A stretch of 64,000 nt of DNA. It comes from Polyangiaceae bacterium. Its GTDB lineage: Bacteria; Myxococcota_A; Polyangia; Polyangiales; Polyangiaceae. Under the pieces are notes generated by a model, which worked only from the letters and a program-made list of their open reading frames with translations, did no database searches and was not told the DNA's origin. Below are positions 1-64,000 of the stretch, one piece after another. Every line of letters starts with the position of its first letter. Within the stretch, counting starts at the first letter, position 1. The DNA lies in NCBI GenBank assembly GCA_050287085.1, contig JBNKBE010000008.1:32008-96007 (forward strand). Reading direction: 5' to 3'. The position numbers were made by a program, and so were the translations under genes.

Positions 1-305
1 TTGACCAGCAAGATCTCCGCCCGCGAGCGTACTGCGGCGCGCTCGATGAGCTGACGCTGTCCGCGGCGGCCAACCCCCGCGAGACGTTCGGCCAAGGTTC
101 TGGCTAGGAGCTGGCTGCGGAGGGATGCCGCCTCGTCGCTCCGCACTTTGAGCTGAACGACGCCAATGGATGTGATCGCCAGCGTGGCCAGCAAGCCAAA
201 GAAGAGAACGAGAGCAGGTACTGGGCCCAGAAACGGCACCCGGCCGACGCGAAAGAAGCGCAAGAGCTGCCCCGACAAGTGCGTCAGAACACCAGCGCGC
301 GCCAC
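1..305 (-). CDS. Membrane protein, N-terminal part only (runs off window start); possibly a sensor kinase
   Basis: GTG at 303-305 overlaps the upstream TAG (TAGTG). Frame open to the edge: MARAGVLTHLSGQLLRFFRVGRVPFLGPVPALVLFFGLLATLAITSIGVVQLK..., one hydrophobic helix. Not in the ORF track because it has no stop. Confidence 0.55.
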   Translation of the reverse strand, partial: MARAGVLTHLSGQLLRFFRVGRVPFLGPVPALVLFFGLLATLAITSIGVVQLKVRSDEAASLRSQLLARTLAERLAGVGRRGQRQLIERAAVRSRAEILLV

Positions 306-967
306 TACTGCCCCCAATCCGCCCGACCACCGCCCGCGTAGTCTCCGACCGCATGGTCACGGCTCAGCAAGGCGAATAGGCGATGGTCCACCCAGCGACC
401 CCCGACGAACTCGGCCTCTCGGGCGGTGCCCTCGGGCTTGAATCCGAGGCGGGCGATCACGTTCAGACTACGTTGATTTTCCGTGGCGGCGGCGCAAGCG
501 ATCCGATGAAATCCGACGTCCTCGAACCCGAATTGGAGACACGCTCGCGCTGAAAGCGTCATGAGACCTTGTCCGGTGGCGGACTCTACGAGCCAGTAGC
601 CAAGACTGCAATGTCGGTGCAAGTGAACGCAGTTTTCTAGGCTCACTACGCCGAGCAGCGGCTCGGCAGGGCTTCTTCGTATGGCAAGGCGGAGCGCCCG
701 CCCCTGATCCCAGTCGCGCGCGCACGACTCTGCAAAGCGCTGGCTCGAGCTTTCATCGACGTTGAACGCTATCCACGGCAGCCAGGGGCTCAGGGTCGCG
801 CGAGAAGAATCGACCGCGCGCCACAGGGCTGGACCGTCCGCGGGCTCGACGGGTGTTAACACCAAAGCGCCGGCCTGAAGCGGGTGGCGGCGCATTTGAG
901 CCCGCGAGGGAATTACCAAACCCGTACTGCTCGTACCTTTGGTGAGCGCTGATAGAAATCTCTTCAT
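305..967 (-). CDS. RimJ/RimL-family GNAT N-acetyltransferase
   Basis: Motifs LGYWL...GQGLMT and N.RSLNVIARLGFKPEG..R. Start taken at ATG 967, which overlaps the kinase stop (ATGA). Confidence 0.88.
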   Translation of the reverse strand: MKRFLSALTKGTSSTGLVIPSRAQMRRHPLQAGALVLTPVEPADGPALWRAVDSSRATLSPWLPWIAFNVDESSSQRFAESCARDWDQGRALRLAIRRSPAEPLLGVVSLENCVHLHRHCSLGYWLVESATGQGLMTLSARACLQFGFEDVGFHRIACAAATENQRSLNVIARLGFKPEGTAREAEFVGGRWVDHRLFALLSRDHAVGDYAGGGRADWGQ

Positions 968-3480
968 TGGCACCGCACGCGGGCTACGAAAGGCTCTTCC
1001 GCCGCTGCCTCGTAACCACGCCAGGCAATATACCACTCTCCCCGCGCATCGGCCTTGATGAGCTGTGGATTGGGCTGCGAGAGTGTAGCGCTGACCTTGC
1101 CTACGACGCTTCTTCCGAGGGGGGTTCCCTCCTGGATGGGGGCCGCCAGCACGCGGTGGTCGGCAAACCAGCTCTCGAGCCATTGGCCTTCTCCAAAACC
1201 GATGGCCGGACGTGCCGCCTCGCCCTCCAGCTGTCGCCGCCACAAGACCTGTCCGGAGCTGTCGACGCCGGCCAGCCAGGCTGAGCGCGGGGCTTCATCC
1301 CAGACTATTAGACAGCGCTTCTCCCCGCAGGCGATCTGGCTCAGATCGTAGCTGCCGAGATCTTTGGTGAGGGCCAGCGCCTGTCCAAGGTAGCGATCGA
1401 ACTCCTCGTTGTTTGCCAGGGGCGGTGAAGTTGCGGCCTCGGGAGCCACGCCGGTTCCACGCTCCACGGCTTCCGGCGCGGCGCGGAGCAGCAAGATCTG
1501 CGCACGCCCGGCGCGGCGCAGGGTGAAGCTGATGTGCAGCAATCCGTCTTGATACGCGATGGAGGGCTCGGCCGCGTGCGTCTTGGCATTCCCCGCTGGC
1601 GTCGGGTAAGCCGTGATGGTCTTGGCATCGGATAGCGGCCGGAGCGATGGGCTGAGCTTGCGCAAGACTAAGTCGTGAACCCGCGTGCGCGTGGGCTCGA
1701 CCCACACGACCCAGACGTTGCCATCGGCGTCTTGCGTCCAGGCGGCGTCATAGGGATTCTTGTCGTGGGGTTGGCTCAGCAACTGGCGCGCGGACGTTGC
1801 GTGGCCCTCCGGGCTGAGCATGCGGACGAAGACGCCCGGTTCCGAACCCGCAATGTCCCAGAATAAGAGCCCCGCGCCGTCCGCCAGCGCGAGCAGTTGG
1901 GGGTCCCGTGCGTCGGTCGCCTCGGGCGTGATGTTGACAGGAGGGGATACACGGCGCAGGGCGTGGTCAAGACGGGTCGAGAATACCTGAGTGCTTCCCC
2001 CGGCGGTGTCCGAGTCAGCCCAAGCGACGAGCGTTGTGTTCCTCTGCGGCAGCAGCGCCGCTGCACTACTCGAAGAGTTGCGGCTGAACGGGCGCGGGTG
2101 ACCGACGGCGGCAAGCGAGCAGCGGCCGTTTCCTTCGGGGTCGAGGGCTGCGCTCACGTGATCGTGTAGGGATCGAACGGCTTTGCCGCGGCCTTTCTCA
2201 AACGCGCCTTGCAGGAGATTCAAAGCTCTTTCAGCTTGTCGATCCGACAGCAGGGCTTGCGCGCGGTTGACGTCAGCGGCGTCCGGACCCTGCTCTGCGG
2301 GGCTCAGACCTGAGGTCGCGAGCGTCGCAAATAGTCCAAAGCGCCAGCTGCCCGCCAGCACGAGCACCAAGCCGCATGCGGCCGCCGCCCACAACCAGGG
2401 GCGGGACAAGCGGGGCCGTTTGGCGGCTTGGGTCGCAGCCTCAAGCTCGGGCTTGGGTGCAGGCGACAGGTTCGGGGGGGGCTTGGGTGCAGGCGACAGC
2501 TTCTGAGGGGGACTCGCACCGGGAGGAGGGGGGAGCACCCCGCCCGGAAGAGTCGTAAATGGATTCGAAGCGGAGTCGTCCCGGTAGCGAGCCAAGTGTG
2601 GCGGAGTGGGCAATACGTGGCCCAAAGCGCCAAGAAACTCGTCCACGGACTGGAAGCGAGCCGTGGCATCACGGGCCAGCGCCCGGGCAAACCAGGCGTC
2701 GAAAGTCAGCGGCAGGTCGGGGCGGTACTTCCGAGCTGAGGGCAGCTCCGCGGTAGCGATCTGCGCCAAGATCATGGGCACGCCTTTGCCCACGTCCCAG
2801 ACCGTGCTGCCCGTCAGCATCTCGTACACGATACATCCGAGCGCCCACAGGTCTGCGCGGGCGTCGACGTTGGACTGCCCCGTCGCCTGCTCGGGGCTCA
2901 TATAGGCGGGGGTTCCAAACAAGGCCCCCTCTTTGGTGAGTCTGGCGTTGTCAGGATCGCGTGCGGGCTCGTAGAACTTGGCGAGACCAAAGTCGACGAT
3001 CTTGCACGTCGGCTCGCCCTCGTCGGTGGTGCAGAGGAAGATGTTCTCGGGTTTCAGATCGCGGTGTACGACACCTGCACGGTGCGCGCGGCTGAGTCCC
3101 TTTCCCACTTGCCACGCGATCCGAAAGACCTCCTCCTGGGGCAATTGCCGAGTGAGCGATAGGTGCTCGAAGAGGCTCTGACCCTGGAGCAGCTCCATCA
3201 CGATGAAGGGCCGCTCGCGGACCGTGCCCACGTCGTAGACTTCACAGATGTAGGGCGACGTCAGCTTGGCGGCCGCACGGGCCTCGCGGATGAAGCGCTC
3301 GTTGACGGTGCGCGAGTGCGTGAGCTCCTCCGCCAGGATCTTCACCGCGACACGCTTGCCGATGGTCACGTTCTCAGCGGCGTAGATGGTCGCCATGCCA
3401 CCGCGTCCGATCTCGCTTGTCAGGCGGTACTTGTCCCCGAGCAGGGTGCCAATGCTGGGGCCGGAAGGACTCTGAGACAT
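964..3480 (-). CDS. Membrane-anchored Hanks-type Ser/Thr kinase with C-terminal extracytoplasmic beta-rich domain
   Basis: GRGGMA, VAVK, HRDLKPEN, DFG, GTPAYMSPE, DLWALG; Pro-rich linker; TM WLWAAAACGLVLVLAG. Start placed at MSQSPSG. Confidence 0.93.
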   Translation of the reverse strand: MSQSPSGPSIGTLLGDKYRLTSEIGRGGMATIYAAENVTIGKRVAVKILAEELTHSRTVNERFIREARAAAKLTSPYICEVYDVGTVRERPFIVMELLQGQSLFEHLSLTRQLPQEEVFRIAWQVGKGLSRAHRAGVVHRDLKPENIFLCTTDEGEPTCKIVDFGLAKFYEPARDPDNARLTKEGALFGTPAYMSPEQATGQSNVDARADLWALGCIVYEMLTGSTVWDVGKGVPMILAQIATAELPSARKYRPDLPLTFDAWFARALARDATARFQSVDEFLGALGHVLPTPPHLARYRDDSASNPFTTLPGGVLPPPPGASPPQKLSPAPKPPPNLSPAPKPELEAATQAAKRPRLSRPWLWAAAACGLVLVLAGSWRFGLFATLATSGLSPAEQGPDAADVNRAQALLSDRQAERALNLLQGAFEKGRGKAVRSLHDHVSAALDPEGNGRCSLAAVGHPRPFSRNSSSSAAALLPQRNTTLVAWADSDTAGGSTQVFSTRLDHALRRVSPPVNITPEATDARDPQLLALADGAGLLFWDIAGSEPGVFVRMLSPEGHATSARQLLSQPHDKNPYDAAWTQDADGNVWVVWVEPTRTRVHDLVLRKLSPSLRPLSDAKTITAYPTPAGNAKTHAAEPSIAYQDGLLHISFTLRRAGRAQILLLRAAPEAVERGTGVAPEAATSPPLANNEEFDRYLGQALALTKDLGSYDLSQIACGEKRCLIVWDEAPRSAWLAGVDSSGQVLWRRQLEGEAARPAIGFGEGQWLESWFADHRVLAAPIQEGTPLGRSVVGKVSATLSQPNPQLIKADARGEWYIAWRGYEAAAEEPFVARVRCQ

Positions 3481-4158
3481 GCGAGAGGGGCGACGTTTGG
3501 CTCGGCCGCCTTGCGCGACGTGGCGACGGACCCTGACCACGGAACGAACGCCGCTAGGGATAACGCAAGAACCTGAACTGTAACCACTTTCGCCGGCGAA
3601 AGGGAGCGCTTCTTACGTGGATGCGGAATTTTGGGGCACTGGAGTCGGTCCCAGAGGCTGTTCTGGCGGCAGGGTGCCCGCTACGTCCGGCCCATGGCAC
3701 CGGGGGCGCTCCGCGTTCGCCCGCAGACCGGGCGCTCATACCGCGATGACGCGCCCTGCGCCGCCCGAGGCTTGGAATCCGGCGCACCCGCTGCCACGAT
3801 GCGGGTTTCGATGTGATTTCAGGTCCGCAGGGAAACAAACTCCGCGCCGCGGGCCTTGGGAAATATTTACGAAACCTTGTGAGCGCTAGGGAGAAGTACC
3901 TCAAAGCGCAAAGGATTCGAGGCATGGCATGGCAACTGGGTATCGGAAGTGCTGTGAGCAGCTTGACCCGCAACATCGCAAACCCGTGGATAGGACGCTT
4001 CTCGCGGGTTCCGACGTTGGGTCACGGCCGCTTGCTGCTGACTCCGGCCCGTGGCCCGTCCGAGGGCGGCGGTTTCGGTGTTAGTCCGATGTCGGCGCGG
4101 TTATCTTAGGTTTCGCGGTCGCCTGAACGTCCGGGTTACCGCCACAACAGGGAACTAG

Positions 4159-4500
<342 letters not shown>

Positions 4501-4679
4501 AACCCGTCTCTTCCCCGCGGCGGTGGGTGTTGCAGCGACGCCTGCTGCGCGGGGGCATTTCTGCATGGGCCCAACGCCGCGACGCGGCAGAGCGCCATTG
4601 GGCGATCATTGCTAGGGCTCGAGATCTCGCCGATGGGCGAATAAGTCGACATCCTGCGCGGCGAGCAGGCTGAATAGGA

Positions 4680-4712
4680 AAGAAGCCCCGAGCTCTCGGT
4701 TCGGGGCTTCTT
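4680..4712. terminator. Likely bidirectional intrinsic terminator between convergent glnB and metK
   Basis: AAGAAGCCCCGA-N9-TCGGGGCTTCTT inverted repeat just past the metK stop. Confidence 0.75.
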
Positions 4713-4728
4713 CGTCAGAACTTGCGTC

Positions 4729-5895
4729 TCAGAGCAGATCTGCGGCCATTTGTTCGGCCCGATCCGTTGCTTCCCAAGGGAATTCCGGGCGCCCGAAGTG
4801 ACCATAGGCGGCGGTGGCGCGGTAGATGGGACGCAGCAGGTCCAAGGTTTCGATGAGAGCTGAAGGCCGCATATCGAAGTTCTTCACGATATATGAGCTC
4901 AGCTTTGCCTCGTCGAGCACGCTTGTACCGAAGGTGTTGACGTAGACGCCCACCGGCTGCGCAACGCCAATGGCGTAGGCGACCTGCACTTCTGCTTTGG
5001 TGGCGAGCTTCGCCGCGACGATGTTCTTTGCGACATAGCGGGCGTAGTAGGCTGCTGAGCGATCCACTTTGGATGGGTCCTTGCCACTGAACGCGCCGCC
5101 GCCGTGGCGTCCAGCGCCGCCGTAGGTGTCTACGATGATCTTGCGTCCGGTCAACCCGGCGTCGCCACAGGGGCCGCCGATGACGAAACGCCCGGTAGGA
5201 TTGATGAAGATCTTCGTCTTCTTGTCGATCAACTTCGCCGGCACTGCCTTCTTGATGACAAGCTCCCGCACCGCCTCGTCCAGGTCCTTGTTCTTCACGT
5301 CAGGGCTATGCTGCGTTGAGACGACGATAGTTTCGACGCGTGTCGGCCTGCCGTTCTCGTAGGCCATGGTGACCTGGCTTTTTGCATCGGGACGCAAGAA
5401 GTCGATCTGATTGCGTCCCTTTCTGACCTTGGTCATCTGACGCATCAGCTGGTGTGCGTACATGATGGGGGCAGGCATCAGCTCGGGTGTCTCGTCGCAA
5501 GCGTAGCCGAACATCAGACCCTGATCGCCGGCGCCCTGCTCCTTGAATCGACCTTGGCCTGCGGTCACGCCTTGCGATATGTCAGGGCTCTGGGGCTCGA
5601 TGGCGGTCAGCACGCCACATGTGTCGGCATCGAAGCCCATGTCGCTGCTTGTGTAGCCAATATCTCGAACGGCCTTGCGCGCGACCTTCGCGAAGTCGAC
5701 TGTGGCGGTGGTTGTGATTTCGCCGCCCACCACCATGAAGCCCGTCTTGCAGAAGGTCTCGCACGCGACGCGGGCATAAGGATCCTGTTCCAGCAGCGCA
5801 TCGAGGATCGAATCCGAAACTGCATCACAGAGTTTGTCTGGATGTCCTTCGCCGACGGACTCCGACGTGAAGAGGTAACTTGAGCTCGCGACCAT
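4729..5895 (-). CDS. metK: S-adenosylmethionine synthetase
   Basis: [48 protein letters not shown] precedes ATG 5895. Confidence 0.97.
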
Positions 5896-6276
5896 CTGTT
5901 TCCTTCCGTTCACCAAATACCAACCCCTGACGAAGGACTACCGGCGAAGGCCCTTTGGCGTTCGGCATGCGGTATCCCTCCGGGTCGGTTCGTATTGCTA
6001 TTATTCTGGAGCACGCGTCCGAGCGACACGCGCAGGGCAGCGCGCCCTCGCTACGCTTGTCTCCGATGCCAAGACAGATTGCAAGGGGTCGTTTTTCGGT
6101 CAAAGCGAACGAGCGCGGCCGTGGACGACGACACTTCGCGGAGCTAGACGGTTCAAGGACGCCGCGTCGCGCTGCCCCCACAAAGGGCCCAGGCCACGCC
6201 GGAAGAGGGGGGCCCGCTGGGGCGCCGCAGTGCCGTCCGGCCGTCGCGTGGCAACTTCGGGCTGACGAAGACGCGC

Positions 6277-6304
6277 TTGACTCGCCGAACATCCTGCGTA
6301 TGCT
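6277..6304 (+). promoter_or_regulatory. Putative sigma70-type promoter of the tRNA
   Basis: TTGACT-N16-TATGCT ending 14 nt before the tRNA. Confidence 0.5.
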
Positions 6305-6318
6305 CCGCGAACTTTCAG

Positions 6319-6391
<73 letters not shown>

Positions 6392-7037
6392 CTAAGAAAA
6401 GCGCGCACTTGGGAGCTTTGGCAGCTGGGGTGGTGGCGCGGATGGGGTGACTGCCGAGCGGATGGAGCTGCCCCGACCGAGGGCTGTGGTCGCCGCCAGA
6501 AAGGCGCCGAGGCGCACCGTTGCCAGGGGACTTGCGCTACCCACCATGGGGACCGGCGGATAGCGACGGTTCCAGTGAGCTGGATTCAGAGTGACCATGT
6601 TTCCTGGAAACAGGGAATGAGCTAGCGAGGCGTATCCACGGCGGCCACCTAGGGCAAGCGTCGGGCGCGTGCGCTCGGGCGCGGCGCCCAGAGAAGTGCA
6701 CCGTTGCTGGGCGGCCCTCGTGGCCGAGAAGTCCACAACTACCCCCGCAAGTTGCAGAGGGAGCTAACGATCGGCGCAACAACCGCGACATATCAAAAAT
6801 GCGATAGTCGTGTGCTGCTATTGTTGGTCTGTTTGCGTCTCGCACCCGGGGGGTGCAGGGTGTGCCATCAGCGGCGCATGTATCACCAAAACGGGACCGC
6901 CTAACGGCTGAAGCTTGAAAAGCTTGAGTGCCAGGCCATACCATTTGCGTAGGTCAGTCTCGCCTCGGTCCCACGAGTCCTCGCTATTGCATCATGGCTG
7001 GACTTCAGCACGGATCTCGGGCGCAAGAACGGAAAAC

Positions 7038-7478
7038 ATGTTCGAGAGTCTTGGAAGCATCAGTGGGGTTATCGCTGCCGCTGCCTTCACGCACGATGGG
7101 CGTGTTTGTTCGCACCAGATCTTCGAGCGCGGCTCCGGACGAGGCCGGCAAGGAGCGCTCGACCCAGCGGGCTTCTGGTTTGCCTGCAGCTGTCTTGACC
7201 GCGCGGCGGAGCACTACCGGGCCGCGAATCGACCTACCGGGTTGTTTTACGTGGAGTTCAGCGCGGGCTACCTGGCGCGCAGTCGCGGGGGCGTCGGCTC
7301 GATCATCGCGACAGTGCAGCGGGACGTTCCAATCGCGTTGGTCCAGGTAGGTCTCAAAGTCGCATTATTTCGTTTGGAGCAGAGCTTGGACACCGACGAG
7401 GGGGTGGGGTCTGAGTCCTTAGAGCTTTACGAAGGTCCAGAAGCCCCCCCGCCATGGCAGAGAAACTTCGCTTCGTAA
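7038..7478 (+). CDS. Roadblock/LC7 (MglB-like) fold protein, divergent
   Basis: MFESLGSISGVIAAAAFTHDG start and closing helix PIALVQVGLKVALFRL resemble the Roadblock pattern. Confidence 0.5.
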   Translation: MFESLGSISGVIAAAAFTHDGRVCSHQIFERGSGRGRQGALDPAGFWFACSCLDRAAEHYRAANRPTGLFYVEFSAGYLARSRGGVGSIIATVQRDVPIALVQVGLKVALFRLEQSLDTDEGVGSESLELYEGPEAPPPWQRNFAS

Positions 7479-8914
7479 ACTGCGGTTTGCGCTTGGATGT
7501 GGCTCACGCATTTCGAGCGGCGGGGCACGCGTTGCGCTGGGACTTGCGGGGCATTTCCCCCAGTTACGATGTTCCCAGCACGAACGAGAAGCTGCAGAGA
7601 ATGCCCGCCGAGTTCGTTGTGGTGGAACCCGAACTCGGGGTTCGCTTGGATGCCAACTTGCCATTGGCGTCCGTCGTGGCGCTGCCGGTGGTGGCGCTTC
7701 TGTCACGAGCGCCGAGCCGCGCTGAGCTGCAATGGCTACGCCGGCAAGGTGTGACACTGGCGGTGGGACGCCCCTTCTCGGCTGACGAAATTCGGGGCGC
7801 TTTGGAGCTGCTGCGTGAGATCCGAGCCACGTCGGTGCGATGGGCGGAAGGAACCAACCTCGCCGAGCTGCTGACGTCGGTCAACCAGACCTCGATGCAG
7901 CAGGGGGCGCGGCGCATTGTGCATGTAGGGGCGTCACCTGCAGGGGCGATGCGTCTGGCTTTGAGCGCCCGCAGCTGGGAGCAGCGCATCAAGGAAGAAG
8001 CGCTGGGCCGCATCTACGTGGGGCCCAGCGGCATAGTCGCGGCGGAGTGGCCGGGGTTGGACGGGGTGCCTGCGTTGGCGAAAATGCTCAGCGTCGACCG
8101 CCCATTGCTGACGACCCAATCGTATCTGCTCGAGCCGCCTTCGGATGCGTTTCTCGGACCGACCGTGCACGCGTTGGCGGCGGCCCGAGAGCTACTGCCG
8201 CGATTGGCAAGTCGTCCTCCATCGCTGCAGATCGACCGACGTCAACACTTCATCTGGAGCGGCGAGGGGGACGCGGTCGAGCGAGACACGGACCTGTGCA
8301 GCCACGCGCCGGCGGGAGCTAGCGGGGGTGAGACGCTGGTTGAGCCCGGAGCAGAACCCGGATTGGAGCCGGAGAGCGACGATCAGAAGACCCCGGTACA
8401 AGTCCAAGCGGCCGTCGATCGAGCCAGGCCTACGTCAACGGCGATTGGCTCCGTGCAACGCTCGGCCGTGCCGTCGAGCGGGATCGCCAGTCGCGCTTGG
8501 CAACGCGGGCGCGCCGCGGATGCGCGCATTGCGTCGGTGCCTGCATCGACCCGTCCCAGCGAGGCACGAGCCGGTGAGCTGGCGAGCACGGCGATGGGAA
8601 TTGCGCAGGTGGTTGCGGCGTCGGAGCACGGCGAAGTTCTCGCTCATGCGGGTTCTGGAGGGGTGGATCAAGCCGAGGCATTTGCCATCGCGACGCAGGC
8701 CGTTCTGGCCGAATTGGCGCCGTTGGCTACGGAAACGGGGCTCGGTGATCTCTGTGGGTTCGGCACGTCACCGGAGGTGGGTGCGGCCGCCGCCTGTGAT
8801 GGACAATTCGTGATCGGGGCCCGAGGCGTTCGGGCCATGGATCCAAAGCGGGCGCTTGCGCACCTGCGCACTTGCCGGGCACGACTGCAGCGGGGCGAAA
8901 CCTTCTTCGAGTAG
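7454..8914 (+). CDS. Degenerate receiver domain + DUF4388/PATAN-like + C-terminal Roadblock-like protein
   Basis: LPVVALLS...GRPFSADEI (REC end, KPF replaced by RPF); GRIYVGPSGIVAAEWPGLDGVPALAKML (DUF4388-like); GIAQVVAASEHGEVLA...LATETGLGDL (Roadblock-like). Start uncertain. Confidence 0.55.
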   Translation: MAEKLRFVNCGLRLDVAHAFRAAGHALRWDLRGISPSYDVPSTNEKLQRMPAEFVVVEPELGVRLDANLPLASVVALPVVALLSRAPSRAELQWLRRQGVTLAVGRPFSADEIRGALELLREIRATSVRWAEGTNLAELLTSVNQTSMQQGARRIVHVGASPAGAMRLALSARSWEQRIKEEALGRIYVGPSGIVAAEWPGLDGVPALAKMLSVDRPLLTTQSYLLEPPSDAFLGPTVHALAAARELLPRLASRPPSLQIDRRQHFIWSGEGDAVERDTDLCSHAPAGASGGETLVEPGAEPGLEPESDDQKTPVQVQAAVDRARPTSTAIGSVQRSAVPSSGIASRAWQRGRAADARIASVPASTRPSEARAGELASTAMGIAQVVAASEHGEVLAHAGSGGVDQAEAFAIATQAVLAELAPLATETGLGDLCGFGTSPEVGAAAACDGQFVIGARGVRAMDPKRALAHLRTCRARLQRGETFFE

Positions 8915-9020
8915 GTGTGGACCCGAGCGCCGCCTGGCGTAGAGGCGCTCTGCGGCCTTCAGAAAGAGCCAAGCCGCGACTCGAGCGTGGGGTCTAAGGC
9001 GTGTGTTAGGCTATGGGCTG

Positions 9021-10175
9021 ATGAGCGAGTTGATCCGACGCCGGTCCTTTCCAGTTCCGGTCGAGCGCAGGAAGGTGGGCCAGCGGTCTTGGCGTTTTGG
9101 TTTGCTCGGCCCACCGCTCCTTCTCGCGGGGCTCGGGGGCGCGTGTTCGGCTGCACGCTCCGAGGCACCTGAGTTGGGGCAACCCGCAAGCGCTTCCGCC
9201 GCGGCAAGCCAAGTGTCGAGTGCAAGGTCTCGGGGGGGGCTCGCTTCGACCGCCGCCCACGCGTCCGTCGATGAGGGGCAAGCCGCGTTCGACACGCTGG
9301 AGCCGGCGGGCGCGGAGCGTGCCGTTGGGGAGACTCAAGCGAGTGGCGAGCCGTGTTTGGGGGCCGTCTGCTACCGCGTCGCTTCCGTAGCGCAGGCCCT
9401 TGAGTGGGTTCTGCGAAGCCAGCCGGCCATCTTAGGCATCGGTGAAGGCCACGCGCAGCAAGGCGCCTGCGCCGAGCCCACCGTTCAACGTTTCGAGCGT
9501 GAAGTGTTGCCGGTGCTAGCGGAACGCGGGGCGCGGGCCTTGGTGGTTGAATTGATCTCACCGCCCGCCCAGTGTCAAAGCGCGGTCAGCGACGTAGCAG
9601 CCGTGGAGCGGCGCGTTACCGAGACGCAGGCCTCCGAGAATAAGAGTGACTACGTTCATCTAGGACACGCAGCCAGGGCGCATGGCCTGGTGCCGTTTAT
9701 CTTGGAGCCGGACTGCACTGCGTTTCAGTCGGTTGTCAGCGCTCAAGACGACCGCATCGACCGCATGCTGCAGCTGATCGCAGAAGAGACGAAGACACGT
9801 CTCTTGCGCCTCTTCGAGCGAACTCGCCAGCAGAGCCCCAGTCCGCTGCTTCTGGCCTACGGTGGTGCGCTGCACAACGACCTGATACCGCGACCGGGAC
9901 GCGAGAAATGGAGTTTTGGTCCGCATCTTAGGGCGGCCAGCGAGGGGCGTTACGTCGAACTCGATCTGGTTGTTCCCGAGCAAATTCGAGATACAGAGGC
10001 TTGGCGGAATCAACCGTGGTTTGAGCCCTACCGCGCCGCGAGGGCCGCCCATCCGAGCGAGACCTCGGCTCTCGGAGTGGACGCGCCCTTGTGGCTCATT
10101 GAACACGCACCGGGCGCATTCGCCCTGTTCTTCTCGGGCAGTCCGAAGTGCACGCTGCCCGCGGCGGCGCCGTGA
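9021..10175 (+). CDS. Lipoprotein with ChaN/EreA/Tiki-like motifs
   Basis: Lipobox-like LAGLGGAC; ILGIGEGH, LVVEL and YGGALHN motifs. Confidence 0.55.
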   Translation: MSELIRRRSFPVPVERRKVGQRSWRFGLLGPPLLLAGLGGACSAARSEAPELGQPASASAAASQVSSARSRGGLASTAAHASVDEGQAAFDTLEPAGAERAVGETQASGEPCLGAVCYRVASVAQALEWVLRSQPAILGIGEGHAQQGACAEPTVQRFEREVLPVLAERGARALVVELISPPAQCQSAVSDVAAVERRVTETQASENKSDYVHLGHAARAHGLVPFILEPDCTAFQSVVSAQDDRIDRMLQLIAEETKTRLLRLFERTRQQSPSPLLLAYGGALHNDLIPRPGREKWSFGPHLRAASEGRYVELDLVVPEQIRDTEAWRNQPWFEPYRAARAAHPSETSALGVDAPLWLIEHAPGAFALFFSGSPKCTLPAAAP

Positions 10176-10206
10176 CGCGACCCGCTGGGCGCCGCCCCTC
10201 GAGCCT

Positions 10207-12864
10207 CTACGTCTTGGCTGGCTTCTCGGCGAGGACGGCATCGCGCACGGCGAAGCTACCGAGTTCCAGCGTGTCGTCGGCCAGGGTCGAGTGAGCGGCG
10301 ACCTTGGCGGCGAGCAGCACGTCGGAGAGGACGAGCGCGGCGGCCGCGAGGCTATCGGGGTGAGCGAGCAGGGTCAGACCCGTAACGCCTCGTCCCGCGG
10401 AGCCACCCAAGTCGGTCTTCGCCTTGTTGATCGCCGCAAAAGCGCTGGCCGCCAGGGCAAAAGAGGTGGGCTCCGCTGGAACACTCGCGTCGAGTTCCTC
10501 AACACTCGGCCAGGCCGCTCGATGAATGCTGCTCACACCCGTTTCCTGAGCGAAGCACCAACCCCAGATCTCGTCGGTGATGTAGGGCAGAATCGGGGCG
10601 AAGAGTCGCAGCAGCACCGAAAGGCCAAGCCGCAGGGTGCTCAGTGCGGAGCCTCGCGCGGAGGCTTCAACATCTTCGGCGGCCCAAGCTCGGGGCTTCG
10701 AAAGCTCGATATAGACATCGGTAAATTGAGACCAGAAGAAGGTTTCGGTCTGCTCTAGAGCCTGCGCGTAGCGGAATGCTTCAAGATGCTCCGTGACCGT
10801 TTCAACGAGTCCGCGCAGACGTGCGACGAAGGCACGGTCCAGTTCAGCCTCGATCGGGTGCAGCTCACCGCCCTGCGCCAGAACGAACTTGGCCGCATTG
10901 TATAACTTGGTGACCAGGCGCTTGCCGATCTTGAAGACCTGCGGGTCGAAGGCGGTGTCCGCGCCGAGCCGTGCGCTGGCTGCCCAATAGCGGACAGCGT
11001 CGACGCCCCACTCGTCCAGGAGCGCCGTGGGAACTACGACGTTTCCCTTGCTCTTGGACATCTTCTTGCGATCTGGATCGAGGATCCAGCCGGATATCAT
11101 CACGTGGTGCCACGGCACCTGGTTGTCGTGCAGCAGCGCCTTGGCGATAGTGTAGAACGCCCAGGTGCGGATGATCTCGTGGCTTTGGGGGCGAATGTCG
11201 GCCGGAAATAGCTTAGCGTGCCGAGCCGCGTCCAGGCCCCATTGAGAGCTGATCTGTGGCGTCAGCGAGCTTGTAAACCACGTGTCGAAGATATCCGGTT
11301 CACCCGTGAAGCCGCCTGGCTGGTCGCGAGTGGCTTCGGCATAGCCCGGCGGCGCGTCGGACATCGGGTCGATGGGGAGGCTTTGCGCATCCGGCACGAT
11401 CGGGTGTGCGTAGTCGATCTGACCGGAGCCATCGAGCGGATACCAAATGGGGATCGGGACCCCAAAGTAGCGCTGTCGGGAGACGCACCAATCGAGACCC
11501 AGGTTCTCGGTCCAGTCCCGGAAGCGCACGTGCATGAAGTCCGGGTGCCATTGAATCTGGGCGCCTTTTTCCAGGAGCTCTTTCTTCTTGTCCAGCAAGC
11601 GGACGAACCATTGCCTCGTGGATAAGATCTCTAGGGGGCGTTCCCCTTTTTCAAAGAACTTGACCTGGTGTTCGATGGGCTCAGGCTCCTTCTGAAGCGG
11701 TGCGCCTTTGCCGGTGGCGCTGCCGCGCTCTTCACGCAGCGCCGTGACGACGAGACTGCGCGCCGTACTGGTCGTCTTGCCGATGAGTGCGGCGTAGTAC
11801 TCGTTGGCGAGTTCCGGCTTCAACGAGGCGAAGTCACCCTCGCCGAAACGCACCTCGCGCAGTCGCCCGTCTTTGCCGAGCAGCTGCCGGAGCACGAGGT
11901 TCTGTTCGCGCCACCACAGTGCGTCTGTTTGGTCGCCGAAGGTACAGACCATGAGGATGCCTGTGCCCTTGCTCGGATCGGCAAGCGAGCTGGGAAAGAT
12001 GGGGACCGGGGCATGAAAGAGCGGTGTTACTGCGTTCTTGCCAAAGAGGTGGCGATAGCGTTCGTCGTCCGGGTGGGCCGTGACGCCCACACACGCCGGT
12101 AGCAGTTCCGGGCGGGTGGTTGCGATGACAAAGGATTCGCTGCTGCCTTCGACGGCGAACTCGATGTGGTGGTAGGCCGAGGGGCGCGGTCGGTCTTCGA
12201 CTTCCGCCTGGGCCACGGCGGTTTGGAAGTCGACGTCCCACATCGTCGGAGCCCACTTCTGATAGGCGTGCCCTTTGGTGAGCAAGTCGAGAAAGGAAGC
12301 CTGTGCTTGCTTGCGACAGTGGTCGTCGATGGTAGCGTAGGTCTGGCGCCAATCGACCGAAAGCCCAAGACGCCGAAACAGTGCCATGAAGGCCTGTTCA
12401 TCTACGGCGGTGAGCTGGTGGCAGAGTTCGATGAAGTTCTTGCGCGACAACAACTGCGGACGCTCCTTGAGCTCCGCCTTGGTCGCTTCCTGGAGCGCAA
12501 GGCCTTCAACGTAAGGCACTTGTGGCTCGCAGCGTACGTGATAGAAATTCTGCACGCGGCGTTCCGTGGGTAGACCATTGTCGTCCCAGCCCATGGGATA
12601 GAAGACGTTCACGCCACGCATTCGCTTGTAGCGGGCGATCAAGTCGGGGTGCGTGTAGGAGAAGACGTGACCGACGTGAAGCGAGCCGGACACCGTCGGC
12701 GGGGGCGTGTCGACAACAAAGGTCTCCTCGCGCGGCCGTGTCGGGTCGTAGTGGTACAGGCCTTCGGTCTGCCACAGGGCGTCCAGGCGCTGCTCCGCCA
12801 GCTGGCTGTCAAAGTGCTTGGGCAAGCGGTCCGGGTCGATCGTCGTTGCGTTTCGAGCGGTCAT
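10207..12864 (-). CDS. valS: Valine--tRNA ligase, short type 2 form lacking the C-terminal coiled coil
   Basis: DTPPPTVSGSLHVGH, GWDDNGLPTE, ATTRPEL, DWCVSRQR, KMSKSKGN. Confidence 0.95.
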   Translation of the reverse strand: MTARNATTIDPDRLPKHFDSQLAEQRLDALWQTEGLYHYDPTRPREETFVVDTPPPTVSGSLHVGHVFSYTHPDLIARYKRMRGVNVFYPMGWDDNGLPTERRVQNFYHVRCEPQVPYVEGLALQEATKAELKERPQLLSRKNFIELCHQLTAVDEQAFMALFRRLGLSVDWRQTYATIDDHCRKQAQASFLDLLTKGHAYQKWAPTMWDVDFQTAVAQAEVEDRPRPSAYHHIEFAVEGSSESFVIATTRPELLPACVGVTAHPDDERYRHLFGKNAVTPLFHAPVPIFPSSLADPSKGTGILMVCTFGDQTDALWWREQNLVLRQLLGKDGRLREVRFGEGDFASLKPELANEYYAALIGKTTSTARSLVVTALREERGSATGKGAPLQKEPEPIEHQVKFFEKGERPLEILSTRQWFVRLLDKKKELLEKGAQIQWHPDFMHVRFRDWTENLGLDWCVSRQRYFGVPIPIWYPLDGSGQIDYAHPIVPDAQSLPIDPMSDAPPGYAEATRDQPGGFTGEPDIFDTWFTSSLTPQISSQWGLDAARHAKLFPADIRPQSHEIIRTWAFYTIAKALLHDNQVPWHHVMISGWILDPDRKKMSKSKGNVVVPTALLDEWGVDAVRYWAASARLGADTAFDPQVFKIGKRLVTKLYNAAKFVLAQGGELHPIEAELDRAFVARLRGLVETVTEHLEAFRYAQALEQTETFFWSQFTDVYIELSKPRAWAAEDVEASARGSALSTLRLGLSVLLRLFAPILPYITDEIWGWCFAQETGVSSIHRAAWPSVEELDASVPAEPTSFALAASAFAAINKAKTDLGGSAGRGVTGLTLLAHPDSLAAAALVLSDVLLAAKVAAHSTLADDTLELGSFAVRDAVLAEKPAKT

Positions 12865-12967
12865 GAGGTGTCGCCTCATACCCAAATTGCCGATCCAAGA
12901 CGACCCTCTTCACATCACCGGGCCGGCCCGTTCGACGTGGGTGCAAGCGGCGATGCAAGCGGGCGCG

Positions 12968-14977
12968 CTATCGGATCTTGGGCGAACTCGGCCAAGACCC
13001 TCTGCGACGTCGCAGTCCCGCAGCGCAGAGGCTGGCGGCCAGCAGCAGCGATGGGCCGAGCGCGGAACTGGCTCCGACGGCCGCGCTACAGCTGGCGGCG
13101 GCTCTTGGCGGCGGGAGATCGACCTGACGGCGGGCGGCTTCAGGGGCCAAGTACTGCGGGGTGCCGGCGTCGCGGTCCAAGGTGTCCAGCGGGGGATCGA
13201 GGCGGGCGCTAGGACCCGCGACCGTGGCATCGGGCGTCTCGAATTGCGGGGGGGCGTCGTCGGTGAGCGGCTCTGGCGGGTCGTTCATCCAGGGCTCGAG
13301 AGGCTTGGCCTTCGGCTCGTCGTCGTCGCCCGGAGTGGCGCCGGCGGGCTGCTCAGGGGGCGCGGGTGCGCCGGCGTCTTCGGGCACTTGTTGTGGCTCG
13401 GCTGGGGCGGGCTCCGGAGCGGGGCCGGCGTCCGGCGTAGCGCTCGGGGCCGGGGTCGTGGTCGGTGGTTCGGGCGCTGGCGGCTCCGGGATTGTGCCGG
13501 GCAGGCCACCGTCAGAGGCAGCTGGGGGCTGCGGGAGGGGGGGCGCGGACGCGTCCGCTCCAGGCTGGGGGGCTGAGGTGCCGCTGGGAGGGAGGGGTGC
13601 CGCGGCCGCCCAGCCCAGGTCAAGGAGTGCTCCAACCGCCACGCCCAGGGACGGGATGCCCGTTCCGAGAATCGGTTCCATCAGCAGCTCCGACGATGCG
13701 GGAGGGGCCACCGCCAGCTGCGCGATCGGCGCCCAGTGGGAGACGGACGAACCCGGCTGGACGGGAAAGGGGGTGTGGAGGAGCAAGCGCCCGTCGGAGC
13801 CTCGACCTCGGGCTTGCGGTGCCGCAAAGAGCCGTACAACGGCGGAACCGGTGGCCATCCCATCTCGGAGTCTGGCGCCATCGTCTGCGGTGAGTCGCAA
13901 GGCTGGAATGGAGACGGTGCTAGCACCGAGCATGCCGCCGGGGGGAGAGGCCGCTACGATATTGTGGATTAGGGCCGCCGCGCCTCCCGCGTCTTCGACG
14001 TGGCTCACCTTCGTGACGAAAGAGCAATCGCCGCGTGCGACCAGGACGACGCTACCCGGTGCAACCGGGGTGATCGGCTCACAGGCGGTCGCCGGCTCGG
14101 CAGCGACCAATGTTCCCACTACCTCCCGCTCGTGAAGACTCGGCCCAAAGCTGGCCGTGTCGACCACGCCTGTGAAACCCGGGGGCGTTGGGGTCACCGC
14201 GAGCGCTGCTGTCCAGGTCTCCAAACTGCTGGCCGCGGCGTTGGCGAGCTCTCCCGTCCAAACCACGCGCCGCGTATTGGTAGCGGAGCGGGCCCTCTGG
14301 TTCTGGTCGAGCGAAGGCCAGGCGAGGCCCGCGTCCAGGTCAAAGATGCGTCGAGAAAATGCGTCGGGGGTTGCGCCGAGGAACGAGCCGGACGTCTCAT
14401 CGACGTAGCTGGCGACTCCGAGCCCGTGTCCGAGCTCGTGGAGGGCGACCGCGAGGAGGTCGATGGTGCCGGGAGGGGGTTGATGGTCGAGCCCGTAGTA
14501 GAAGCGCGCACCGGGCAGGCAGTCGTCGGTGTCCACCAGGGCATTGAACTGAGCGATGATGTCAGCCTCGCCCGGATCGAGGTCAGCCCCTGCGAGGCTG
14601 TCTGCCAGGGCGCCCGGGTACCAGGTATTCGTTTCCGCGACTCCGCTGAAGTTGCGAAACACCATGGTGGCGCCCGCTGAGCCGAGCACGACTGAGTTGG
14701 AGCAGGGCAGCGACGCGAAACTCGCGTCGAAGTGTATCGCTACTTCCGACTGAAGCTGCTCACTCCAGCGGCGCGCCGCCTCGAGCAGCACGTTGCGCCG
14801 CTGCTCGCCCAGGGTGGCGCCGGTGTTTCCGCCTTCCGCTCGGGTTGCTTGCGGGTCGTTCAACCCTTGTCCGTCAGGGTCGAGATCGTGTAGCTCGAAC
14901 GTGACCCCGGCGCGGGCCGCGAACGACAGGCTGACGAAGAGAAGAGTCGCCGCATTGAGAAGGCGCTTCGCTACCAC
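12968..14977 (-). CDS. Secreted zinc metalloprotease with PA domain and MYXO-CTERM-like anchor
   Basis: Signal peptide; VALHELGHGLG; PA motif VLVARGDCSFVTKV; SSVSHW...LLMEP; Pro-rich stalk; tail SC...LLLAASLCAAGLRRRR. Confidence 0.82.
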   Translation of the reverse strand: MVAKRLLNAATLLFVSLSFAARAGVTFELHDLDPDGQGLNDPQATRAEGGNTGATLGEQRRNVLLEAARRWSEQLQSEVAIHFDASFASLPCSNSVVLGSAGATMVFRNFSGVAETNTWYPGALADSLAGADLDPGEADIIAQFNALVDTDDCLPGARFYYGLDHQPPPGTIDLLAVALHELGHGLGVASYVDETSGSFLGATPDAFSRRIFDLDAGLAWPSLDQNQRARSATNTRRVVWTGELANAAASSLETWTAALAVTPTPPGFTGVVDTASFGPSLHEREVVGTLVAAEPATACEPITPVAPGSVVLVARGDCSFVTKVSHVEDAGGAAALIHNIVAASPPGGMLGASTVSIPALRLTADDGARLRDGMATGSAVVRLFAAPQARGRGSDGRLLLHTPFPVQPGSSVSHWAPIAQLAVAPPASSELLMEPILGTGIPSLGVAVGALLDLGWAAAAPLPPSGTSAPQPGADASAPPLPQPPAASDGGLPGTIPEPPAPEPPTTTPAPSATPDAGPAPEPAPAEPQQVPEDAGAPAPPEQPAGATPGDDDEPKAKPLEPWMNDPPEPLTDDAPPQFETPDATVAGPSARLDPPLDTLDRDAGTPQYLAPEAARRQVDLPPPRAAASCSAAVGASSALGPSLLLAASLCAAGLRRRRGSWPSSPKIR

Positions 14978-15417
14978 GTGCTATCCTCTCCGGGTGGCGG
15001 CGCAAGCGAAGGCGCCTCGGCTGGGAGCGATTGGGCCGGGAGTGGTTTAGCGTTCCGATCGTCGGCGGGTTCGCTCTTCCAGTGGAGGGAGGGGGCATCG
15101 CTGCTCGTCAGCTTGTCCGCCAGACGGTGGGTCGCCGCGGCCAATAGTTCCCGGCGGACCCGGGGCGCTAGGTCTTCCGTTGTCACAACCGATTGGAAGC
15201 GGCCGCTCAACGCCAGCTGGTTGGCCTCTTTCACCACAGCGGGTTCGGCTGTAGGAAGGCGGCGGCTCTGGCGCTCTTCAACCGGCACCGTCAGCCCGAT
15301 GGGCTTTGGGTGAGAGGCGCGTTCAAAGCGAGGTGCCGTTGCGTCGTCGCGATGGGAACAAGCTCCCAGCAGCGACGCAGAAAGTAGGCAACAATAAGCG
15401 GTTCGGACGCGAGCCAT
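14971..15417 (-). CDS. Hypothetical lipoprotein
   Basis: LLSASLLGAC lipobox; overlaps the protease start. Confidence 0.6.
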   Translation of the reverse strand: MARVRTAYCCLLSASLLGACSHRDDATAPRFERASHPKPIGLTVPVEERQSRRLPTAEPAVVKEANQLALSGRFQSVVTTEDLAPRVRRELLAAATHRLADKLTSSDAPSLHWKSEPADDRNAKPLPAQSLPAEAPSLAPPPGEDSTW

Positions 15418-15519
15418 CGCTCCATGAACGGCTTGACGACGGGATGCTTGAACTCAGGCTCCTGCGCTTCCTAGGCAGGGCGCCTCCGCGGGGTGTGTTC
15501 CGCGGGCGACAAGCGGCGA

Positions 15520-16098
15520 CTATCCGATGATATTCAGGCGCTGCAGGCGCGTGAGGGCCGCGAGCACCGAAGCGTCGGTGTCGATGGCGGGCAGCTGCGA
15601 TAGGCGCACCCAGCGGGCGTCGAGCGCGTCCGAGCCCGGTCTGGGCTCAGCGTCTCGACTGCAGAAGACATAACGCACATCGAAGTGTTCGTGGCTGGCT
15701 TCGTGGCGTTCGTCGCCGGGGGCGCCGCGCGGAGGGATCGCGTGGATATCGAGATGCACTATGTCCTGCGACAAAGGCGACAGATCCGAAAGGCCCGTTT
15801 CCTCGCGGGCTTCGCGGGTGGCTGCGGCCAGCAGTGACGGATCACTGCTGTCGATGTGCCCTCCGGGCTGCAGCCAACGCCCCAGCTTGGAGTGAAAGAT
15901 GAGCAGCAGGTGTTCAGCCGATGGGGATATTACGAAGGCTGAGGCCGTGATGTGCCCCGGCGCGCATTGCTTCCGATCAAAAGGCGTATCAGTAGCGGCC
16001 ACGAGGTCTAGGGTGCGAGAGACAATCGTTCTGTCCGGGGCTGGCTGCGCGCTGCCGTAGCGCTCGATTTGGAGTAGCGCTTGTGCCCGGTCGATCAT
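15520..16098 (-). CDS. NUDIX hydrolase
   Basis: GHITASAF, WLQPGGH, AATREAREETGL (Nudix box), HFDVRY. Confidence 0.92.
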   Translation of the reverse strand: MIDRAQALLQIERYGSAQPAPDRTIVSRTLDLVAATDTPFDRKQCAPGHITASAFVISPSAEHLLLIFHSKLGRWLQPGGHIDSSDPSLLAAATREAREETGLSDLSPLSQDIVHLDIHAIPPRGAPGDERHEASHEHFDVRYVFCSRDAEPRPGSDALDARWVRLSQLPAIDTDASVLAALTRLQRLNIIG

Positions 16099-16135
16099 GG
16101 TGCTTCCTTAACACGCGTCGCTGTGAGCGGGAACG

Positions 16136-16612
16136 CTACGTCGCGGCGGGGGGGAGGACCACGAGCCGCTGCGAGAGGCCATCCTCGGCCCAGATGACGT
16201 CGCTGAACACAGCTTCGATGATGCCTTGCCCCATGCCCCCAGCGCTCGGCGTGTTGGGAAGTTTCCCCTGGCGCGCCTCTGGAGGGCAGGGCGTGCCGGT
16301 CCAAGCTAGGAGCAGCTCCATTCGAGGACCGCTTTCCAAGACCTTCAGCGTCACCGTACCTCCGCGACGACTCGATGGCGGAGCAAGGGAGCGCCGTCGT
16401 ACTTCATCAAGGTAGGCGGATAGGTCTTCTTCGCGACCGTCGGACGTCACGCCCAATACGCCGTGCACGAGCGCGTTGGTGATCGCCTCTGTCAAGCCGA
16501 GTTCGAGCAAGCCCGGGTCGACCCAAGTGGGCGCTCTAGCCATCACCCAGGCGACCCCGCGGGGGATCTCGTCGAGCTGCGTGCTCAGCGTGATGACGTC
16601 CGCGCCTTTCAT
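16136..16612 (-). CDS. RsbW/SpoIIAB-like anti-sigma ATP-binding protein
   Basis: LTEAITNALVHG (N-box) and GGMGQGII (G2-like); ATGA overlap with the upstream phosphatase. Confidence 0.78.
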   Translation of the reverse strand: MKGADVITLSTQLDEIPRGVAWVMARAPTWVDPGLLELGLTEAITNALVHGVLGVTSDGREEDLSAYLDEVRRRSLAPPSSRRGGTVTLKVLESGPRMELLLAWTGTPCPPEARQGKLPNTPSAGGMGQGIIEAVFSDVIWAEDGLSQRLVVLPPAAT

Positions 16613-17733
16613 GTTCGCTCCAGCACGATCAAGGTGGCATCGTCGGCAATGCTCGGACCTTGGATGCTTGTTAGGTGCTGTTCGAGCTCCAAGCTGGTCC
16701 AGCTCTGGACTTGAGGCTCATTCAGTCGAAAACGGGAGATGGTCCCGCGCGTGTCGTCCGGTGTGGAAAAGGGTTCCGTTAGACCGTCGCTTACGATGAT
16801 CACACGGTCGCCCTGGGTCACTGTGAGCTCGATCACGTTGTACTCTGCGTCCCGGAACATTCCTGGGGGAAATCCGCAGCCGGCTACTTCTGTAGCGTTG
16901 CCGTTGGTGCTCATGACGACCACTGGTGGTAAGCCGGCGTTGACAATGCGCACGCGATCGTTGTTGGTCTCGACGACGGCTAGGCAAGCGTATTTCCCGA
17001 GTTCGCGATCGACCATGCGGTTGTTCAGGATTGCGATGGCTTCCTGCAACGGGTATTGCCCAAGCAGATTGCGAAGCCCTATCCGCGTTTCAGCGGCCAC
17101 CAATGCGGAGGCCGTGCCATGGCCAGATACGTCGATGAGGGTTGTGAAGCGCTGGCCATTGGCTGCGCCGAAGAGGTCGAACACGTCGCCGGCAACCTGA
17201 CCCGAGGGGACGACTCCGCCCATAGCGGTCCAGCCCGGCCATGCTGCGGGCATGCTCGGTAGCTGCGCGCGCTGCACGGCCTGAGCTTCCGCGAGTTCTA
17301 GTCGTAGTGCATCTCGTTCGCTGGCCGCGCCAGCCGCGATGTGATCGGCTCGCGCCTTGATGATCGAACGGATCCGGGCCAATAGGATGCGAGAATCGAC
17401 GGGCTTGTTGATGTAGTCGTCGGCGCCTGCGGCTAGCGCGGTATCGATGTCGTCCGATTCAACCGACGCGGTGAGCACGATGATGGGCAAGTCCTCGGTT
17501 TCGGGACGAGCCCGCAGCAGACGTATTACCTCACCCCCGTTCATTCCTGGCATCATGTAGTCGAGCAGCATCAGACTCGGCAACTTGGCGCCAACGGCCG
17601 CTAGCGCGTCCGCGCCGTTCTTCGCTTTGCGTACCATGAACCCGGCGCGAGCCAACAACGTGCCGTACAGCAGGAGATTGCTGTCGCTGTCGTCGACGAC
17701 CAGGATTTCGTGTTGTGCTGAGACTATTTCCAC
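16609..17733 (-). CDS. Response regulator + SpoIIE/PP2C phosphatase (RsbU/RsbY-like)
   Basis: ILVVDD, LLDYMMPGMNG, DYINKP; VAGDVFD, IDVSGHG, NAGLPP, SDGLTE, DDATLI. Start estimated at GTG 17733. Confidence 0.9.
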   Translation of the reverse strand: MEIVSAQHEILVVDDSDSNLLLYGTLLARAGFMVRKAKNGADALAAVGAKLPSLMLLDYMMPGMNGGEVIRLLRARPETEDLPIIVLTASVESDDIDTALAAGADDYINKPVDSRILLARIRSIIKARADHIAAGAASERDALRLELAEAQAVQRAQLPSMPAAWPGWTAMGGVVPSGQVAGDVFDLFGAANGQRFTTLIDVSGHGTASALVAAETRIGLRNLLGQYPLQEAIAILNNRMVDRELGKYACLAVVETNNDRVRIVNAGLPPVVVMSTNGNATEVAGCGFPPGMFRDAEYNVIELTVTQGDRVIIVSDGLTEPFSTPDDTRGTISRFRLNEPQVQSWTSLELEQHLTSIQGPSIADDATLIVLERT

Positions 17734-17779
17734 CGACTTACAACGGCCAACGGCCGGCTGCGGGAATTCTTCAAGCCGA

Positions 17780-20700
17780 TCAGCGTTCCGGTGCAGGCGC
17801 GGAGGCGGAAATCGCAGGCGTTGGGGTGAGAGGCCGTGTTGTCGCTTCGGGGAGTGGCGTGCGCGGCGGAGCGGGTTGGGCGACACGCGGAGGGTCGGCG
17901 GGAGCCGGTCCAAGCGATAGGGTTGTCGCGCCACCACAAGCGAGCCGGGCCGGAAGCCCCCGCGATTGCCACTGCCCGGGTGAGATGCCGAGGCGCACGT
18001 AGCGGGGGCCGCATCGCACTTTCAACCAGCGATTGGTCCGCCCCGCATGGCGACCGTGTACATATACGTTGCTCTCGATCGGGGAGCGGACCATCAGCCA
18101 GCCCTCGTTGGCGTCGAGCTGCAAACCGCCGCCGTCGTCGTCTGGCTCCGGCTCGCGGCTGCCCGCCAGCCCCGAGTCTTCGGCTGAGGCGGCGGCCAGG
18201 CCGCCGGCGCTGCTCGAAGCGTCCGATGAGGTCCCTGGGACGGGCTGTGCTCTCGGTTCGCCCGGACCCGCGCGCAAGCCGCCGGTCCGCTCGTGGGGCG
18301 CTGCCCCCTGAGCGCTTTGCTGCGCGGTAGCGACTGACTTCTGCCCTGGGTTCGCTCTACGGACCAGCTCGCGGACCAGCTCAGGATGTCGAACCAAGGT
18401 GTAGGCTAGGGCGGCCGCAGCGGCCAGCGCCAAGAATAGGACCCAGCGCGCGGCCGAGCGACGCTTCCGAGGCGGCGCGAACTCCGCATCGAAGTCCGCA
18501 TCGAAGTCCACTGCGGGGTCCACAGCGGGGTCCACAGCGGGGTCCACAGCGGGCTCCGACGCCAGGGGCGCGAAGCGCGAGGAGGTTGGAGCGTCGCTTG
18601 GGGCTCCGAGGGCGGTCTCGATGGCGCTCGTGTTCCCGGCGTCCGATGCAGGGGCGGCGGGCGCGGCTATTGCCTCGGGAGCAGGCTCCGGCTCCGGGCG
18701 CGGAGGAGGGGCGAGACCGATCCGCGTTGCGCCGAAGCGATGGGGCGTTACGGGGGCAATCTCAAGTCCGGCGGCGATGAGCGAGTCGTCCAACACCTCA
18801 TCGCCGGCCTGATCGGCGAAACTGAGCGGGCTCTCCGCGCCTTCGAGCTCGGGGGCAAGCGGCCCGTCAGCGGTGGGGTCGGAGGCGGACGAAAGCGACA
18901 CGAACTCGCTCGCTTGGGCGAGCTCGTCGGGGCTTTCCGACCTAGGTGCGCCCGCCCTCAGGTCGCTATTGGGTTTTGGTGGTGGCTGGGCGCTTGTGAC
19001 GCGCGGCGGCGGCTCGCCCGAATCGGGGGGGGGCTTGGGACCTGTTAGGGAAATGATGCCCAGACCCCGGATCTTGGTGGGCGGCTCGTCCCCGGGCGGG
19101 GCGACGCCGCGTGTGGGCAAGTCGCGTGTGGGCAAGTCGGGCGGGGTCGGCGCGGCGTGGGGGGCGCCCGGCTTGGCGGGGGCTCGGCTCGAGGGGGCAA
19201 GCGAGTTTCCCGGGCGCTCGCCACTTTCGGGAACCTCGTTCTTTTCTTCGAAGCCCAGTTCCTCAAAGCTGAGTGAGGACGGCGCGGTTGGGCTCTCGCT
19301 GGGTCGCAGCTGCCCTTGCTCAGCGCTCGAAGCCTCGTCGTCCGGCGAGAGTGCCGACTCCCTCGGGGCGTCTGCGTACGGGGCCGGGAACCGCTCACCT
19401 GCGGCCAGCGGCGGCGCTGAGGTGATGACTTGGTGGGCGGCGAAGGCTGGGTTGTGCTGGTCGGACGCCATCCGCCGCGGCAGGTCGAGGCGCGTTTGCG
19501 GAGCGGGCTTTGTCGAGCTTCGGGCGCTGTCCATGCGGGCTGCACCGTCCGGGCTTGTACCGCGTGCGCTCGCTCTGTCGGAGTCCAAGTCCGGCGGGCT
19601 TGTCGTCGAGCCCGGCGCGATGCTGGACAGCGCCGAGGCCCGGGCTCCGACCGAGCTCTGCCCAGGCGGTCGGTGCATCTGCGGCACAGCGCTTTGGCGG
19701 TGGCGCGGCAGCGTCGGCAAGGTCGGTAGGGTGGGCCGCTCGAGATCGGTATGGGCTTCTTCAAGAGCGCGACGCTCTTTGGACACCGGGCGCGAGCGCA
19801 GCCCAGCGGGTCGGCTGAGGAGATTCGCCCGAGGGCGGGCCGAGCGCGTGGCCCCCACGGGTGGGGCTGAGCCCGTGCCCGGCAGTGCGCTGTCCCGAGC
19901 GGCAGGGCTCGAGGGGGTACTATCCCTGGTCGGTCGTGGCGATACGGCCATGCCTGGCGCTCGCGACATGGACACCGGCATCGGAATACGGAACGGCGCC
20001 GTGGCTCGCGGGGGCACGCTCGCTGACGCGGGCGCTTTGAGGTCGAGGCTCAAGAACCCTTCCTGCCACAGCTGCAGATCCGTTCCCAAACCGTCGAGAA
20101 TCTGCACGGCAAACCCCGGGGGCACGTGCGGTCGCCCCTGCATTCCGTACCCTCGCGTCCAAACGACCCGCCCCTCCAAGCGCACGCGGCGATTGGCTGC
20201 CGGGGGATGCAGCTCCAACCAGACGCGGTCTCCTGGCGGCGCAAGGGTGCGAACGAAGAGACCGTGCTCGCTGACGCTGTAGGTGTAGCCAGCGTCGTCC
20301 TCTTCGTCTCCGGGGGCCCGAAAGAAGACCGTGCCGCCATGCAGCGCGCGCACGCCAGCTCGTCCCGATGACGGCGGCTCCGGATAGACCAGGTTCATCC
20401 CAAATAGGACATTCTCCGGCGGTCCATGAGACGACAACGTTACGGCGTGGTCGAAAGGCGCGACGTCGTCCCGGATTGCGGGCAGATCTCGCTGACGCGA
20501 GAGCACGACCCAGCGCAACTCTGGGTGGGCGCGTAGGGTTTCGGCCAACAAAGGGCGCGGCGCTTCCAGGTCGGCGTTGAAGACAACTACGCGATGCGCG
20601 GGCTCATCCTGGTATGGCAGGCGTTGCAGTTGCTCGCGCAGCGCTGCACCGGACGCGACCCGCAGTACATCGTAGTCCGCGTGTTGGAGCACCCGCTGCA

Positions 20701-21139
20701 ACACGTGGGCGCGCTCCTCGTCGGGTTCTGCAAGGATGACCTGGCCACAAGGTACTTGACTGCGCGGCGTCGGCCAAGGGCCGCGGGTGGCGCGCAAGCG
20801 AGCCCCCAGGCGTCCGGGGGTTCCGCTGGCCACCACGTCGTCCACGCCCCAGCGAAAGGCGTTGGCGAAGGCCAGATCGGTGATCTTCGGCGACAGCCCC
20901 AGAATCACCGCGCGGGAGCGCTCCGAGCGGCTCCTCACAGCCGAACAGAAGCGCGACGCACCGGGCGTCGTGAGGTCGACGATGAACGCATGGAAGTCCT
21001 CAGCATCGAGGCGCGCGATCGCGTCGTCGGCGCGGGCCTCGACCTCACAGGCCAGTTCCGAATCCGAGCACGCGCTCTCGGTGCCGGCAAGCACGCTGCG
21101 GTTCAGGTTGCCCAGCGTTAAGACCGTTGGCCGCCTCAC
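17780..21139 (-). CDS. Large bitopic signalling protein: pseudo-receiver domains, PilZ-like, Pro-rich linker, TM, PEGA-like C-terminus
   Basis: RAGVR and SVSEHGLFV...LEGRVVW...GFAVQI (PilZ-like); TM WVLFLALAAAAALAYTLV; GWLMVRSP...VYVHGRHAGRT (PEGA-like). Confidence 0.7.
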   Translation of the reverse strand: MRRPTVLTLGNLNRSVLAGTESACSDSELACEVEARADDAIARLDAEDFHAFIVDLTTPGASRFCSAVRSRSERSRAVILGLSPKITDLAFANAFRWGVDDVVASGTPGRLGARLRATRGPWPTPRSQVPCGQVILAEPDEERAHVLQRVLQHADYDVLRVASGAALREQLQRLPYQDEPAHRVVVFNADLEAPRPLLAETLRAHPELRWVVLSRQRDLPAIRDDVAPFDHAVTLSSHGPPENVLFGMNLVYPEPPSSGRAGVRALHGGTVFFRAPGDEEDDAGYTYSVSEHGLFVRTLAPPGDRVWLELHPPAANRRVRLEGRVVWTRGYGMQGRPHVPPGFAVQILDGLGTDLQLWQEGFLSLDLKAPASASVPPRATAPFRIPMPVSMSRAPGMAVSPRPTRDSTPSSPAARDSALPGTGSAPPVGATRSARPRANLLSRPAGLRSRPVSKERRALEEAHTDLERPTLPTLPTLPRHRQSAVPQMHRPPGQSSVGARASALSSIAPGSTTSPPDLDSDRASARGTSPDGAARMDSARSSTKPAPQTRLDLPRRMASDQHNPAFAAHQVITSAPPLAAGERFPAPYADAPRESALSPDDEASSAEQGQLRPSESPTAPSSLSFEELGFEEKNEVPESGERPGNSLAPSSRAPAKPGAPHAAPTPPDLPTRDLPTRGVAPPGDEPPTKIRGLGIISLTGPKPPPDSGEPPPRVTSAQPPPKPNSDLRAGAPRSESPDELAQASEFVSLSSASDPTADGPLAPELEGAESPLSFADQAGDEVLDDSLIAAGLEIAPVTPHRFGATRIGLAPPPRPEPEPAPEAIAAPAAPASDAGNTSAIETALGAPSDAPTSSRFAPLASEPAVDPAVDPAVDPAVDFDADFDAEFAPPRKRRSAARWVLFLALAAAAALAYTLVRHPELVRELVRRANPGQKSVATAQQSAQGAAPHERTGGLRAGPGEPRAQPVPGTSSDASSSAGGLAAASAEDSGLAGSREPEPDDDGGGLQLDANEGWLMVRSPIESNVYVHGRHAGRTNRWLKVRCGPRYVRLGISPGQWQSRGLPARLACGGATTLSLGPAPADPPRVAQPAPPRTPLPEATTRPLTPTPAISASAPAPER
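18482..18553. repeat. In-frame 12-bp tandem repeats (AVDP x3, then DFDA x2)
   Basis: GGGTCCACAGCG x3 and TCCGCATCGAAG x2 seen directly. Confidence 0.8.
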
Positions 21140-21356
21140 GCCGCCATCCTATCACGAAATTCCGTCGGGCGTCGCTTTCGCTGTCAAATCCGCGCGTTAG
21201 TCCGCTACCGAGGGGGCGAGGGGGCGCTGTGCGGCTGGTCGGATCCCGGGGTGGTGCGACGCGTGCTCTTGCCTTTTTTCCGGTCGCGGGTGATGCGGCG
21301 GGAAACGTACGCTCCACCGGGTGCTCCGGTGGAGACTCGCGCGGAGAGTGGTAGCG

Positions 21357-21914
21357 ATGCATTCAACCTCAACCAGCGGTCCCATGCCCGGCGCAGCTGC
21401 GGATTCACCGATGGCCCGTCGGGTCGTTGCGGCCCTTACAGTGTTTGTCGTCTTGGCGGTCAGCGCCGTCATGTACGCTGTGCCCGCCACCCCCGAGCCT
21501 GGGCGTCCTACACTTCTAGCCACCCTCAACGCCACGCTCAACGGTCTGTCGGCTTGCGCTCTGCTTCTCGGCTATTACTTCATTCGCCGTGGCGAGCGAG
21601 CCGCTCACCGCGTGTGTATGTTGGCGGCGACCTTGGTGTCTGCCGTCTTCTTGGTCACCTACCTGATCCACCACTCGCAGGTTGGTTCGGTCCACTACGG
21701 CGGGCAGGGACTGCTTCGCGTCGTCTATTTCCTGCTCCTGGTTCCGCACGTGGTTCTGGCAGCGGGCATTTTGCCGATGGCGCTCATGACCCTCTATCGC
21801 GGGCATACCCAGCGCCTGGCGGCGCATCGCAAGTTGGCGCGTTGGACGCTGCCGCTCTGGCTCTACGTCAGTGTGAGCGGTGTCGGCGTGTACTTCATGC
21901 TCTACTTCACGTAG
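21357..21914 (+). CDS. DUF420 family membrane protein
   Basis: LATLNATLN, HRVCM, FLVTYLIHH, HRKLARWTLPLWLYVSVSGV. Confidence 0.88.
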   Translation: MHSTSTSGPMPGAAADSPMARRVVAALTVFVVLAVSAVMYAVPATPEPGRPTLLATLNATLNGLSACALLLGYYFIRRGERAAHRVCMLAATLVSAVFLVTYLIHHSQVGSVHYGGQGLLRVVYFLLLVPHVVLAAGILPMALMTLYRGHTQRLAAHRKLARWTLPLWLYVSVSGVGVYFMLYFT

Positions 21915-22077
21915 GAGCGCTGAACCTGGCGGCCGGAGGTGATGGCGTGCGCGCAGCGTAGACAGGGCGCGCCGCTTGGACAATGCTGCTCCGTCCACGG
22001 CATGAGGCTTGAGCGATGACGACTTCAACTTCGCTACCGGCTGCGCTGAGCTCCGGGCGCCGGAGGCGCTGGTTCAT

Positions 22078-22527
22078 TTGAGAGCCGTATTGCAGCGCGT
22101 GGAGCGGGCCGAGGTCACGGTCTCGGGGGACGTTGTCGGGGCCATCGAGGCTGGAATCGTCGCTTTGGTGGGCGTGGGCGTCGCAGACACGCCAGCCGAC
22201 GCGCAGTGGCTGGCTTCAAAAGTGGCCACGGCTCGCATCTTTCGCGACGTCGCTGGGCTCATGAATCTCGACTTGCTGTCAAGCGGGGGGCATCTCCTTG
22301 CAATCTCCCAGTTTACCCTGTTTGGGGATCTGCGCCGGGGTCGGCGTCCGAGCTTCTCAAGGGCGCTAGCACCCGCGGAGGCCGAGCCGCTATTCGACTG
22401 TTTTGTCGCCGAATGTCGCGCGCTGGGGGTGGTGACGCTTACCGGGCGTTTTGGCGCTGAGATGAAAGTCAGTCTGTGCAATGACGGTCCCGTCACTCTG
22501 CTACTCGACTCGAAGAAGTTGTTCTGA
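22078..22527 (+). CDS. dtd: D-aminoacyl-tRNA deacylase
   Basis: RAVLQRV, SQFTL, RRPSF, NDGPVT; GGAGG upstream of TTG 22078. Confidence 0.94.
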   Translation: MRAVLQRVERAEVTVSGDVVGAIEAGIVALVGVGVADTPADAQWLASKVATARIFRDVAGLMNLDLLSSGGHLLAISQFTLFGDLRRGRRPSFSRALAPAEAEPLFDCFVAECRALGVVTLTGRFGAEMKVSLCNDGPVTLLLDSKKLF

Positions 22528-24212
22528 TGCTATTTGCCAGCGCTGACTTCTTGCTTTTTATCGTTCCAGTGCTGCTCTGCTACTGGCTGCTGCGCGGACG
22601 TGGCAAGAGCGGCCTTTGGCTGCTGCTGGCGGCTAGCTACTTTTTCTACGCCGCCGGTCCCGCTCCAGCGACTGGGGAGTTGCCTCCGGCCTGGTACTTC
22701 GTGGGTCTGCTGGTTGGCTCGACGCTGGTCGACTACATTTGCGCGCTCCGGATAGCGGCCAGCGCAAGTCGAGGGGTGCGCGCCGCATGGCTTGCGACCA
22801 GTTTGCTGGCCAATCTCGGTCTACTTGCGTACTTCAAGTATACGGGCTTCTGTTTGGACGTGGCCCGCGCGGTCGCCGAAGGCTTGGCTCTGCACGCCGC
22901 GATCCCCACCTTCGAAGCGGTGCTGCCCATCGGGATCAGCTTCTACACGTTCCAAAGCTTGAGCTACACGATCGACGTTTGGCGCGGACGCCTCGCCGCT
23001 GAGCGAAGCTTGCTGCGCTTTGCGGTCTACGTGGCGTTCTTTCCGCAGTTGGTGGCGGGGCCCATCGTGCGTGCGACCGAGTTCTTGCCCCAGCTGCGCG
23101 CTCCCTCGCGGGTGGGGGTTGAACAGGTAAACGAGGCGGTGTTTCGCATCGCCAAAGGCGTCGTGAAGAAGGTTCTTCTGGGGGACTTCATTGCGGCGAG
23201 CTTCGCCGATCTAGTCTTTGCTTCGCCCGCAGACTACTCGTCGCTGGAAAACCTGCTGGCTCTCTATGCCTTCACGCTGCAGATCTACGCGGACTTCTCG
23301 GGGTATTCTGACATCGCCATCGGGGTCGCGTTGCTCATGGGTTATCGCCTTCCGGAAAACTTCGCTCGGCCCTACCAGGCTGGAAGCGTCGGCGAATTTT
23401 GGCGTCGCTGGCACATGACTCTGTCGACATGGCTGCGCGATTACCTATTCTTCCCCTTGGGCGGTAGCCGTCGCGGCCGTGGTCGCAACTACTTCAACCT
23501 ATGGCTCACCATGTTCTTGGTGGGGTTGTGGCACGGCGCTAGTTGGAACTTCCTGGTCTATGCGAACCTCCAGGCCTTCGCGATGGTCTTGAGCCGAGCC
23601 TTGCGGGATCTCCGGCAGCTGCGTGGGCGTGCTCTCGCGTTGGTCGTGGCGGCGGCAGTTGTGGCCTTGGGTACCAGCGCACTCGTTTTTGGTGCCTTGG
23701 GCTTACCGTGGAGTGTGGGGTGGAAGTGGGTCGCTCTGGCCTGCGCGGGAGCGGCCCTGACGGCCCTGCTGCCGCTCGACTCCGTGGGAGCTTGGTCACG
23801 TCCCTTGCACGTTGTTCTGACCTTCCATTTCTGTGTTCTGTCGCGGATCTTCTTTCGAGCGCCAGATCTCGAACACGCCACCGCGATGGTGACCCAGCTC
23901 GCCTCCTGGGACGGCCTTGGGATTCGGCCGGGGCTCTTGTCTCTGCCCAGCTGGGTCGAGGCGGCGCGCGCCTTGCAATCGTCGCCGGCGTTGCGAGCTG
24001 GGCTGGCCTGGACCGGCGATTGGGGACTGGGACTGTTATTGGCGTTTGGACTGCTCATTCACTTCACGCCTAGCTCACTGCCGGAGCGCTGGGGACGGCG
24101 TCTCGTCGCCGCTCTGCCGGCACCCGTCTTGGGGCTGGCCTTGTCGGTGCTGGTGTGGATGCTTTCCGACTTGCTATCGGGACCGAGGGCCAATATCTAC
24201 TTCGCGTTCTGA
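22527..24212 (+). CDS. MBOAT O-acyltransferase (AlgI/PatA/DltB-like)
   Basis: LPIGISFYTFQ, FFPQLVAGPI, QIYADFSGYSD, FWRRWHMTLS, GLWHGA. Confidence 0.94.
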   Translation: MLFASADFLLFIVPVLLCYWLLRGRGKSGLWLLLAASYFFYAAGPAPATGELPPAWYFVGLLVGSTLVDYICALRIAASASRGVRAAWLATSLLANLGLLAYFKYTGFCLDVARAVAEGLALHAAIPTFEAVLPIGISFYTFQSLSYTIDVWRGRLAAERSLLRFAVYVAFFPQLVAGPIVRATEFLPQLRAPSRVGVEQVNEAVFRIAKGVVKKVLLGDFIAASFADLVFASPADYSSLENLLALYAFTLQIYADFSGYSDIAIGVALLMGYRLPENFARPYQAGSVGEFWRRWHMTLSTWLRDYLFFPLGGSRRGRGRNYFNLWLTMFLVGLWHGASWNFLVYANLQAFAMVLSRALRDLRQLRGRALALVVAAAVVALGTSALVFGALGLPWSVGWKWVALACAGAALTALLPLDSVGAWSRPLHVVLTFHFCVLSRIFFRAPDLEHATAMVTQLASWDGLGIRPGLLSLPSWVEAARALQSSPALRAGLAWTGDWGLGLLLAFGLLIHFTPSSLPERWGRRLVAALPAPVLGLALSVLVWMLSDLLSGPRANIYFAF

Positions 24213-24245
24213 TCGGATGCGCCGGCGCGTCCGTGGTTCGCTTGC

Positions 24246-26774
24246 ATGGCAGCTTCCCGTCCTCCTCCCTTTGACCGCGCTCGATTGAAAGCCAGTCTGC
24301 GAGCGCGCGCCGGTGGGCAGTCGACGCGTCCGCCGCCGCTGGTGCCGCCAAGACCCGGCCATTTGCCGGACAGTGTGCCGCCGCGTCCGCCGCCTTCCAT
24401 GCCTCCTGGCCCGCCGCGCCGCCTTCCGCCGGTTCCGTCGCGCGCAGGGAGTACGCTGCGTCCGCCGCCTCCGACGCTGCCGCCGCCTCCGCTGCGGGGC
24501 CTGGTTGGAGCTCCGCCTCGTCTGGAGTCGGTGGCACAGCCCAAAGCGCAGCGTGGGCGAGTTCCCCGACAATCCGGAACGCCCAGCCTTGCTCCACCGC
24601 CGCTACCGTCTTTTGCTCCTCCCGCTGGCGGTGCGGACAGGCTGCGTGAACGACCTAGGAGTCCCGGCCGCAGCGTAACTGTGCCTCCGCCGCGCAGCAC
24701 GTGGCCGGCGTCTCACCCCTTGCCCGCCCCGAGCGGGGGTCTGCGCGCGCCGAGCGAAGGCGCGCGTTTGGTGTCCGCGCCTCCGCCGGCGCCGGTTGTG
24801 CTTCGGCCGGGGCCGGCGGAAGAGCTATCCGCCGTGCAGCGCTCGGGGCATGACCTTTCATTGCCAGCGCCGCGCTCGCTGCTGACTGCATCGCCCAGGC
24901 CGCTCTCCGCGGGTCCGGCAAAGCCGTTGGAGTCGCGATGGCCCCTGGCCGGTGCGGCTCCCTTGAGGGGCTTGCAGCGTCCAGCGCTCGAAGTGGGAGC
25001 ACCGGACGTTCTGGGCAGCGTACCAGCGTCTTCTCACGCTACGCTCTTCGACGTTTCGGCGGCCGCGGCGGCCGAGGAGCACGCGCCCCCGGAACGTCAG
25101 CTCGGGGAGGTTTCGACGAGAGCCAAGCGTCGTGCCACGTGGATCGGTGGGGTTATGCTAGCCCTACTGGCCGCGACCTACGCCGTGCCCGGATGGCGTG
25201 CGCTCAGACCGTGGAGTTTCGAGCAGGGGAGCGTTCCTTTTTGGAATGTCGTGGGGCGAGAGTTTCTGGGCGACGAGCAGCGCGTTCGCGACGAAATGGA
25301 GGCGATTCGAGAGCTGAACGCTCGGACCCGTCGGGTCACAGCGGCGAGCGCTCGGAGCGCGGCGACTCGCAAAGTGCCCGCGCCGGCCGCACCCAAGGCG
25401 CCAGCGTCGGCGGGGTTGCCTACTTCGGCTCGAGACGTTTCGTCGCTCGAGGCAAAGCCTGAGGAGCTCCGCTTCCAACCCTACACAGGGCACGACGACG
25501 ACTCGATGGAGCCCAAGGTTCCCATCGAGAATCCGCAGCGCCTGGCCCGTTTCTTCGAGAAGCTGGCGCTGGCTGAAATGCAGCTTCCGGGCGCTATCGC
25601 GCGCGTCGGGCATTGGGGGGACTCGGTGCTGGGCAACGACGGGATCACGTCTGCGCTGCGTCGCCGCTTTCAGGCTCGCTTTGGCGATGCGGGGCATGGC
25701 TACCATCTTCTGGCGCGCTACAATATGGCCTATCGCCATCAGGGCATTCGCTTCAGTAGTCGCGGGCAATTCCGCAAGTGTGAGATCATCTTCAAGTGTG
25801 AGGAGGATGGTCGCTACGGTTATGGCGGCGTGACGGCTGCATCCTCTGGCGGCGGTACGGCGGGTTATGAGACGACGAGCGAGGGATGGGGCTCTGCTGT
25901 CTCGCGCTTTGAGCTTTGGTTTGCAAAAGGCCCCAAGGGCGGGAAGTTCCAGATCAAGGTCGATGGCGATGTGAGCGCCGTCGTCAATACCTTTTCCGAT
26001 TCGCCTGCCGACGGCTTCTACGAAGTAAGGGTGCCGGACGGACCTCATAGTTTCGAGGTGCGAGCCATCGGAGACGGAATCGCTCGCGGCTACGGGGTCG
26101 TCTTGGAACGAGACGTACCGGGCGTTGTTTGGGATGGGCTGTCGCTCATCGGTAGCTTCACGCAGCGCCTCGACTATCAAGAACCGGCGCACCTAGCCGC
26201 TCAGATAGGCCACCGGGACAACGACTTGCTCGTATTCTTGCTAGGAGGCAACGACGTCCAGCGCGAGCACATGGACTTGGTGCGCAACACCGCTCCCTAC
26301 GAAGCAGAATACACGCGGGTGTTGCGCAAGTTCAGGGCCGGTAAGCCTGAAGCGTCCTGTCTGGTGATGAGCGTGACCGATCATGGTGAGCGTTTGGACG
26401 GGGGGACTCTGCGCTCGCGTCGGATTATCCCACGGCTCGTGGCGGCGCAGCGCAAAGTGGCTGACGCTGAGGGCTGCGCGTTTTTTGATACATTTGCGGC
26501 GATGGGGGGCGACGGGGCTATCGTGCGCTGGTACCGCGCGCGCCCGCAGCTAGCGGGGCCCGATCTCGCTCATCCCACAACGCCGGGCCACGAGGCCATC
26601 GCTGAACTTCTCTACGCTGCGTTGGCGAAGGACTACGCACGCTTTCGAGAGGAACTCACGGGAGCAAGGCTGCCGGAGTGGTGGACGAGAGGGCGACGGC
26701 CTCTGGCGTCAGCGCCGGAGGATGGGGCCCGGCGCAGCGGGGCACCCCCAGCGTTCGGCGGGGCGGGCCAGTAG
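24246..26774 (+). CDS. Membrane-anchored SGNH/GDSL hydrolase or O-acetyltransferase with long Pro/Arg-rich N-terminus
   Basis: GDSV, GGND, DLAH blocks; TM WIGGVMLALLAATYAV. Confidence 0.82.
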   Translation: MAASRPPPFDRARLKASLRARAGGQSTRPPPLVPPRPGHLPDSVPPRPPPSMPPGPPRRLPPVPSRAGSTLRPPPPTLPPPPLRGLVGAPPRLESVAQPKAQRGRVPRQSGTPSLAPPPLPSFAPPAGGADRLRERPRSPGRSVTVPPPRSTWPASHPLPAPSGGLRAPSEGARLVSAPPPAPVVLRPGPAEELSAVQRSGHDLSLPAPRSLLTASPRPLSAGPAKPLESRWPLAGAAPLRGLQRPALEVGAPDVLGSVPASSHATLFDVSAAAAAEEHAPPERQLGEVSTRAKRRATWIGGVMLALLAATYAVPGWRALRPWSFEQGSVPFWNVVGREFLGDEQRVRDEMEAIRELNARTRRVTAASARSAATRKVPAPAAPKAPASAGLPTSARDVSSLEAKPEELRFQPYTGHDDDSMEPKVPIENPQRLARFFEKLALAEMQLPGAIARVGHWGDSVLGNDGITSALRRRFQARFGDAGHGYHLLARYNMAYRHQGIRFSSRGQFRKCEIIFKCEEDGRYGYGGVTAASSGGGTAGYETTSEGWGSAVSRFELWFAKGPKGGKFQIKVDGDVSAVVNTFSDSPADGFYEVRVPDGPHSFEVRAIGDGIARGYGVVLERDVPGVVWDGLSLIGSFTQRLDYQEPAHLAAQIGHRDNDLLVFLLGGNDVQREHMDLVRNTAPYEAEYTRVLRKFRAGKPEASCLVMSVTDHGERLDGGTLRSRRIIPRLVAAQRKVADAEGCAFFDTFAAMGGDGAIVRWYRARPQLAGPDLAHPTTPGHEAIAELLYAALAKDYARFREELTGARLPEWWTRGRRPLASAPEDGARRSGAPPAFGGAGQ

Positions 26775-26885
26775 GCAGCTACGCTGGGCGCGACGGCTCG
26801 TAAACAGCACAGGGAGCGAGCAAGCTCGCTCCCTGCTTCTGTACCTCGCCGGTCCCCGGGGAGGACCGGCGAGGCTACGGAGGGA

Positions 26886-29800
26886 CTACTCCGGCTTGCG
26901 CGTCTCGAGGATGTGGAATTCCACGCGTCGGTTGTTCTGCCGACCCTCGGCGCTAGTGTTGTCGTCCACCGGACGATCAGGACCGAAGCCCTGGGCGACC
27001 AAGCGCTCGCGACCGATCCCGTGCTGGACCAACCAGTCCACAACCGCCAGCGCGCGGCGCTCGCTCAGTCCCCGGTTGTGGGCGCGAGAGCCACGATTGT
27101 CCGTATGCCCTTCGACCCGGATGCGCGTCAGCTGTGGATTCTCCCTCAGCACATCGCGCACGGCCTCTAGGATTTCGTCACTCTCCGGTCGAATCGTGGC
27201 CTTGTTCGTATCGAACTCGATGCGATCGAGGATCACCACGCGCTCGGTGGTCACCTGTACGCGAGGACAGCCGTTCTTCTTGGGATCGGGATCCGGCTTG
27301 CCTGCTTCGTCGGGACAGGCATCGTCCTCGTCCAGGATTTGATCACCGTCTCGATCCTTGGGAGGCGGACAGCCGTGCTTGGCCTTGTCCTCGTTGGGCT
27401 CGCCCTTCTCGCGCACGCACGCGTCGACCTTGTCGATGATGCCGTCGCCATCCGTGTCGGGACAGCCATTGGTCTCCGGGTCGTCCGTAGCGGGCCCTTC
27501 GTCGTTCACGCAGGCATCTTCGTCGTCGATGATGCCATCGCCGTCGGTATCCTTGGGCTTCTCGGGGCAGCCGTGAAGGGTCGGGTCATCGCTGGCAACA
27601 CCCGGCACGTCTGGACAGGCGTCGTCGGGATCGTAGATGCCGTCACCATCGCGATCGCTAGGGGGCGGGGGAGGTGGAGCCGGCTTCACGATGTCGGGAG
27701 CCCATTCGAGCGACGCGACCATCCGGACGCGTGGGCTGCCGAGACCCGTCGTAAAGCCAGGGCCAGCTCCGGCGCCTAGGCGAAAGTCTCCGGCACGGTA
27801 GTGCAGACCCAATAGCCCCTCAAACGGCGTCGTGGCTTCGTCCAAGAAGCCGCCGAAAGCGTCAGAGACCACGGCATGGGTCCAAAGCTCGGGGCCGATG
27901 AGCAGCTTCTTGTCCAAGAGCCGTAGACCAGCAGAAACGCCGAACTGGAGATCTGTGCCGAAGGCTTCGCCGACGAAGTTTTCTCGCCGAGTGTGGATGT
28001 TGAGGCCAGCCCGCGCACTATAGGCGAAGATCCCCACGTCGCCGGCAAGGGCCAAGCGCGGGACGATGCGAACTTTGCCGTCGCTAGTGTACGCTTCTTG
28101 GCGGCCCGTGGGAAAGAACGCCTGGGCGCCGATGGCCATGGTGGCGGCGTCGCCATATTCTCCAAAGAGGCGGAGGTCAGCACCGAAGCGTAGATCTCCG
28201 ACGCCACCGCTGCGATCGGCACGGTAAATCGCGTTGTCGAAGCGTGCTTGCGCACCGCGCTGATAGGCCAGAATCGGCAGATTGAGTCCGAGTCGGAGGC
28301 GGTCAGCGATGGTGACGGCTGCGCCCAGGTGAGCGAATACCTGGTGTCGCACGACTGCACGGAGCTCATCGCCCGCTGCATCGTAGGCCACCAGCGGCTT
28401 GTACGCCCAGTCTCCTGTGATGCCCAAGGCCCAGCGCCCGCTGCCTCGCAGGTCGAGCGACTCGGCCCAGAACCAATCACTGCCGCGTTCCGCCGGGTCA
28501 AAGCGGTTGAGTGCTATGCCGGAGGGCTGGGCGGCAGCGGGGGGTGAACCCAGGGTCGCCAATGCGGTCATGAATAAGGCGAGGAACAACGCTCCGCCCC
28601 TGGCCGTTCGCGCCTTAGAGCGAGCAGGGCCTACTCGGCGCCGAGCCCAGACGCTGGCGGCCAAGCCGAGCAGCACAAGGCTGGGAGCCCAGGGCGTGCC
28701 GCCATGGGTTGGCGTTTGTACGGCGCACCGGAACCCGCCGCCTTTCAATGCTCCCGCTTGCTCGTAGACCACCTCGGAGTTGTCGTTCGGATCGAGGTAG
28801 TCCGGCGTGCCGTCGTCGTCGGTGTCTTTCGGCTTCGCGGGGTTGGCTCCCAGCTCGACCGAAGTACTCTTGCCGTCGCCATCGTCATCGGTATCGAGAT
28901 AGTCGGGGGTACCGTCGTCGTCGGTGTCCTGGGGGTTGGCTGAATCCGGACCGAGCTCGTCGATCGTTGGCTTGCGATCACCGTCATCGTCGGTATCGAG
29001 ATAGTCGGGGGTACCGTCGTCGTCGGTGTCTTGAGGCTTCTTGCCGTCGCCGAGCTCGTCTTGGGTCGGTACGCCATCGCCGTCGTCGTCGGTGTCGAGG
29101 TAATCCGGGGTGCCGTCGTCGTTGGTGTCTTGAGGCTTCTTGCCGTCACCGAGCTCGTCTTGGGTCGGTACGCCATCGCCGTCGTCGTCGGTGTCGAGGT
29201 AGTCCGGGGTACCGTCTCCGTCAGTGTCCCGACATTGAGTCATGTCGGGGCATTCATCGGCGTCGCTGAGCCCGTCGTCGTCAGTGTCCGGGCCGGAGGC
29301 GGCCTCGAGATAGTCGGGGACGCCGTTCTCATCGGCATCTCCGTTGTTGTCTCCGCTAGCCTCTTCGCCATCGCCGATTCCGTCGCCGTCAGCGTCCGTA
29401 TCGAGCCAATTGACGTCGCCGTCGTCGTCGACGTCGCCGCCATAGTCGATCGCGTCTTCGATCTCGGTCCGCGTTGGCAGTCCGTCCTCGTCATCGTCGG
29501 TATCGAGATAGTCAGCGGCGCCGTCGCCGTCGGTATCACGGGGCTCCTCACCCTGGCCGAGCTCGTCCCGCGTGAACAAGCCATCGTCGTCGTCGTCGGT
29601 GTCGAGATAGTCGGGGGTGTCGTCGTTGTCGGAATCCTGGGGAGCCTCGCCGTCGCCGAGTTCGTCTTGGGTGAGCACGCCGTCGCCGTCGTCGTCTTCA
29701 TCTTCCCAGTCGGGGGTGCCGTCACCGTCCGTGTCAGGGCAGTCCGCCATGTCGGGACACTCAATGATGTCGATCACGCCGTCGCCGTCGGTATCGATGT

Positions 29801-32336
29801 GATCAGCAGCCTGCAAGTAGTCGGGGATGCCGTCGTCATTGCGATCCCCGTCGCCCTGAGACTCCACCCTGTCGGAGGCGCCATCGCCATCGCTATCGGT
29901 GTCGAGCCAGTTGACGTCGCCGTCGTCATCTACGTCGTTGCCGAACGTTGCGCCGTCCTCTCGCTCCGTTCGGGTCGGAATGGTATCACCATCGTCATCC
30001 GGGTCGAGGTAGTCGGGAGCGTCGTCGCCGTCGCTGTTGCGCGGCGAGTCAGAGTTTGGTCCGAGCTCCTGAATCGTTGGGATCCCGTCGCCGTCGTCGT
30101 CCGGATCGTTCACATCCGGAGTCCCATCTTGGTCGCTGTCCGGGCAGTTGTTGGCGTCGGGGCACTCTGCGCTATCGCTCAGGCTGTCCCCGTCGGCATC
30201 ACCTGGCACGGGATCGGGCGGCTCGAGGTAATCCGGAACGAAGTTGTCGTTGTCGTCGCTCCGGCCTTCGGTCGCGTCGTCGATGCCATCGCCATCGCTG
30301 TCGGTGTCAAGCCAGTTGACGTCGCCGTCGTTGTCCTGGTCGTTGTTGCCGCGCGCCGTAGCGTCTTCGATTTCGTCTTCGGTGAGCAGGCCGTCACCGT
30401 CGTCGTCGCTGTCGAGATAGTCGGGCGTGCCGTTGCCATCGCTGTCTTGGGCGTCGGCGACGTCGCCATCGCCGTTGGCGTCAGGTGCCTCGTCTTCGGT
30501 GAGCAGGCCATCGCCGTCGTCGTCGTCGTCGAGATAGTCGGGCGTGCCGTCGTCATCGGTGTCCTGCGCCATCGGGGTGCCGCTGCCGTCGCCCGCACCC
30601 TCCGCGGCCGTCGGAACACCATCGCCATCGTCGTCTTCATCCAGGTAGTCGGGAACGCCGTTGCCATCGGTATCGCGGGCGTCGCTCGGATCGCCGTCGC
30701 CGTTTGGATCGGAACCTTCCAGCGCAGTCGGGATCCCATCTCCGTCGTCGTCGACATCGAAAACATCCGCCGTGGAATCAGCGTCGCTGTCCTGGGGGAT
30801 TCCGGACTCCGCGGCTTCGTCACCATCCGTCAGGCCGTCACCGTCTGTATCGGGGTTGTCAAAGACCGAGCCAATTTCGCATTCGCGCCCGTTGCTCAGG
30901 CCGTCGGCGTCTTCGTCTTCTGCGGGCAGGTACACGGTGAAGGCGACGTCTGCGAAGGTTTGATCGCCGAACACCCACGTGTCGATGAAGGCTTGTTCGC
31001 CCGGGCCGTTGTAGGTGAAGCCGCCGAGATCATTGCCAATCCAGCTGTGCCGATTGGCCGGAGAGGTGACGCCGTCGGGCAAGGGGCGCTCGGGCGTTGC
31101 AGGCGTGCCCCCGTTGGTGTTGTTCAAGCGCGAGTCATCCCAGTAGATCTGGGTCGCCGATTCCGCGAGCGTCCCCGGTTCGACCAGAGTCACGGCAATA
31201 CCGGGCGACAGTGACTCCACGTCGCTGGCCGTGAAGTGAAACTCCCCGGTCCGGAGGTAAAGCCTCGCCGCGTACGGGCTTCCGGCGGCCGGCAAGGGGA
31301 CGCCGCCTGCGTCGTTGCCATCCCACGTCACCTTGTTGAGCCCGGCGCTGGCGACCCCCTGGATGACCACATCACCTTCGGCTGGGTCAAAGGTGCCGTT
31401 GGCCGTTGCGTCGATCACCAGCTCGTAGGTCGCCGGCAGACTCGAATCGAATTCGAAGCTGCCCCCAACGCCTTGCAGTACCGCTCCGCAATCGCCGATC
31501 CCGCGAAAGTTCAGCTGCGGCGCCTGGGGTTGCGCTTTGATAGAGTGTGGGGCGCTCAGGTAGAGCGGAAAGTCGGCGAGAGTGGGGCAGAAGGCAAAGC
31601 CGCTCGGTGCAGGGTCGGTGCCCACCGCCGCGTTCACCTCCGCGAACGTGCGGCTCGAACGGGCCAGGTCACCGGGTAGCCCCAAGGTGCTTGCTGTCAG
31701 GCACATATTGCCCCCCTGAAGACCCTCGAAGTCGAGCTTCCAGAGGTACTCTGTGTCGGCGCTCACGGGCGCCCTGACGAAGAATGCGAAGCCGCGGGGA
31801 GCGGCGCCCGGAAGGGAGGTCAAGAAGCGCCAGTCCCGCGAATACAGTCGCCCTCCGCCAGCGGGCGTTGCTGCCGTATCGATCGGTGTTGCTGCGCTCG
31901 GGGCTTGGGGCGTGACCGATATGTCGAAGGGCTCCACGTCGCTGCCGAATTGCACCTTGTAGGTTCCGGGCGTGACCGGGACCGACAAGGGCGTAACGCC
32001 GTCCCCCGGCAGAGCCGCGGGCAGGGTATTGGCAGCCACCAAGCCGGTGGCCGCGGCGTCGATGTTGTAGGTGGTCGCGGCCCCCGTCGGATCGGTGATG
32101 GTGACGGTGAGCGCGGCCCCCCCTGGACCCCGCGCCGCTACATTCAGGAAGGCGTCGCCCGCCAGCACGTCGACAAATAGCTCCGTCTCGGCCTTCAGCC
32201 CCGCGTTGAAGTTGGGTTCAATTTGGCCGAGTTGTCCCGAGCCTTCCGCTTGAACCGCGCCGGGGATACCGAGCGCAAGCGCTCCGACGACCGCTGGCAG
32301 GCAGCGTTGGGTGATATTGAACGGACGCTTACGCAT
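26886..32336 (-). CDS. Giant surface protein: adhesin-like domain, Asp-rich repeats, internal MYXO-CTERM-like motif, second signal peptide, TraB-like barrel, TSP3 repeats, OmpA domain
   Basis: AGGAGG then ATG 32336; signal ...GAVQA|EG; many [12 protein letters not shown] repeats; [15 protein letters not shown] (TSP3); IEFDT, VEGHTD, LSERRA, NRRVEF (OmpA). Confidence 0.88.
29031..29212. repeat. Near-identical 99-bp (33-aa) tandem duplication in the Asp-rich stalk
   Basis: TTGAGGCTTCTTGCCGTCRCCGAGCTCGTCTTGGGTCGGTACGCCATCGCCGTCGTCGTCGGTGTCGAGGTA at 29031 and 29130. Confidence 0.85.
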
Positions 32337-32490
32337 GCTTGACCTCCTGGCCAGGTGAATACCTGGACTCTTGGGCAGGAGGTTAGACGGCCCCCATGTC
32401 GGGGCACAACCCCGGTACTGAGGAAAGTGGGCAGCCCTCAAGCCCGCATTCTGCGGCCCGTGGGCTGGTGTTTCACTTTTGAGCCGGCTC

Positions 32491-34029
32491 CTAGGGCAGC
32501 GTTGCCACGAAGTCCTCGCTCTGGCTCTGCAGCAGCGCTTGTTCGTCGAAGCGGCGCATCAAGGCGTCGCCCAACGCCATGCCCATCCGCACATAGCCGC
32601 GAGGCGTGAGATGAGTGTGGTCGGGGGCGCCCATGGCCGGTAGTGCACGCACCCAGCGGTCCATGGAGCCCTCGCCGCCCATGAACGCGTAGGCGTCCCA
32701 GAAGCCACAACCGAGCTTGTAGGCCATGGCTCGTTGCACTTCGATGATCTGGAGCAGGCGAGGCCGAGGGCGCCAGTTTGAGCCCTTGCGCCGGGGAAAG
32801 TCCCCTGGGCCGATCAGGAGGCAGCTGGCGCCCTGGGTGATGGCCTGAAGCCGAACCAACACGTCTTTCAGCTGCGTCTCGTAGGTGGTGATGGTTTGGC
32901 CCAGGTCCGTGCTTTCGTTCGTGCCGTAGGCCAGCATTACGAGTTTTGGGTTGCGGCGTTCGAGCTGTTCCCGCAGCAAGTCAAGGTCCCAAGTCAGTTG
33001 GTTGCTCGCGCGCGTGCCGCTGATCCCCAGCGTGTCGACGACAACACCTCGGCCCGGGCGCTCGACGGCCACACCGAAAAGACGCACTGGACCATCTCCC
33101 AAAGGACGGGCCTCAAGGGTGTGCCATCCGAGCTCGGTGTTGAAGCTGTAGAAACCCGAGCGGGGGCGTTCCGCAGCGGTTGCGATGCGCGCGACCGGAC
33201 CCCCATTGAGCCGTAGCTCAAAGGTACCGGCGTCCGGCTCGATGCCATAGAAGAGGTCGTAGTGTTGCGCGAGGCGGTCCGGGTCCTGCCAGTGCAGGGG
33301 TTTGATCCTTGCGAAGGACGAAGGGAAGCGACCGACGGCTGCGGCCCCCGCGAGTCCAAAGCGGCCGTGTAGCGGAGGCGTCTTCGTGCGCTGGGCGTGC
33401 TGGATCTGGAAGCCCTCGCTTTCAACGCGGGTGTCCAGCAGACGGTACCACTGATTGATTTGCGCCATCTGCACGAACCCCTGACCCCCGTTACCAAAGC
33501 GCTGCTGAAGGTAGTAGCGCAGATAACCCGTGTAGAAGTCACCCTGGGTGTGCGAAGCACCAAAGGCCGCAATGCGCAATTTCTCAGGCGCTCCGGGGGC
33601 CTGCCGCTGGTATCGCTGCAGCGCCTCGTGAAACGCCGAAAGGGCGCCCTCGTTTTCGATCGGCACAAAGCGCCCGAGCGCGTTGCCGTTTTCTCGCAGC
33701 GGCGCAGGCCCCTGGCTCACTACCTCACCGCGGGCATCTTCAATCAGCTCGTCACCGAGGATTCGCTGCTGGGCGTGGGCTCGTTCGCGGAGCAACGTGG
33801 GCGTGAGCACCGGCCCTGGCGGTTCGGTTGCCTGGGGGGCCACCGCCGGGGGGCGCTCTCTCACCGGCGGCGGCGGCGCCGGGGCCCGGTCACGGGGAGC
33901 GGCCGCCACGGCCGGGACGGGTGTTGCCCGCGCCGGGGCTCGGAGCCCTTGGCCCCCTCCGGGTTCGCCGCAAGCGGTGAGCGCACAAAGGGCGGCGACA
34001 CTCATGCGCTGACCGGACCGCGTCACCAT
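32491..34029 (-). CDS. SGNH/GDSL family lipoprotein (Ape1/PatB-like)
   Basis: Lipobox LTAC; FGASHT, YGTNE, DHTHLT. Confidence 0.82.
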
Positions 34030-34033
34030 GGAC

Positions 34034-35431
34034 CTAGACTAATAGCCACGTAAGCAGCGTCAACACCAGGATCCCAATCAGATTGAGCGTGAACCCGTGG
34101 CGAGCCATGGTACGGACATCGAGCGCGCCGGATCCGAACACGATGGCGTTGGGGGCCGTCGCTACCGGCAGCATAAATGCGCAGCTTGCGCTGAGGGCGG
34201 CCGGGGCCATGAGCATCATCGGCTCAACGCCTGAGGCCTGTGCGGTCGTGGCCAAGACCGGCATCAATAGACTGGCCGTCGCCGTGTTACTGGTCAATTC
34301 CGTTAGGAACGTCACCAGTGTGCAGATCAGGGCTATCGTCAGCAGTGGCGGTAGCTGGGCTGCCCCGGCCAGTGATTGGGAGATGGCCGCTGACAGTCCC
34401 GAGGTCTCGAAACCGAGAGCCAGCGCGAGTCCACCCCCAAAGAGAAGCAACAGCCCCCAGGGTAGTTCGCGGGCTCGCTTCCAATCGAGCAAGGTGCCGC
34501 CCTCCCCGTCGGGGGCCACGAACATCACGACCACTGCAAGCAGCGCCACGACGCCGTCGCCGGCAAGAGGCAGCGCCCACCACGACTGCCAGCCTCCCAG
34601 GGGCGCGGTGCGCGTCACCCAGGCAAGCGCTGTCAGGCCGAAGACCACCAGCGTTCGCACTTCCGCTTGCCGCCAGGGGCCATAGTCCGGCAGCTGGACC
34701 ACTTCGCCGCTTCCCATGCGGCGCGTCAGCAGCCACCAAGCGGCGGGGAGCAGAAGGACGACGGCGGGCACTCCGAGACGCATCCAATCGACAAAACCGA
34801 GTTGGATGTGTGTGGCCTGCTCGTAGAAGGCGAGGAAGACGGCGTTGGGTGGGGAGCCGATGGGGGTCCCGAGGCCTCCAATGCTGGCCGCGTAGGCAAT
34901 CCCTAGGAGCAGCGGAGCGGTCAGGGAACGCGTCCGAGTCTGCGCGAGCACAGCGCTGGCAACGGGCAGCAACATCAGCGTCGTAGCGCTATTGGAGATC
35001 CAGAAGCTGAGGGACGCGGAGGCGAGCATAAAACCTAGGACGAGGCGCCGGTCGGCGCGGCCCCCCAACGCGGTCACGAGCCGAAGGGCGAGTCGGCGAT
35101 GCACGCCGCAGGTCTCCAGAGCACTCGCTAACAAGAAGCCGCCGAGCAGCAGTTGAATCAGCGGGTGTCCGTAGGCGCTGGCGAGCTGCTTCGAGCTAGC
35201 GACGCCGAGCAGCGGTAGCGTGGCGAAGGGGATCAACGCGGTTGCCGGGATCGGCAGAGCTTCGGTCAGCCACCAGGTTGCACAAAGGCAAGCGACCGCC
35301 GCCGTCGAGCACGCAGCCGAGGGCAACCCAGCCCCTCTGGCAGCGGCGTAGCCCGCAAGGGCAACCACGGGGCCGGCCAGAAGCGCTATTCTTCGGCTAC
35401 CGGGGCCAGGGGTTGTTTCATTCTCCGCCAC
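34034..35431 (-). CDS. SLC13/DASS anion transporter
   Basis: WWLTEALP, WISNSAT, GTPIGSPPN, TELTSNTA, FMLPVATAPNA. Confidence 0.93.
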   Translation of the reverse strand: MAENETTPGPGSRRIALLAGPVVALAGYAAARGAGLPSAACSTAAVACLCATWWLTEALPIPATALIPFATLPLLGVASSKQLASAYGHPLIQLLLGGFLLASALETCGVHRRLALRLVTALGGRADRRLVLGFMLASASLSFWISNSATTLMLLPVASAVLAQTRTRSLTAPLLLGIAYAASIGGLGTPIGSPPNAVFLAFYEQATHIQLGFVDWMRLGVPAVVLLLPAAWWLLTRRMGSGEVVQLPDYGPWRQAEVRTLVVFGLTALAWVTRTAPLGGWQSWWALPLAGDGVVALLAVVVMFVAPDGEGGTLLDWKRARELPWGLLLLFGGGLALALGFETSGLSAAISQSLAGAAQLPPLLTIALICTLVTFLTELTSNTATASLLMPVLATTAQASGVEPMMLMAPAALSASCAFMLPVATAPNAIVFGSGALDVRTMARHGFTLNLIGILVLTLLTWLLV

Positions 35432-35481
35432 GACACCTCCGCCCTGTTTGTCGACGCATCGGAAACAGCTATCATGCAGCC

Positions 35482-35781
35482 GTGCCGAAAGTCATGGTGG
35501 TAGATAGCCCCGTTGGGCCCGATAAAGAAGTAGATTGCCCTGATGGGGGTCCGTTGGTGGATCATGCCGATGAGGCGCGATTGCCGATTCCGTTTTCTTG
35601 TCGTTCCGCGAGTTGCGCGACGTGCCACGTGGAAGTCATCGAAGGGGCGGAGTATCTCGAGCCTGCCGAAGAAGACGAGCGGGACCTACTGGACGTCATC
35701 GACGCCGGGGAAAACGCGCGACTCGCGTGCCAGATGTGTCTCAAGGCTGGCGCTGGGCTAGTAAAAGTCCGCCCCGTCTGA
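35482..35781 (+). CDS. 2Fe-2S ferredoxin
   Basis: CRSASCATC and RLACQ; start GTG 35482. Confidence 0.9.
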   Translation: MPKVMVVDSPVGPDKEVDCPDGGPLVDHADEARLPIPFSCRSASCATCHVEVIEGAEYLEPAEEDERDLLDVIDAGENARLACQMCLKAGAGLVKVRPV

Positions 35782-35816
35782 GCAAGACGGGGGTCATTGG
35801 CGCCCAGCGACTGGGC

Positions 35817-36740
35817 TCACGTGGCGACGCGCAGGGCACCTGGGGCAAGGGTGGCCGTGATGGGAAGCGTCCCTGGCGTTTCACCGTCCGCTTCCAGGGT
35901 GGTGCGGGCCGGGTCCAAAGCTTCAACGGCGACGGTCCGGCCTTGGCCCACCACCACCTTTGACAGGTTGACGTGGCTTCCCCGACGTAGATGCGCGGTG
36001 AGGCCGTAGGCTTCGACGCGACCGAAGTCGCCGAGCACGACGCAGTGGAGTCGACCGTCGTCGGGGGCAGCATCGGGTGCGATCGCCATGCCCCCTCCAA
36101 AGTAGCGTCCGTTGGCCGCGATCACGGACAGGGCAGGTCCTTCGTAGAGCACCTCGTCGTCCACACGGACGCGGACCTTGCGATTGCGGTAACTCAAGCC
36201 CGCAATGAGACTTGCCCCCATATAGATCGTCTTGCCACCCAGCCACTTCGGTCCGCGGTTGGCGAGCTCTGTCACGCAGCCCGAGATGCCGGCGCTGGTG
36301 GTATTCAAGAAGACGCGCTGTTGCTGGGTGCCTGCAGCGTCAAGGTAGCGCACGAGGCCCAGGTCGACTCGGCGTTCACTGTTGCCCGTCATGCGCTCGA
36401 TCGCTAGCGTCAGCGAGTCATCAAAGCCCAGGGTACGGCCTAGGTCGCTTCCGGTGCCGGCGGGGATCAGGCTGAGCTTCGGACCGTCGACCGGGCTCCC
36501 CTGTTCGCCTAGCCAGGCCTGTGCGACTTCGCTGAACGTCCCGTCGCCACCCATGACCGCCAGGTGTCCAACGCCCTCCCGAATTGCCTGCTGGGCCAGT
36601 GCGGTCGCGTGTCGGGGCTGCTCGGTGGGCCTCAGTTGGTAGCGAATGCCGCGCGTCTTGAGCTCGGTCTCCAGCTGTGCCATTTTGCGCGCGGCGCTAC
36701 CGGCCCCAGCGCTGGGATTGACAATGATGCGTATGTTCAT
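35817..36740 (-). CDS. Diacylglycerol/lipid kinase (YegS/DagK family)
   Basis: IVNPSAG, MGGDGT, PAGTGSD, ANGRYFGGG, EADGE. Confidence 0.92.
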   Translation of the reverse strand: MNIRIIVNPSAGAGSAARKMAQLETELKTRGIRYQLRPTEQPRHATALAQQAIREGVGHLAVMGGDGTFSEVAQAWLGEQGSPVDGPKLSLIPAGTGSDLGRTLGFDDSLTLAIERMTGNSERRVDLGLVRYLDAAGTQQQRVFLNTTSAGISGCVTELANRGPKWLGGKTIYMGASLIAGLSYRNRKVRVRVDDEVLYEGPALSVIAANGRYFGGGMAIAPDAAPDDGRLHCVVLGDFGRVEAYGLTAHLRRGSHVNLSKVVVGQGRTVAVEALDPARTTLEADGETPGTLPITATLAPGALRVAT

Positions 36741-36869
36741 GAATTTATGCGCCCAAGAACATTGACGGCCCCCACGCGCAGAAGGGATTGTGGTCCGCTG
36801 GCGTCCTGAGCAAAATGGGTATGGCGCCCTGGCCACCGAAGGGTCAAACGGAATTTCCAAGAGAAAGCG

Positions 36870-37754
36870 ATGTCTGAAGACGAGCGTAAGCTGTTCGTAG
36901 CGGGTCTGGGCGAAGAGATCACGGAGGTGGAACTGCGGGAGGCCATCGTTTCGACCGGCGCGGAAATCGCGGAGCTTTCGGTGCCGCGAGACCGCGCTAC
37001 GGGTGTTCCACGAGGGTTTGCCTTCGTCACTCTGCGCACTGCTGAGCAGGCCGAAGCCACCCTGCGTGCCCTCGACGGTCAAGTGATGGGAGGCAAGCCC
37101 GTCAGCGTGCGCCCATTTCGGTCGGAGCGTTCGGCGTCTGCCGGGCCACGCAGTGAGCGCCCGCCCGGAGGTGGCGCGCCGCGCTTCACGGCGCGGCCTC
37201 CACAGCAGGAAGACTCGACGCTGTACGTGGGCAACTTGCCCTTCGATGCAGGGCCTGAGGAGATCACCCAATTGTTTGCGACGGCTGGCTTCGCAGGCGT
37301 CAAACGTGTTCACCTCCCGACGGATCCGGAGGGACGCAAACGAGGGTTTGGCTTCGTTACCCTGGTCGACGCAGAGACGGCGCTCAAGGCCAGCGAAGAG
37401 CTGCAGGGGCACATGTTTCAGGGGCGTGCGCTTTCGGTCAATATCGCGCGCCGGGGTGGAGGAGGTGGCGGTGCGCCGCCCGGCGGGGGTGGGGCGCCAC
37501 CTCCCCGTGGGCCTCGGCCGTCGCAGCCGCCCGACGAACGCCGTCACGCCGGCCCCGCCTTGTCCGTGCGGCCGCCTCCAGAACCTGGCGAGCAGAGTGA
37601 GGAGCGGCGCAGTGGCGCGCGGCGAGAAAAAAAGAAGGACAAGAAGCGCAAGGGGCGTGGTCTTGGGCCTGAGCGCAGCCACAGTCGGCGCAAGAACGAA
37701 GGGTTCAATTCACCCCGGCATCGAGGCAGCTTTGACGATTGGGACGAAGAATAG
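36870..37754 (+). CDS. RNA-binding protein with two RRM domains and a low-complexity basic tail
   Basis: RNP2/RNP1 pairs LFVAGL/RGFAFVTL and LYVGNL/RGFGFVTL. Confidence 0.92.
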   Translation: MSEDERKLFVAGLGEEITEVELREAIVSTGAEIAELSVPRDRATGVPRGFAFVTLRTAEQAEATLRALDGQVMGGKPVSVRPFRSERSASAGPRSERPPGGGAPRFTARPPQQEDSTLYVGNLPFDAGPEEITQLFATAGFAGVKRVHLPTDPEGRKRGFGFVTLVDAETALKASEELQGHMFQGRALSVNIARRGGGGGGAPPGGGGAPPPRGPRPSQPPDERRHAGPALSVRPPPEPGEQSEERRSGARREKKKDKKRKGRGLGPERSHSRRKNEGFNSPRHRGSFDDWDEE

Positions 37755-37959
37755 CCCGCGATCTCGACGCGCGCGGGCTCGCCTGTGGCCGTCGCGCCCG
37801 GGCCGGTTTTCCTGCGGCGAGTGGCAAATGCACCCGGGGCGGCGGTATTGCTGGCAGCGTCGCGATCGACGGGTGTGGATTGCGTCTGCTCTGGCAGACG
37901 TGCTAAGCCCGCACTCCGCTTCACAGGCCGGCGATCGGGCCTACGGCTCGGAACCATAA

Positions 37960-38997
<1,038 letters not shown>

Positions 38998-39334
38998 CGT
39001 GGCGGAAGATGAGTCGGTCAGTCCGCGAACGCGGCAACGTTTCTTTGGGGACGTGCCGCATCTCTTCAATGCCGTCTGCGCTCAGCGGGGCGTTACCCGG
39101 TAGCTGTTTTGCTTTCCGATATCGGGTGGGCTTCGAACCGCGACGGGAGACGCGGATGAACGAAATGTGTCGCGCGCCTTTGCCGTTTGCGGCGAGGTCG
39201 AGCGCAGCTAGCCTCCTTCAGGAGACAATCTTCCAATGCGAATGCCCTCGATCCTAGCGCAGCCCGTTGCCGCAAGCCGTTGCGCGCTAAACAGCCGGGT
39301 TCGAGTCGGTCCGCCCGGATGGGAGTGGTGAGCG

Positions 39335-40186
39335 ATGGGCTCCTTTCGACGCTATCGGGATGGTGTTCTCGTTGTATTGCTGTTGGCCATTCCGTTCTTC
39401 TTTCTGAAGGCGAGCATCCGCAACCCGGAAGAGCTGAGCGTGGTCGAGCAGGCACTCATGCGCGTGGCCGCCCCTTTTGAGTACGTCAGCGCGGCTCTGG
39501 CTCGCACCGTATCGGGCGTCATTGGCGACTACTTCTACATGGTGGACGTCAAGGCTGACAACAACAAGCTGGCCTACGAAAACGAGCGTCTGCGCGCCAA
39601 GGTATCGGCCCTATTGGCGGTGGACGCGGAGAACCAGCGGCTCAAGTCGCTGATCGGCTTACGGGATAGGCTCGCTCCGGAAGCGGTGAGCGCGGTCGTG
39701 GTTGCAAAGGATACAACCAACTATTTCCGCGTGACCCGACTGACCTTGGATGCGCCTGCGACGGGTCTCAAGGAACACATGCCTGTCATAGCCGTGGGAG
39801 GGGTCGTTGGCACGGTGCAGCGTGTTGCCGGAGAGAAGGTAGATGTCCGGCTTTCCGTGGATTCCGGCTTCGGGGTGGACGTGGTCGATGAACGCACCAA
39901 GGCGCGAGGCATCGTTCGGGGCTTGGGAGACGAAGGAAAGTATCTGACGCGCGTGCAGTACATGGAGCGTGCCGACAAGGTCGACGTGGGTGATATTTTG
40001 CTCACCAGCGGCCTCGGATGTCGTTTTCCCCCGGGGATCCCGGTGGCGGAAGTGACCGAGGTTATCCCTAAGGATTTCGGGTCGTACCAAGAGGTATTGG
40101 CGCGACCGACGGTGGACTTCTCCCGTTTGAGCGACGTTCTCATCTTGTTGGAAGAGCGAGATAACTGCGAATCCGGGAGGCCCTGA
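39335..40186 (+). CDS. mreC: Rod shape-determining protein MreC
   Basis: N-terminal TM, ENQRLKSL coil, TSGLG.RFPPGIPV; follows mreB. Confidence 0.93.
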   Translation: MGSFRRYRDGVLVVLLLAIPFFFLKASIRNPEELSVVEQALMRVAAPFEYVSAALARTVSGVIGDYFYMVDVKADNNKLAYENERLRAKVSALLAVDAENQRLKSLIGLRDRLAPEAVSAVVVAKDTTNYFRVTRLTLDAPATGLKEHMPVIAVGGVVGTVQRVAGEKVDVRLSVDSGFGVDVVDERTKARGIVRGLGDEGKYLTRVQYMERADKVDVGDILLTSGLGCRFPPGIPVAEVTEVIPKDFGSYQEVLARPTVDFSRLSDVLILLEERDNCESGRP

Positions 40187-40237
40187 TGTCGGGGGCGGTC
40201 GGAGTGACGGGGGCGGTCGGCGAAGGAGCGAGCGGTC

Positions 40238-40759
40238 GTGCGTAACGCCGCGCTGCTCTTGATCGGAGTGCTATTGCTTCTGGTGCAGGGCAACTTGTAC
40301 CGCGTGCTCGGACCGATCGGAGCTTCCGGGGCTACGCCTAGCTTGGTGTTGCCGATCGTGCTCTATCTGGGCATCTCGGAACACTCGATGGCGAGGGGAG
40401 CGTTGCTTTCCTTTGGTCTGGGCTATCTGACCGACGTATTCGCGTCTGCGCCGATTGGACTTCTCGCGTTTACGTCGGTGGCCACGTGGTGGCTTAGTCG
40501 CGTCGCGGCCGTGCGTCTTAGCGCGCAGACGATCCCCGCGCAGATCGCCCTCACTTTTCTGTTTTCTTGGGTCGAAGCGGCGATCGTGCTGACCCTGCTG
40601 ACGATCTTTGGACGAGATCCGCAGCGTCCCGTGGAGATCGCGCGGGGTCTATTGCCTCATTGCGTGCTCACAGCTGCATGCTCGCCGCTGATCTTCCACT
40701 GGATGGGGCGCCTTCACCAACAGGGTGGTGTTGCGCGGAGTCCGGAGGTCAAGCCGTGA
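40238..40759 (+). CDS. mreD: Rod shape-determining protein MreD
   Basis: Hydrophobic 173 aa, FGLGYLTDVF, operon position. Confidence 0.85.
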   Translation: MRNAALLLIGVLLLLVQGNLYRVLGPIGASGATPSLVLPIVLYLGISEHSMARGALLSFGLGYLTDVFASAPIGLLAFTSVATWWLSRVAAVRLSAQTIPAQIALTFLFSWVEAAIVLTLLTIFGRDPQRPVEIARGLLPHCVLTAACSPLIFHWMGRLHQQGGVARSPEVKP

Positions 40760-42675
40760 GGCTCTTGGTTCAACGCAGCGACGTGGGGGATTTTCGACGC
40801 CGCTACCGTTGGATGGTCTTGGTCGTGCTGGCGACCTTTGCGGTACTAACGGGACGGGTTGCGCAGCTGCAGCTGGTCCAGGGTGAGAAGCACAAGGCAC
40901 AAGCGCGTCGCAACATCATTGGGCGTACGACGCTGGCCACGACCCGCGGGGTACTTCGCGACAAGGAGGGGCGTGTGCTGGCCGCCAATCGCCCCTCGTA
41001 CAACGTTTACATCGTCCCGGACCGTTTGGATCTGGAAACGACTTGGCTCGACCTCGCGAAGTACATGGGGCTGGAAAGCGAAGAAGAGGCACGCCTCAAG
41101 AAGCGCATCGAGGAGCAGGTGGGCCGCAAGCGCACTCAGCAGATGCTGCTGAAGGTGGATGTCAAGTGGGAGGTCTTTGCCGCACTTCAAACCCACAAGG
41201 ATGAGCTGCCAGGGGTGATCGCTGCGCCGATGCCTGTGCGGTATTATCCCTACGGCCAGTTGGCGGCGCACCTGCTCGGCTACATGCGTGAGGTAAGTCA
41301 GGAAGACCTGGTGAGGCTGCGGGGCAGCGGCTACCGCGCCGGGGATCGCCTCGGGGCGATTGGAGTCGAACGACGCTGGGAGAGCTACCTGCGCGGCCAG
41401 CGCGGTTGGCAAAAGCGCGTTATGGGTCGGCGTGCACGCAAGAACATCGAGGCTTTCGAGAATCAGTACCTCAAAGAGCCCCGCAAGCTGGAGCCGGTAC
41501 CAGGCAAAGATATCTCGCTGACGATCGATATCGAGCTGCAGCGTTCCATCGAGCGGGCCATGCGCGGTCAGTTGGCAGGTGCGGTGGTGGTGGTTGATGT
41601 CAGAACCGGGCGGCTGCTCGCGGCTCTATCGAAGCCGAGCTTCGATCCGAATATCGTTTCGGGCGCAGAAGGCACCAAGGCGATCAGTAGAGCGTTCGTG
41701 CGGATGTACAAGGACCCTCTGAAGCCGCTGCTCGACAAGACCATCTCCGCCGCCTACCCGCCGGGCTCTACGTACAAGCCGTTCACCGCTTTGGCTGGGT
41801 TGAACGAACGTTTGATTACGCCCTACTCTCAGGTCGAGTGTCGGGGCGGGTTCGAGTTTGGTCGTCGCTTCTTCCGCTGTACGGGGGCCCACGGTCGGGT
41901 AAATCTGCACGAGGCGATTGTGCGCTCCTGCAATACCTACTTCTATGCGCTCGGCGAGTTGATTCACATCGATCGCCTTTCGAAGATCGGGATGGACTTC
42001 GGATTTGGTGAGAAGACTGGCATCGGCGTAAACCCCGAGGCACGCGGGCGCATGCCTACACGTGCTTGGTATTCCAAACGGTACAAGGGTGAAGGCTTTC
42101 GTGGCGGCTTCACCCTGCTGTCGGCGATCGGCCAAGGGGCATCGACCGTCACCGTGATGCAGCTCGCGTTGGCGTATGCGGCCCTGGCCAATGGTGGGAC
42201 GCTCTACCAGCCCCAAGTGGTGCGTTCGATCGAAACCGAGACCGGCACACTGCTTCAGGAGTTTCCCCCTCGCGTTCGTCGCATCATCGACCTTCCTCCA
42301 GAGCGGCTGGGCATGATTCAGGATGCACTGCAGGGCGTGGTTGTCGACCGTCATGGGACCGCCCATAAAGAGGCCCTTGAGGGGGTCGACCTGGCCGGAA
42401 AGACCGGTACCGCAGAGGTAAGCCGGGTGACTCCGCGTGGTGTCGACCCGAAGACAGTGTGGTATTTCAATCGCGACCACGCTTGGTTCGCGGGCTACGC
42501 GCCGTCGGAGTCTCCGGAGATCGCCATCGTTGTGCTCGTCGAGCACGGCGGCGGTGGCGGCAAGAATGCCGTTCCTGTAGCGATGCGCGTGGTTCGCGAT
42601 TGGCAGGCGCAACGTGCACAGAAGCGCACCGAGCGCAAAGGGCGAGCACGGCAGGCGGCGGAGGAGCGTCTGTGA
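40756..42675 (+). CDS. mrdA: Penicillin-binding protein 2
   Basis: STYK, SCN, KTG motifs; GTGA overlap with mreD. Confidence 0.95.
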   Translation: MRLLVQRSDVGDFRRRYRWMVLVVLATFAVLTGRVAQLQLVQGEKHKAQARRNIIGRTTLATTRGVLRDKEGRVLAANRPSYNVYIVPDRLDLETTWLDLAKYMGLESEEEARLKKRIEEQVGRKRTQQMLLKVDVKWEVFAALQTHKDELPGVIAAPMPVRYYPYGQLAAHLLGYMREVSQEDLVRLRGSGYRAGDRLGAIGVERRWESYLRGQRGWQKRVMGRRARKNIEAFENQYLKEPRKLEPVPGKDISLTIDIELQRSIERAMRGQLAGAVVVVDVRTGRLLAALSKPSFDPNIVSGAEGTKAISRAFVRMYKDPLKPLLDKTISAAYPPGSTYKPFTALAGLNERLITPYSQVECRGGFEFGRRFFRCTGAHGRVNLHEAIVRSCNTYFYALGELIHIDRLSKIGMDFGFGEKTGIGVNPEARGRMPTRAWYSKRYKGEGFRGGFTLLSAIGQGASTVTVMQLALAYAALANGGTLYQPQVVRSIETETGTLLQEFPPRVRRIIDLPPERLGMIQDALQGVVVDRHGTAHKEALEGVDLAGKTGTAEVSRVTPRGVDPKTVWYFNRDHAWFAGYAPSESPEIAIVVLVEHGGGGGKNAVPVAMRVVRDWQAQRAQKRTERKGRARQAAEERL

Positions 42676-43793
42676 TCCCTTACGTTCGCGGCAGCCTGAG
42701 GGGCAAGGAGCAGTTCGACTGGCCCCTATTCTTGGCGATTCTCGGGATCGCAGTGGTAGGGGTGGTCAATCTCTACAGCGCGACGAGCCCGTATATCGAA
42801 GTCCAGAACAAAACGGGGCTTGCCGACGTCTACGTCTCGCAAGTCTATTGGCTTGTGGTGGGCGGACTGCTCGGGATCGCCGTGGCACTGGTCGACTACC
42901 GGAACTTCGAGCGACTCGCGTATGTCCTATACGGCGCTGGGATCGTGTCTTTGGTCCTGGTCTTCGTCTTAGCTTCCGATGTGCGGGGTGCGTCTCGCTG
43001 GATCAAACTGGGCAGCTTCGCGTTTCAGCCGAGCGAGTTCATGAAACTCGCGGTGATCGTGGCTGTGGCGCGTTTTCTCGCCGACGATCTGAAGACCGAG
43101 GCGCGGACCCTCTTCGACCTTCTTCCGGCAGGGCTTCTCTGCGGTCTGCCCGCCGCCTTGGTGATGGCGCAGCCCGACTTCGGGACATCCACCATCTATG
43201 CGCTCAGCGTTGCATGCATGCTGGCGATGACACGCATCCGCGTGATGAGTGTTGTCTGGCTTGCCTCCGCGCTGGTGCTTTCGGTCCCGATCTTGTGGCT
43301 CTACGTTCTACGTGACTACCAGAAGGGGCGGGTGCTCAGCTTCATCAATCCCGCCAAGGATATCGCAGGCACGGGCTGGCATGCCTTCCAGTCTCAGACG
43401 GCGATCGGCAACGGTGGCTTGTGGGGCGCTGGCTTTCGCGAAGGCACGCAGAATCAGTTTGGTTTCTTGCCGGACCAGTACTCGGACTTCCCGTTCTCGG
43501 TGTTTGCAGAAGACTGGGGCTTCGTTGGCTGCGTGCTCCTGCTTGCGCTCTATGGCTTTGTCTGTGTCTGGTCGATCAAGATTGCCAGTATGGCCAAGGA
43601 CAAGTTCGGCGCCGCCGTTGCCATCGGGGTTGGGTCGATGTTCTTCTTCCACACCGCCTTCAATGTGGGCATGGTGGTCGGACTCCTTCCGGTGGTGGGC
43701 ATCACCTTGCCTCTGTTTTCCTATGGCGGATCGAGCTCGATCACCACGTTGATCGGCCTCGGACTGTTGATGAATATCTCGAGTCGGCGCTAG
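42672..43793 (+). CDS. rodA: SEDS glycosyltransferase RodA
   Basis: FQPSEFMK, QPDFG, SDFPFSVFAEDWG, GITLPLFSYGGSS. Confidence 0.95.
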   Translation: MIPYVRGSLRGKEQFDWPLFLAILGIAVVGVVNLYSATSPYIEVQNKTGLADVYVSQVYWLVVGGLLGIAVALVDYRNFERLAYVLYGAGIVSLVLVFVLASDVRGASRWIKLGSFAFQPSEFMKLAVIVAVARFLADDLKTEARTLFDLLPAGLLCGLPAALVMAQPDFGTSTIYALSVACMLAMTRIRVMSVVWLASALVLSVPILWLYVLRDYQKGRVLSFINPAKDIAGTGWHAFQSQTAIGNGGLWGAGFREGTQNQFGFLPDQYSDFPFSVFAEDWGFVGCVLLLALYGFVCVWSIKIASMAKDKFGAAVAIGVGSMFFFHTAFNVGMVVGLLPVVGITLPLFSYGGSSSITTLIGLGLLMNISSRR

Positions 43794-43990
43794 CTCGTCG
43801 CTGTGCGCCCCGAGCTGCTCCAGTAGCCCTGCGGTCCTCCAGTAGCCCTGCGGTGCTCGCTTCTCACGCGCCCACCTCGCGGCGGCCTCGACCGGCTCGC
43901 GAATGACTTCTCATCCGCGGGCCCAAGGTGGGCTCCTGCTGCTCGACAAGCCCATGCGCCCACGTTGGCCGCGCACGGGCTCGGATGGCG

Positions 43991-46900
43991 TTATTCGTCG
44001 AGGCGAAAGAGCTCTTCCAGATCGGCGCGGCTGAGCTTCTTGGAACCACCGCTGTCGGCGCTCAGGACAGAGGAGACGAGCTCTCGCTTCTTTTCTTTGA
44101 GCTGCAAGATCTTCTCTTCGATGGTGCCCTCCGCGACCAAGCGATAGACCGTGACCACACGCTTCTGGCCGATGCGGTGGGCACGGTCGGACGCTTGGTC
44201 CTCGACGGCTGGATTCCACCAGGGGTCAAAGTGGATGACGGTGTCTGCGGCTGTTAGGTTGAGGCCTGCGCCGCCTGCTTTCAAACTGATGAGAAAGACG
44301 GAGATGGTGGGGTCTGTTTGGAAGTTCTCGATGGCCTGATGGCGGTCCTTCGTAGAGCCGTCTAGGTATTCATACTTCACCTTGTCTTCGACGAGGGCCG
44401 TGCGAATCAGCTGAAGCATGGTGACGAACTGGCTGAAGATGAGCACTTTGTGCCCGCCTTCCTCTGCTTCATTGACCAGTTCCCGCAAGGCCATGAGTTT
44501 CGCGCTATCGGTGTCCTTGAACTCTCGAGGCAAGCCCAGTAGTCGAGGATCGCATGCGGCTTGGCGCAGCTTAGTCAGGCCCGCAAGAATGTGCAGCTGG
44601 CTCTTGCCGATGCCGGATTTCTCGACCTCGCCCATGACTTGCTCGCGAACTTCTCGCAAGATCTGGCCGTACACGGCCTTCTGATCGGGTGCCATGTCGA
44701 TGACCTTGTCGCTCTCGATCTTCGGCGGCAGGTCGTCGGCCACTTCGAGTTTTGTTCGACGTAGAATGAAGGGGTGAATTACCGCGCGGAGACGCGATGC
44801 AGCCTTGGCGTCGCCTTGGTCGATAGGGCGAGCGAAGCGCTCTTCGAACTTGTTGAGCGGGCCCAACAGACCGGGACTGACGAACTCGAAGATCGACCAG
44901 ATTTCGCTGAGCCTATTCTCGATCGGGGTACCGGTCAGTGCAAGACGGCGTCTTGAGTTCAGCTCGCGTGCTGCCAGCGCGGTGGCGCTCTCAGGGTTCT
45001 TGATATTCTGCGCTTCGTCCAAAATAGCGTAGTCGAGATCGATCTTGGTGAGCAGCTGAATGTCCCGACGCAGCAAGGCGTAGCTGGTGATGATGACGTT
45101 GGCCGATAGCAACTCTTCCTGTTGGTCTTTGCGGCCGGCGCCGTGCCACATGGCGACGCTTAGGGTAGGAGCGAAGCGGGCGATCTCCCGTTGCCAGTTG
45201 CCGACAACGCTGGTCGGCGCCACGATCAGTGAGCAAAGCGTCTTCTGGTCCTGTTTGACGCTCAGCAGCAGGGCAATAGTCTGAATGGTCTTGCCCAAGC
45301 CCATGTCATCGGCAAGGACACCCCCCGAGGCAATGTCGTGCACGAAACGAAGCCAGGACAGGCCTTGCTCCTGATAGGGGCGCAGCGTTGCCTTGAGCGT
45401 GCGCGGCTTCTTGACCTTCTTGATTTCGTCGATATTGCCGAGTTTTTCGAAGAGCTTCTTCGTGGTGGCGCTCACGCTCTGAATGTCCGCGCGGGCGAGG
45501 AGCTCCTGGACGCGACCCGCTTGCGATAGCGGTATTCGTCCTTGTTTGTTGGCGGCAGCGATGAGCTCCATCTCACGATCCACGAGCTGAGCGACAGTGC
45601 GCGGGTCTATGGGCGCGTAGGAGTTGTCGCTCAGTCGCACGTACTTGGAGCCCTCGCGCAAGCATCGTTCGAGTTCCCGTCGGTCGACGCCAATGCCTTC
45701 GCTTTCGTAAGAAATCTGGAGAGATAGCCAGTCGACGCCGCTGGATACGCGGGCGTTCATCTGCACTGTCTTGTTGCGAATCTCGGCGCCGACCAGGTTT
45801 TCTGGGACGAATAGATCCCAGCTCTCCGGTAGACTGCCAACGCCCTCGGACCAGAAACGGATTGCGTCGTCGCCGCGCGCGATGAAGCTCTCACCCGACT
45901 CGTCGGGTTGAAGACCGAGGCCCACGAGGGTTTGTGCAGCGCTTTGTTGCGCTACGATATCGGTCCGGACGCAGCTGGCGCGGTCCTGACCCGGTTCCGG
46001 TGGTTGGATGATGATGGGCGGTGATATTCCGTCGGCGCGGACCTCCACCTCGAGATCTCCATAGGCGGCGCGGAGCGATACCTCGGCTTCGAGCAAGCTT
46101 CCGGACGCACGCATGCGAAACGTGGGGGGGAGGTCCACGACATCTGCGACTTGTGAGAGGTCCGGCAAGGGCGCTCCGACCTCGAAGGCGATCCGCGGCA
46201 AGCCGTCGGCGATGAGTGAAATCAGGTCGGACGCTGGCTCCGCAATGGTAGGGCTCTTGAGCAAACGTCGCAGCGCGGAGGGTGAAAGCTTGTCGTCGAG
46301 CGGGCGAGCGATACCCTCGTTGGTATCGATATGCCAGCCCGGGGCGCCTTCAAACCAGCCCCCCTGTGAGAGTGGAAAACGGCGTCCGTCACCTTTGGCT
46401 CGGGCGAATACAACCTTGGCGACGATCGTGTCGCGTCCCACCATCTCCAATTCGAATTGCGGTCGGAGCGCATCGTTTTCGAATCTCAGCTGCATGAGCG
46501 CCGGTTCGAGCAACACGCTGCGCCCTTCGAGCAGCGGTAGCAGTTCTGCAGCGTCTTCCCCCCGTACATCCACCGCTGGATGACGTGGGTTGCCGCTTTC
46601 GAAGCGAGCGAGGAGCCTCAGCGCGTCGCGGTCAGGCGTCGGCGCGAGCGCCTGCCACGCCAATGCGACACTGGGCAGCAAGGGCACGCGGCCCTCCACG
46701 TCCAGTACCGTGATGGTCAGGCCCCCCTGTCGGACGTGCGCTCGATACTCCAACTTGAGACGGCGGACCATTCCGGGCGGTGCCAACCACGCGCCGATCC
46801 CAGTCGGGCTTGCGGTGGCGTCCGGGTTGGGTAGGGTCACACCCGGGGGTACTGCGAGAGGCTGCTGCTGAGCTCGTCGTCGTCGTTCACGCCGGCGCGA

Positions 46901-47293
46901 CGACTTCGAGTCTGCACTCTGAGGCGAAAGGGTCGGCGCCGGCGGTTGTGCTTGCTGAGGGGGCGGAACCGGACGCGGGGCTTTGGCACGCGCCTCGTTT
47001 CGCACCGTGATCAACAGGGAAGCGATGTGCTTGCAGTGCTGCTGACTTTTCTGGTGAGCGGGGCAGGTGCAATCGCCAGTGATGCCATTGTCGCCCATGA
47101 AGACTCGAACGACGTAGGGCTCTGGATCAGAGCCGCGCACCTCGCCGGTCGCAACCCCGTCGTTGACCTTGACGCTTTCGACAACGCCCCGCTTCGAGTA
47201 GTCCAACCCGCGCAGAAAAGTCCGCGCGCCAAGCAGCCGTCGAAGGCCGCGATCGGACAAGGTGGATAGTGAATCAGCAAGCGATGAGGACAA
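43991..47293 (-). CDS. SWIM zinc finger + SNF2 family helicase
   Basis: CTC...CKH; LADDMGLGKT, DEAQ, TGTPIEN, QASDRAHRIGQ. Confidence 0.94.
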   Translation of the reverse strand: MSSSLADSLSTLSDRGLRRLLGARTFLRGLDYSKRGVVESVKVNDGVATGEVRGSDPEPYVVRVFMGDNGITGDCTCPAHQKSQQHCKHIASLLITVRNEARAKAPRPVPPPQQAQPPAPTLSPQSADSKSSRRRERRRRAQQQPLAVPPGVTLPNPDATASPTGIGAWLAPPGMVRRLKLEYRAHVRQGGLTITVLDVEGRVPLLPSVALAWQALAPTPDRDALRLLARFESGNPRHPAVDVRGEDAAELLPLLEGRSVLLEPALMQLRFENDALRPQFELEMVGRDTIVAKVVFARAKGDGRRFPLSQGGWFEGAPGWHIDTNEGIARPLDDKLSPSALRRLLKSPTIAEPASDLISLIADGLPRIAFEVGAPLPDLSQVADVVDLPPTFRMRASGSLLEAEVSLRAAYGDLEVEVRADGISPPIIIQPPEPGQDRASCVRTDIVAQQSAAQTLVGLGLQPDESGESFIARGDDAIRFWSEGVGSLPESWDLFVPENLVGAEIRNKTVQMNARVSSGVDWLSLQISYESEGIGVDRRELERCLREGSKYVRLSDNSYAPIDPRTVAQLVDREMELIAAANKQGRIPLSQAGRVQELLARADIQSVSATTKKLFEKLGNIDEIKKVKKPRTLKATLRPYQEQGLSWLRFVHDIASGGVLADDMGLGKTIQTIALLLSVKQDQKTLCSLIVAPTSVVGNWQREIARFAPTLSVAMWHGAGRKDQQEELLSANVIITSYALLRRDIQLLTKIDLDYAILDEAQNIKNPESATALAARELNSRRRLALTGTPIENRLSEIWSIFEFVSPGLLGPLNKFEERFARPIDQGDAKAASRLRAVIHPFILRRTKLEVADDLPPKIESDKVIDMAPDQKAVYGQILREVREQVMGEVEKSGIGKSQLHILAGLTKLRQAACDPRLLGLPREFKDTDSAKLMALRELVNEAEEGGHKVLIFSQFVTMLQLIRTALVEDKVKYEYLDGSTKDRHQAIENFQTDPTISVFLISLKAGGAGLNLTAADTVIHFDPWWNPAVEDQASDRAHRIGQKRVVTVYRLVAEGTIEEKILQLKEKKRELVSSVLSADSGGSKKLSRADLEELFRLDE

Positions 47294-47487
47294 CGAGTTA
47301 CTCCAAAGTTGAAGAAATGGCTGCTACCCGGGATGCCGTGCGTGCTGCGGGTAGCGGGGGGCGACCAGCGAGCGATGCGTCGGGCTTGACCTGTCGTCGG
47401 CTACTCCCGGGGGAGTGAGCTTCTCGAGCGGGTGTTGCGGCAGGAGCGCGGAGGGAGTCAGAGGACAAGGGGTTGGGAGACCTAGGC

Positions 47488-49479
47488 TCAAGGCCGGAGC
47501 ATGAGGAATAGGGCGCCAGCGGCGACGATGGACTTGGCCAGAAGGGCCAGAGCGGAGGGAGAGAAGATGTCCGAGGGCGTGGCGGCAGCCCTGGGTGAGT
47601 CGCCACGTCGGGGTGTAGAGCCGAGTGGATGGGTTGTCGCAAGCAGGGCTGCGCCGACCGCGCACATGGCTCCCGTGAGCCCAATGCTAGGTAGCAGTGA
47701 CGACGCCTGCAAAGGCGCCAGCCACACCAGCAATCCCACGAATACCACCGGCACAGAGATGGCGATGGCTGTTAAGCTAACGGAAGCGATTGGCATGGCG
47801 TTCGCCGCATGGTGGACGTAGTACATGTATTGCGGACGAAAGCTCGCGCTCCCACCGGGTGCGGTGAACGTCTCGTCTGCTGCGCTCGGTGAGGAGGTGT
47901 GGCTCAAGTGGTCCTCCAGACGGCGGCGCGTCGTCATGCGATGATGGGTCAAACGCGCCAGGCAGCTCGCCCACCAGAAAGCTAGGAAGACCACGCCGGC
48001 TGCGAGCACGAGGGCTCCGGCGTAGTTGACGCTGAGGAGGTCGAAACCCCCGTGGCTCGCAAGCGAGCTGATGACGAAAGCCAGTGCAAGGGCGAGCCAG
48101 CCGTGTCGGGTGCGCCCCAAGCGAGCCAGCGCGAGCTCGCCCCCTCCTGCCGCGGCGAAGCGGTGGTTGTCGTCGGCGCTCAGCAAGGGGCGCACTATCG
48201 CCATGAGCTGAGCTGAGAGTTCGCCGGATAGGGCGATTGGATTGCTGGCAAATAGGCCTACCGCAAGCAACGCGAACGTCAGGGCAAGCGGCAAGGACGA
48301 GCTTGCTGCGAGGTATCCGGCGAGCCCGGCCGCCAGTAGCAGGACCGCGAAGCTGCCGCCCAATTCACGCGCACGGAGGGCCGCATCGGATAAGGTGGGG
48401 GCGCCGGCGCCTCCCAGACCCTGACCTGCCGGCGCTGCGAGGACCACCGTTGTGAGTGCCAGTTGCGCGATGACTCCGAGGCCTACAGCGCACCAAGCGG
48501 GAAACCAACCGGTGGCTCCCACCAGCAGCCGCGTTGAGCCGGCGGCGGCTAGGAGAGACAATAAGGCGTCAGCCAGGGCGGCGACGCGTGCGGTGACGAG
48601 CGCGGAGCTACTGCCTCCCAGGGCGACACCCTGCAGCAGTATCCCGCTGCCGAGCAACGACGCGGCCCGCAGCACAAGGGGCAGTCCCCACAACAGGTGT
48701 CTCACTTCCTGCGCGCCGAGCGCCAGGGTGGAGAGGGTGTAAAGCAGTAGGCTCGTGGCCAGGACCTCAACCAAACGAGCCGCGACACCGGCCACAGCGG
48801 GAGCCGCAAGTCTCACGAGCAACGTCGGATCCAACGTGGCATCTTCCCCCGCCTCGGGGGGGCTCCTCTCGCCGGCCGAGGAAGCTTCATATCCGGCCTG
48901 GGTCGTGCACACAAAAGCGGCCCCGCGCAGGTGAAGCAGGAGAGCTGTTGTCAGCGCACCGAAGGTCGCGCCGAGGAGCAACCAAGGGGCGGGCAAGAGG
49001 TGCGCAGAGGCTTCTGCGGGGACCTGGTGGGCCCCGAGGGCCAACAATAGGGCAAAGGCCTCTGCTGCCAGGAGCAGGCCGGCGCCAATCTTCCCCCCCA
49101 GGGTGAGCCTCCGTGGGGCGGACGCCGCTGAAGAACTGGCGCTCAGGGCAGCCCGCAGCAGTGCACTGCTGCCTATCCGCGCCAAACCTATCGCCGCCAG
49201 CGTTCCCGCGATGACCCCGGCCAGCAGCCACCCGCCGGCCTGAGACAAGGCGGAACCTGTCATCGCCAGCGAAAGGCTGAGACTGAGCACCACCAGCCCC
49301 ACAACGGACAGCAATGGGCGGCGCGTTCTGGCGAAGAAGACACCAGCGGCTTTGCCTGCTGCCTGCACCATACGCAGCTGTCGGCCGCTGGCTGGGTCGT
49401 AGGTGAGCAGTGAGCGTGCACACCCCAGCGCTGTCGCGAGGACGACTAGACTGAGCACGAAAGGGAAGAATGCAGGCAT
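47488..49479 (-). CDS. Divergent membrane pyrophosphatase (HppA) homologue lacking catalytic motifs
   Basis: Multi-TM 663 aa. Colinear with mPPases by eye (GERSPPE..D..DP, RPQY, ALALLAK), but [11 protein letters not shown] and DNVGDNVGD are absent. Confidence 0.65.
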   Translation of the reverse strand: [663 protein letters not shown]

Positions 49480-50111
49480 AGGAGCGCAGCAGAAGGTGCC
49501 GTTACGGGCGACACGGGGCGCACCCGTTTTGGCTGGCCACAGGCCTTTGCCAGCAAGCTGGATGTGGATTGCGGCCGATCCGGCGCGGAACGCCGACCGT
49601 TGACGGGTCGAAAACCAACCGGGTTGCGGAGCACACGGCCCGGTCTCGATGCCAGCGCCAGCGCCAGCCGATCACCCGAGACCGCGTTGAGTTTTTCAAG
49701 GCATCAAATCAGATGTCGGACTAGGGACAAGCAGACCTTGTACTCCTCCGGCATCCACGTCCGGCAAACCGGACTCACCGACCATTAGGTAGACAGCAGA
49801 GCCTTGCCTATGACGTCAGCTCCCTGCCGTAACATGAACCGGCCTTGGCTTAGACATGCACGGAATCGCATTCGCAACACCGTTCTGCTTGGGCAAAGAC
49901 CTGCGGCGGGCTAGGGTTCGGTGGGCGTTGTAGCGCCACGCCCAAGGCGCTGACCGAAACCGCGTTCTGCGCCCGCCGCCCTGACGTTTGGTAGCAGCTT
50001 GAAAGGGGAGGTGCAATAAACAAAAATCGCCATCGTGCCATGAGGAGCGGGTTTGAGCGCTGGCCGCCCGCGCCGCTCGGCTCAAGCCTGCGAGCCGGGG
50101 CGGCCCGTCCC

Positions 50112-50714
50112 CTAGTGCCGCTGCATGACCATCAGGTGATAGCGGCCGTACTCGCTCTGCCCGAGCGTGAAGAGCACCTCGATGAACAGCCGCCAAGGCG
50201 TCGTTTCATCCGCGATGATCACCGCCTCAGACATCGACGTATCTTCACCCGCTGCGCCGCGAACGAGCTTGTCCGTGTTGCGCGCGTCGAGCAGAGCGTT
50301 GCCCAAAGGGACGATGTAGAGGTCACCTGGACCGCCGCGCTTGTACTTGGCCCCGGCACCGGTCCGGACCTGCTCCGTGCGCACGGGAAGCTCCAACACC
50401 GGGGTATCACCCACGAGAATTTGGCTCTTGGTGATGACTACCTTCACGCCCTCCTGCGTCGGCTCGGTGCGCAGCACGCTCGTCGGCAAGCGGAGATCTT
50501 CGCTCTGGGGTACCGAGGTGCTCGACTCACCCAACGTCTTGAGCAGAAAGACGAGGATGATCGTCATGATGTCGAGCATCGCGGTGATGTTCAGAAAGTT
50601 CACGTCCGGCTCATGCGCGTTACGCCGGATGGCGCGTCTCAACGCCGCCTTGTATTGTGCCTTGCTGGCGCGCTCGGCGGGCGCCTTGCCGCGAAGGGAC
50701 GAGGAGCGCGCCAC
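50112..50714 (-). CDS. ExbD/TolR family protein (motor set A)
   Basis: LNITAMLDIMTIILVFLL with TM Asp; IIADETTPW. Confidence 0.9.
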   Translation of the reverse strand: MARSSSLRGKAPAERASKAQYKAALRRAIRRNAHEPDVNFLNITAMLDIMTIILVFLLKTLGESSTSVPQSEDLRLPTSVLRTEPTQEGVKVVITKSQILVGDTPVLELPVRTEQVRTGAGAKYKRGGPGDLYIVPLGNALLDARNTDKLVRGAAGEDTSMSEAVIIADETTPWRLFIEVLFTLGQSEYGRYHLMVMQRH

Positions 50715-50715
50715 G

Positions 50716-51267
50716 TTACTTGCTCACCTTGAAGGCAACCGACGGAAACAAGATCTCGCCGGTCGGCGTGTTGCGCAGCGCGTCGATCACATCCACAATC
50801 GCAGAGTAGGGGATATCGGGATTGGCCGACACGTAAGCTTGCTCCTCTTCGCTATACTCCGGCGTTGACGACTTGAGCTCTCGGGCGCAGCGCTGAAGGC
50901 CTTGCAGATCATAGCCGGTGCTCGTGTTCGGAAGGGTCAGACCCGCGCCACGTCCCACGCAGCCGGGGCCCACGTTGCCCCCTTCGGCCTTGACGGCAAG
51001 CCCGTCGCTAACGACGAGCACGGTGAGTCCCAACGTCTTCTTGGGCGTTTCGTCGCGCACGCCCGAGCCCCCAGCTCCCGGGGGCGTGGTTTCGATCGAC
51101 GTCGTGAAAGTGACTGCGACCGTCGCAAGCACGAAGATCAGAATGTTCACGACAATGTCCAAGAAGGGGACGATGTTGAGTTCACCGCCCTCTTCGTCTG
51201 GAGAAAGCTCACGCGGCTGAGAGAGGCGCCGGATACGAGCTCGTTGTGCGGCAGAAAGTTTCGCCAT
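50716..51267 (-). CDS. ExbD/TolR family protein (motor set A)
   Basis: ELNIVPFLDIVVNILIFVL; IPYSAIVDVIDALR. Confidence 0.9.
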   Translation of the reverse strand: MAKLSAAQRARIRRLSQPRELSPDEEGGELNIVPFLDIVVNILIFVLATVAVTFTTSIETTPPGAGGSGVRDETPKKTLGLTVLVVSDGLAVKAEGGNVGPGCVGRGAGLTLPNTSTGYDLQGLQRCARELKSSTPEYSEEEQAYVSANPDIPYSAIVDVIDALRNTPTGEILFPSVAFKVSK

Positions 51268-51297
51268 GCCGGCTGATAGATGCTGAAAAACGCGCTC

Positions 51298-51969
51298 TCA
51301 GCGCGGAGCGCCAATCGTCAGCAGATTGAAGGTCTTCTCCATGATGCTCTCGAGATCGTGTTGAATCGCCTTCACGCGGGTATGTAGGATTATGTGGGTA
51401 ATCATGCAGAATACCGCGATGCCCAATCCCAGTGACGTGTTGTACATCGCCTCGGCGATACCGTTCGAGAGCATGGCTTGCTTCTTAGCCTGGCTGAGCC
51501 CTGGAGCTCCGATCGACGCAAAGGTCTGAATCAGGCCGCTTACGGTGCCGAGCAATCCGATCAGGGTTGCGATGTTGGCGAGCGACCATAGTGCGCCAAC
51601 TCGCTTTTCTGCTTCGGGCTTGAGTTCGCTCAGCTTCTCACTGAGCGCTGCGTCGATTTCCTCTTCGCCCTTATTGGAGTTCGTGAGCCCCGCGCGAACA
51701 AGCTGAAGCACAGGGTAGTCGCCCGCCTCGCAAAGCTTGATAGCGCGGTCGATGCTGCCCGCAGTGACCAGCTTCTTGATCTGTCCGAAGAACTCCCCCG
51801 AATTGACGCGATAGCGCCGCAGTTGGAAGGTGAACCGCTCCACGACAATGGTCAGCACGACAAGCGAGCAGAAAAGGTTCAAGACCATGAACGTGGGGTT
51901 GTGCCGGAAGGCCTCTGCCAATGAGCCGGCTCCGCCGCCCGGTTGTGCGGCAAAAAGGAGCGAATGCAT
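51298..51969 (-). CDS. MotA/TolQ/ExbB proton channel protein (motor set A)
   Basis: ANIATLIGLLGTVSGLIQTF, GIAEAMYNTSLGL. Confidence 0.92.
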   Translation of the reverse strand: MHSLLFAAQPGGGAGSLAEAFRHNPTFMVLNLFCSLVVLTIVVERFTFQLRRYRVNSGEFFGQIKKLVTAGSIDRAIKLCEAGDYPVLQLVRAGLTNSNKGEEEIDAALSEKLSELKPEAEKRVGALWSLANIATLIGLLGTVSGLIQTFASIGAPGLSQAKKQAMLSNGIAEAMYNTSLGLGIAVFCMITHIILHTRVKAIQHDLESIMEKTFNLLTIGAPR

Positions 51970-52660
51970 ATACCGTAATTTCCCTTCCTCTCAGAGCTGG
52001 GCGTTCGCGGGTGAGGTGTAGCTGGAAGCGGACCGCATGGCTAGCCCTCGCGATCCCACAACTAGGCAAATAGCGTCGGTGTGCCAGAGGCCCTGACAAC
52101 CCATGCCGGACGCTTGCGTAAATATAACCGTCGCGCCACCCGTGCCTGCAGGCACCGAGCTTGGCAAATGGTCCCCATCGGACAAATGCCACTCATTGGA
52201 TGAGTGCTGTTGGGGCGCGCCTTGGTTTGGGTTCACAGTCACCAGCGGTACTAATACAGCTATATAGCCATCGCGACTTGCTCGGGGCAAGCTGGAGCAG
52301 GGGCCGGTGTTTCACCCGCACGCTCCTCGCGTCCACTGTGTGGCGCAACGGCCGAGCCAAGAGCAGCATAAGCGCGGCTCCGAATGCTGCTGCGCCGTTC
52401 ATGATCGACAGCAATGAGAAGCGAGGCCAATGGGCCGCTGAGCTCGCGCGCCTGGTTCGCCAGGGAGCGCGCGGAAACGGCCCGGCGCCTACCATTGCTG
52501 ATTCCCGCGCCAGCCAACTCCTTTAGTATCTCTAGAAAGAGCAGATTCCTCTCAGAACGGACTAGGCACCCACTTCCCGACCTAGTAGATGGATTCCTCG
52601 CTCGGGGCGCATCCCGGCCGGGTGGTGGTAATGGGGTCGGTTGGCTACATGCACGGCGCG

Positions 52661-52732
52661 GTTCATAAGGTCAGCGCAGTTTCCAAGATCAGCGCAGTTC
52701 ATAAGGTCAGCGCAGTCTCCAAGTTCGGCGCA
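52661..52732. repeat. 18-bp tandem repeat x4 in the divergent spacer
   Basis: GTTCATAAGGTCAGCGCA / GTTTCCAAGATCAGCGCA / GTTCATAAGGTCAGCGCA / GTCTCCAAGTTCGGCGCA. Confidence 0.88.
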
Positions 52733-52865
52733 GGCTACTTCCATCGCAGTCTACTTCCATCGTCCCGCTCCCGTCTGTAAGACACTGGCTCAGCAAGGCA
52801 TCCCATGCCGGGCCCGAATTAGAACACGGCTCCAGGGTCGGTTCACACAGGATAAGCCCTCAAAA

Positions 52866-52929
52866 GACCCCTCGGGGTCCACGGATATTAGACCCACTGG
52901 GGTCGGTAAGTAAGCGACCCGCTGGGGTC
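52866..52929. promoter_or_regulatory. Three GACCC-N4-GGGTC palindromes at 25-bp period (putative operator array)
   Basis: Copies start at 52866, 52891 and 52916, ~100 bp upstream of ATG 53028. Confidence 0.65.
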
Positions 52930-53027
52930 TCAGTGATAAACCCGCACGCTCCAAAACACCCGGACCCACGCACCTAGTTGGGCGCCGGCGACCGGCGGGG
53001 CGACACCAAAACAGAGGAAAAAAGCGA

Positions 53028-53693
53028 ATGTTTTCAGCAGCGTGGCAACACTTTCAAGAGGGCGGCTGGGCCATGTGGCTCATTCTATTTTGGCTCATCT
53101 GCTCGATCGCTGTGATCGTTGAGCGCACCGTCTTCTTGATGGGTGCCTCAATCAACAAGGATATGTTCCTGGCGACGATGCAGAAGTGCATTCTGGCGGG
53201 TGACATTGCCAAGGCAGTCAAGATGTGTTCGGCGGCCAATGCACCGCTAGCGAACATCATCCAGGCAGGGCTCCTCAAGGTTAACCGTCCCGACGGCGAG
53301 GTTCAGGCCGCCATGGACGAGGCGGCTCTCTCCGAGATCCCCAAGATCAACAAGTGGGTTGGCTTTCTCGCGATGTTTGCCAACCTCGCGATGCTCTGCG
53401 GTCTCTTTGGCACCATTGTGGGTCTCATCAAGGCATTCGGCGCCGTTGGCGGCGAGAGCGTTGACCCCAGCCAGAAGGCACGCATCTTGGCTGAAGGTAT
53501 CTCGGAAGCGATGAACTGCACGGCGTTTGGTCTGCTTTCCGCAATCGTAGCGCTCATGGGCTTCGCCTTCTTGAACAACAAGACGCAGTCGATGGAAGAC
53601 GCCATCAACGAGGCTTCTGTCCGCGTGCTCAATCTGGTTGTTGCCAATCGTCAGAAGGTCAACCTTCAGGGGCTTGAGGGTCATCACGGCTAA
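53028..53693 (+). CDS. MotA/TolQ/ExbB proton channel protein (motor set B, AglR-like)
   Basis: ANLAMLCGLFGTIVGLIKAF, GISEAMNCTAFGL; GAGG RBS. Confidence 0.92.
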   Translation: MFSAAWQHFQEGGWAMWLILFWLICSIAVIVERTVFLMGASINKDMFLATMQKCILAGDIAKAVKMCSAANAPLANIIQAGLLKVNRPDGEVQAAMDEAALSEIPKINKWVGFLAMFANLAMLCGLFGTIVGLIKAFGAVGGESVDPSQKARILAEGISEAMNCTAFGLLSAIVALMGFAFLNNKTQSMEDAINEASVRVLNLVVANRQKVNLQGLEGHHG

Positions 53694-53716
53694 GGGCTGA
53701 GACCTGGACCACTGAG

Positions 53717-53753
53717 AAGCGCGCCGCCTCACCCAAGAGGCGGCGGCGCTTTT
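53717..53753 (+). terminator. Intra-operon hairpin with short U tract between TolQ-like and TolR-like genes
   Basis: AAGCGCGCCGCCTC-ACCCAA-GAGGCGGCGGCGCTTTT. Confidence 0.55.
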
Positions 53754-53804
53754 GGTCTAAGGTCAAGCGAGCTTTAGCGATCGATGTAACCCAAGGAGAG
53801 CAAC

Positions 53805-54374
53805 ATGGCAGGTATTGATACTGGCGGCGGCCACGGCGGAAAAAAGAGCGTCAATCACGAGATTCCGCTTATCCCGTTCATCGACTTTCTCCTGTGCCTC
53901 GTTTCTTTTCTTCTGATCACCGCCGTGTGGTCGCAGATGGCGCGGATCAACGCCGACGCCCGAGTTCCTGGTCCCCCAAATCCGGACAAGGAACTGGAGG
54001 AGAAGAAGAAGGACAAGACGCTGCACGTCGAAATGAAGAGTGAACGCAAGTTCCAATTGGTGTGGAAAGAGGGCACGCAAGTCCTCAACACCATCGACGT
54101 CCCGCGCAAGGCTGAGACGGTCGGGGAGGATGAGGTTGCATACCCGGACCTCGCCAAGAAGATCGACGAAGAATGGAATCGAAATGATTCCCGGCACTTT
54201 GCCGCAACCGATCTCGAAGTTGATCAGGCCGTGTTGCACACTGATAACTCGACCAAGTTCAAGGACGTGATCGCCGTTATCGACGCGATCTACACCCCCA
54301 AGCGGGACTACAAAGAGCCGACAGGCGAGGTCAAGAAGCGCCCGGCGCTCAATGTCACCTTTTCCGTGAATTGA
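53805..54374 (+). CDS. ExbD/TolR family protein (motor set B)
   Basis: EIPLIPFIDFLLCLVSFLLITAVW; FKDVIAVIDAI. Confidence 0.9.
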   Translation: MAGIDTGGGHGGKKSVNHEIPLIPFIDFLLCLVSFLLITAVWSQMARINADARVPGPPNPDKELEEKKKDKTLHVEMKSERKFQLVWKEGTQVLNTIDVPRKAETVGEDEVAYPDLAKKIDEEWNRNDSRHFAATDLEVDQAVLHTDNSTKFKDVIAVIDAIYTPKRDYKEPTGEVKKRPALNVTFSVN

Positions 54375-54389
54375 TAGGAGCGACACAGA

Positions 54390-54971
54390 ATGTCACACGG
54401 TAAAGCACTAAGCCGCTTTCATCAGCCGATCAGCACCCCCGGTCGGCGCTTGCTTGCCCACGTACCGCTCAACTTCGTTCAGAAGAGAGTGGCTGGTGGC
54501 GGCGCCAAAGCGGTCAATCACGAGATTCCGCTCGTTCCATTCATCGACTTCTTGCTCTGCATCGTTCTCTTCTTGCTGGCGAGCTTCTCGGCTTCGGGTG
54601 AGCTTCCGGTGGATAAGAACGTCACGTTGCCCAGCGCAGAAAACGTGCTCGACATGACCGAAGCACCGATGGTGGCCATTACGGGAACGCAGATCCTCGT
54701 AGATGGGACACCTGCTGGGTCAACACGGGCGATCGAGGATGCCAACAGGCTCCAGAAGGTGGAGCAGCTGGGTGATATTCTCAAGGCGAAGCGCGAGATG
54801 TGGACCCAGATCAATCCGGGGAAGCCGTTTCCAGGGGTTGCGGTCCTGCAGGTGGATCAAGACGTGCCCGCGCTGATCGTCAAGAGTGTGTTTCAAACGG
54901 CAGCTTATGCTGGGTTTCCCAACGTGAGCTTCATGGTTCGTAGGCGTGGTGGAGAGGGCGGCGGCGAATAG
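54390..54971 (+). CDS. ExbD/TolR family protein (motor set B)
   Basis: EIPLVPFIDFLLCIVLFLL; LQVDQDVP...TAAYAGF. Confidence 0.9.
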   Translation: MSHGKALSRFHQPISTPGRRLLAHVPLNFVQKRVAGGGAKAVNHEIPLVPFIDFLLCIVLFLLASFSASGELPVDKNVTLPSAENVLDMTEAPMVAITGTQILVDGTPAGSTRAIEDANRLQKVEQLGDILKAKREMWTQINPGKPFPGVAVLQVDQDVPALIVKSVFQTAAYAGFPNVSFMVRRRGGEGGGE

Positions 54972-55033
54972 GGAAAAGACGTGACCGAGCTGTGTTGAGC
55001 GGCTCGGTCCACCGCAGCTGCTGCGCTTTGAAG

Positions 55034-55065
55034 AATCCGCACTCGGAACTTACCGAGTGCGGATT
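55034..55065 (+). terminator. Perfect 13-bp hairpin after motor set B
   Basis: AATCCGCACTCGG-AACTTA-CCGAGTGCGGATT. Confidence 0.7.
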
Positions 55066-55254
55066 TCGCTTTGTGACACCGCTTGGCAGGGCGCTCGGCT
55101 TGGTACAAAAATGCGGAACTATCGAATCGGATCGCGGTCGATACGAAGACTTAGGAGCGGCCGCCACACGCGGGCCGCTGCTCCGTCTGTAGCAACATGA
55201 CGACATTAGCCCTGGAAATGCTGGCGCGGCCCGTGCGCGTGAGAGGTTTGATTG

Positions 55255-56367
55255 ATGCGACCCAGCGATGAAGAGCGAGGACTGCCCTCGCTCAACCGCC
55301 AAGCCAAAGTGCGCTGGAGGGCGGTGGCCCAGGGGCGAGTTGGAATGCGAGATGCACAGCCTCAGTTCTGGCTGTGGACCTTTGTGGGACTGTTAGCCTT
55401 TGGGGTGATCTACTGGTATTTCGCTGAGCGGGAGCTGGAGCGGCAGAAGAGCACGGTCATGGCGAAGCAGAGAGCTTATGCCGTGAAGCTCGGAAGCCAG
55501 CTCTTGCCCGTTCGGGACCGTGTGGAGTCATGGGTGCAGGCGCTGGCCGACGCGAAGCCGGAGCGCCTTGTGAGCCCGGCCCTCGACGTCGAGGCGTTGC
55601 GACGCTCCAAGGGACTGTATCTACGCGTGCCGCTCGAGGATGCGCACTCTAACGACGCGATCCGGCGTGCGGCGGACCACTCGCTGCACGATGGCTTCAC
55701 CTCGTGTTTGTTCGAACGCAAAGGGCGTGTTCCGAGCGCTAACGAGCCCTCGGAGTGCGAGTCGTCGGGGCAGTGTGCTCCGGGCAAACTCTGCAACGAA
55801 TGGGGGCTGTGTGCGGCGCCGGGGCAACCCTACAACTTGCGACTCATGTACCGGGCCCTGCGGGTCTTGTCTCCGACGTGGACCGATGAGTTGCATCAGG
55901 CCACTGACGACTATCAGGTGCGGGTGTTTGAGCGGGATTTGGAGCGGGTGATGCGGACGGATGTGCCGATAGCCGCAGAGCTATTGACTTCCGCTCGCTA
56001 CTTCACGGCGCTGCTTGATGAACCGGCAGAGGGTGGATTGCCGTCAGTGGCGGGGATGAATCGCGACGGCGGTCTCTCGGAGACTGAGCACACCCAGCTG
56101 CAAACGCTGCCACATTTCGTGCGGGTTGGCGTGTGGGATCTCCAGAGCGAGGAGCTCCTGCTGAAGCTGCGACTCCGCGCTGACGCGGAGTTTGTGCCCG
56201 TTGGGAGTGCCACGGCGATACCAGCGTCGGCCCTGCGGGCGCAGCAGCGCCAGGTTAACAACTGCTCGATAGCACAGACGCTGCGCGAAACGGTGCGGGC
56301 GAGCCAGAGACCGCCGACGACGAGCACAGAGGGCGTGGGTGGCGCCTCCGGTGCGGCCCAGCCTTGA
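55255..56367 (+). CDS. Hypothetical membrane-anchored protein with a Cys-rich segment
   Basis: GAGAGG RBS; TM FWLWTFVGLLAFGVIYWYF; CESSGQCAPGKLCNEWGLC. Confidence 0.7.
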   Translation: MRPSDEERGLPSLNRQAKVRWRAVAQGRVGMRDAQPQFWLWTFVGLLAFGVIYWYFAERELERQKSTVMAKQRAYAVKLGSQLLPVRDRVESWVQALADAKPERLVSPALDVEALRRSKGLYLRVPLEDAHSNDAIRRAADHSLHDGFTSCLFERKGRVPSANEPSECESSGQCAPGKLCNEWGLCAAPGQPYNLRLMYRALRVLSPTWTDELHQATDDYQVRVFERDLERVMRTDVPIAAELLTSARYFTALLDEPAEGGLPSVAGMNRDGGLSETEHTQLQTLPHFVRVGVWDLQSEELLLKLRLRADAEFVPVGSATAIPASALRAQQRQVNNCSIAQTLRETVRASQRPPTTSTEGVGGASGAAQP

Positions 56368-56474
56368 TGGGCAGGCGGTCCGGAGCCGCGGCAGCGGATT
56401 GAGCTAGGGGCCCGCGGAGGGGAAAGTCATACCACGCGGGCCGAGTCTCTGATTGTGGCGGGCGGGCTTCTCGC

Positions 56475-56546
56475 TCAGGGGAGCGCCGTGCCTCAGGGGG
56501 GCGCCGTGCATCAGGGGAGCGCCGTGCATCAGGGGAGCGCAGTGCC
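56475..56546. repeat. 18-bp tandem repeat x4 that includes the oxoprolinase stop codon
   Basis: TCAGGGGAGCGCCGTGCA-like units at 56475, 56493, 56511 and 56529. Confidence 0.88.
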
Positions 56547-59500
56547 GTAGCCACCACCACCTGGCGTGGCTATCGTCAGCACGTCTCCGACCTTGGCTTC
56601 GAACTGTATGCGCCCTGGTAGGTCGCGGCCGTTAAGGGTATTGCGGCCGGCAGCCCCCGGGGAGCCGCCAGCGAGGCCAAAAGGGGCTAGCCTGCGTCGT
56701 TCGGTGAGGAGGGTAACCGTCATCGGCGCTAGAAATTCGATTTCGCGAATCAGACCATGGCCGCCGTGCCGGGCGCCGGCACCTCCGGAGCCACCTCGGA
56801 TAGCGAAGCGGAGCACCCTGACCGGATATCGCGACTCGACGACTTCCACGTCCGTAATGCGTGTATTGGTCATATGGCATTGGATAGCGCTCGCGCCGTC
56901 AGCGGCTTCCGTGGCGCCCATGCCACCGCCCAGGGTTTCGTAGTAGGCCCGGCGCTCGTCTCCGAAGGTGATGTTGTTCATGGTGCCTTGGCTGGCCGCG
57001 GCCGCCCCCAGGGCAGCCAGCAACACATCGACGATGCGCTGCGAGGTCTCCACGTTCCCGCTGACCACTGCGCAATCTGGACCGGGAGACAGCAGCGTGC
57101 GCTCCGGAACTTCGAGGTCGATGCGATCCAATACCCCGCTGTTCATGGGCAGACGGCTGCCGATCAAACAGCGAAGGGTGTAGATCAACGCGGCTCGTAC
57201 AACGGCGAGCGGAGCGTTGCTATTGCCTGGATGTTCAGGTGTTGCGTCGAAGGCCACGCGCAGCCGGCCCCCGCGTCGCTCGAGGTGAACGGCGATCGGC
57301 GTGCCGTCGTCGAGGCTGTCCCGGAATTCCCGGCGGCCCGCGGGAAGCGCCGCCAGCAGTTTCCCCACCTGCGCCGACGCCTCACTCATCAGCAGTTGCG
57401 CATAGCGGAGCAGAGGAGAGCGGCCAAAGCGGACGAGCAAAGCCAGGAGACTGCGCTCGCCATGGCGATTGGCGGCGAGCTGCGCTTCGAGATCCGCGAG
57501 GTTCTGCTCGGGGGTGCGCGCCGGGTAAGGGCCGCTGCGCAAGACATCGAGTAGCCCCTGGCGGTCCATCTCCCCCTTTGACACCAGACGGCGCGCCCGA
57601 ATCAGGACCCCTTCCTCACAGAGCTTGGTTGATGTGGCCGGCATCGAGCCCGGCGTAGTTCCTCCGATGTCGGCGTGGTGACCGCGACTTGCCACATAGA
57701 AGAGGTGTTCTCCGGAAGCGGAGAACACCGGGCTGACCACGGTCACGTCGGGTAGATGGGAGCCGCCCGCGGTCGGGTCGTTGGTGACGTAGGCGTCGCC
57801 GGGTTCCGGTGGGGAAAAGCGCTGCGCAATATGCGCTACTGTTTCTGACATGGCGCCGAGGTGCACCGGAATATGCGGGGCGTTTGCCAGTAACTGGGCG
57901 TCGCGGGTAAACACGGCGCAAGAGAAGTCGAGGCGCTCCCGGATGTTCGTCGAAACGGCAGTGGCTGCCAATACCGAGCCCATTTCACCGGCAACGTGCC
58001 CAAACGCGTTGCCAACCAACTCGAGAAGCACCGGATCGACGCTGTCGTTGTCGAAGCTTTCGCTCTCAGCGGTCCGCTCACGCATTTCCGAGGGCGGCGT
58101 GACGGTCATCCTAAGCAGTCCTCCGGCCTCGGCGCGAAGACTACAGTGTCGCTCAACGACGATGGCGCCGGTGTCCTCGATGACATAAGCGGGGCCCGTG
58201 ACTACAACGCCCGCTACGAGCTGCTCGCGACTGAATACGGGTGTATGCTCAAAGCGATCATCAAACCAGATCGACTCACGGCGAAGGGGGCTTGGGGGCG
58301 GCTGTTCAGGGGCGGACTGGGGCGCTACGTAAGGCGGCTCCAAACGCCGGATCTGCAGAGATGAGTGGAGCGTCCTCAGCAAGACCGGCTCATTCGGCCG
58401 CGCATAGCCGAACCGTTCGGTGTGTAGTGCGTGAAACTCGCGCTCTAGACGGACGGCTTCTTGCGCGCAGTCTCGTCCCGCGGTCCAGGCGAGCACTAAC
58501 ATCGAGTCGGTGCCAGGGTAGGAAAGGGCGAGCCGAAACTCGTGGCGCGGCTGAGTGGAAGCGTCTTCGAGCAGAGAGACCAGGCGCGAGCGTGCTCGCT
58601 CCACCTGAGGCTCCAGCGCGGCAAGTGCTTCGGCCGTCAGGGATTGCTCACCTAGATCCAGCGACTCCCGATGGCCCTCTTCCGCGAGCCCAACGCCCCA
58701 AGCGGACAAGACCCCCGCCAGGGGATGAAAGACCACATGGGTGATCCCCAGCTCTCGGGCGACGGCGCCCGCGTGTTGGCCTCCAGCTCCGCCATAGACG
58801 ACCAAGGTGTCGCTTCGAACGTCGAAGCCCCGGTCGACCGAGATCCGCTTGACCGCCTGGGCCATGTTGGCGCTTGCAATCCGCAGGAAGCCATCGGCGA
58901 TCTGCTCAACCGAGAGCTTGGTGCCTTTCTGCTCCAGACGCTTGCGCAGATTGTCGAGCGCGTCGCGGACCGGCTTGGAGTGTAGCGGTAGGGGAAAACG
59001 ATCAGCCTGCAGCCGTCCGAGGGCCAGATTGACGTCGGTTATGGTGAGCTCAGTCGCTTGCGGATGGCCGTAGCAGAGGGGACCCGGGCTGCTACCGGCG
59101 CTCTCTGGGCCTACTGTCATGCGCGAGCCGTCGTAGCGGCACAGCGAGCCGCCGCCTGCGGCGACTGTATGGATGTCGAGACTCGGAGCGGCGATGCGCG
59201 TTCCGTTGACGGTCGAAGCGTAGTTGAGCGGGAGCTCTCCGGCGAAGCGCGACACGTCGGTGGATGTACCGCCCATATCAAAGCCGATGACCGCAGCTGC
59301 GCCGGCTAGCTCGCGCACATGGGACAATGCGACGACGCCACCCGCCGGACCGGAGAGGATCGATTGGTGACCACGCAATTGTCCGGCCGTCGTCAATTCT
59401 CCGCTGGACTGCATGATGCGGAGGTTGCCCGGGCCCAGTTGTGCTTCGAGGTGGGCGAAATGAGACCGAAGCAGCGGCGTTAGGTTCGCGTCGAGGAGCG

Positions 59501-60098
59501 TCGTATCGGCGCGCTTGAGGAAGCCGAGTTCACCGCTGACCTCGTGGGAGAGGCTGATGTATTCGAAGCCGACGTCCAATGCGGCCTCGCGGATGGCGAG
59601 TTCTGGCGCTGGATTCTTGAACGCGAACACACATGCGATCGCCAGGCTTCTGATGCCAGCGGCTTTCAATTCCGCTAGGGCTTTCCGGATTTCGGTAGGA
59701 TCGGGCATGGCCAGCACCGCTCCATCGGCGTCGCTCCGCGCGTCTACTTCCAGGACGCGATCAAAGAGGGGCTCCACGCGAGCGACTTCGAGCTCGAAGA
59801 TATCGGGTCTTGCCTGGGTGCCGATCCGGGTCAGATCGGCGAAGCCTCGAGTGATGACAAGGGCTGTGGCGACACCCTTGCGTTCGAGCAGTGCGTTGGT
59901 GGTTTTGGTGGTGCCCAGCCTCAACGTACACGGCGGCAGCGGAGCCGTGCTGGGCAAATCCAGCAAGGCTCGCATGCCGCGTAGAGGCGCGTCGTCGGAA
60001 GTGGGAACCTTGACCACGCCCACGACTCGCCCCTCCTGGCTGAGGATGCAATCGGTGAACGTGCCACCCTGGTCAATCCAGAACTCAGTTTGCGTCAT
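56529..60098 (-). CDS. Fused hydantoinase A/B-type ATP-dependent 5-oxoprolinase
   Basis: [52 protein letters not shown]. Confidence 0.92.
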
Positions 60099-62436
60099 CA
60101 CCGCCGGCGCTGACCACCATGGCGGGCGCGCTTGGTGCCGTAACCACCTCCGTGGATGTGGGAGGCTCTTTCGGAAAGCAGGGTTCGCTCCTGAAGTGGA
60201 AGTTGAGCCCGGACGCAGGGTCGTGCGCGACGATCACGTGCCCGCCGTGCTCTAGCTTTCCGAATAGCAACTCGTCGCCGAGCGGACGCTTGATTTCGTC
60301 TTGTAGCAGCCGCGCCAAGGGGCGTGCGCCGTTGTCGCGGTCGTAACCCTTTTCCGCGAAGTAGTGGATCGCGTCCGGGGTTAACTCGAGACTCACGTTT
60401 CTTTCTTTCAACAGTTCGCCCAGCTCTGCGGCGGCTTTTTCGACGATGGCTTCCATCGTCTCCCGCGCCAGCGGAGCGAACATGATGCGGGCGTCCAGTC
60501 GGTTGCGGAACTCCGGGCTGAAGGTCGTCTTATACGCTTTCTCCGCGTCGCCACGACTTTCGGCTTGTCCGAACCCAACGCGCTGCTTGCTCAGCTCGTG
60601 CGCACCCACATTGCTGGTCATGATGATCACGATATGACGGAAGTCGGCCTTCTTTCCGTTGTTGTCGGTAAGAGTGCCGTGATCCATCACCTGGAGCAGG
60701 ACGTTGAAGATGTCTGGGTGTGCCTTCTCGATTTCGTCCAGCAGGAGCACGGCATGGGGTGTCTTGCTGACGGCCTCCGTCAGCAGGCCGCCATTGTCGT
60801 GCCCTACATACCCGGGGGGCGCGCCGACTAGTCGCGATACGGTGTGGCGCTCCATGTACTCGCTCATGTCGAAGCGCAGCAGCTCGATTCCGAGGCGCTT
60901 TGCGAGTTGCTTTGCAACCTCCGTCTTGCCAACGCCCGTTGGCCCGGCAAATAGGTAGGAGCCAATCGGCTTGTCAGGGGCGCGGAGTCCGGCGCGGGCT
61001 AGCTTGATCGCGCTGGCGAGTTCACTGATGGCGCGGTCTTGCCCGTAGACGTACTTCTGCAAGTCGGCTTCTAGGGAGCGGAGAGCTTGTTTGTCGTCGA
61101 CACTGACTTGGCGCGGCGGAATGTGTGCGATGCGCGCGACAACTGCTTCGATCCGCTCTAGATCGACGACGGGCTTGTCAGGGGAGTTCAGCTTGGCATC
61201 GGCGCCGGCTTCATCGAGGAGATCGATAGCGCTGTCGGGAAGCCGCCTGTCGCGCAGGTGGCGGGCGGCTAACAAGCCGGCGGCCTCCACCGCCTCCTCC
61301 GTGTAACTCACCCCGTGGAAGGTCTCGTAGTGTGCCTTCAAACCCTTGAGAATGAGCACCGCTTCATCAGCGCTGGGCTCGACTACGTCGATCTTCTGAA
61401 AACGCCGATTCAGAGCGGCGTCTCTTTCGAGATGTCGACGATACTCTTCAAACGTTGTGGCACCAATACAGCGTAGACTTCCGGCAAGGGCGGGCTTCAG
61501 CAGATTCGAGGCATCCACCGTTCCGCCACCGACGGCGCCCGCGCCGATGACCGTGTGCAGCTCATCGATGAAGAGCACCGCGTTCGGGTGTTTGCTCAGT
61601 CGCTTGAGAACACCCTTCAAGCGCTGTTCGAAGTCGCCGCGGAACTTGGTGCCAGCGAGTAGCGTTCCCATGTCCAGCGCGTAGATCTCGGCATTCTCCA
61701 GCGCTTTGGGCACGTCTCCGGCGACAATTCTCTGCGCCAATCCTTCCACCAAAGCGGTCTTGCCGACGCCGGCATCACCCACAAAGAGTGGGTTGTTCTT
61801 GCGTCGTCTCGCGAGCACGAGAATGGCTCGATCCAGCTCCTTCTGACGTCCGATCAATGGATCGATGTCACCGCTTCGGGCACGGTCGTTGAGGTTGGTG
61901 GTGAAGCGAGCTAGCGGGTCCTTCTCGCCGGGCTCCTCTTCGGCGGTCGACTCAGGATCTCCTGCGGGGGCCTGTTCACCCGCTGGCTCTGCGTCGTCCT
62001 CGTCCTCGTCCATGCCGTGGGAGATGTGGGTCACCAGCGCCAGGCGCGTCAGCCCGTTTTCTTCGAGCGCGGCTACGGCGAAGGAATCGCTTTCTCCGTA
62101 CATGGCCACTACGACGTTATGACCCTTGAGCTCAGCCTGGCCGCTGCTTTCAACATGGATAGCACCGCGCTGCAGAACCCGGCGAAAGCCGTTTGAGGGC
62201 GTTGGACTCTCGTTGGCGTCGAGCCTATCACCGGGGATTTCGTCGGAGAGGACGCGCTCGAGACTAGCGCGCAGGCCCTTTATGTTGGCGCCGGCCTTGC
62301 GCAAGGTGCGAGCCGTTTCTTGGTCCATCAAGAGTGCGTAGAGCAGGTGCTCAACGGTCATCCACTCATGACCACGCCGGGTCGCCTCAGTGGCTGCCAC
62401 CGAGCACGCAATCTCCACCTCTGCACTAACCTTCAT
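60085..62436 (-). CDS. clpA: ATP-dependent Clp protease ATP-binding subunit ClpA
   Basis: Two AAA+ modules ([16 protein letters not shown]), VGF ClpP-binding loop, no ClpB middle coil, next to clpS. Confidence 0.95.
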
Positions 62437-62767
62437 TGTCGCTCTCCTCCGGCTCAGCTGTGCACTTGAGCGGGTGGCCGTGAGCACGGGCGTATTCCGT
62501 TACCTGGGTGACTTTGGTCTCCGCCACGTCCCGCGGGTATACGTCCACGATGCCGTAGTTGCGGTGGTGAACGTTGAGCATGATATGGGTCGCTTCCGTC
62601 TCCGTCTTCTTGAAGAATTTCATGAGGATATGGACTACAAACTCCATGGTGGTGTAGTTGTCGTTGTGCAACACCACCTGATAGCGACGCGGGCGTTTGG
62701 TCTTAGGACGCTCGGCGAGGCCGAGCTCGCCCTCCTCTTGCTTCTGCTGGCTGGGGTCTTTCGGCAT
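62426..62767 (-). CDS. clpS: Clp protease adaptor ClpS
   Basis: YQVVLHNDNYTTMEFVV, MLNVH, VAETKV, HPL. Confidence 0.95.
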   Translation of the reverse strand: MPKDPSQQKQEEGELGLAERPKTKRPRRYQVVLHNDNYTTMEFVVHILMKFFKKTETEATHIMLNVHHRNYGIVDVYPRDVAETKVTQVTEYARAHGHPLKCTAEPEESDNEG

Positions 62768-63207
62768 CTTCGTCTCGACGGGCGCGGCGTGTGCCCTCCC
62801 GGTAGCTATGGGACTGTGCGTATCCAGGAGCAAGCTGTCGAGGGGCGCCGTGACGTTAGGCCCCCTGGTCCGTCTCGAGCGCTGCCGGCCCGGATCTTTT
62901 TTTGAATGCAAATGAGAAACGCCCGAGCTTGGCTCAGGCGTTTCTCCGGGGCTCATACCCCGGCCCCTCGTCGCTGCAGGAGCTGCAACAGGCGAGGATC
63001 ACGGCCGCCGAGGGCGGCCTCAGGTGGCTTTCTTCGCCTTTGCCTGCGGCTTGGTGTCGCCGGCTGCGGCTGCTTCTTGAGCCTGACTCCAGGCCTTATT
63101 CTTGATGGTTCGGCGTCGCTTTTGGCGGCGACGTGCACGTGAGTCTTGGGGGGTGGTCATTGTATTTCCGTTGTATGTTTGAGGGGATCCGAAAGCGGTA
63201 GTGGCTG

Positions 63208-64000
63208 CTACCCCTCCACCGTCCAGGTCTCGCCGGAGTGCAGGAGAGCTGTTAGATCACCGGCGCCGGGCGCTGCCGTGGCGCGCGCGACCTGAGCGTG
63301 GACGACCCCCTCGTAGGTGTCGCCCTCGCCAGCGCGGCAATATAACACTCCGAGCGCGACCGGGAACGCGGGAAATGGCATTCGCGCTAGAAGTGTGGCC
63401 AGCAGCAGGTTGTGTTCGTCGTGAACCAAGATTTCGGAGGCGGGCACGCCCCCGTCGCCCACGTTGACGACTTCCAAGCAGAGCTCCTGATGGTTCAGTC
63501 GGAGCCCTTTCGAGCCGTCTTCACCAAAGAGCATCGGCTTGCCGTGTTCGAGCAGCAGCTGGTGATCGGGCTGATTGACTTTCTCGCGGAAGAGATCAAA
63601 GGCACCGTCGTTGAAGACGTTGCAGTTCTGGTAGATCTCGATGAATGACGTTCCGGTGTGCTCAGCCGCACGCGTGATCACGGACGTAAGGTGTTTTGCC
63701 TCCACATCGACGCTGCGTGCGACGAATCCGGCGTTGCAACCCAGCGCAAAGGCACACGGCTCGATCGGCGAGTCAGCCGAGCCCATGGGGGTGCTCTTGG
63801 TGACCTTGCCGACCTCACTCGTGGGTGAGTACTGCCCTTTGGTCAGTCCGTAGATGCGGTTGTTGAACATCAGGATGTTGATGTCCACGTTCCGCCGCAG
63901 GCAATGCATGAGGTGATTGCCGCCAATGCTCAAACCGTCACCATCTCCGGTGACCATCCACACCGTCAGCTCAGGGTTGGCGACCTTGATTCCAGTTGCC
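63208..64000 (-). CDS. korB: 2-oxoacid:ferredoxin oxidoreductase beta subunit (5' end outside window)
   Basis: TPP motif GDGDGLSIGGNH...NNRIYGLTKGQYSPTS; IYQNCNVFN. Confidence 0.9.
   Translation of the reverse strand, partial: ATGIKVANPELTVWMVTGDGDGLSIGGNHLMHCLRRNVDINILMFNNRIYGLTKGQYSPTSEVGKVTKSTPMGSADSPIEPCAFALGCNAGFVARSVDVEAKHLTSVITRAAEHTGTSFIEIYQNCNVFNDGAFDLFREKVNQPDHQLLLEHGKPMLFGEDGSKGLRLNHQELCLEVVNVGDGGVPASEILVHDEHNLLLATLLARMPFPAFPVALGVLYCRAGEGDTYEGVVHAQVARATAAPGAGDLTALLHSGETWTVEG

Follow-up and report, generated by a model that had tools for sequence, protein, structure and literature searches.

In Myxococcus xanthus, the protein MXAN_5598 is described as a single chain in which a large adhesin-like N-terminal region and an internal MYXO-CTERM sequence are followed by an outer-membrane barrel and an OmpA domain (PMC11980579, mBio 2025). 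In the passages of that paper that deal with the protein, the authors interpret it as two fused genes, liken it to TraA plus TraB and propose that its N-terminal part is processed and anchored at the surface; the Discussion passages on MXAN_5598 make no mention of a retained second signal peptide. The same source outlines the processing model for MYXO-CTERM proteins, which comprises lipidation of the Cys, a cut by myxosortase and type II secretion. For traA and traB themselves, the account in PMC3325183 gives two genes with a 4-base overlap.

We examined a gene in the window (the whole stretch of 64,000 nucleotides that was analysed) from a Polyangiaceae bacterium whose draft genome comprises 160 contigs. 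Compared with the published description of MXAN_5598, the window gene has the same architecture and belongs to the same kind, with a surface region, an internal tag, a barrel and an OmpA domain in one open reading frame. The surroundings differ: MXAN_5598 adjoins ftsA and ftsZ according to PMC11980579, whereas the window gene lies between GDSL-lipase-like genes, with mreB-mreC-PBP2 about 5.6 kb away. This layout is genuine and occurs widely, but it is already in print (PMC11980579, 2025) for what is a barely studied kind of protein, and for the window gene itself our result is therefore mostly confirmatory.

A further group of fused proteins, the AgmC type (NF047640, gliding_AgmC_N; for example P0039 of Myxococcus stipitatus), has the same junction, with its Cys motif, helix, basic loop and second signal peptide, and the same C-terminal part, made up of a barrel, TSP3 repeats and an OmpA domain, but a head domain unlike that of the window gene. 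The N-terminal half of the window gene gave no match to AgmC_N (cut-off 275 bits), BamM-like repeats being its only NCBIfam match. The NF047640 search of the window gene's own genome also gave no match, but neither did the search control. L019, an AgmC-like locus, has no ftsZ in its flanks.

Architecture of the window gene

The ORF listing and translation gave a single continuous open frame at 26886..32441 on the minus strand, which, from the ATG at 32336, encodes 1816 amino acids. From the N- to the C-terminus, sequence and structure models showed a signal peptide, a beta-sandwich head, an Asp-rich stalk, a Gly/Cys motif, a helix and an Arg cluster, and, downstream of this cluster, a second signal-peptide-like segment, the barrel, TSP3 repeats and the OmpA domain (Table 1). 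A preliminary description of this DNA had proposed that a single gene encodes two consecutive export architectures, and the uninterrupted frame and the list of parts agree with that proposal. Its coordinates also held: the tag ending in WARRR lies at 28754-28635 and the second hydrophobic segment at 28622-28530, with the Gln at 28529. Re-reading placed the CGA codon within the tag at 28637-28635 and an in-frame TTG at 28589-28587.

Table 1. Features of the window gene, in order from the N- to the C-terminus of the encoded protein
Feature	Position	Strand	Basis
Whole gene, 1816 codons plus stop (26886-26888)	26886..32336	-	ORF and translation; GC3 0.75 against GC2 0.48
N-terminal signal peptide MRKRPF...GAVQA/EGS, residues 1-30	32247..32336	-	read from the sequence
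Head domain, 443 aa, all-beta, no named family	30918..32246	-	alignment and structure model
Asp-rich stalk of TSP3-type (calcium-binding-like) repeats, residues 474-1190	28767..30917	-	composition and motifs
Internal MYXO-CTERM-like tripartite tag (Cys1204 motif, helix, RRR)	28635..28754	-	layout; TIGR03901 below cut-off
Basic loop and retained signal peptide, predicted signal peptidase I site AAA/Q	28530..28634	-	read from the sequence; match to paralogues
Outer-membrane beta-barrel with conserved N-terminal motif	27675..28529	-	structure model, Foldseek, TraB profile
Periplasmic TSP3 repeats, anchor half	27270..27674	-	Pfam TSP_3, 21 bits (cut-off 25)
OmpA-like peptidoglycan-binding domain	26889..27269	-	PF00691, 81.1 bits (cut-off 27.2)

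The N-terminal half

The mature protein is predicted to start with E-G-S-x-Q, a motif that all 9 aligned homologues share without change. The head domain, which is 42-51% identical to its aligned homologues (alignment A1), gave no match in Pfam and NCBIfam profile searches. Its structure model had a pLDDT of 77.7 and a pTM of 0.79, and residues 238-443 of the head matched generic Ig/FN3-like folds only. Because the modelled head matches only generic beta-sandwiches, we use the word adhesin for a putative function. The stalk that follows is 717 residues long, with 31.4% Asp and 31 D-x-D-x-DG motifs; its Pfam match to TSP3_bac was sub-threshold, and its repeats matched the BamM model of NCBIfam. 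The signal peptide, the large beta-rich domain and the roughly 700 residues of Asp-rich repeats that had been read from the DNA at the outset were thus all recovered. The earlier claim that this half lacks the Cys-rich repeats of TraA was likewise confirmed, since Pfam and NCBIfam searches of the N-terminal 1234 residues at E<=10 detected neither a PA14 domain nor a Cys-rich-repeat match.

The internal tag

The tag consists of the motif GGGFRC, a 17-residue helix and then RRR. Cys1204 is the sole Cys within residues 1035-1574. The tag is not C-terminal, as 582 residues lie beyond RRR. Against TIGR03901, a 49-residue piece containing it scored 11.3 bits (E 0.35), under the curated cut-off of 20 bits, and a genome-wide scan with the same model at E<=1 did not list it. 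Assignment to the internal-tag kind was accordingly judged by the layout and by homology to relatives that pass the HMM. At the homologous site, 6 of 12 relatives reached at least 20 bits; 4 of 12 were sub-threshold, one of them at 19.6 bits, and 2 of 12 were without any match. The proposal of an internal MYXO-CTERM therefore stands as regards the three-part layout and the intact Cys, and fails as regards the profile cut-off.

The low score bears on the possibility that signal peptidase I alone cuts the protein, the degenerate tag not being recognised by myxosortase, so that the N-terminal part would be held in the inner membrane by its helix or be moved with the helix attached. In addition to the score, the Arg that adjoins Cys1204, where the closest relatives have Gly, is consistent with this reading, and PMC11980579 describes a small uncleaved fraction of client proteins that is still surface-exposed in the absence of myxosortase. 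Nevertheless, we consider it unlikely. The single Cys and the three-part layout are intact, the closest relatives pass the cut-off at the same site (L014 at 23.6 bits), and two genuine C-terminal tags of paralogous adhesins from the same lineage score equally low (14.0 and 12.9 bits); a third reaches 27.5 bits.

The genome of the window gene encodes the myxosortase core (NF040914, 143.5 bits, cut-off 100; at G000:C18), the sorting enzyme invoked in the preliminary description, and it contains 9 MYXO-CTERM matches above the cut-off and a GspD secretin (480.7 bits, cut-off 351).

The second signal peptide and the junction

The segment after the tag has the layout expected of a Sec signal peptide, with 8 basic residues, a predicted h-region of 15 residues and the putative site SPPAAA/Q; the Arg-rich loop carries 8 positive and 0 negative charges. 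The stand-alone paralogues L008-L012 begin with Met or Val, basic residues and a hydrophobic stretch, and have A-x-A/Q right before GFALxRF. This match to N-terminal signal peptides supports what had been called a signal-peptide-like segment: judged by sequence, it is the barrel family's own predicted signal peptide, in the same position as in the stand-alone paralogues.

To find out whether homologues keep the junction in frame was a check suggested beforehand, and they do. The in-frame junction was kept in 12 of 12 long-frame loci of relatives (L013-L024) and in L007, making 13 of 13 loci from 11 genomes, each with the Cys motif, the helix, RRR(R), a second hydrophobic segment, A-x-A/Q and the barrel start. 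Among database proteins and loci together, heuristic detection found the junction signature in 113 of 113 distinct fused junctions, with median lengths of 17 residues for the first helix, 7 for the loop and 18 for the second segment; the A-x-A site was present in 103. Holders of the fused form include Polyangiaceae MAGs, Myxococcus, Corallococcus, Archangium, Haliangium ochraceum and Bradymonadia. Such a junction is conserved, at the level of sequence, well beyond chance.

Given this conservation, there is a negligible chance that the fusion is an assembly or sequencing artefact or that a stop codon separating two genes was recently lost. The source genome is a draft, and the only sequencing run with the window DNA may be its source. 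A Logan contig spans the window junction with 0 differences; it is not independent, as it possibly derives from the source sample. However, the same in-frame junction occurs in the 13 other loci and the 113 distinct sequences, and the CGA codon, which the preliminary description wanted checked as a possible lost TGA, belongs to the conserved RRR.

A different reading of the same segment is that the barrel is made mainly from an internal start, TTG 28589 or ATG 28571, in an operon-like arrangement without a stop, for which no cut would be needed. Both codons are in frame inside the second hydrophobic segment and lie downstream of the purine-rich AGGGGCGGAG. Starts at these positions would, however, give no charged n-region, whereas the stand-alone paralogues begin with Met or Val and then basic residues. 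The start codons are not conserved either: no ATG, GTG or TTG follows RRR in L014, and a start ahead of the basic residues was seen in only 1 of 8 displayed fused junctions (L018). We therefore regard internal initiation as the main source of the barrel as quite improbable.

The C-terminal half

The barrel was predicted to be 12-stranded, in a model with a pLDDT of 93.2. Foldseek matched this model to FapF (E 1e-11, TMt 0.62-0.72) and to the COG4313 channel 4rl8 (TMt 0.70). Both FapF (5o65/5o67/5o68) and 4rl8 are 12-strand outer-membrane barrels that superpose on the predicted barrel, but their sequence identity to it is only 12-16%, and neither has TSP3 or OmpA domains. Against Pfam PF13557 (Phenol_MetA_deg, COG4313) the barrel scored 21.9 bits, the gathering score being 22. 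The TSP3 part had a Foldseek match to 5wtl, the periplasmic part of a Capnocytophaga OmpA (E 1e-20), and the OmpA domain had many OmpA-type NCBIfam matches as well as fold matches.

The barrel, the TSP3 repeats and the OmpA domain follow one another as in TraB. The TraB model NF033763 gave 227.5 bits overall, over TSP3 and OmpA, which is far under its cut-off of 700, and 43.4 bits (E 1e-11) for the barrel alone. The half had been called TraB-like, and this holds as homology over the barrel and over TSP3 plus OmpA, with scores below the NF033763 cut-off. The window gene and TraA/TraB are alike in joining a MYXO-CTERM surface protein, a receptor in TraA, with a barrel/TSP3/OmpA partner, and differ in that TraA/TraB are two genes and the window has one. 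The likeness to TraB does not imply a role in outer-membrane exchange.

Proposed processing

We think it reasonably probable that the precursor is cut by both myxosortase and signal peptidase I, yielding a surface protein with a lipid anchor and a cell-envelope anchor of the TraB-like barrel/OmpA type. Export of the N-terminal part through Sec would continue until the tag helix stops transfer, leaving the Arg-rich loop in the cytoplasm, and the retained signal peptide would re-initiate export. Signal peptidase I would cleave after AAA1269 to release a barrel protein of residues 1270-1816, which would insert into the outer membrane and bind peptidoglycan. As in the published MYXO-CTERM model, Cys1204 would be lipidated, myxosortase would cleave behind it, and the type II secretion system would deliver this product (residues 31-1204) to the surface of the cell. 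What remains in the inner membrane would be a hairpin of about 65 residues, and the two products may act as a pair, like TraA and TraB.

In the literature consulted, we found no experiment on any internal-tag protein, and PMC11980579 proposes processing only; to that extent the published record, which contains no demonstrated cleavage for any member of the kind, leaves room for an uncut protein that forms a single envelope-spanning chain. We give this reading very little weight. Two inner-membrane helices would keep the tethered barrel from the outer membrane, nearly all junctions (103/113) retain the A-x-A site, and both halves are also found as separate genes.

If both predicted cuts occur, the gene would be a natural bacterial polyprotein that yields equal numbers of a surface protein and of its partner, which would sit in the outer membrane and bind the cell wall, and it would offer a natural substrate for testing myxosortase on a non-terminal tag. 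The cytochrome b/c1 polyprotein FbcH of Bradyrhizobium is likewise a bacterial precursor, from which a cut at an internal signal peptide releases two membrane and periplasmic proteins. FbcH is unrelated to the window protein, and it has neither a C-terminal-type sorting tag nor an outer-membrane product.

Split gene pairs

The split form exists in the same genome as the window gene: at L028, a barrel gene and the start of a tagged adhesin gene share 4 nt. An alignment of this adhesin with the N-terminal part of the fused L023 shows 39% identity over 1543 columns, and the L028 and L023 barrels are sisters in the tree (SH-aLRT 100). Another genome, G013, has a barrel gene and a tagged adhesin gene with the same 4-nt overlap (L029). 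Such pairs speak for a partnership of the two products, and their overlap is as long as that of traA and traB.

Together, the more than 100 fused forms with one junction design, the split pairs with 4-nt overlaps from the same lineage and the FapF-like predicted barrel point to a much broader family of modules in Myxococcota that combine an adhesin with a barrel, of which TraA/TraB would be a single case. More tentatively, and with less than even confidence, we suggest that surface modules with two parts, resembling TraAB, may form a large and as yet unnamed class in Myxococcota. In each, a lipid-tagged adhesin would be docked, or even conducted, at the outer membrane by its cognate barrel/OmpA protein, which is FapF-like. 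Such modules may have alternated repeatedly between pairs of overlapping genes and single-chain precursors, and in the precursors the tag and the barrel's signal peptide would form a self-excising hairpin that brings both partners to one site in equal numbers. The wider family, if real, would provide a handle on how the myxobacterial cell surface is constructed. G013 also has a second barrel gene, directly followed by a tagged adhesin gene of the EGSAQ type, and this second adhesin shares the head domain of the window gene (31% identity, E 9e-27).

The frame is continuous and its junction is conserved

The ORF listing and the translation of the window showed that the open frame at 26886..32441 of the minus strand is single and continuous. 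From the ATG at 32336 it gives a product of 1816 residues, and the GC content by codon position in the fusion gene follows a coding-type pattern. Its parts lie in the order proposed in the preliminary description, which had read two export architectures in one frame, and its coordinates for both junction elements, the CGA codon and the TTG codon were right when checked on the sequence. A promoter and terminator scan found no signal exceeding shuffles.

Parts of the fusion gene product and neighbouring genes in the window
Feature	Position or extent	Strand	Remark
N-terminal signal peptide	ends VQA|EGS	-	read from translation
Head domain	443 aa, after signal peptide	-	read from translation
Asp-rich stretch	717 aa	-	31.4% Asp, 31 D-x-D-x-DG motifs
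Gly/Cys motif	holds Cys1204, sole Cys across >500 residues	-	read from translation
Tag helix	17 aa hydrophobic, then RRR	-	read from translation
Junction loop	8 basic, 0 acidic residues	-	read from translation
Second hydrophobic stretch	ends SPPAAA|Q	-	read from translation
C-terminal tail	547 aa	-	read from translation
1119-aa protein gene	17780-21139	-	sole family match a weak PilZ domain, 24.6 bits
MBOAT acyltransferase gene	22527-24212	+	followed by GDSL-lipase-like gene
GDSL-lipase-like gene	24246-26774	+	after MBOAT gene
Second GDSL-like gene	32491-34029	-	other side of fusion gene
mreB, mreC, PBP2-type transpeptidase cluster	37963-42675	+	~5.6 kb from fusion gene

We used the C-terminal half as a query across 41 genomes, where the top hits fall in extended open frames (1755, 1806, 1729, 1544 and 1825 aa, among others). 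All 12 long-frame loci fetched from relatives (L013-L024) carry the Gly/Cys motif, the helix, RRR(R), the second hydrophobic segment, A-x-A|Q and the barrel start, and the junction of a further fused locus, L007, is also of this design, though partly masked. Searching a protein database within a length range of 998-3178 aa gave 151 matches at E<=1e-10; the named holders of the fusion are Polyangiaceae MAGs, Myxococcus, Corallococcus, Archangium, Haliangium ochraceum and Bradymonadia. When the collected proteins were pooled with the locus translations, 260 covered at least 80% of the barrel profile, and 118 of these, with 113 distinct junctions, had more than 400 aa before the barrel. By a simple rule-based test, every one of the 113 has the Gly/Cys motif, the helix, a net-basic loop and the second hydrophobic segment (median lengths of helix, loop and second segment, 17, 7 and 18 aa), and A-x-A was found at 103. 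Homologues thus keep the junction in frame, as the fetched loci and the distinct junctions agree.

Because the design is kept in 113 of 113 junctions, both from relatives' loci and from database proteins, an assembly artefact and a recent loss of a stop codon are excluded. The suspicion that a CGA codon at the junction replaced a TGA was not borne out, as this codon (28637-28635) encodes the Arg that closes the conserved cluster. One DNA run, which may be the source sample, holds the window DNA, and its contig bridges the junction but is not independent support; no RNA sequencing runs holding the window DNA were listed. Most of the barrel family is not fused: among the 150 best representatives at 50% identity, only 8 exceed 1000 aa and carry the match at the C-terminal end.

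The internal tag and the second signal peptide

Searched with TIGR03901, the MYXO-CTERM tag model, the internal segment scored 11.3 bits against a cut-off of 20, so the model does not recognize the proposed tag in the window itself, whereas six of the 12 relatives pass at the homologous place (37.9, 30.6, 28.9, 26.9, 23.6 and 21.9 bits). Another relative reaches 19.6 bits, three score 12.6-13.4 bits and two have no match. The true C-terminal tags of related adhesins from the same lineage score 12.9, 14.0 and 27.5 bits. Because such tags score low too, a low score is, by these sequence comparisons, usual in this lineage and by itself no argument against function. The window's own genome has a gene for a myxosortase core protein (143.5 bits against a cut-off of 100), 9 MYXO-CTERM tags above the cut-off and a gene for a GspD secretin.

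The stand-alone barrel paralogues (L008-L012, ~600 aa) start at a Met or Val, after which come basic residues, a hydrophobic stretch, A-x-A|Q and, directly behind it, GFALxRF. In fused forms, the internal segment occupies the exact place of this N-terminal signal peptide. An in-frame TTG and an ATG lie inside the second hydrophobic stretch of the window, and therefore a minor internal start may yield the barrel protein there. Across the eight junctions displayed, however, in-frame start codons are not conserved at this segment: the fused locus L014 has none past RRR, and L018 is the only one with a start codon that would preserve a charged n-region. The reading of the fusion gene as a precursor that would be cleaved into two products is plausible, well supported by sequence comparison and already in print. 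On the published model for MYXO-CTERM proteins, the helix of the tag would make a hairpin together with the retained signal peptide, its Arg-rich loop lying on the cytoplasmic side. The barrel protein (residues 1270-1816) would then be released by signal peptidase I and the surface protein (residues 31-1204) by myxosortase.

The C-terminal half is distantly related to TraB

The OmpA domain was matched in Pfam with 81 bits. Against the NCBIfam TraB model the C-terminal half scored 227.5 bits, with a cut-off of 700, and the barrel by itself scored 43.4 bits (E 1e-11). In an AlphaFold model of this half (52 sequences; pLDDT 93.2), residues ~30-276 make up a barrel, and an irregular TSP3 stretch and a domain of OmpA type are also seen. 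In Foldseek, the TSP3 and OmpA part resembles the periplasmic portion of the OmpA from Capnocytophaga (E 1e-20), and the predicted barrel resembles FapF (E 1e-11, TMt 0.62-0.72) and the COG4313 channel 4rl8 (TMt 0.70). These scores, the model and the fold matches indicate that the C-terminal half has a TraB-like architecture, as had been suggested, and is a distant TraB homologue, but not a TraB equivalog.

Nine metagenome proteins of ~1200-1300 aa (P0101, P0107-P0109, P0111, P0112, P0117, P0120 and P0121) combine TonB-dependent-receptor domains with TSP3 and OmpA. They represent a different kind of barrel-OmpA fusion and were matched only through the TSP3/OmpA part.

The head domain

The N-terminal half matched no Pfam or NCBIfam family except repeats, and neither TraA features, of which the preliminary description had missed the Cys-rich repeats, nor AgmC features were found there with these libraries. 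Head domains of this type form a conserved family, with 42-51% identity among 9 sequences and an invariant mature start, E-G-S-x-Q. Its predicted model is all-beta (pLDDT 77.7, pTM 0.79). Foldseek gave no clear match in the PDB (TM <0.2), a wide VIA search returned only generic Ig/FN3-like sandwiches, which match head residues 238-443 (best Z 10.7, with 97 residues aligned), and a protein atlas search yielded unnamed clusters only. With no named family and only generic fold matches, we therefore infer the term adhesin for the N-terminal part from its architecture.

The window's head domain is present in 9 of 17 other searched genomes of the same genus. Strong matches in the 41 genomes all lie in frames of 1473-1890 aa, barring cuts by contig ends or masking. 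No unfused head domain was seen among close homologues, and 8 of 8 close matches of 998-3178 aa carry OmpA. The sole split copy is a distant one, in a relative's genome, G013 (33% identity in one comparison; 31%, E 9e-27, in another). Another distant copy stands at the head of a barrel-less DUF11-type repeat protein of 1504 aa. A fused sub-clade with the window-type head (L021, G011:C86, 1081-5514; L022, G015:C239) ends ~45 aa past the barrel, having a single TSP3 repeat and lacking the OmpA domain; the next gene is histidine-kinase-like and convergent.

Split pairs and the history of the fusion

The window's own genome also has a split module, L028 (G000:C4:79500-89500), in which a barrel gene (1826-3814) overlaps an adhesin gene (3811-8199) by 4 nt. 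The barrel/TSP3/OmpA protein has 662 aa; its Asp-rich partner has 1462 aa and ends in a Cys, a helix and an RRRRR tail (TIGR03901, 14 bits). In G013, L029 (G013:C207:2500-18000) holds two tandem barrel-then-adhesin pairs (1317-6778 and 7315-13481), the first also with a 4-nt overlap. These overlaps resemble the four-base overlap given for traA/traB in the available part of PMC3325183, whereas the barrel-then-adhesin order of L028 is the opposite of traA-traB. The adhesin of the second G013 pair combines a window-type EGSxQ head with a true C-terminal MYXO-CTERM (27.5 bits). Tandem arrays such as L029 could yield adhesin-barrel fusions through deletion.

The L028 adhesin shares 39% identity over 1543 columns with the N-terminal part of the fused L023 protein, and the barrels of the two are sisters (SH-aLRT 100). 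A FastTree of 252 different barrels, 113 of them fused, was built from a sample biased by the way it was gathered, and its deep branches are poorly supported. On it, barrels switch between fused and solo at least 16 times, compared with 79-86 switches after label shuffling (first five shuffles of 200). A quick tree gave no resolution on whether the window barrel clade is sister to the barrel of the second G013 pair.

Published relatives and gene neighbourhood

As described in the available part of PMC11980579, MXAN_5598 of Myxococcus xanthus has an N-terminal adhesin region, an internal MYXO-CTERM and a C-terminal barrel with OmpA. The same part suggests a fusion of two genes, likened to TraA plus TraB, proposes processing of the N-terminal part and calls internal tags rare. 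The fusion design is thus known in print, and the window adds one member, with the head domain described above and in a different neighbourhood. AgmC is a fused subfamily that NCBI has already named; we found no papers on AgmC of Myxococcus and nothing useful on fbcH. The Haft preprint (10.1101/2023.06.07.544157) uses none of the terms internal, fusion, fused, OmpA, polyprotein and TraB.

The neighbours of the fusion gene are GDSL-lipase-like genes, an MBOAT gene and the mre cluster. The MBOAT and GDSL-like genes resemble polysaccharide O-acetylation gene sets, which have no known link to the adhesin. An ftsA/ftsZ neighbourhood, as reported for MXAN_5598 in the available part of PMC11980579, was rejected, being absent around the fusion gene, and the sequence flanking L019, an AgmC-like locus, showed no ftsZ either. 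With mre genes near one and ftsA and ftsZ beside the other, both fusion genes therefore lie near cell-wall or cell-shape genes, a shared proximity that may be a coincidence.
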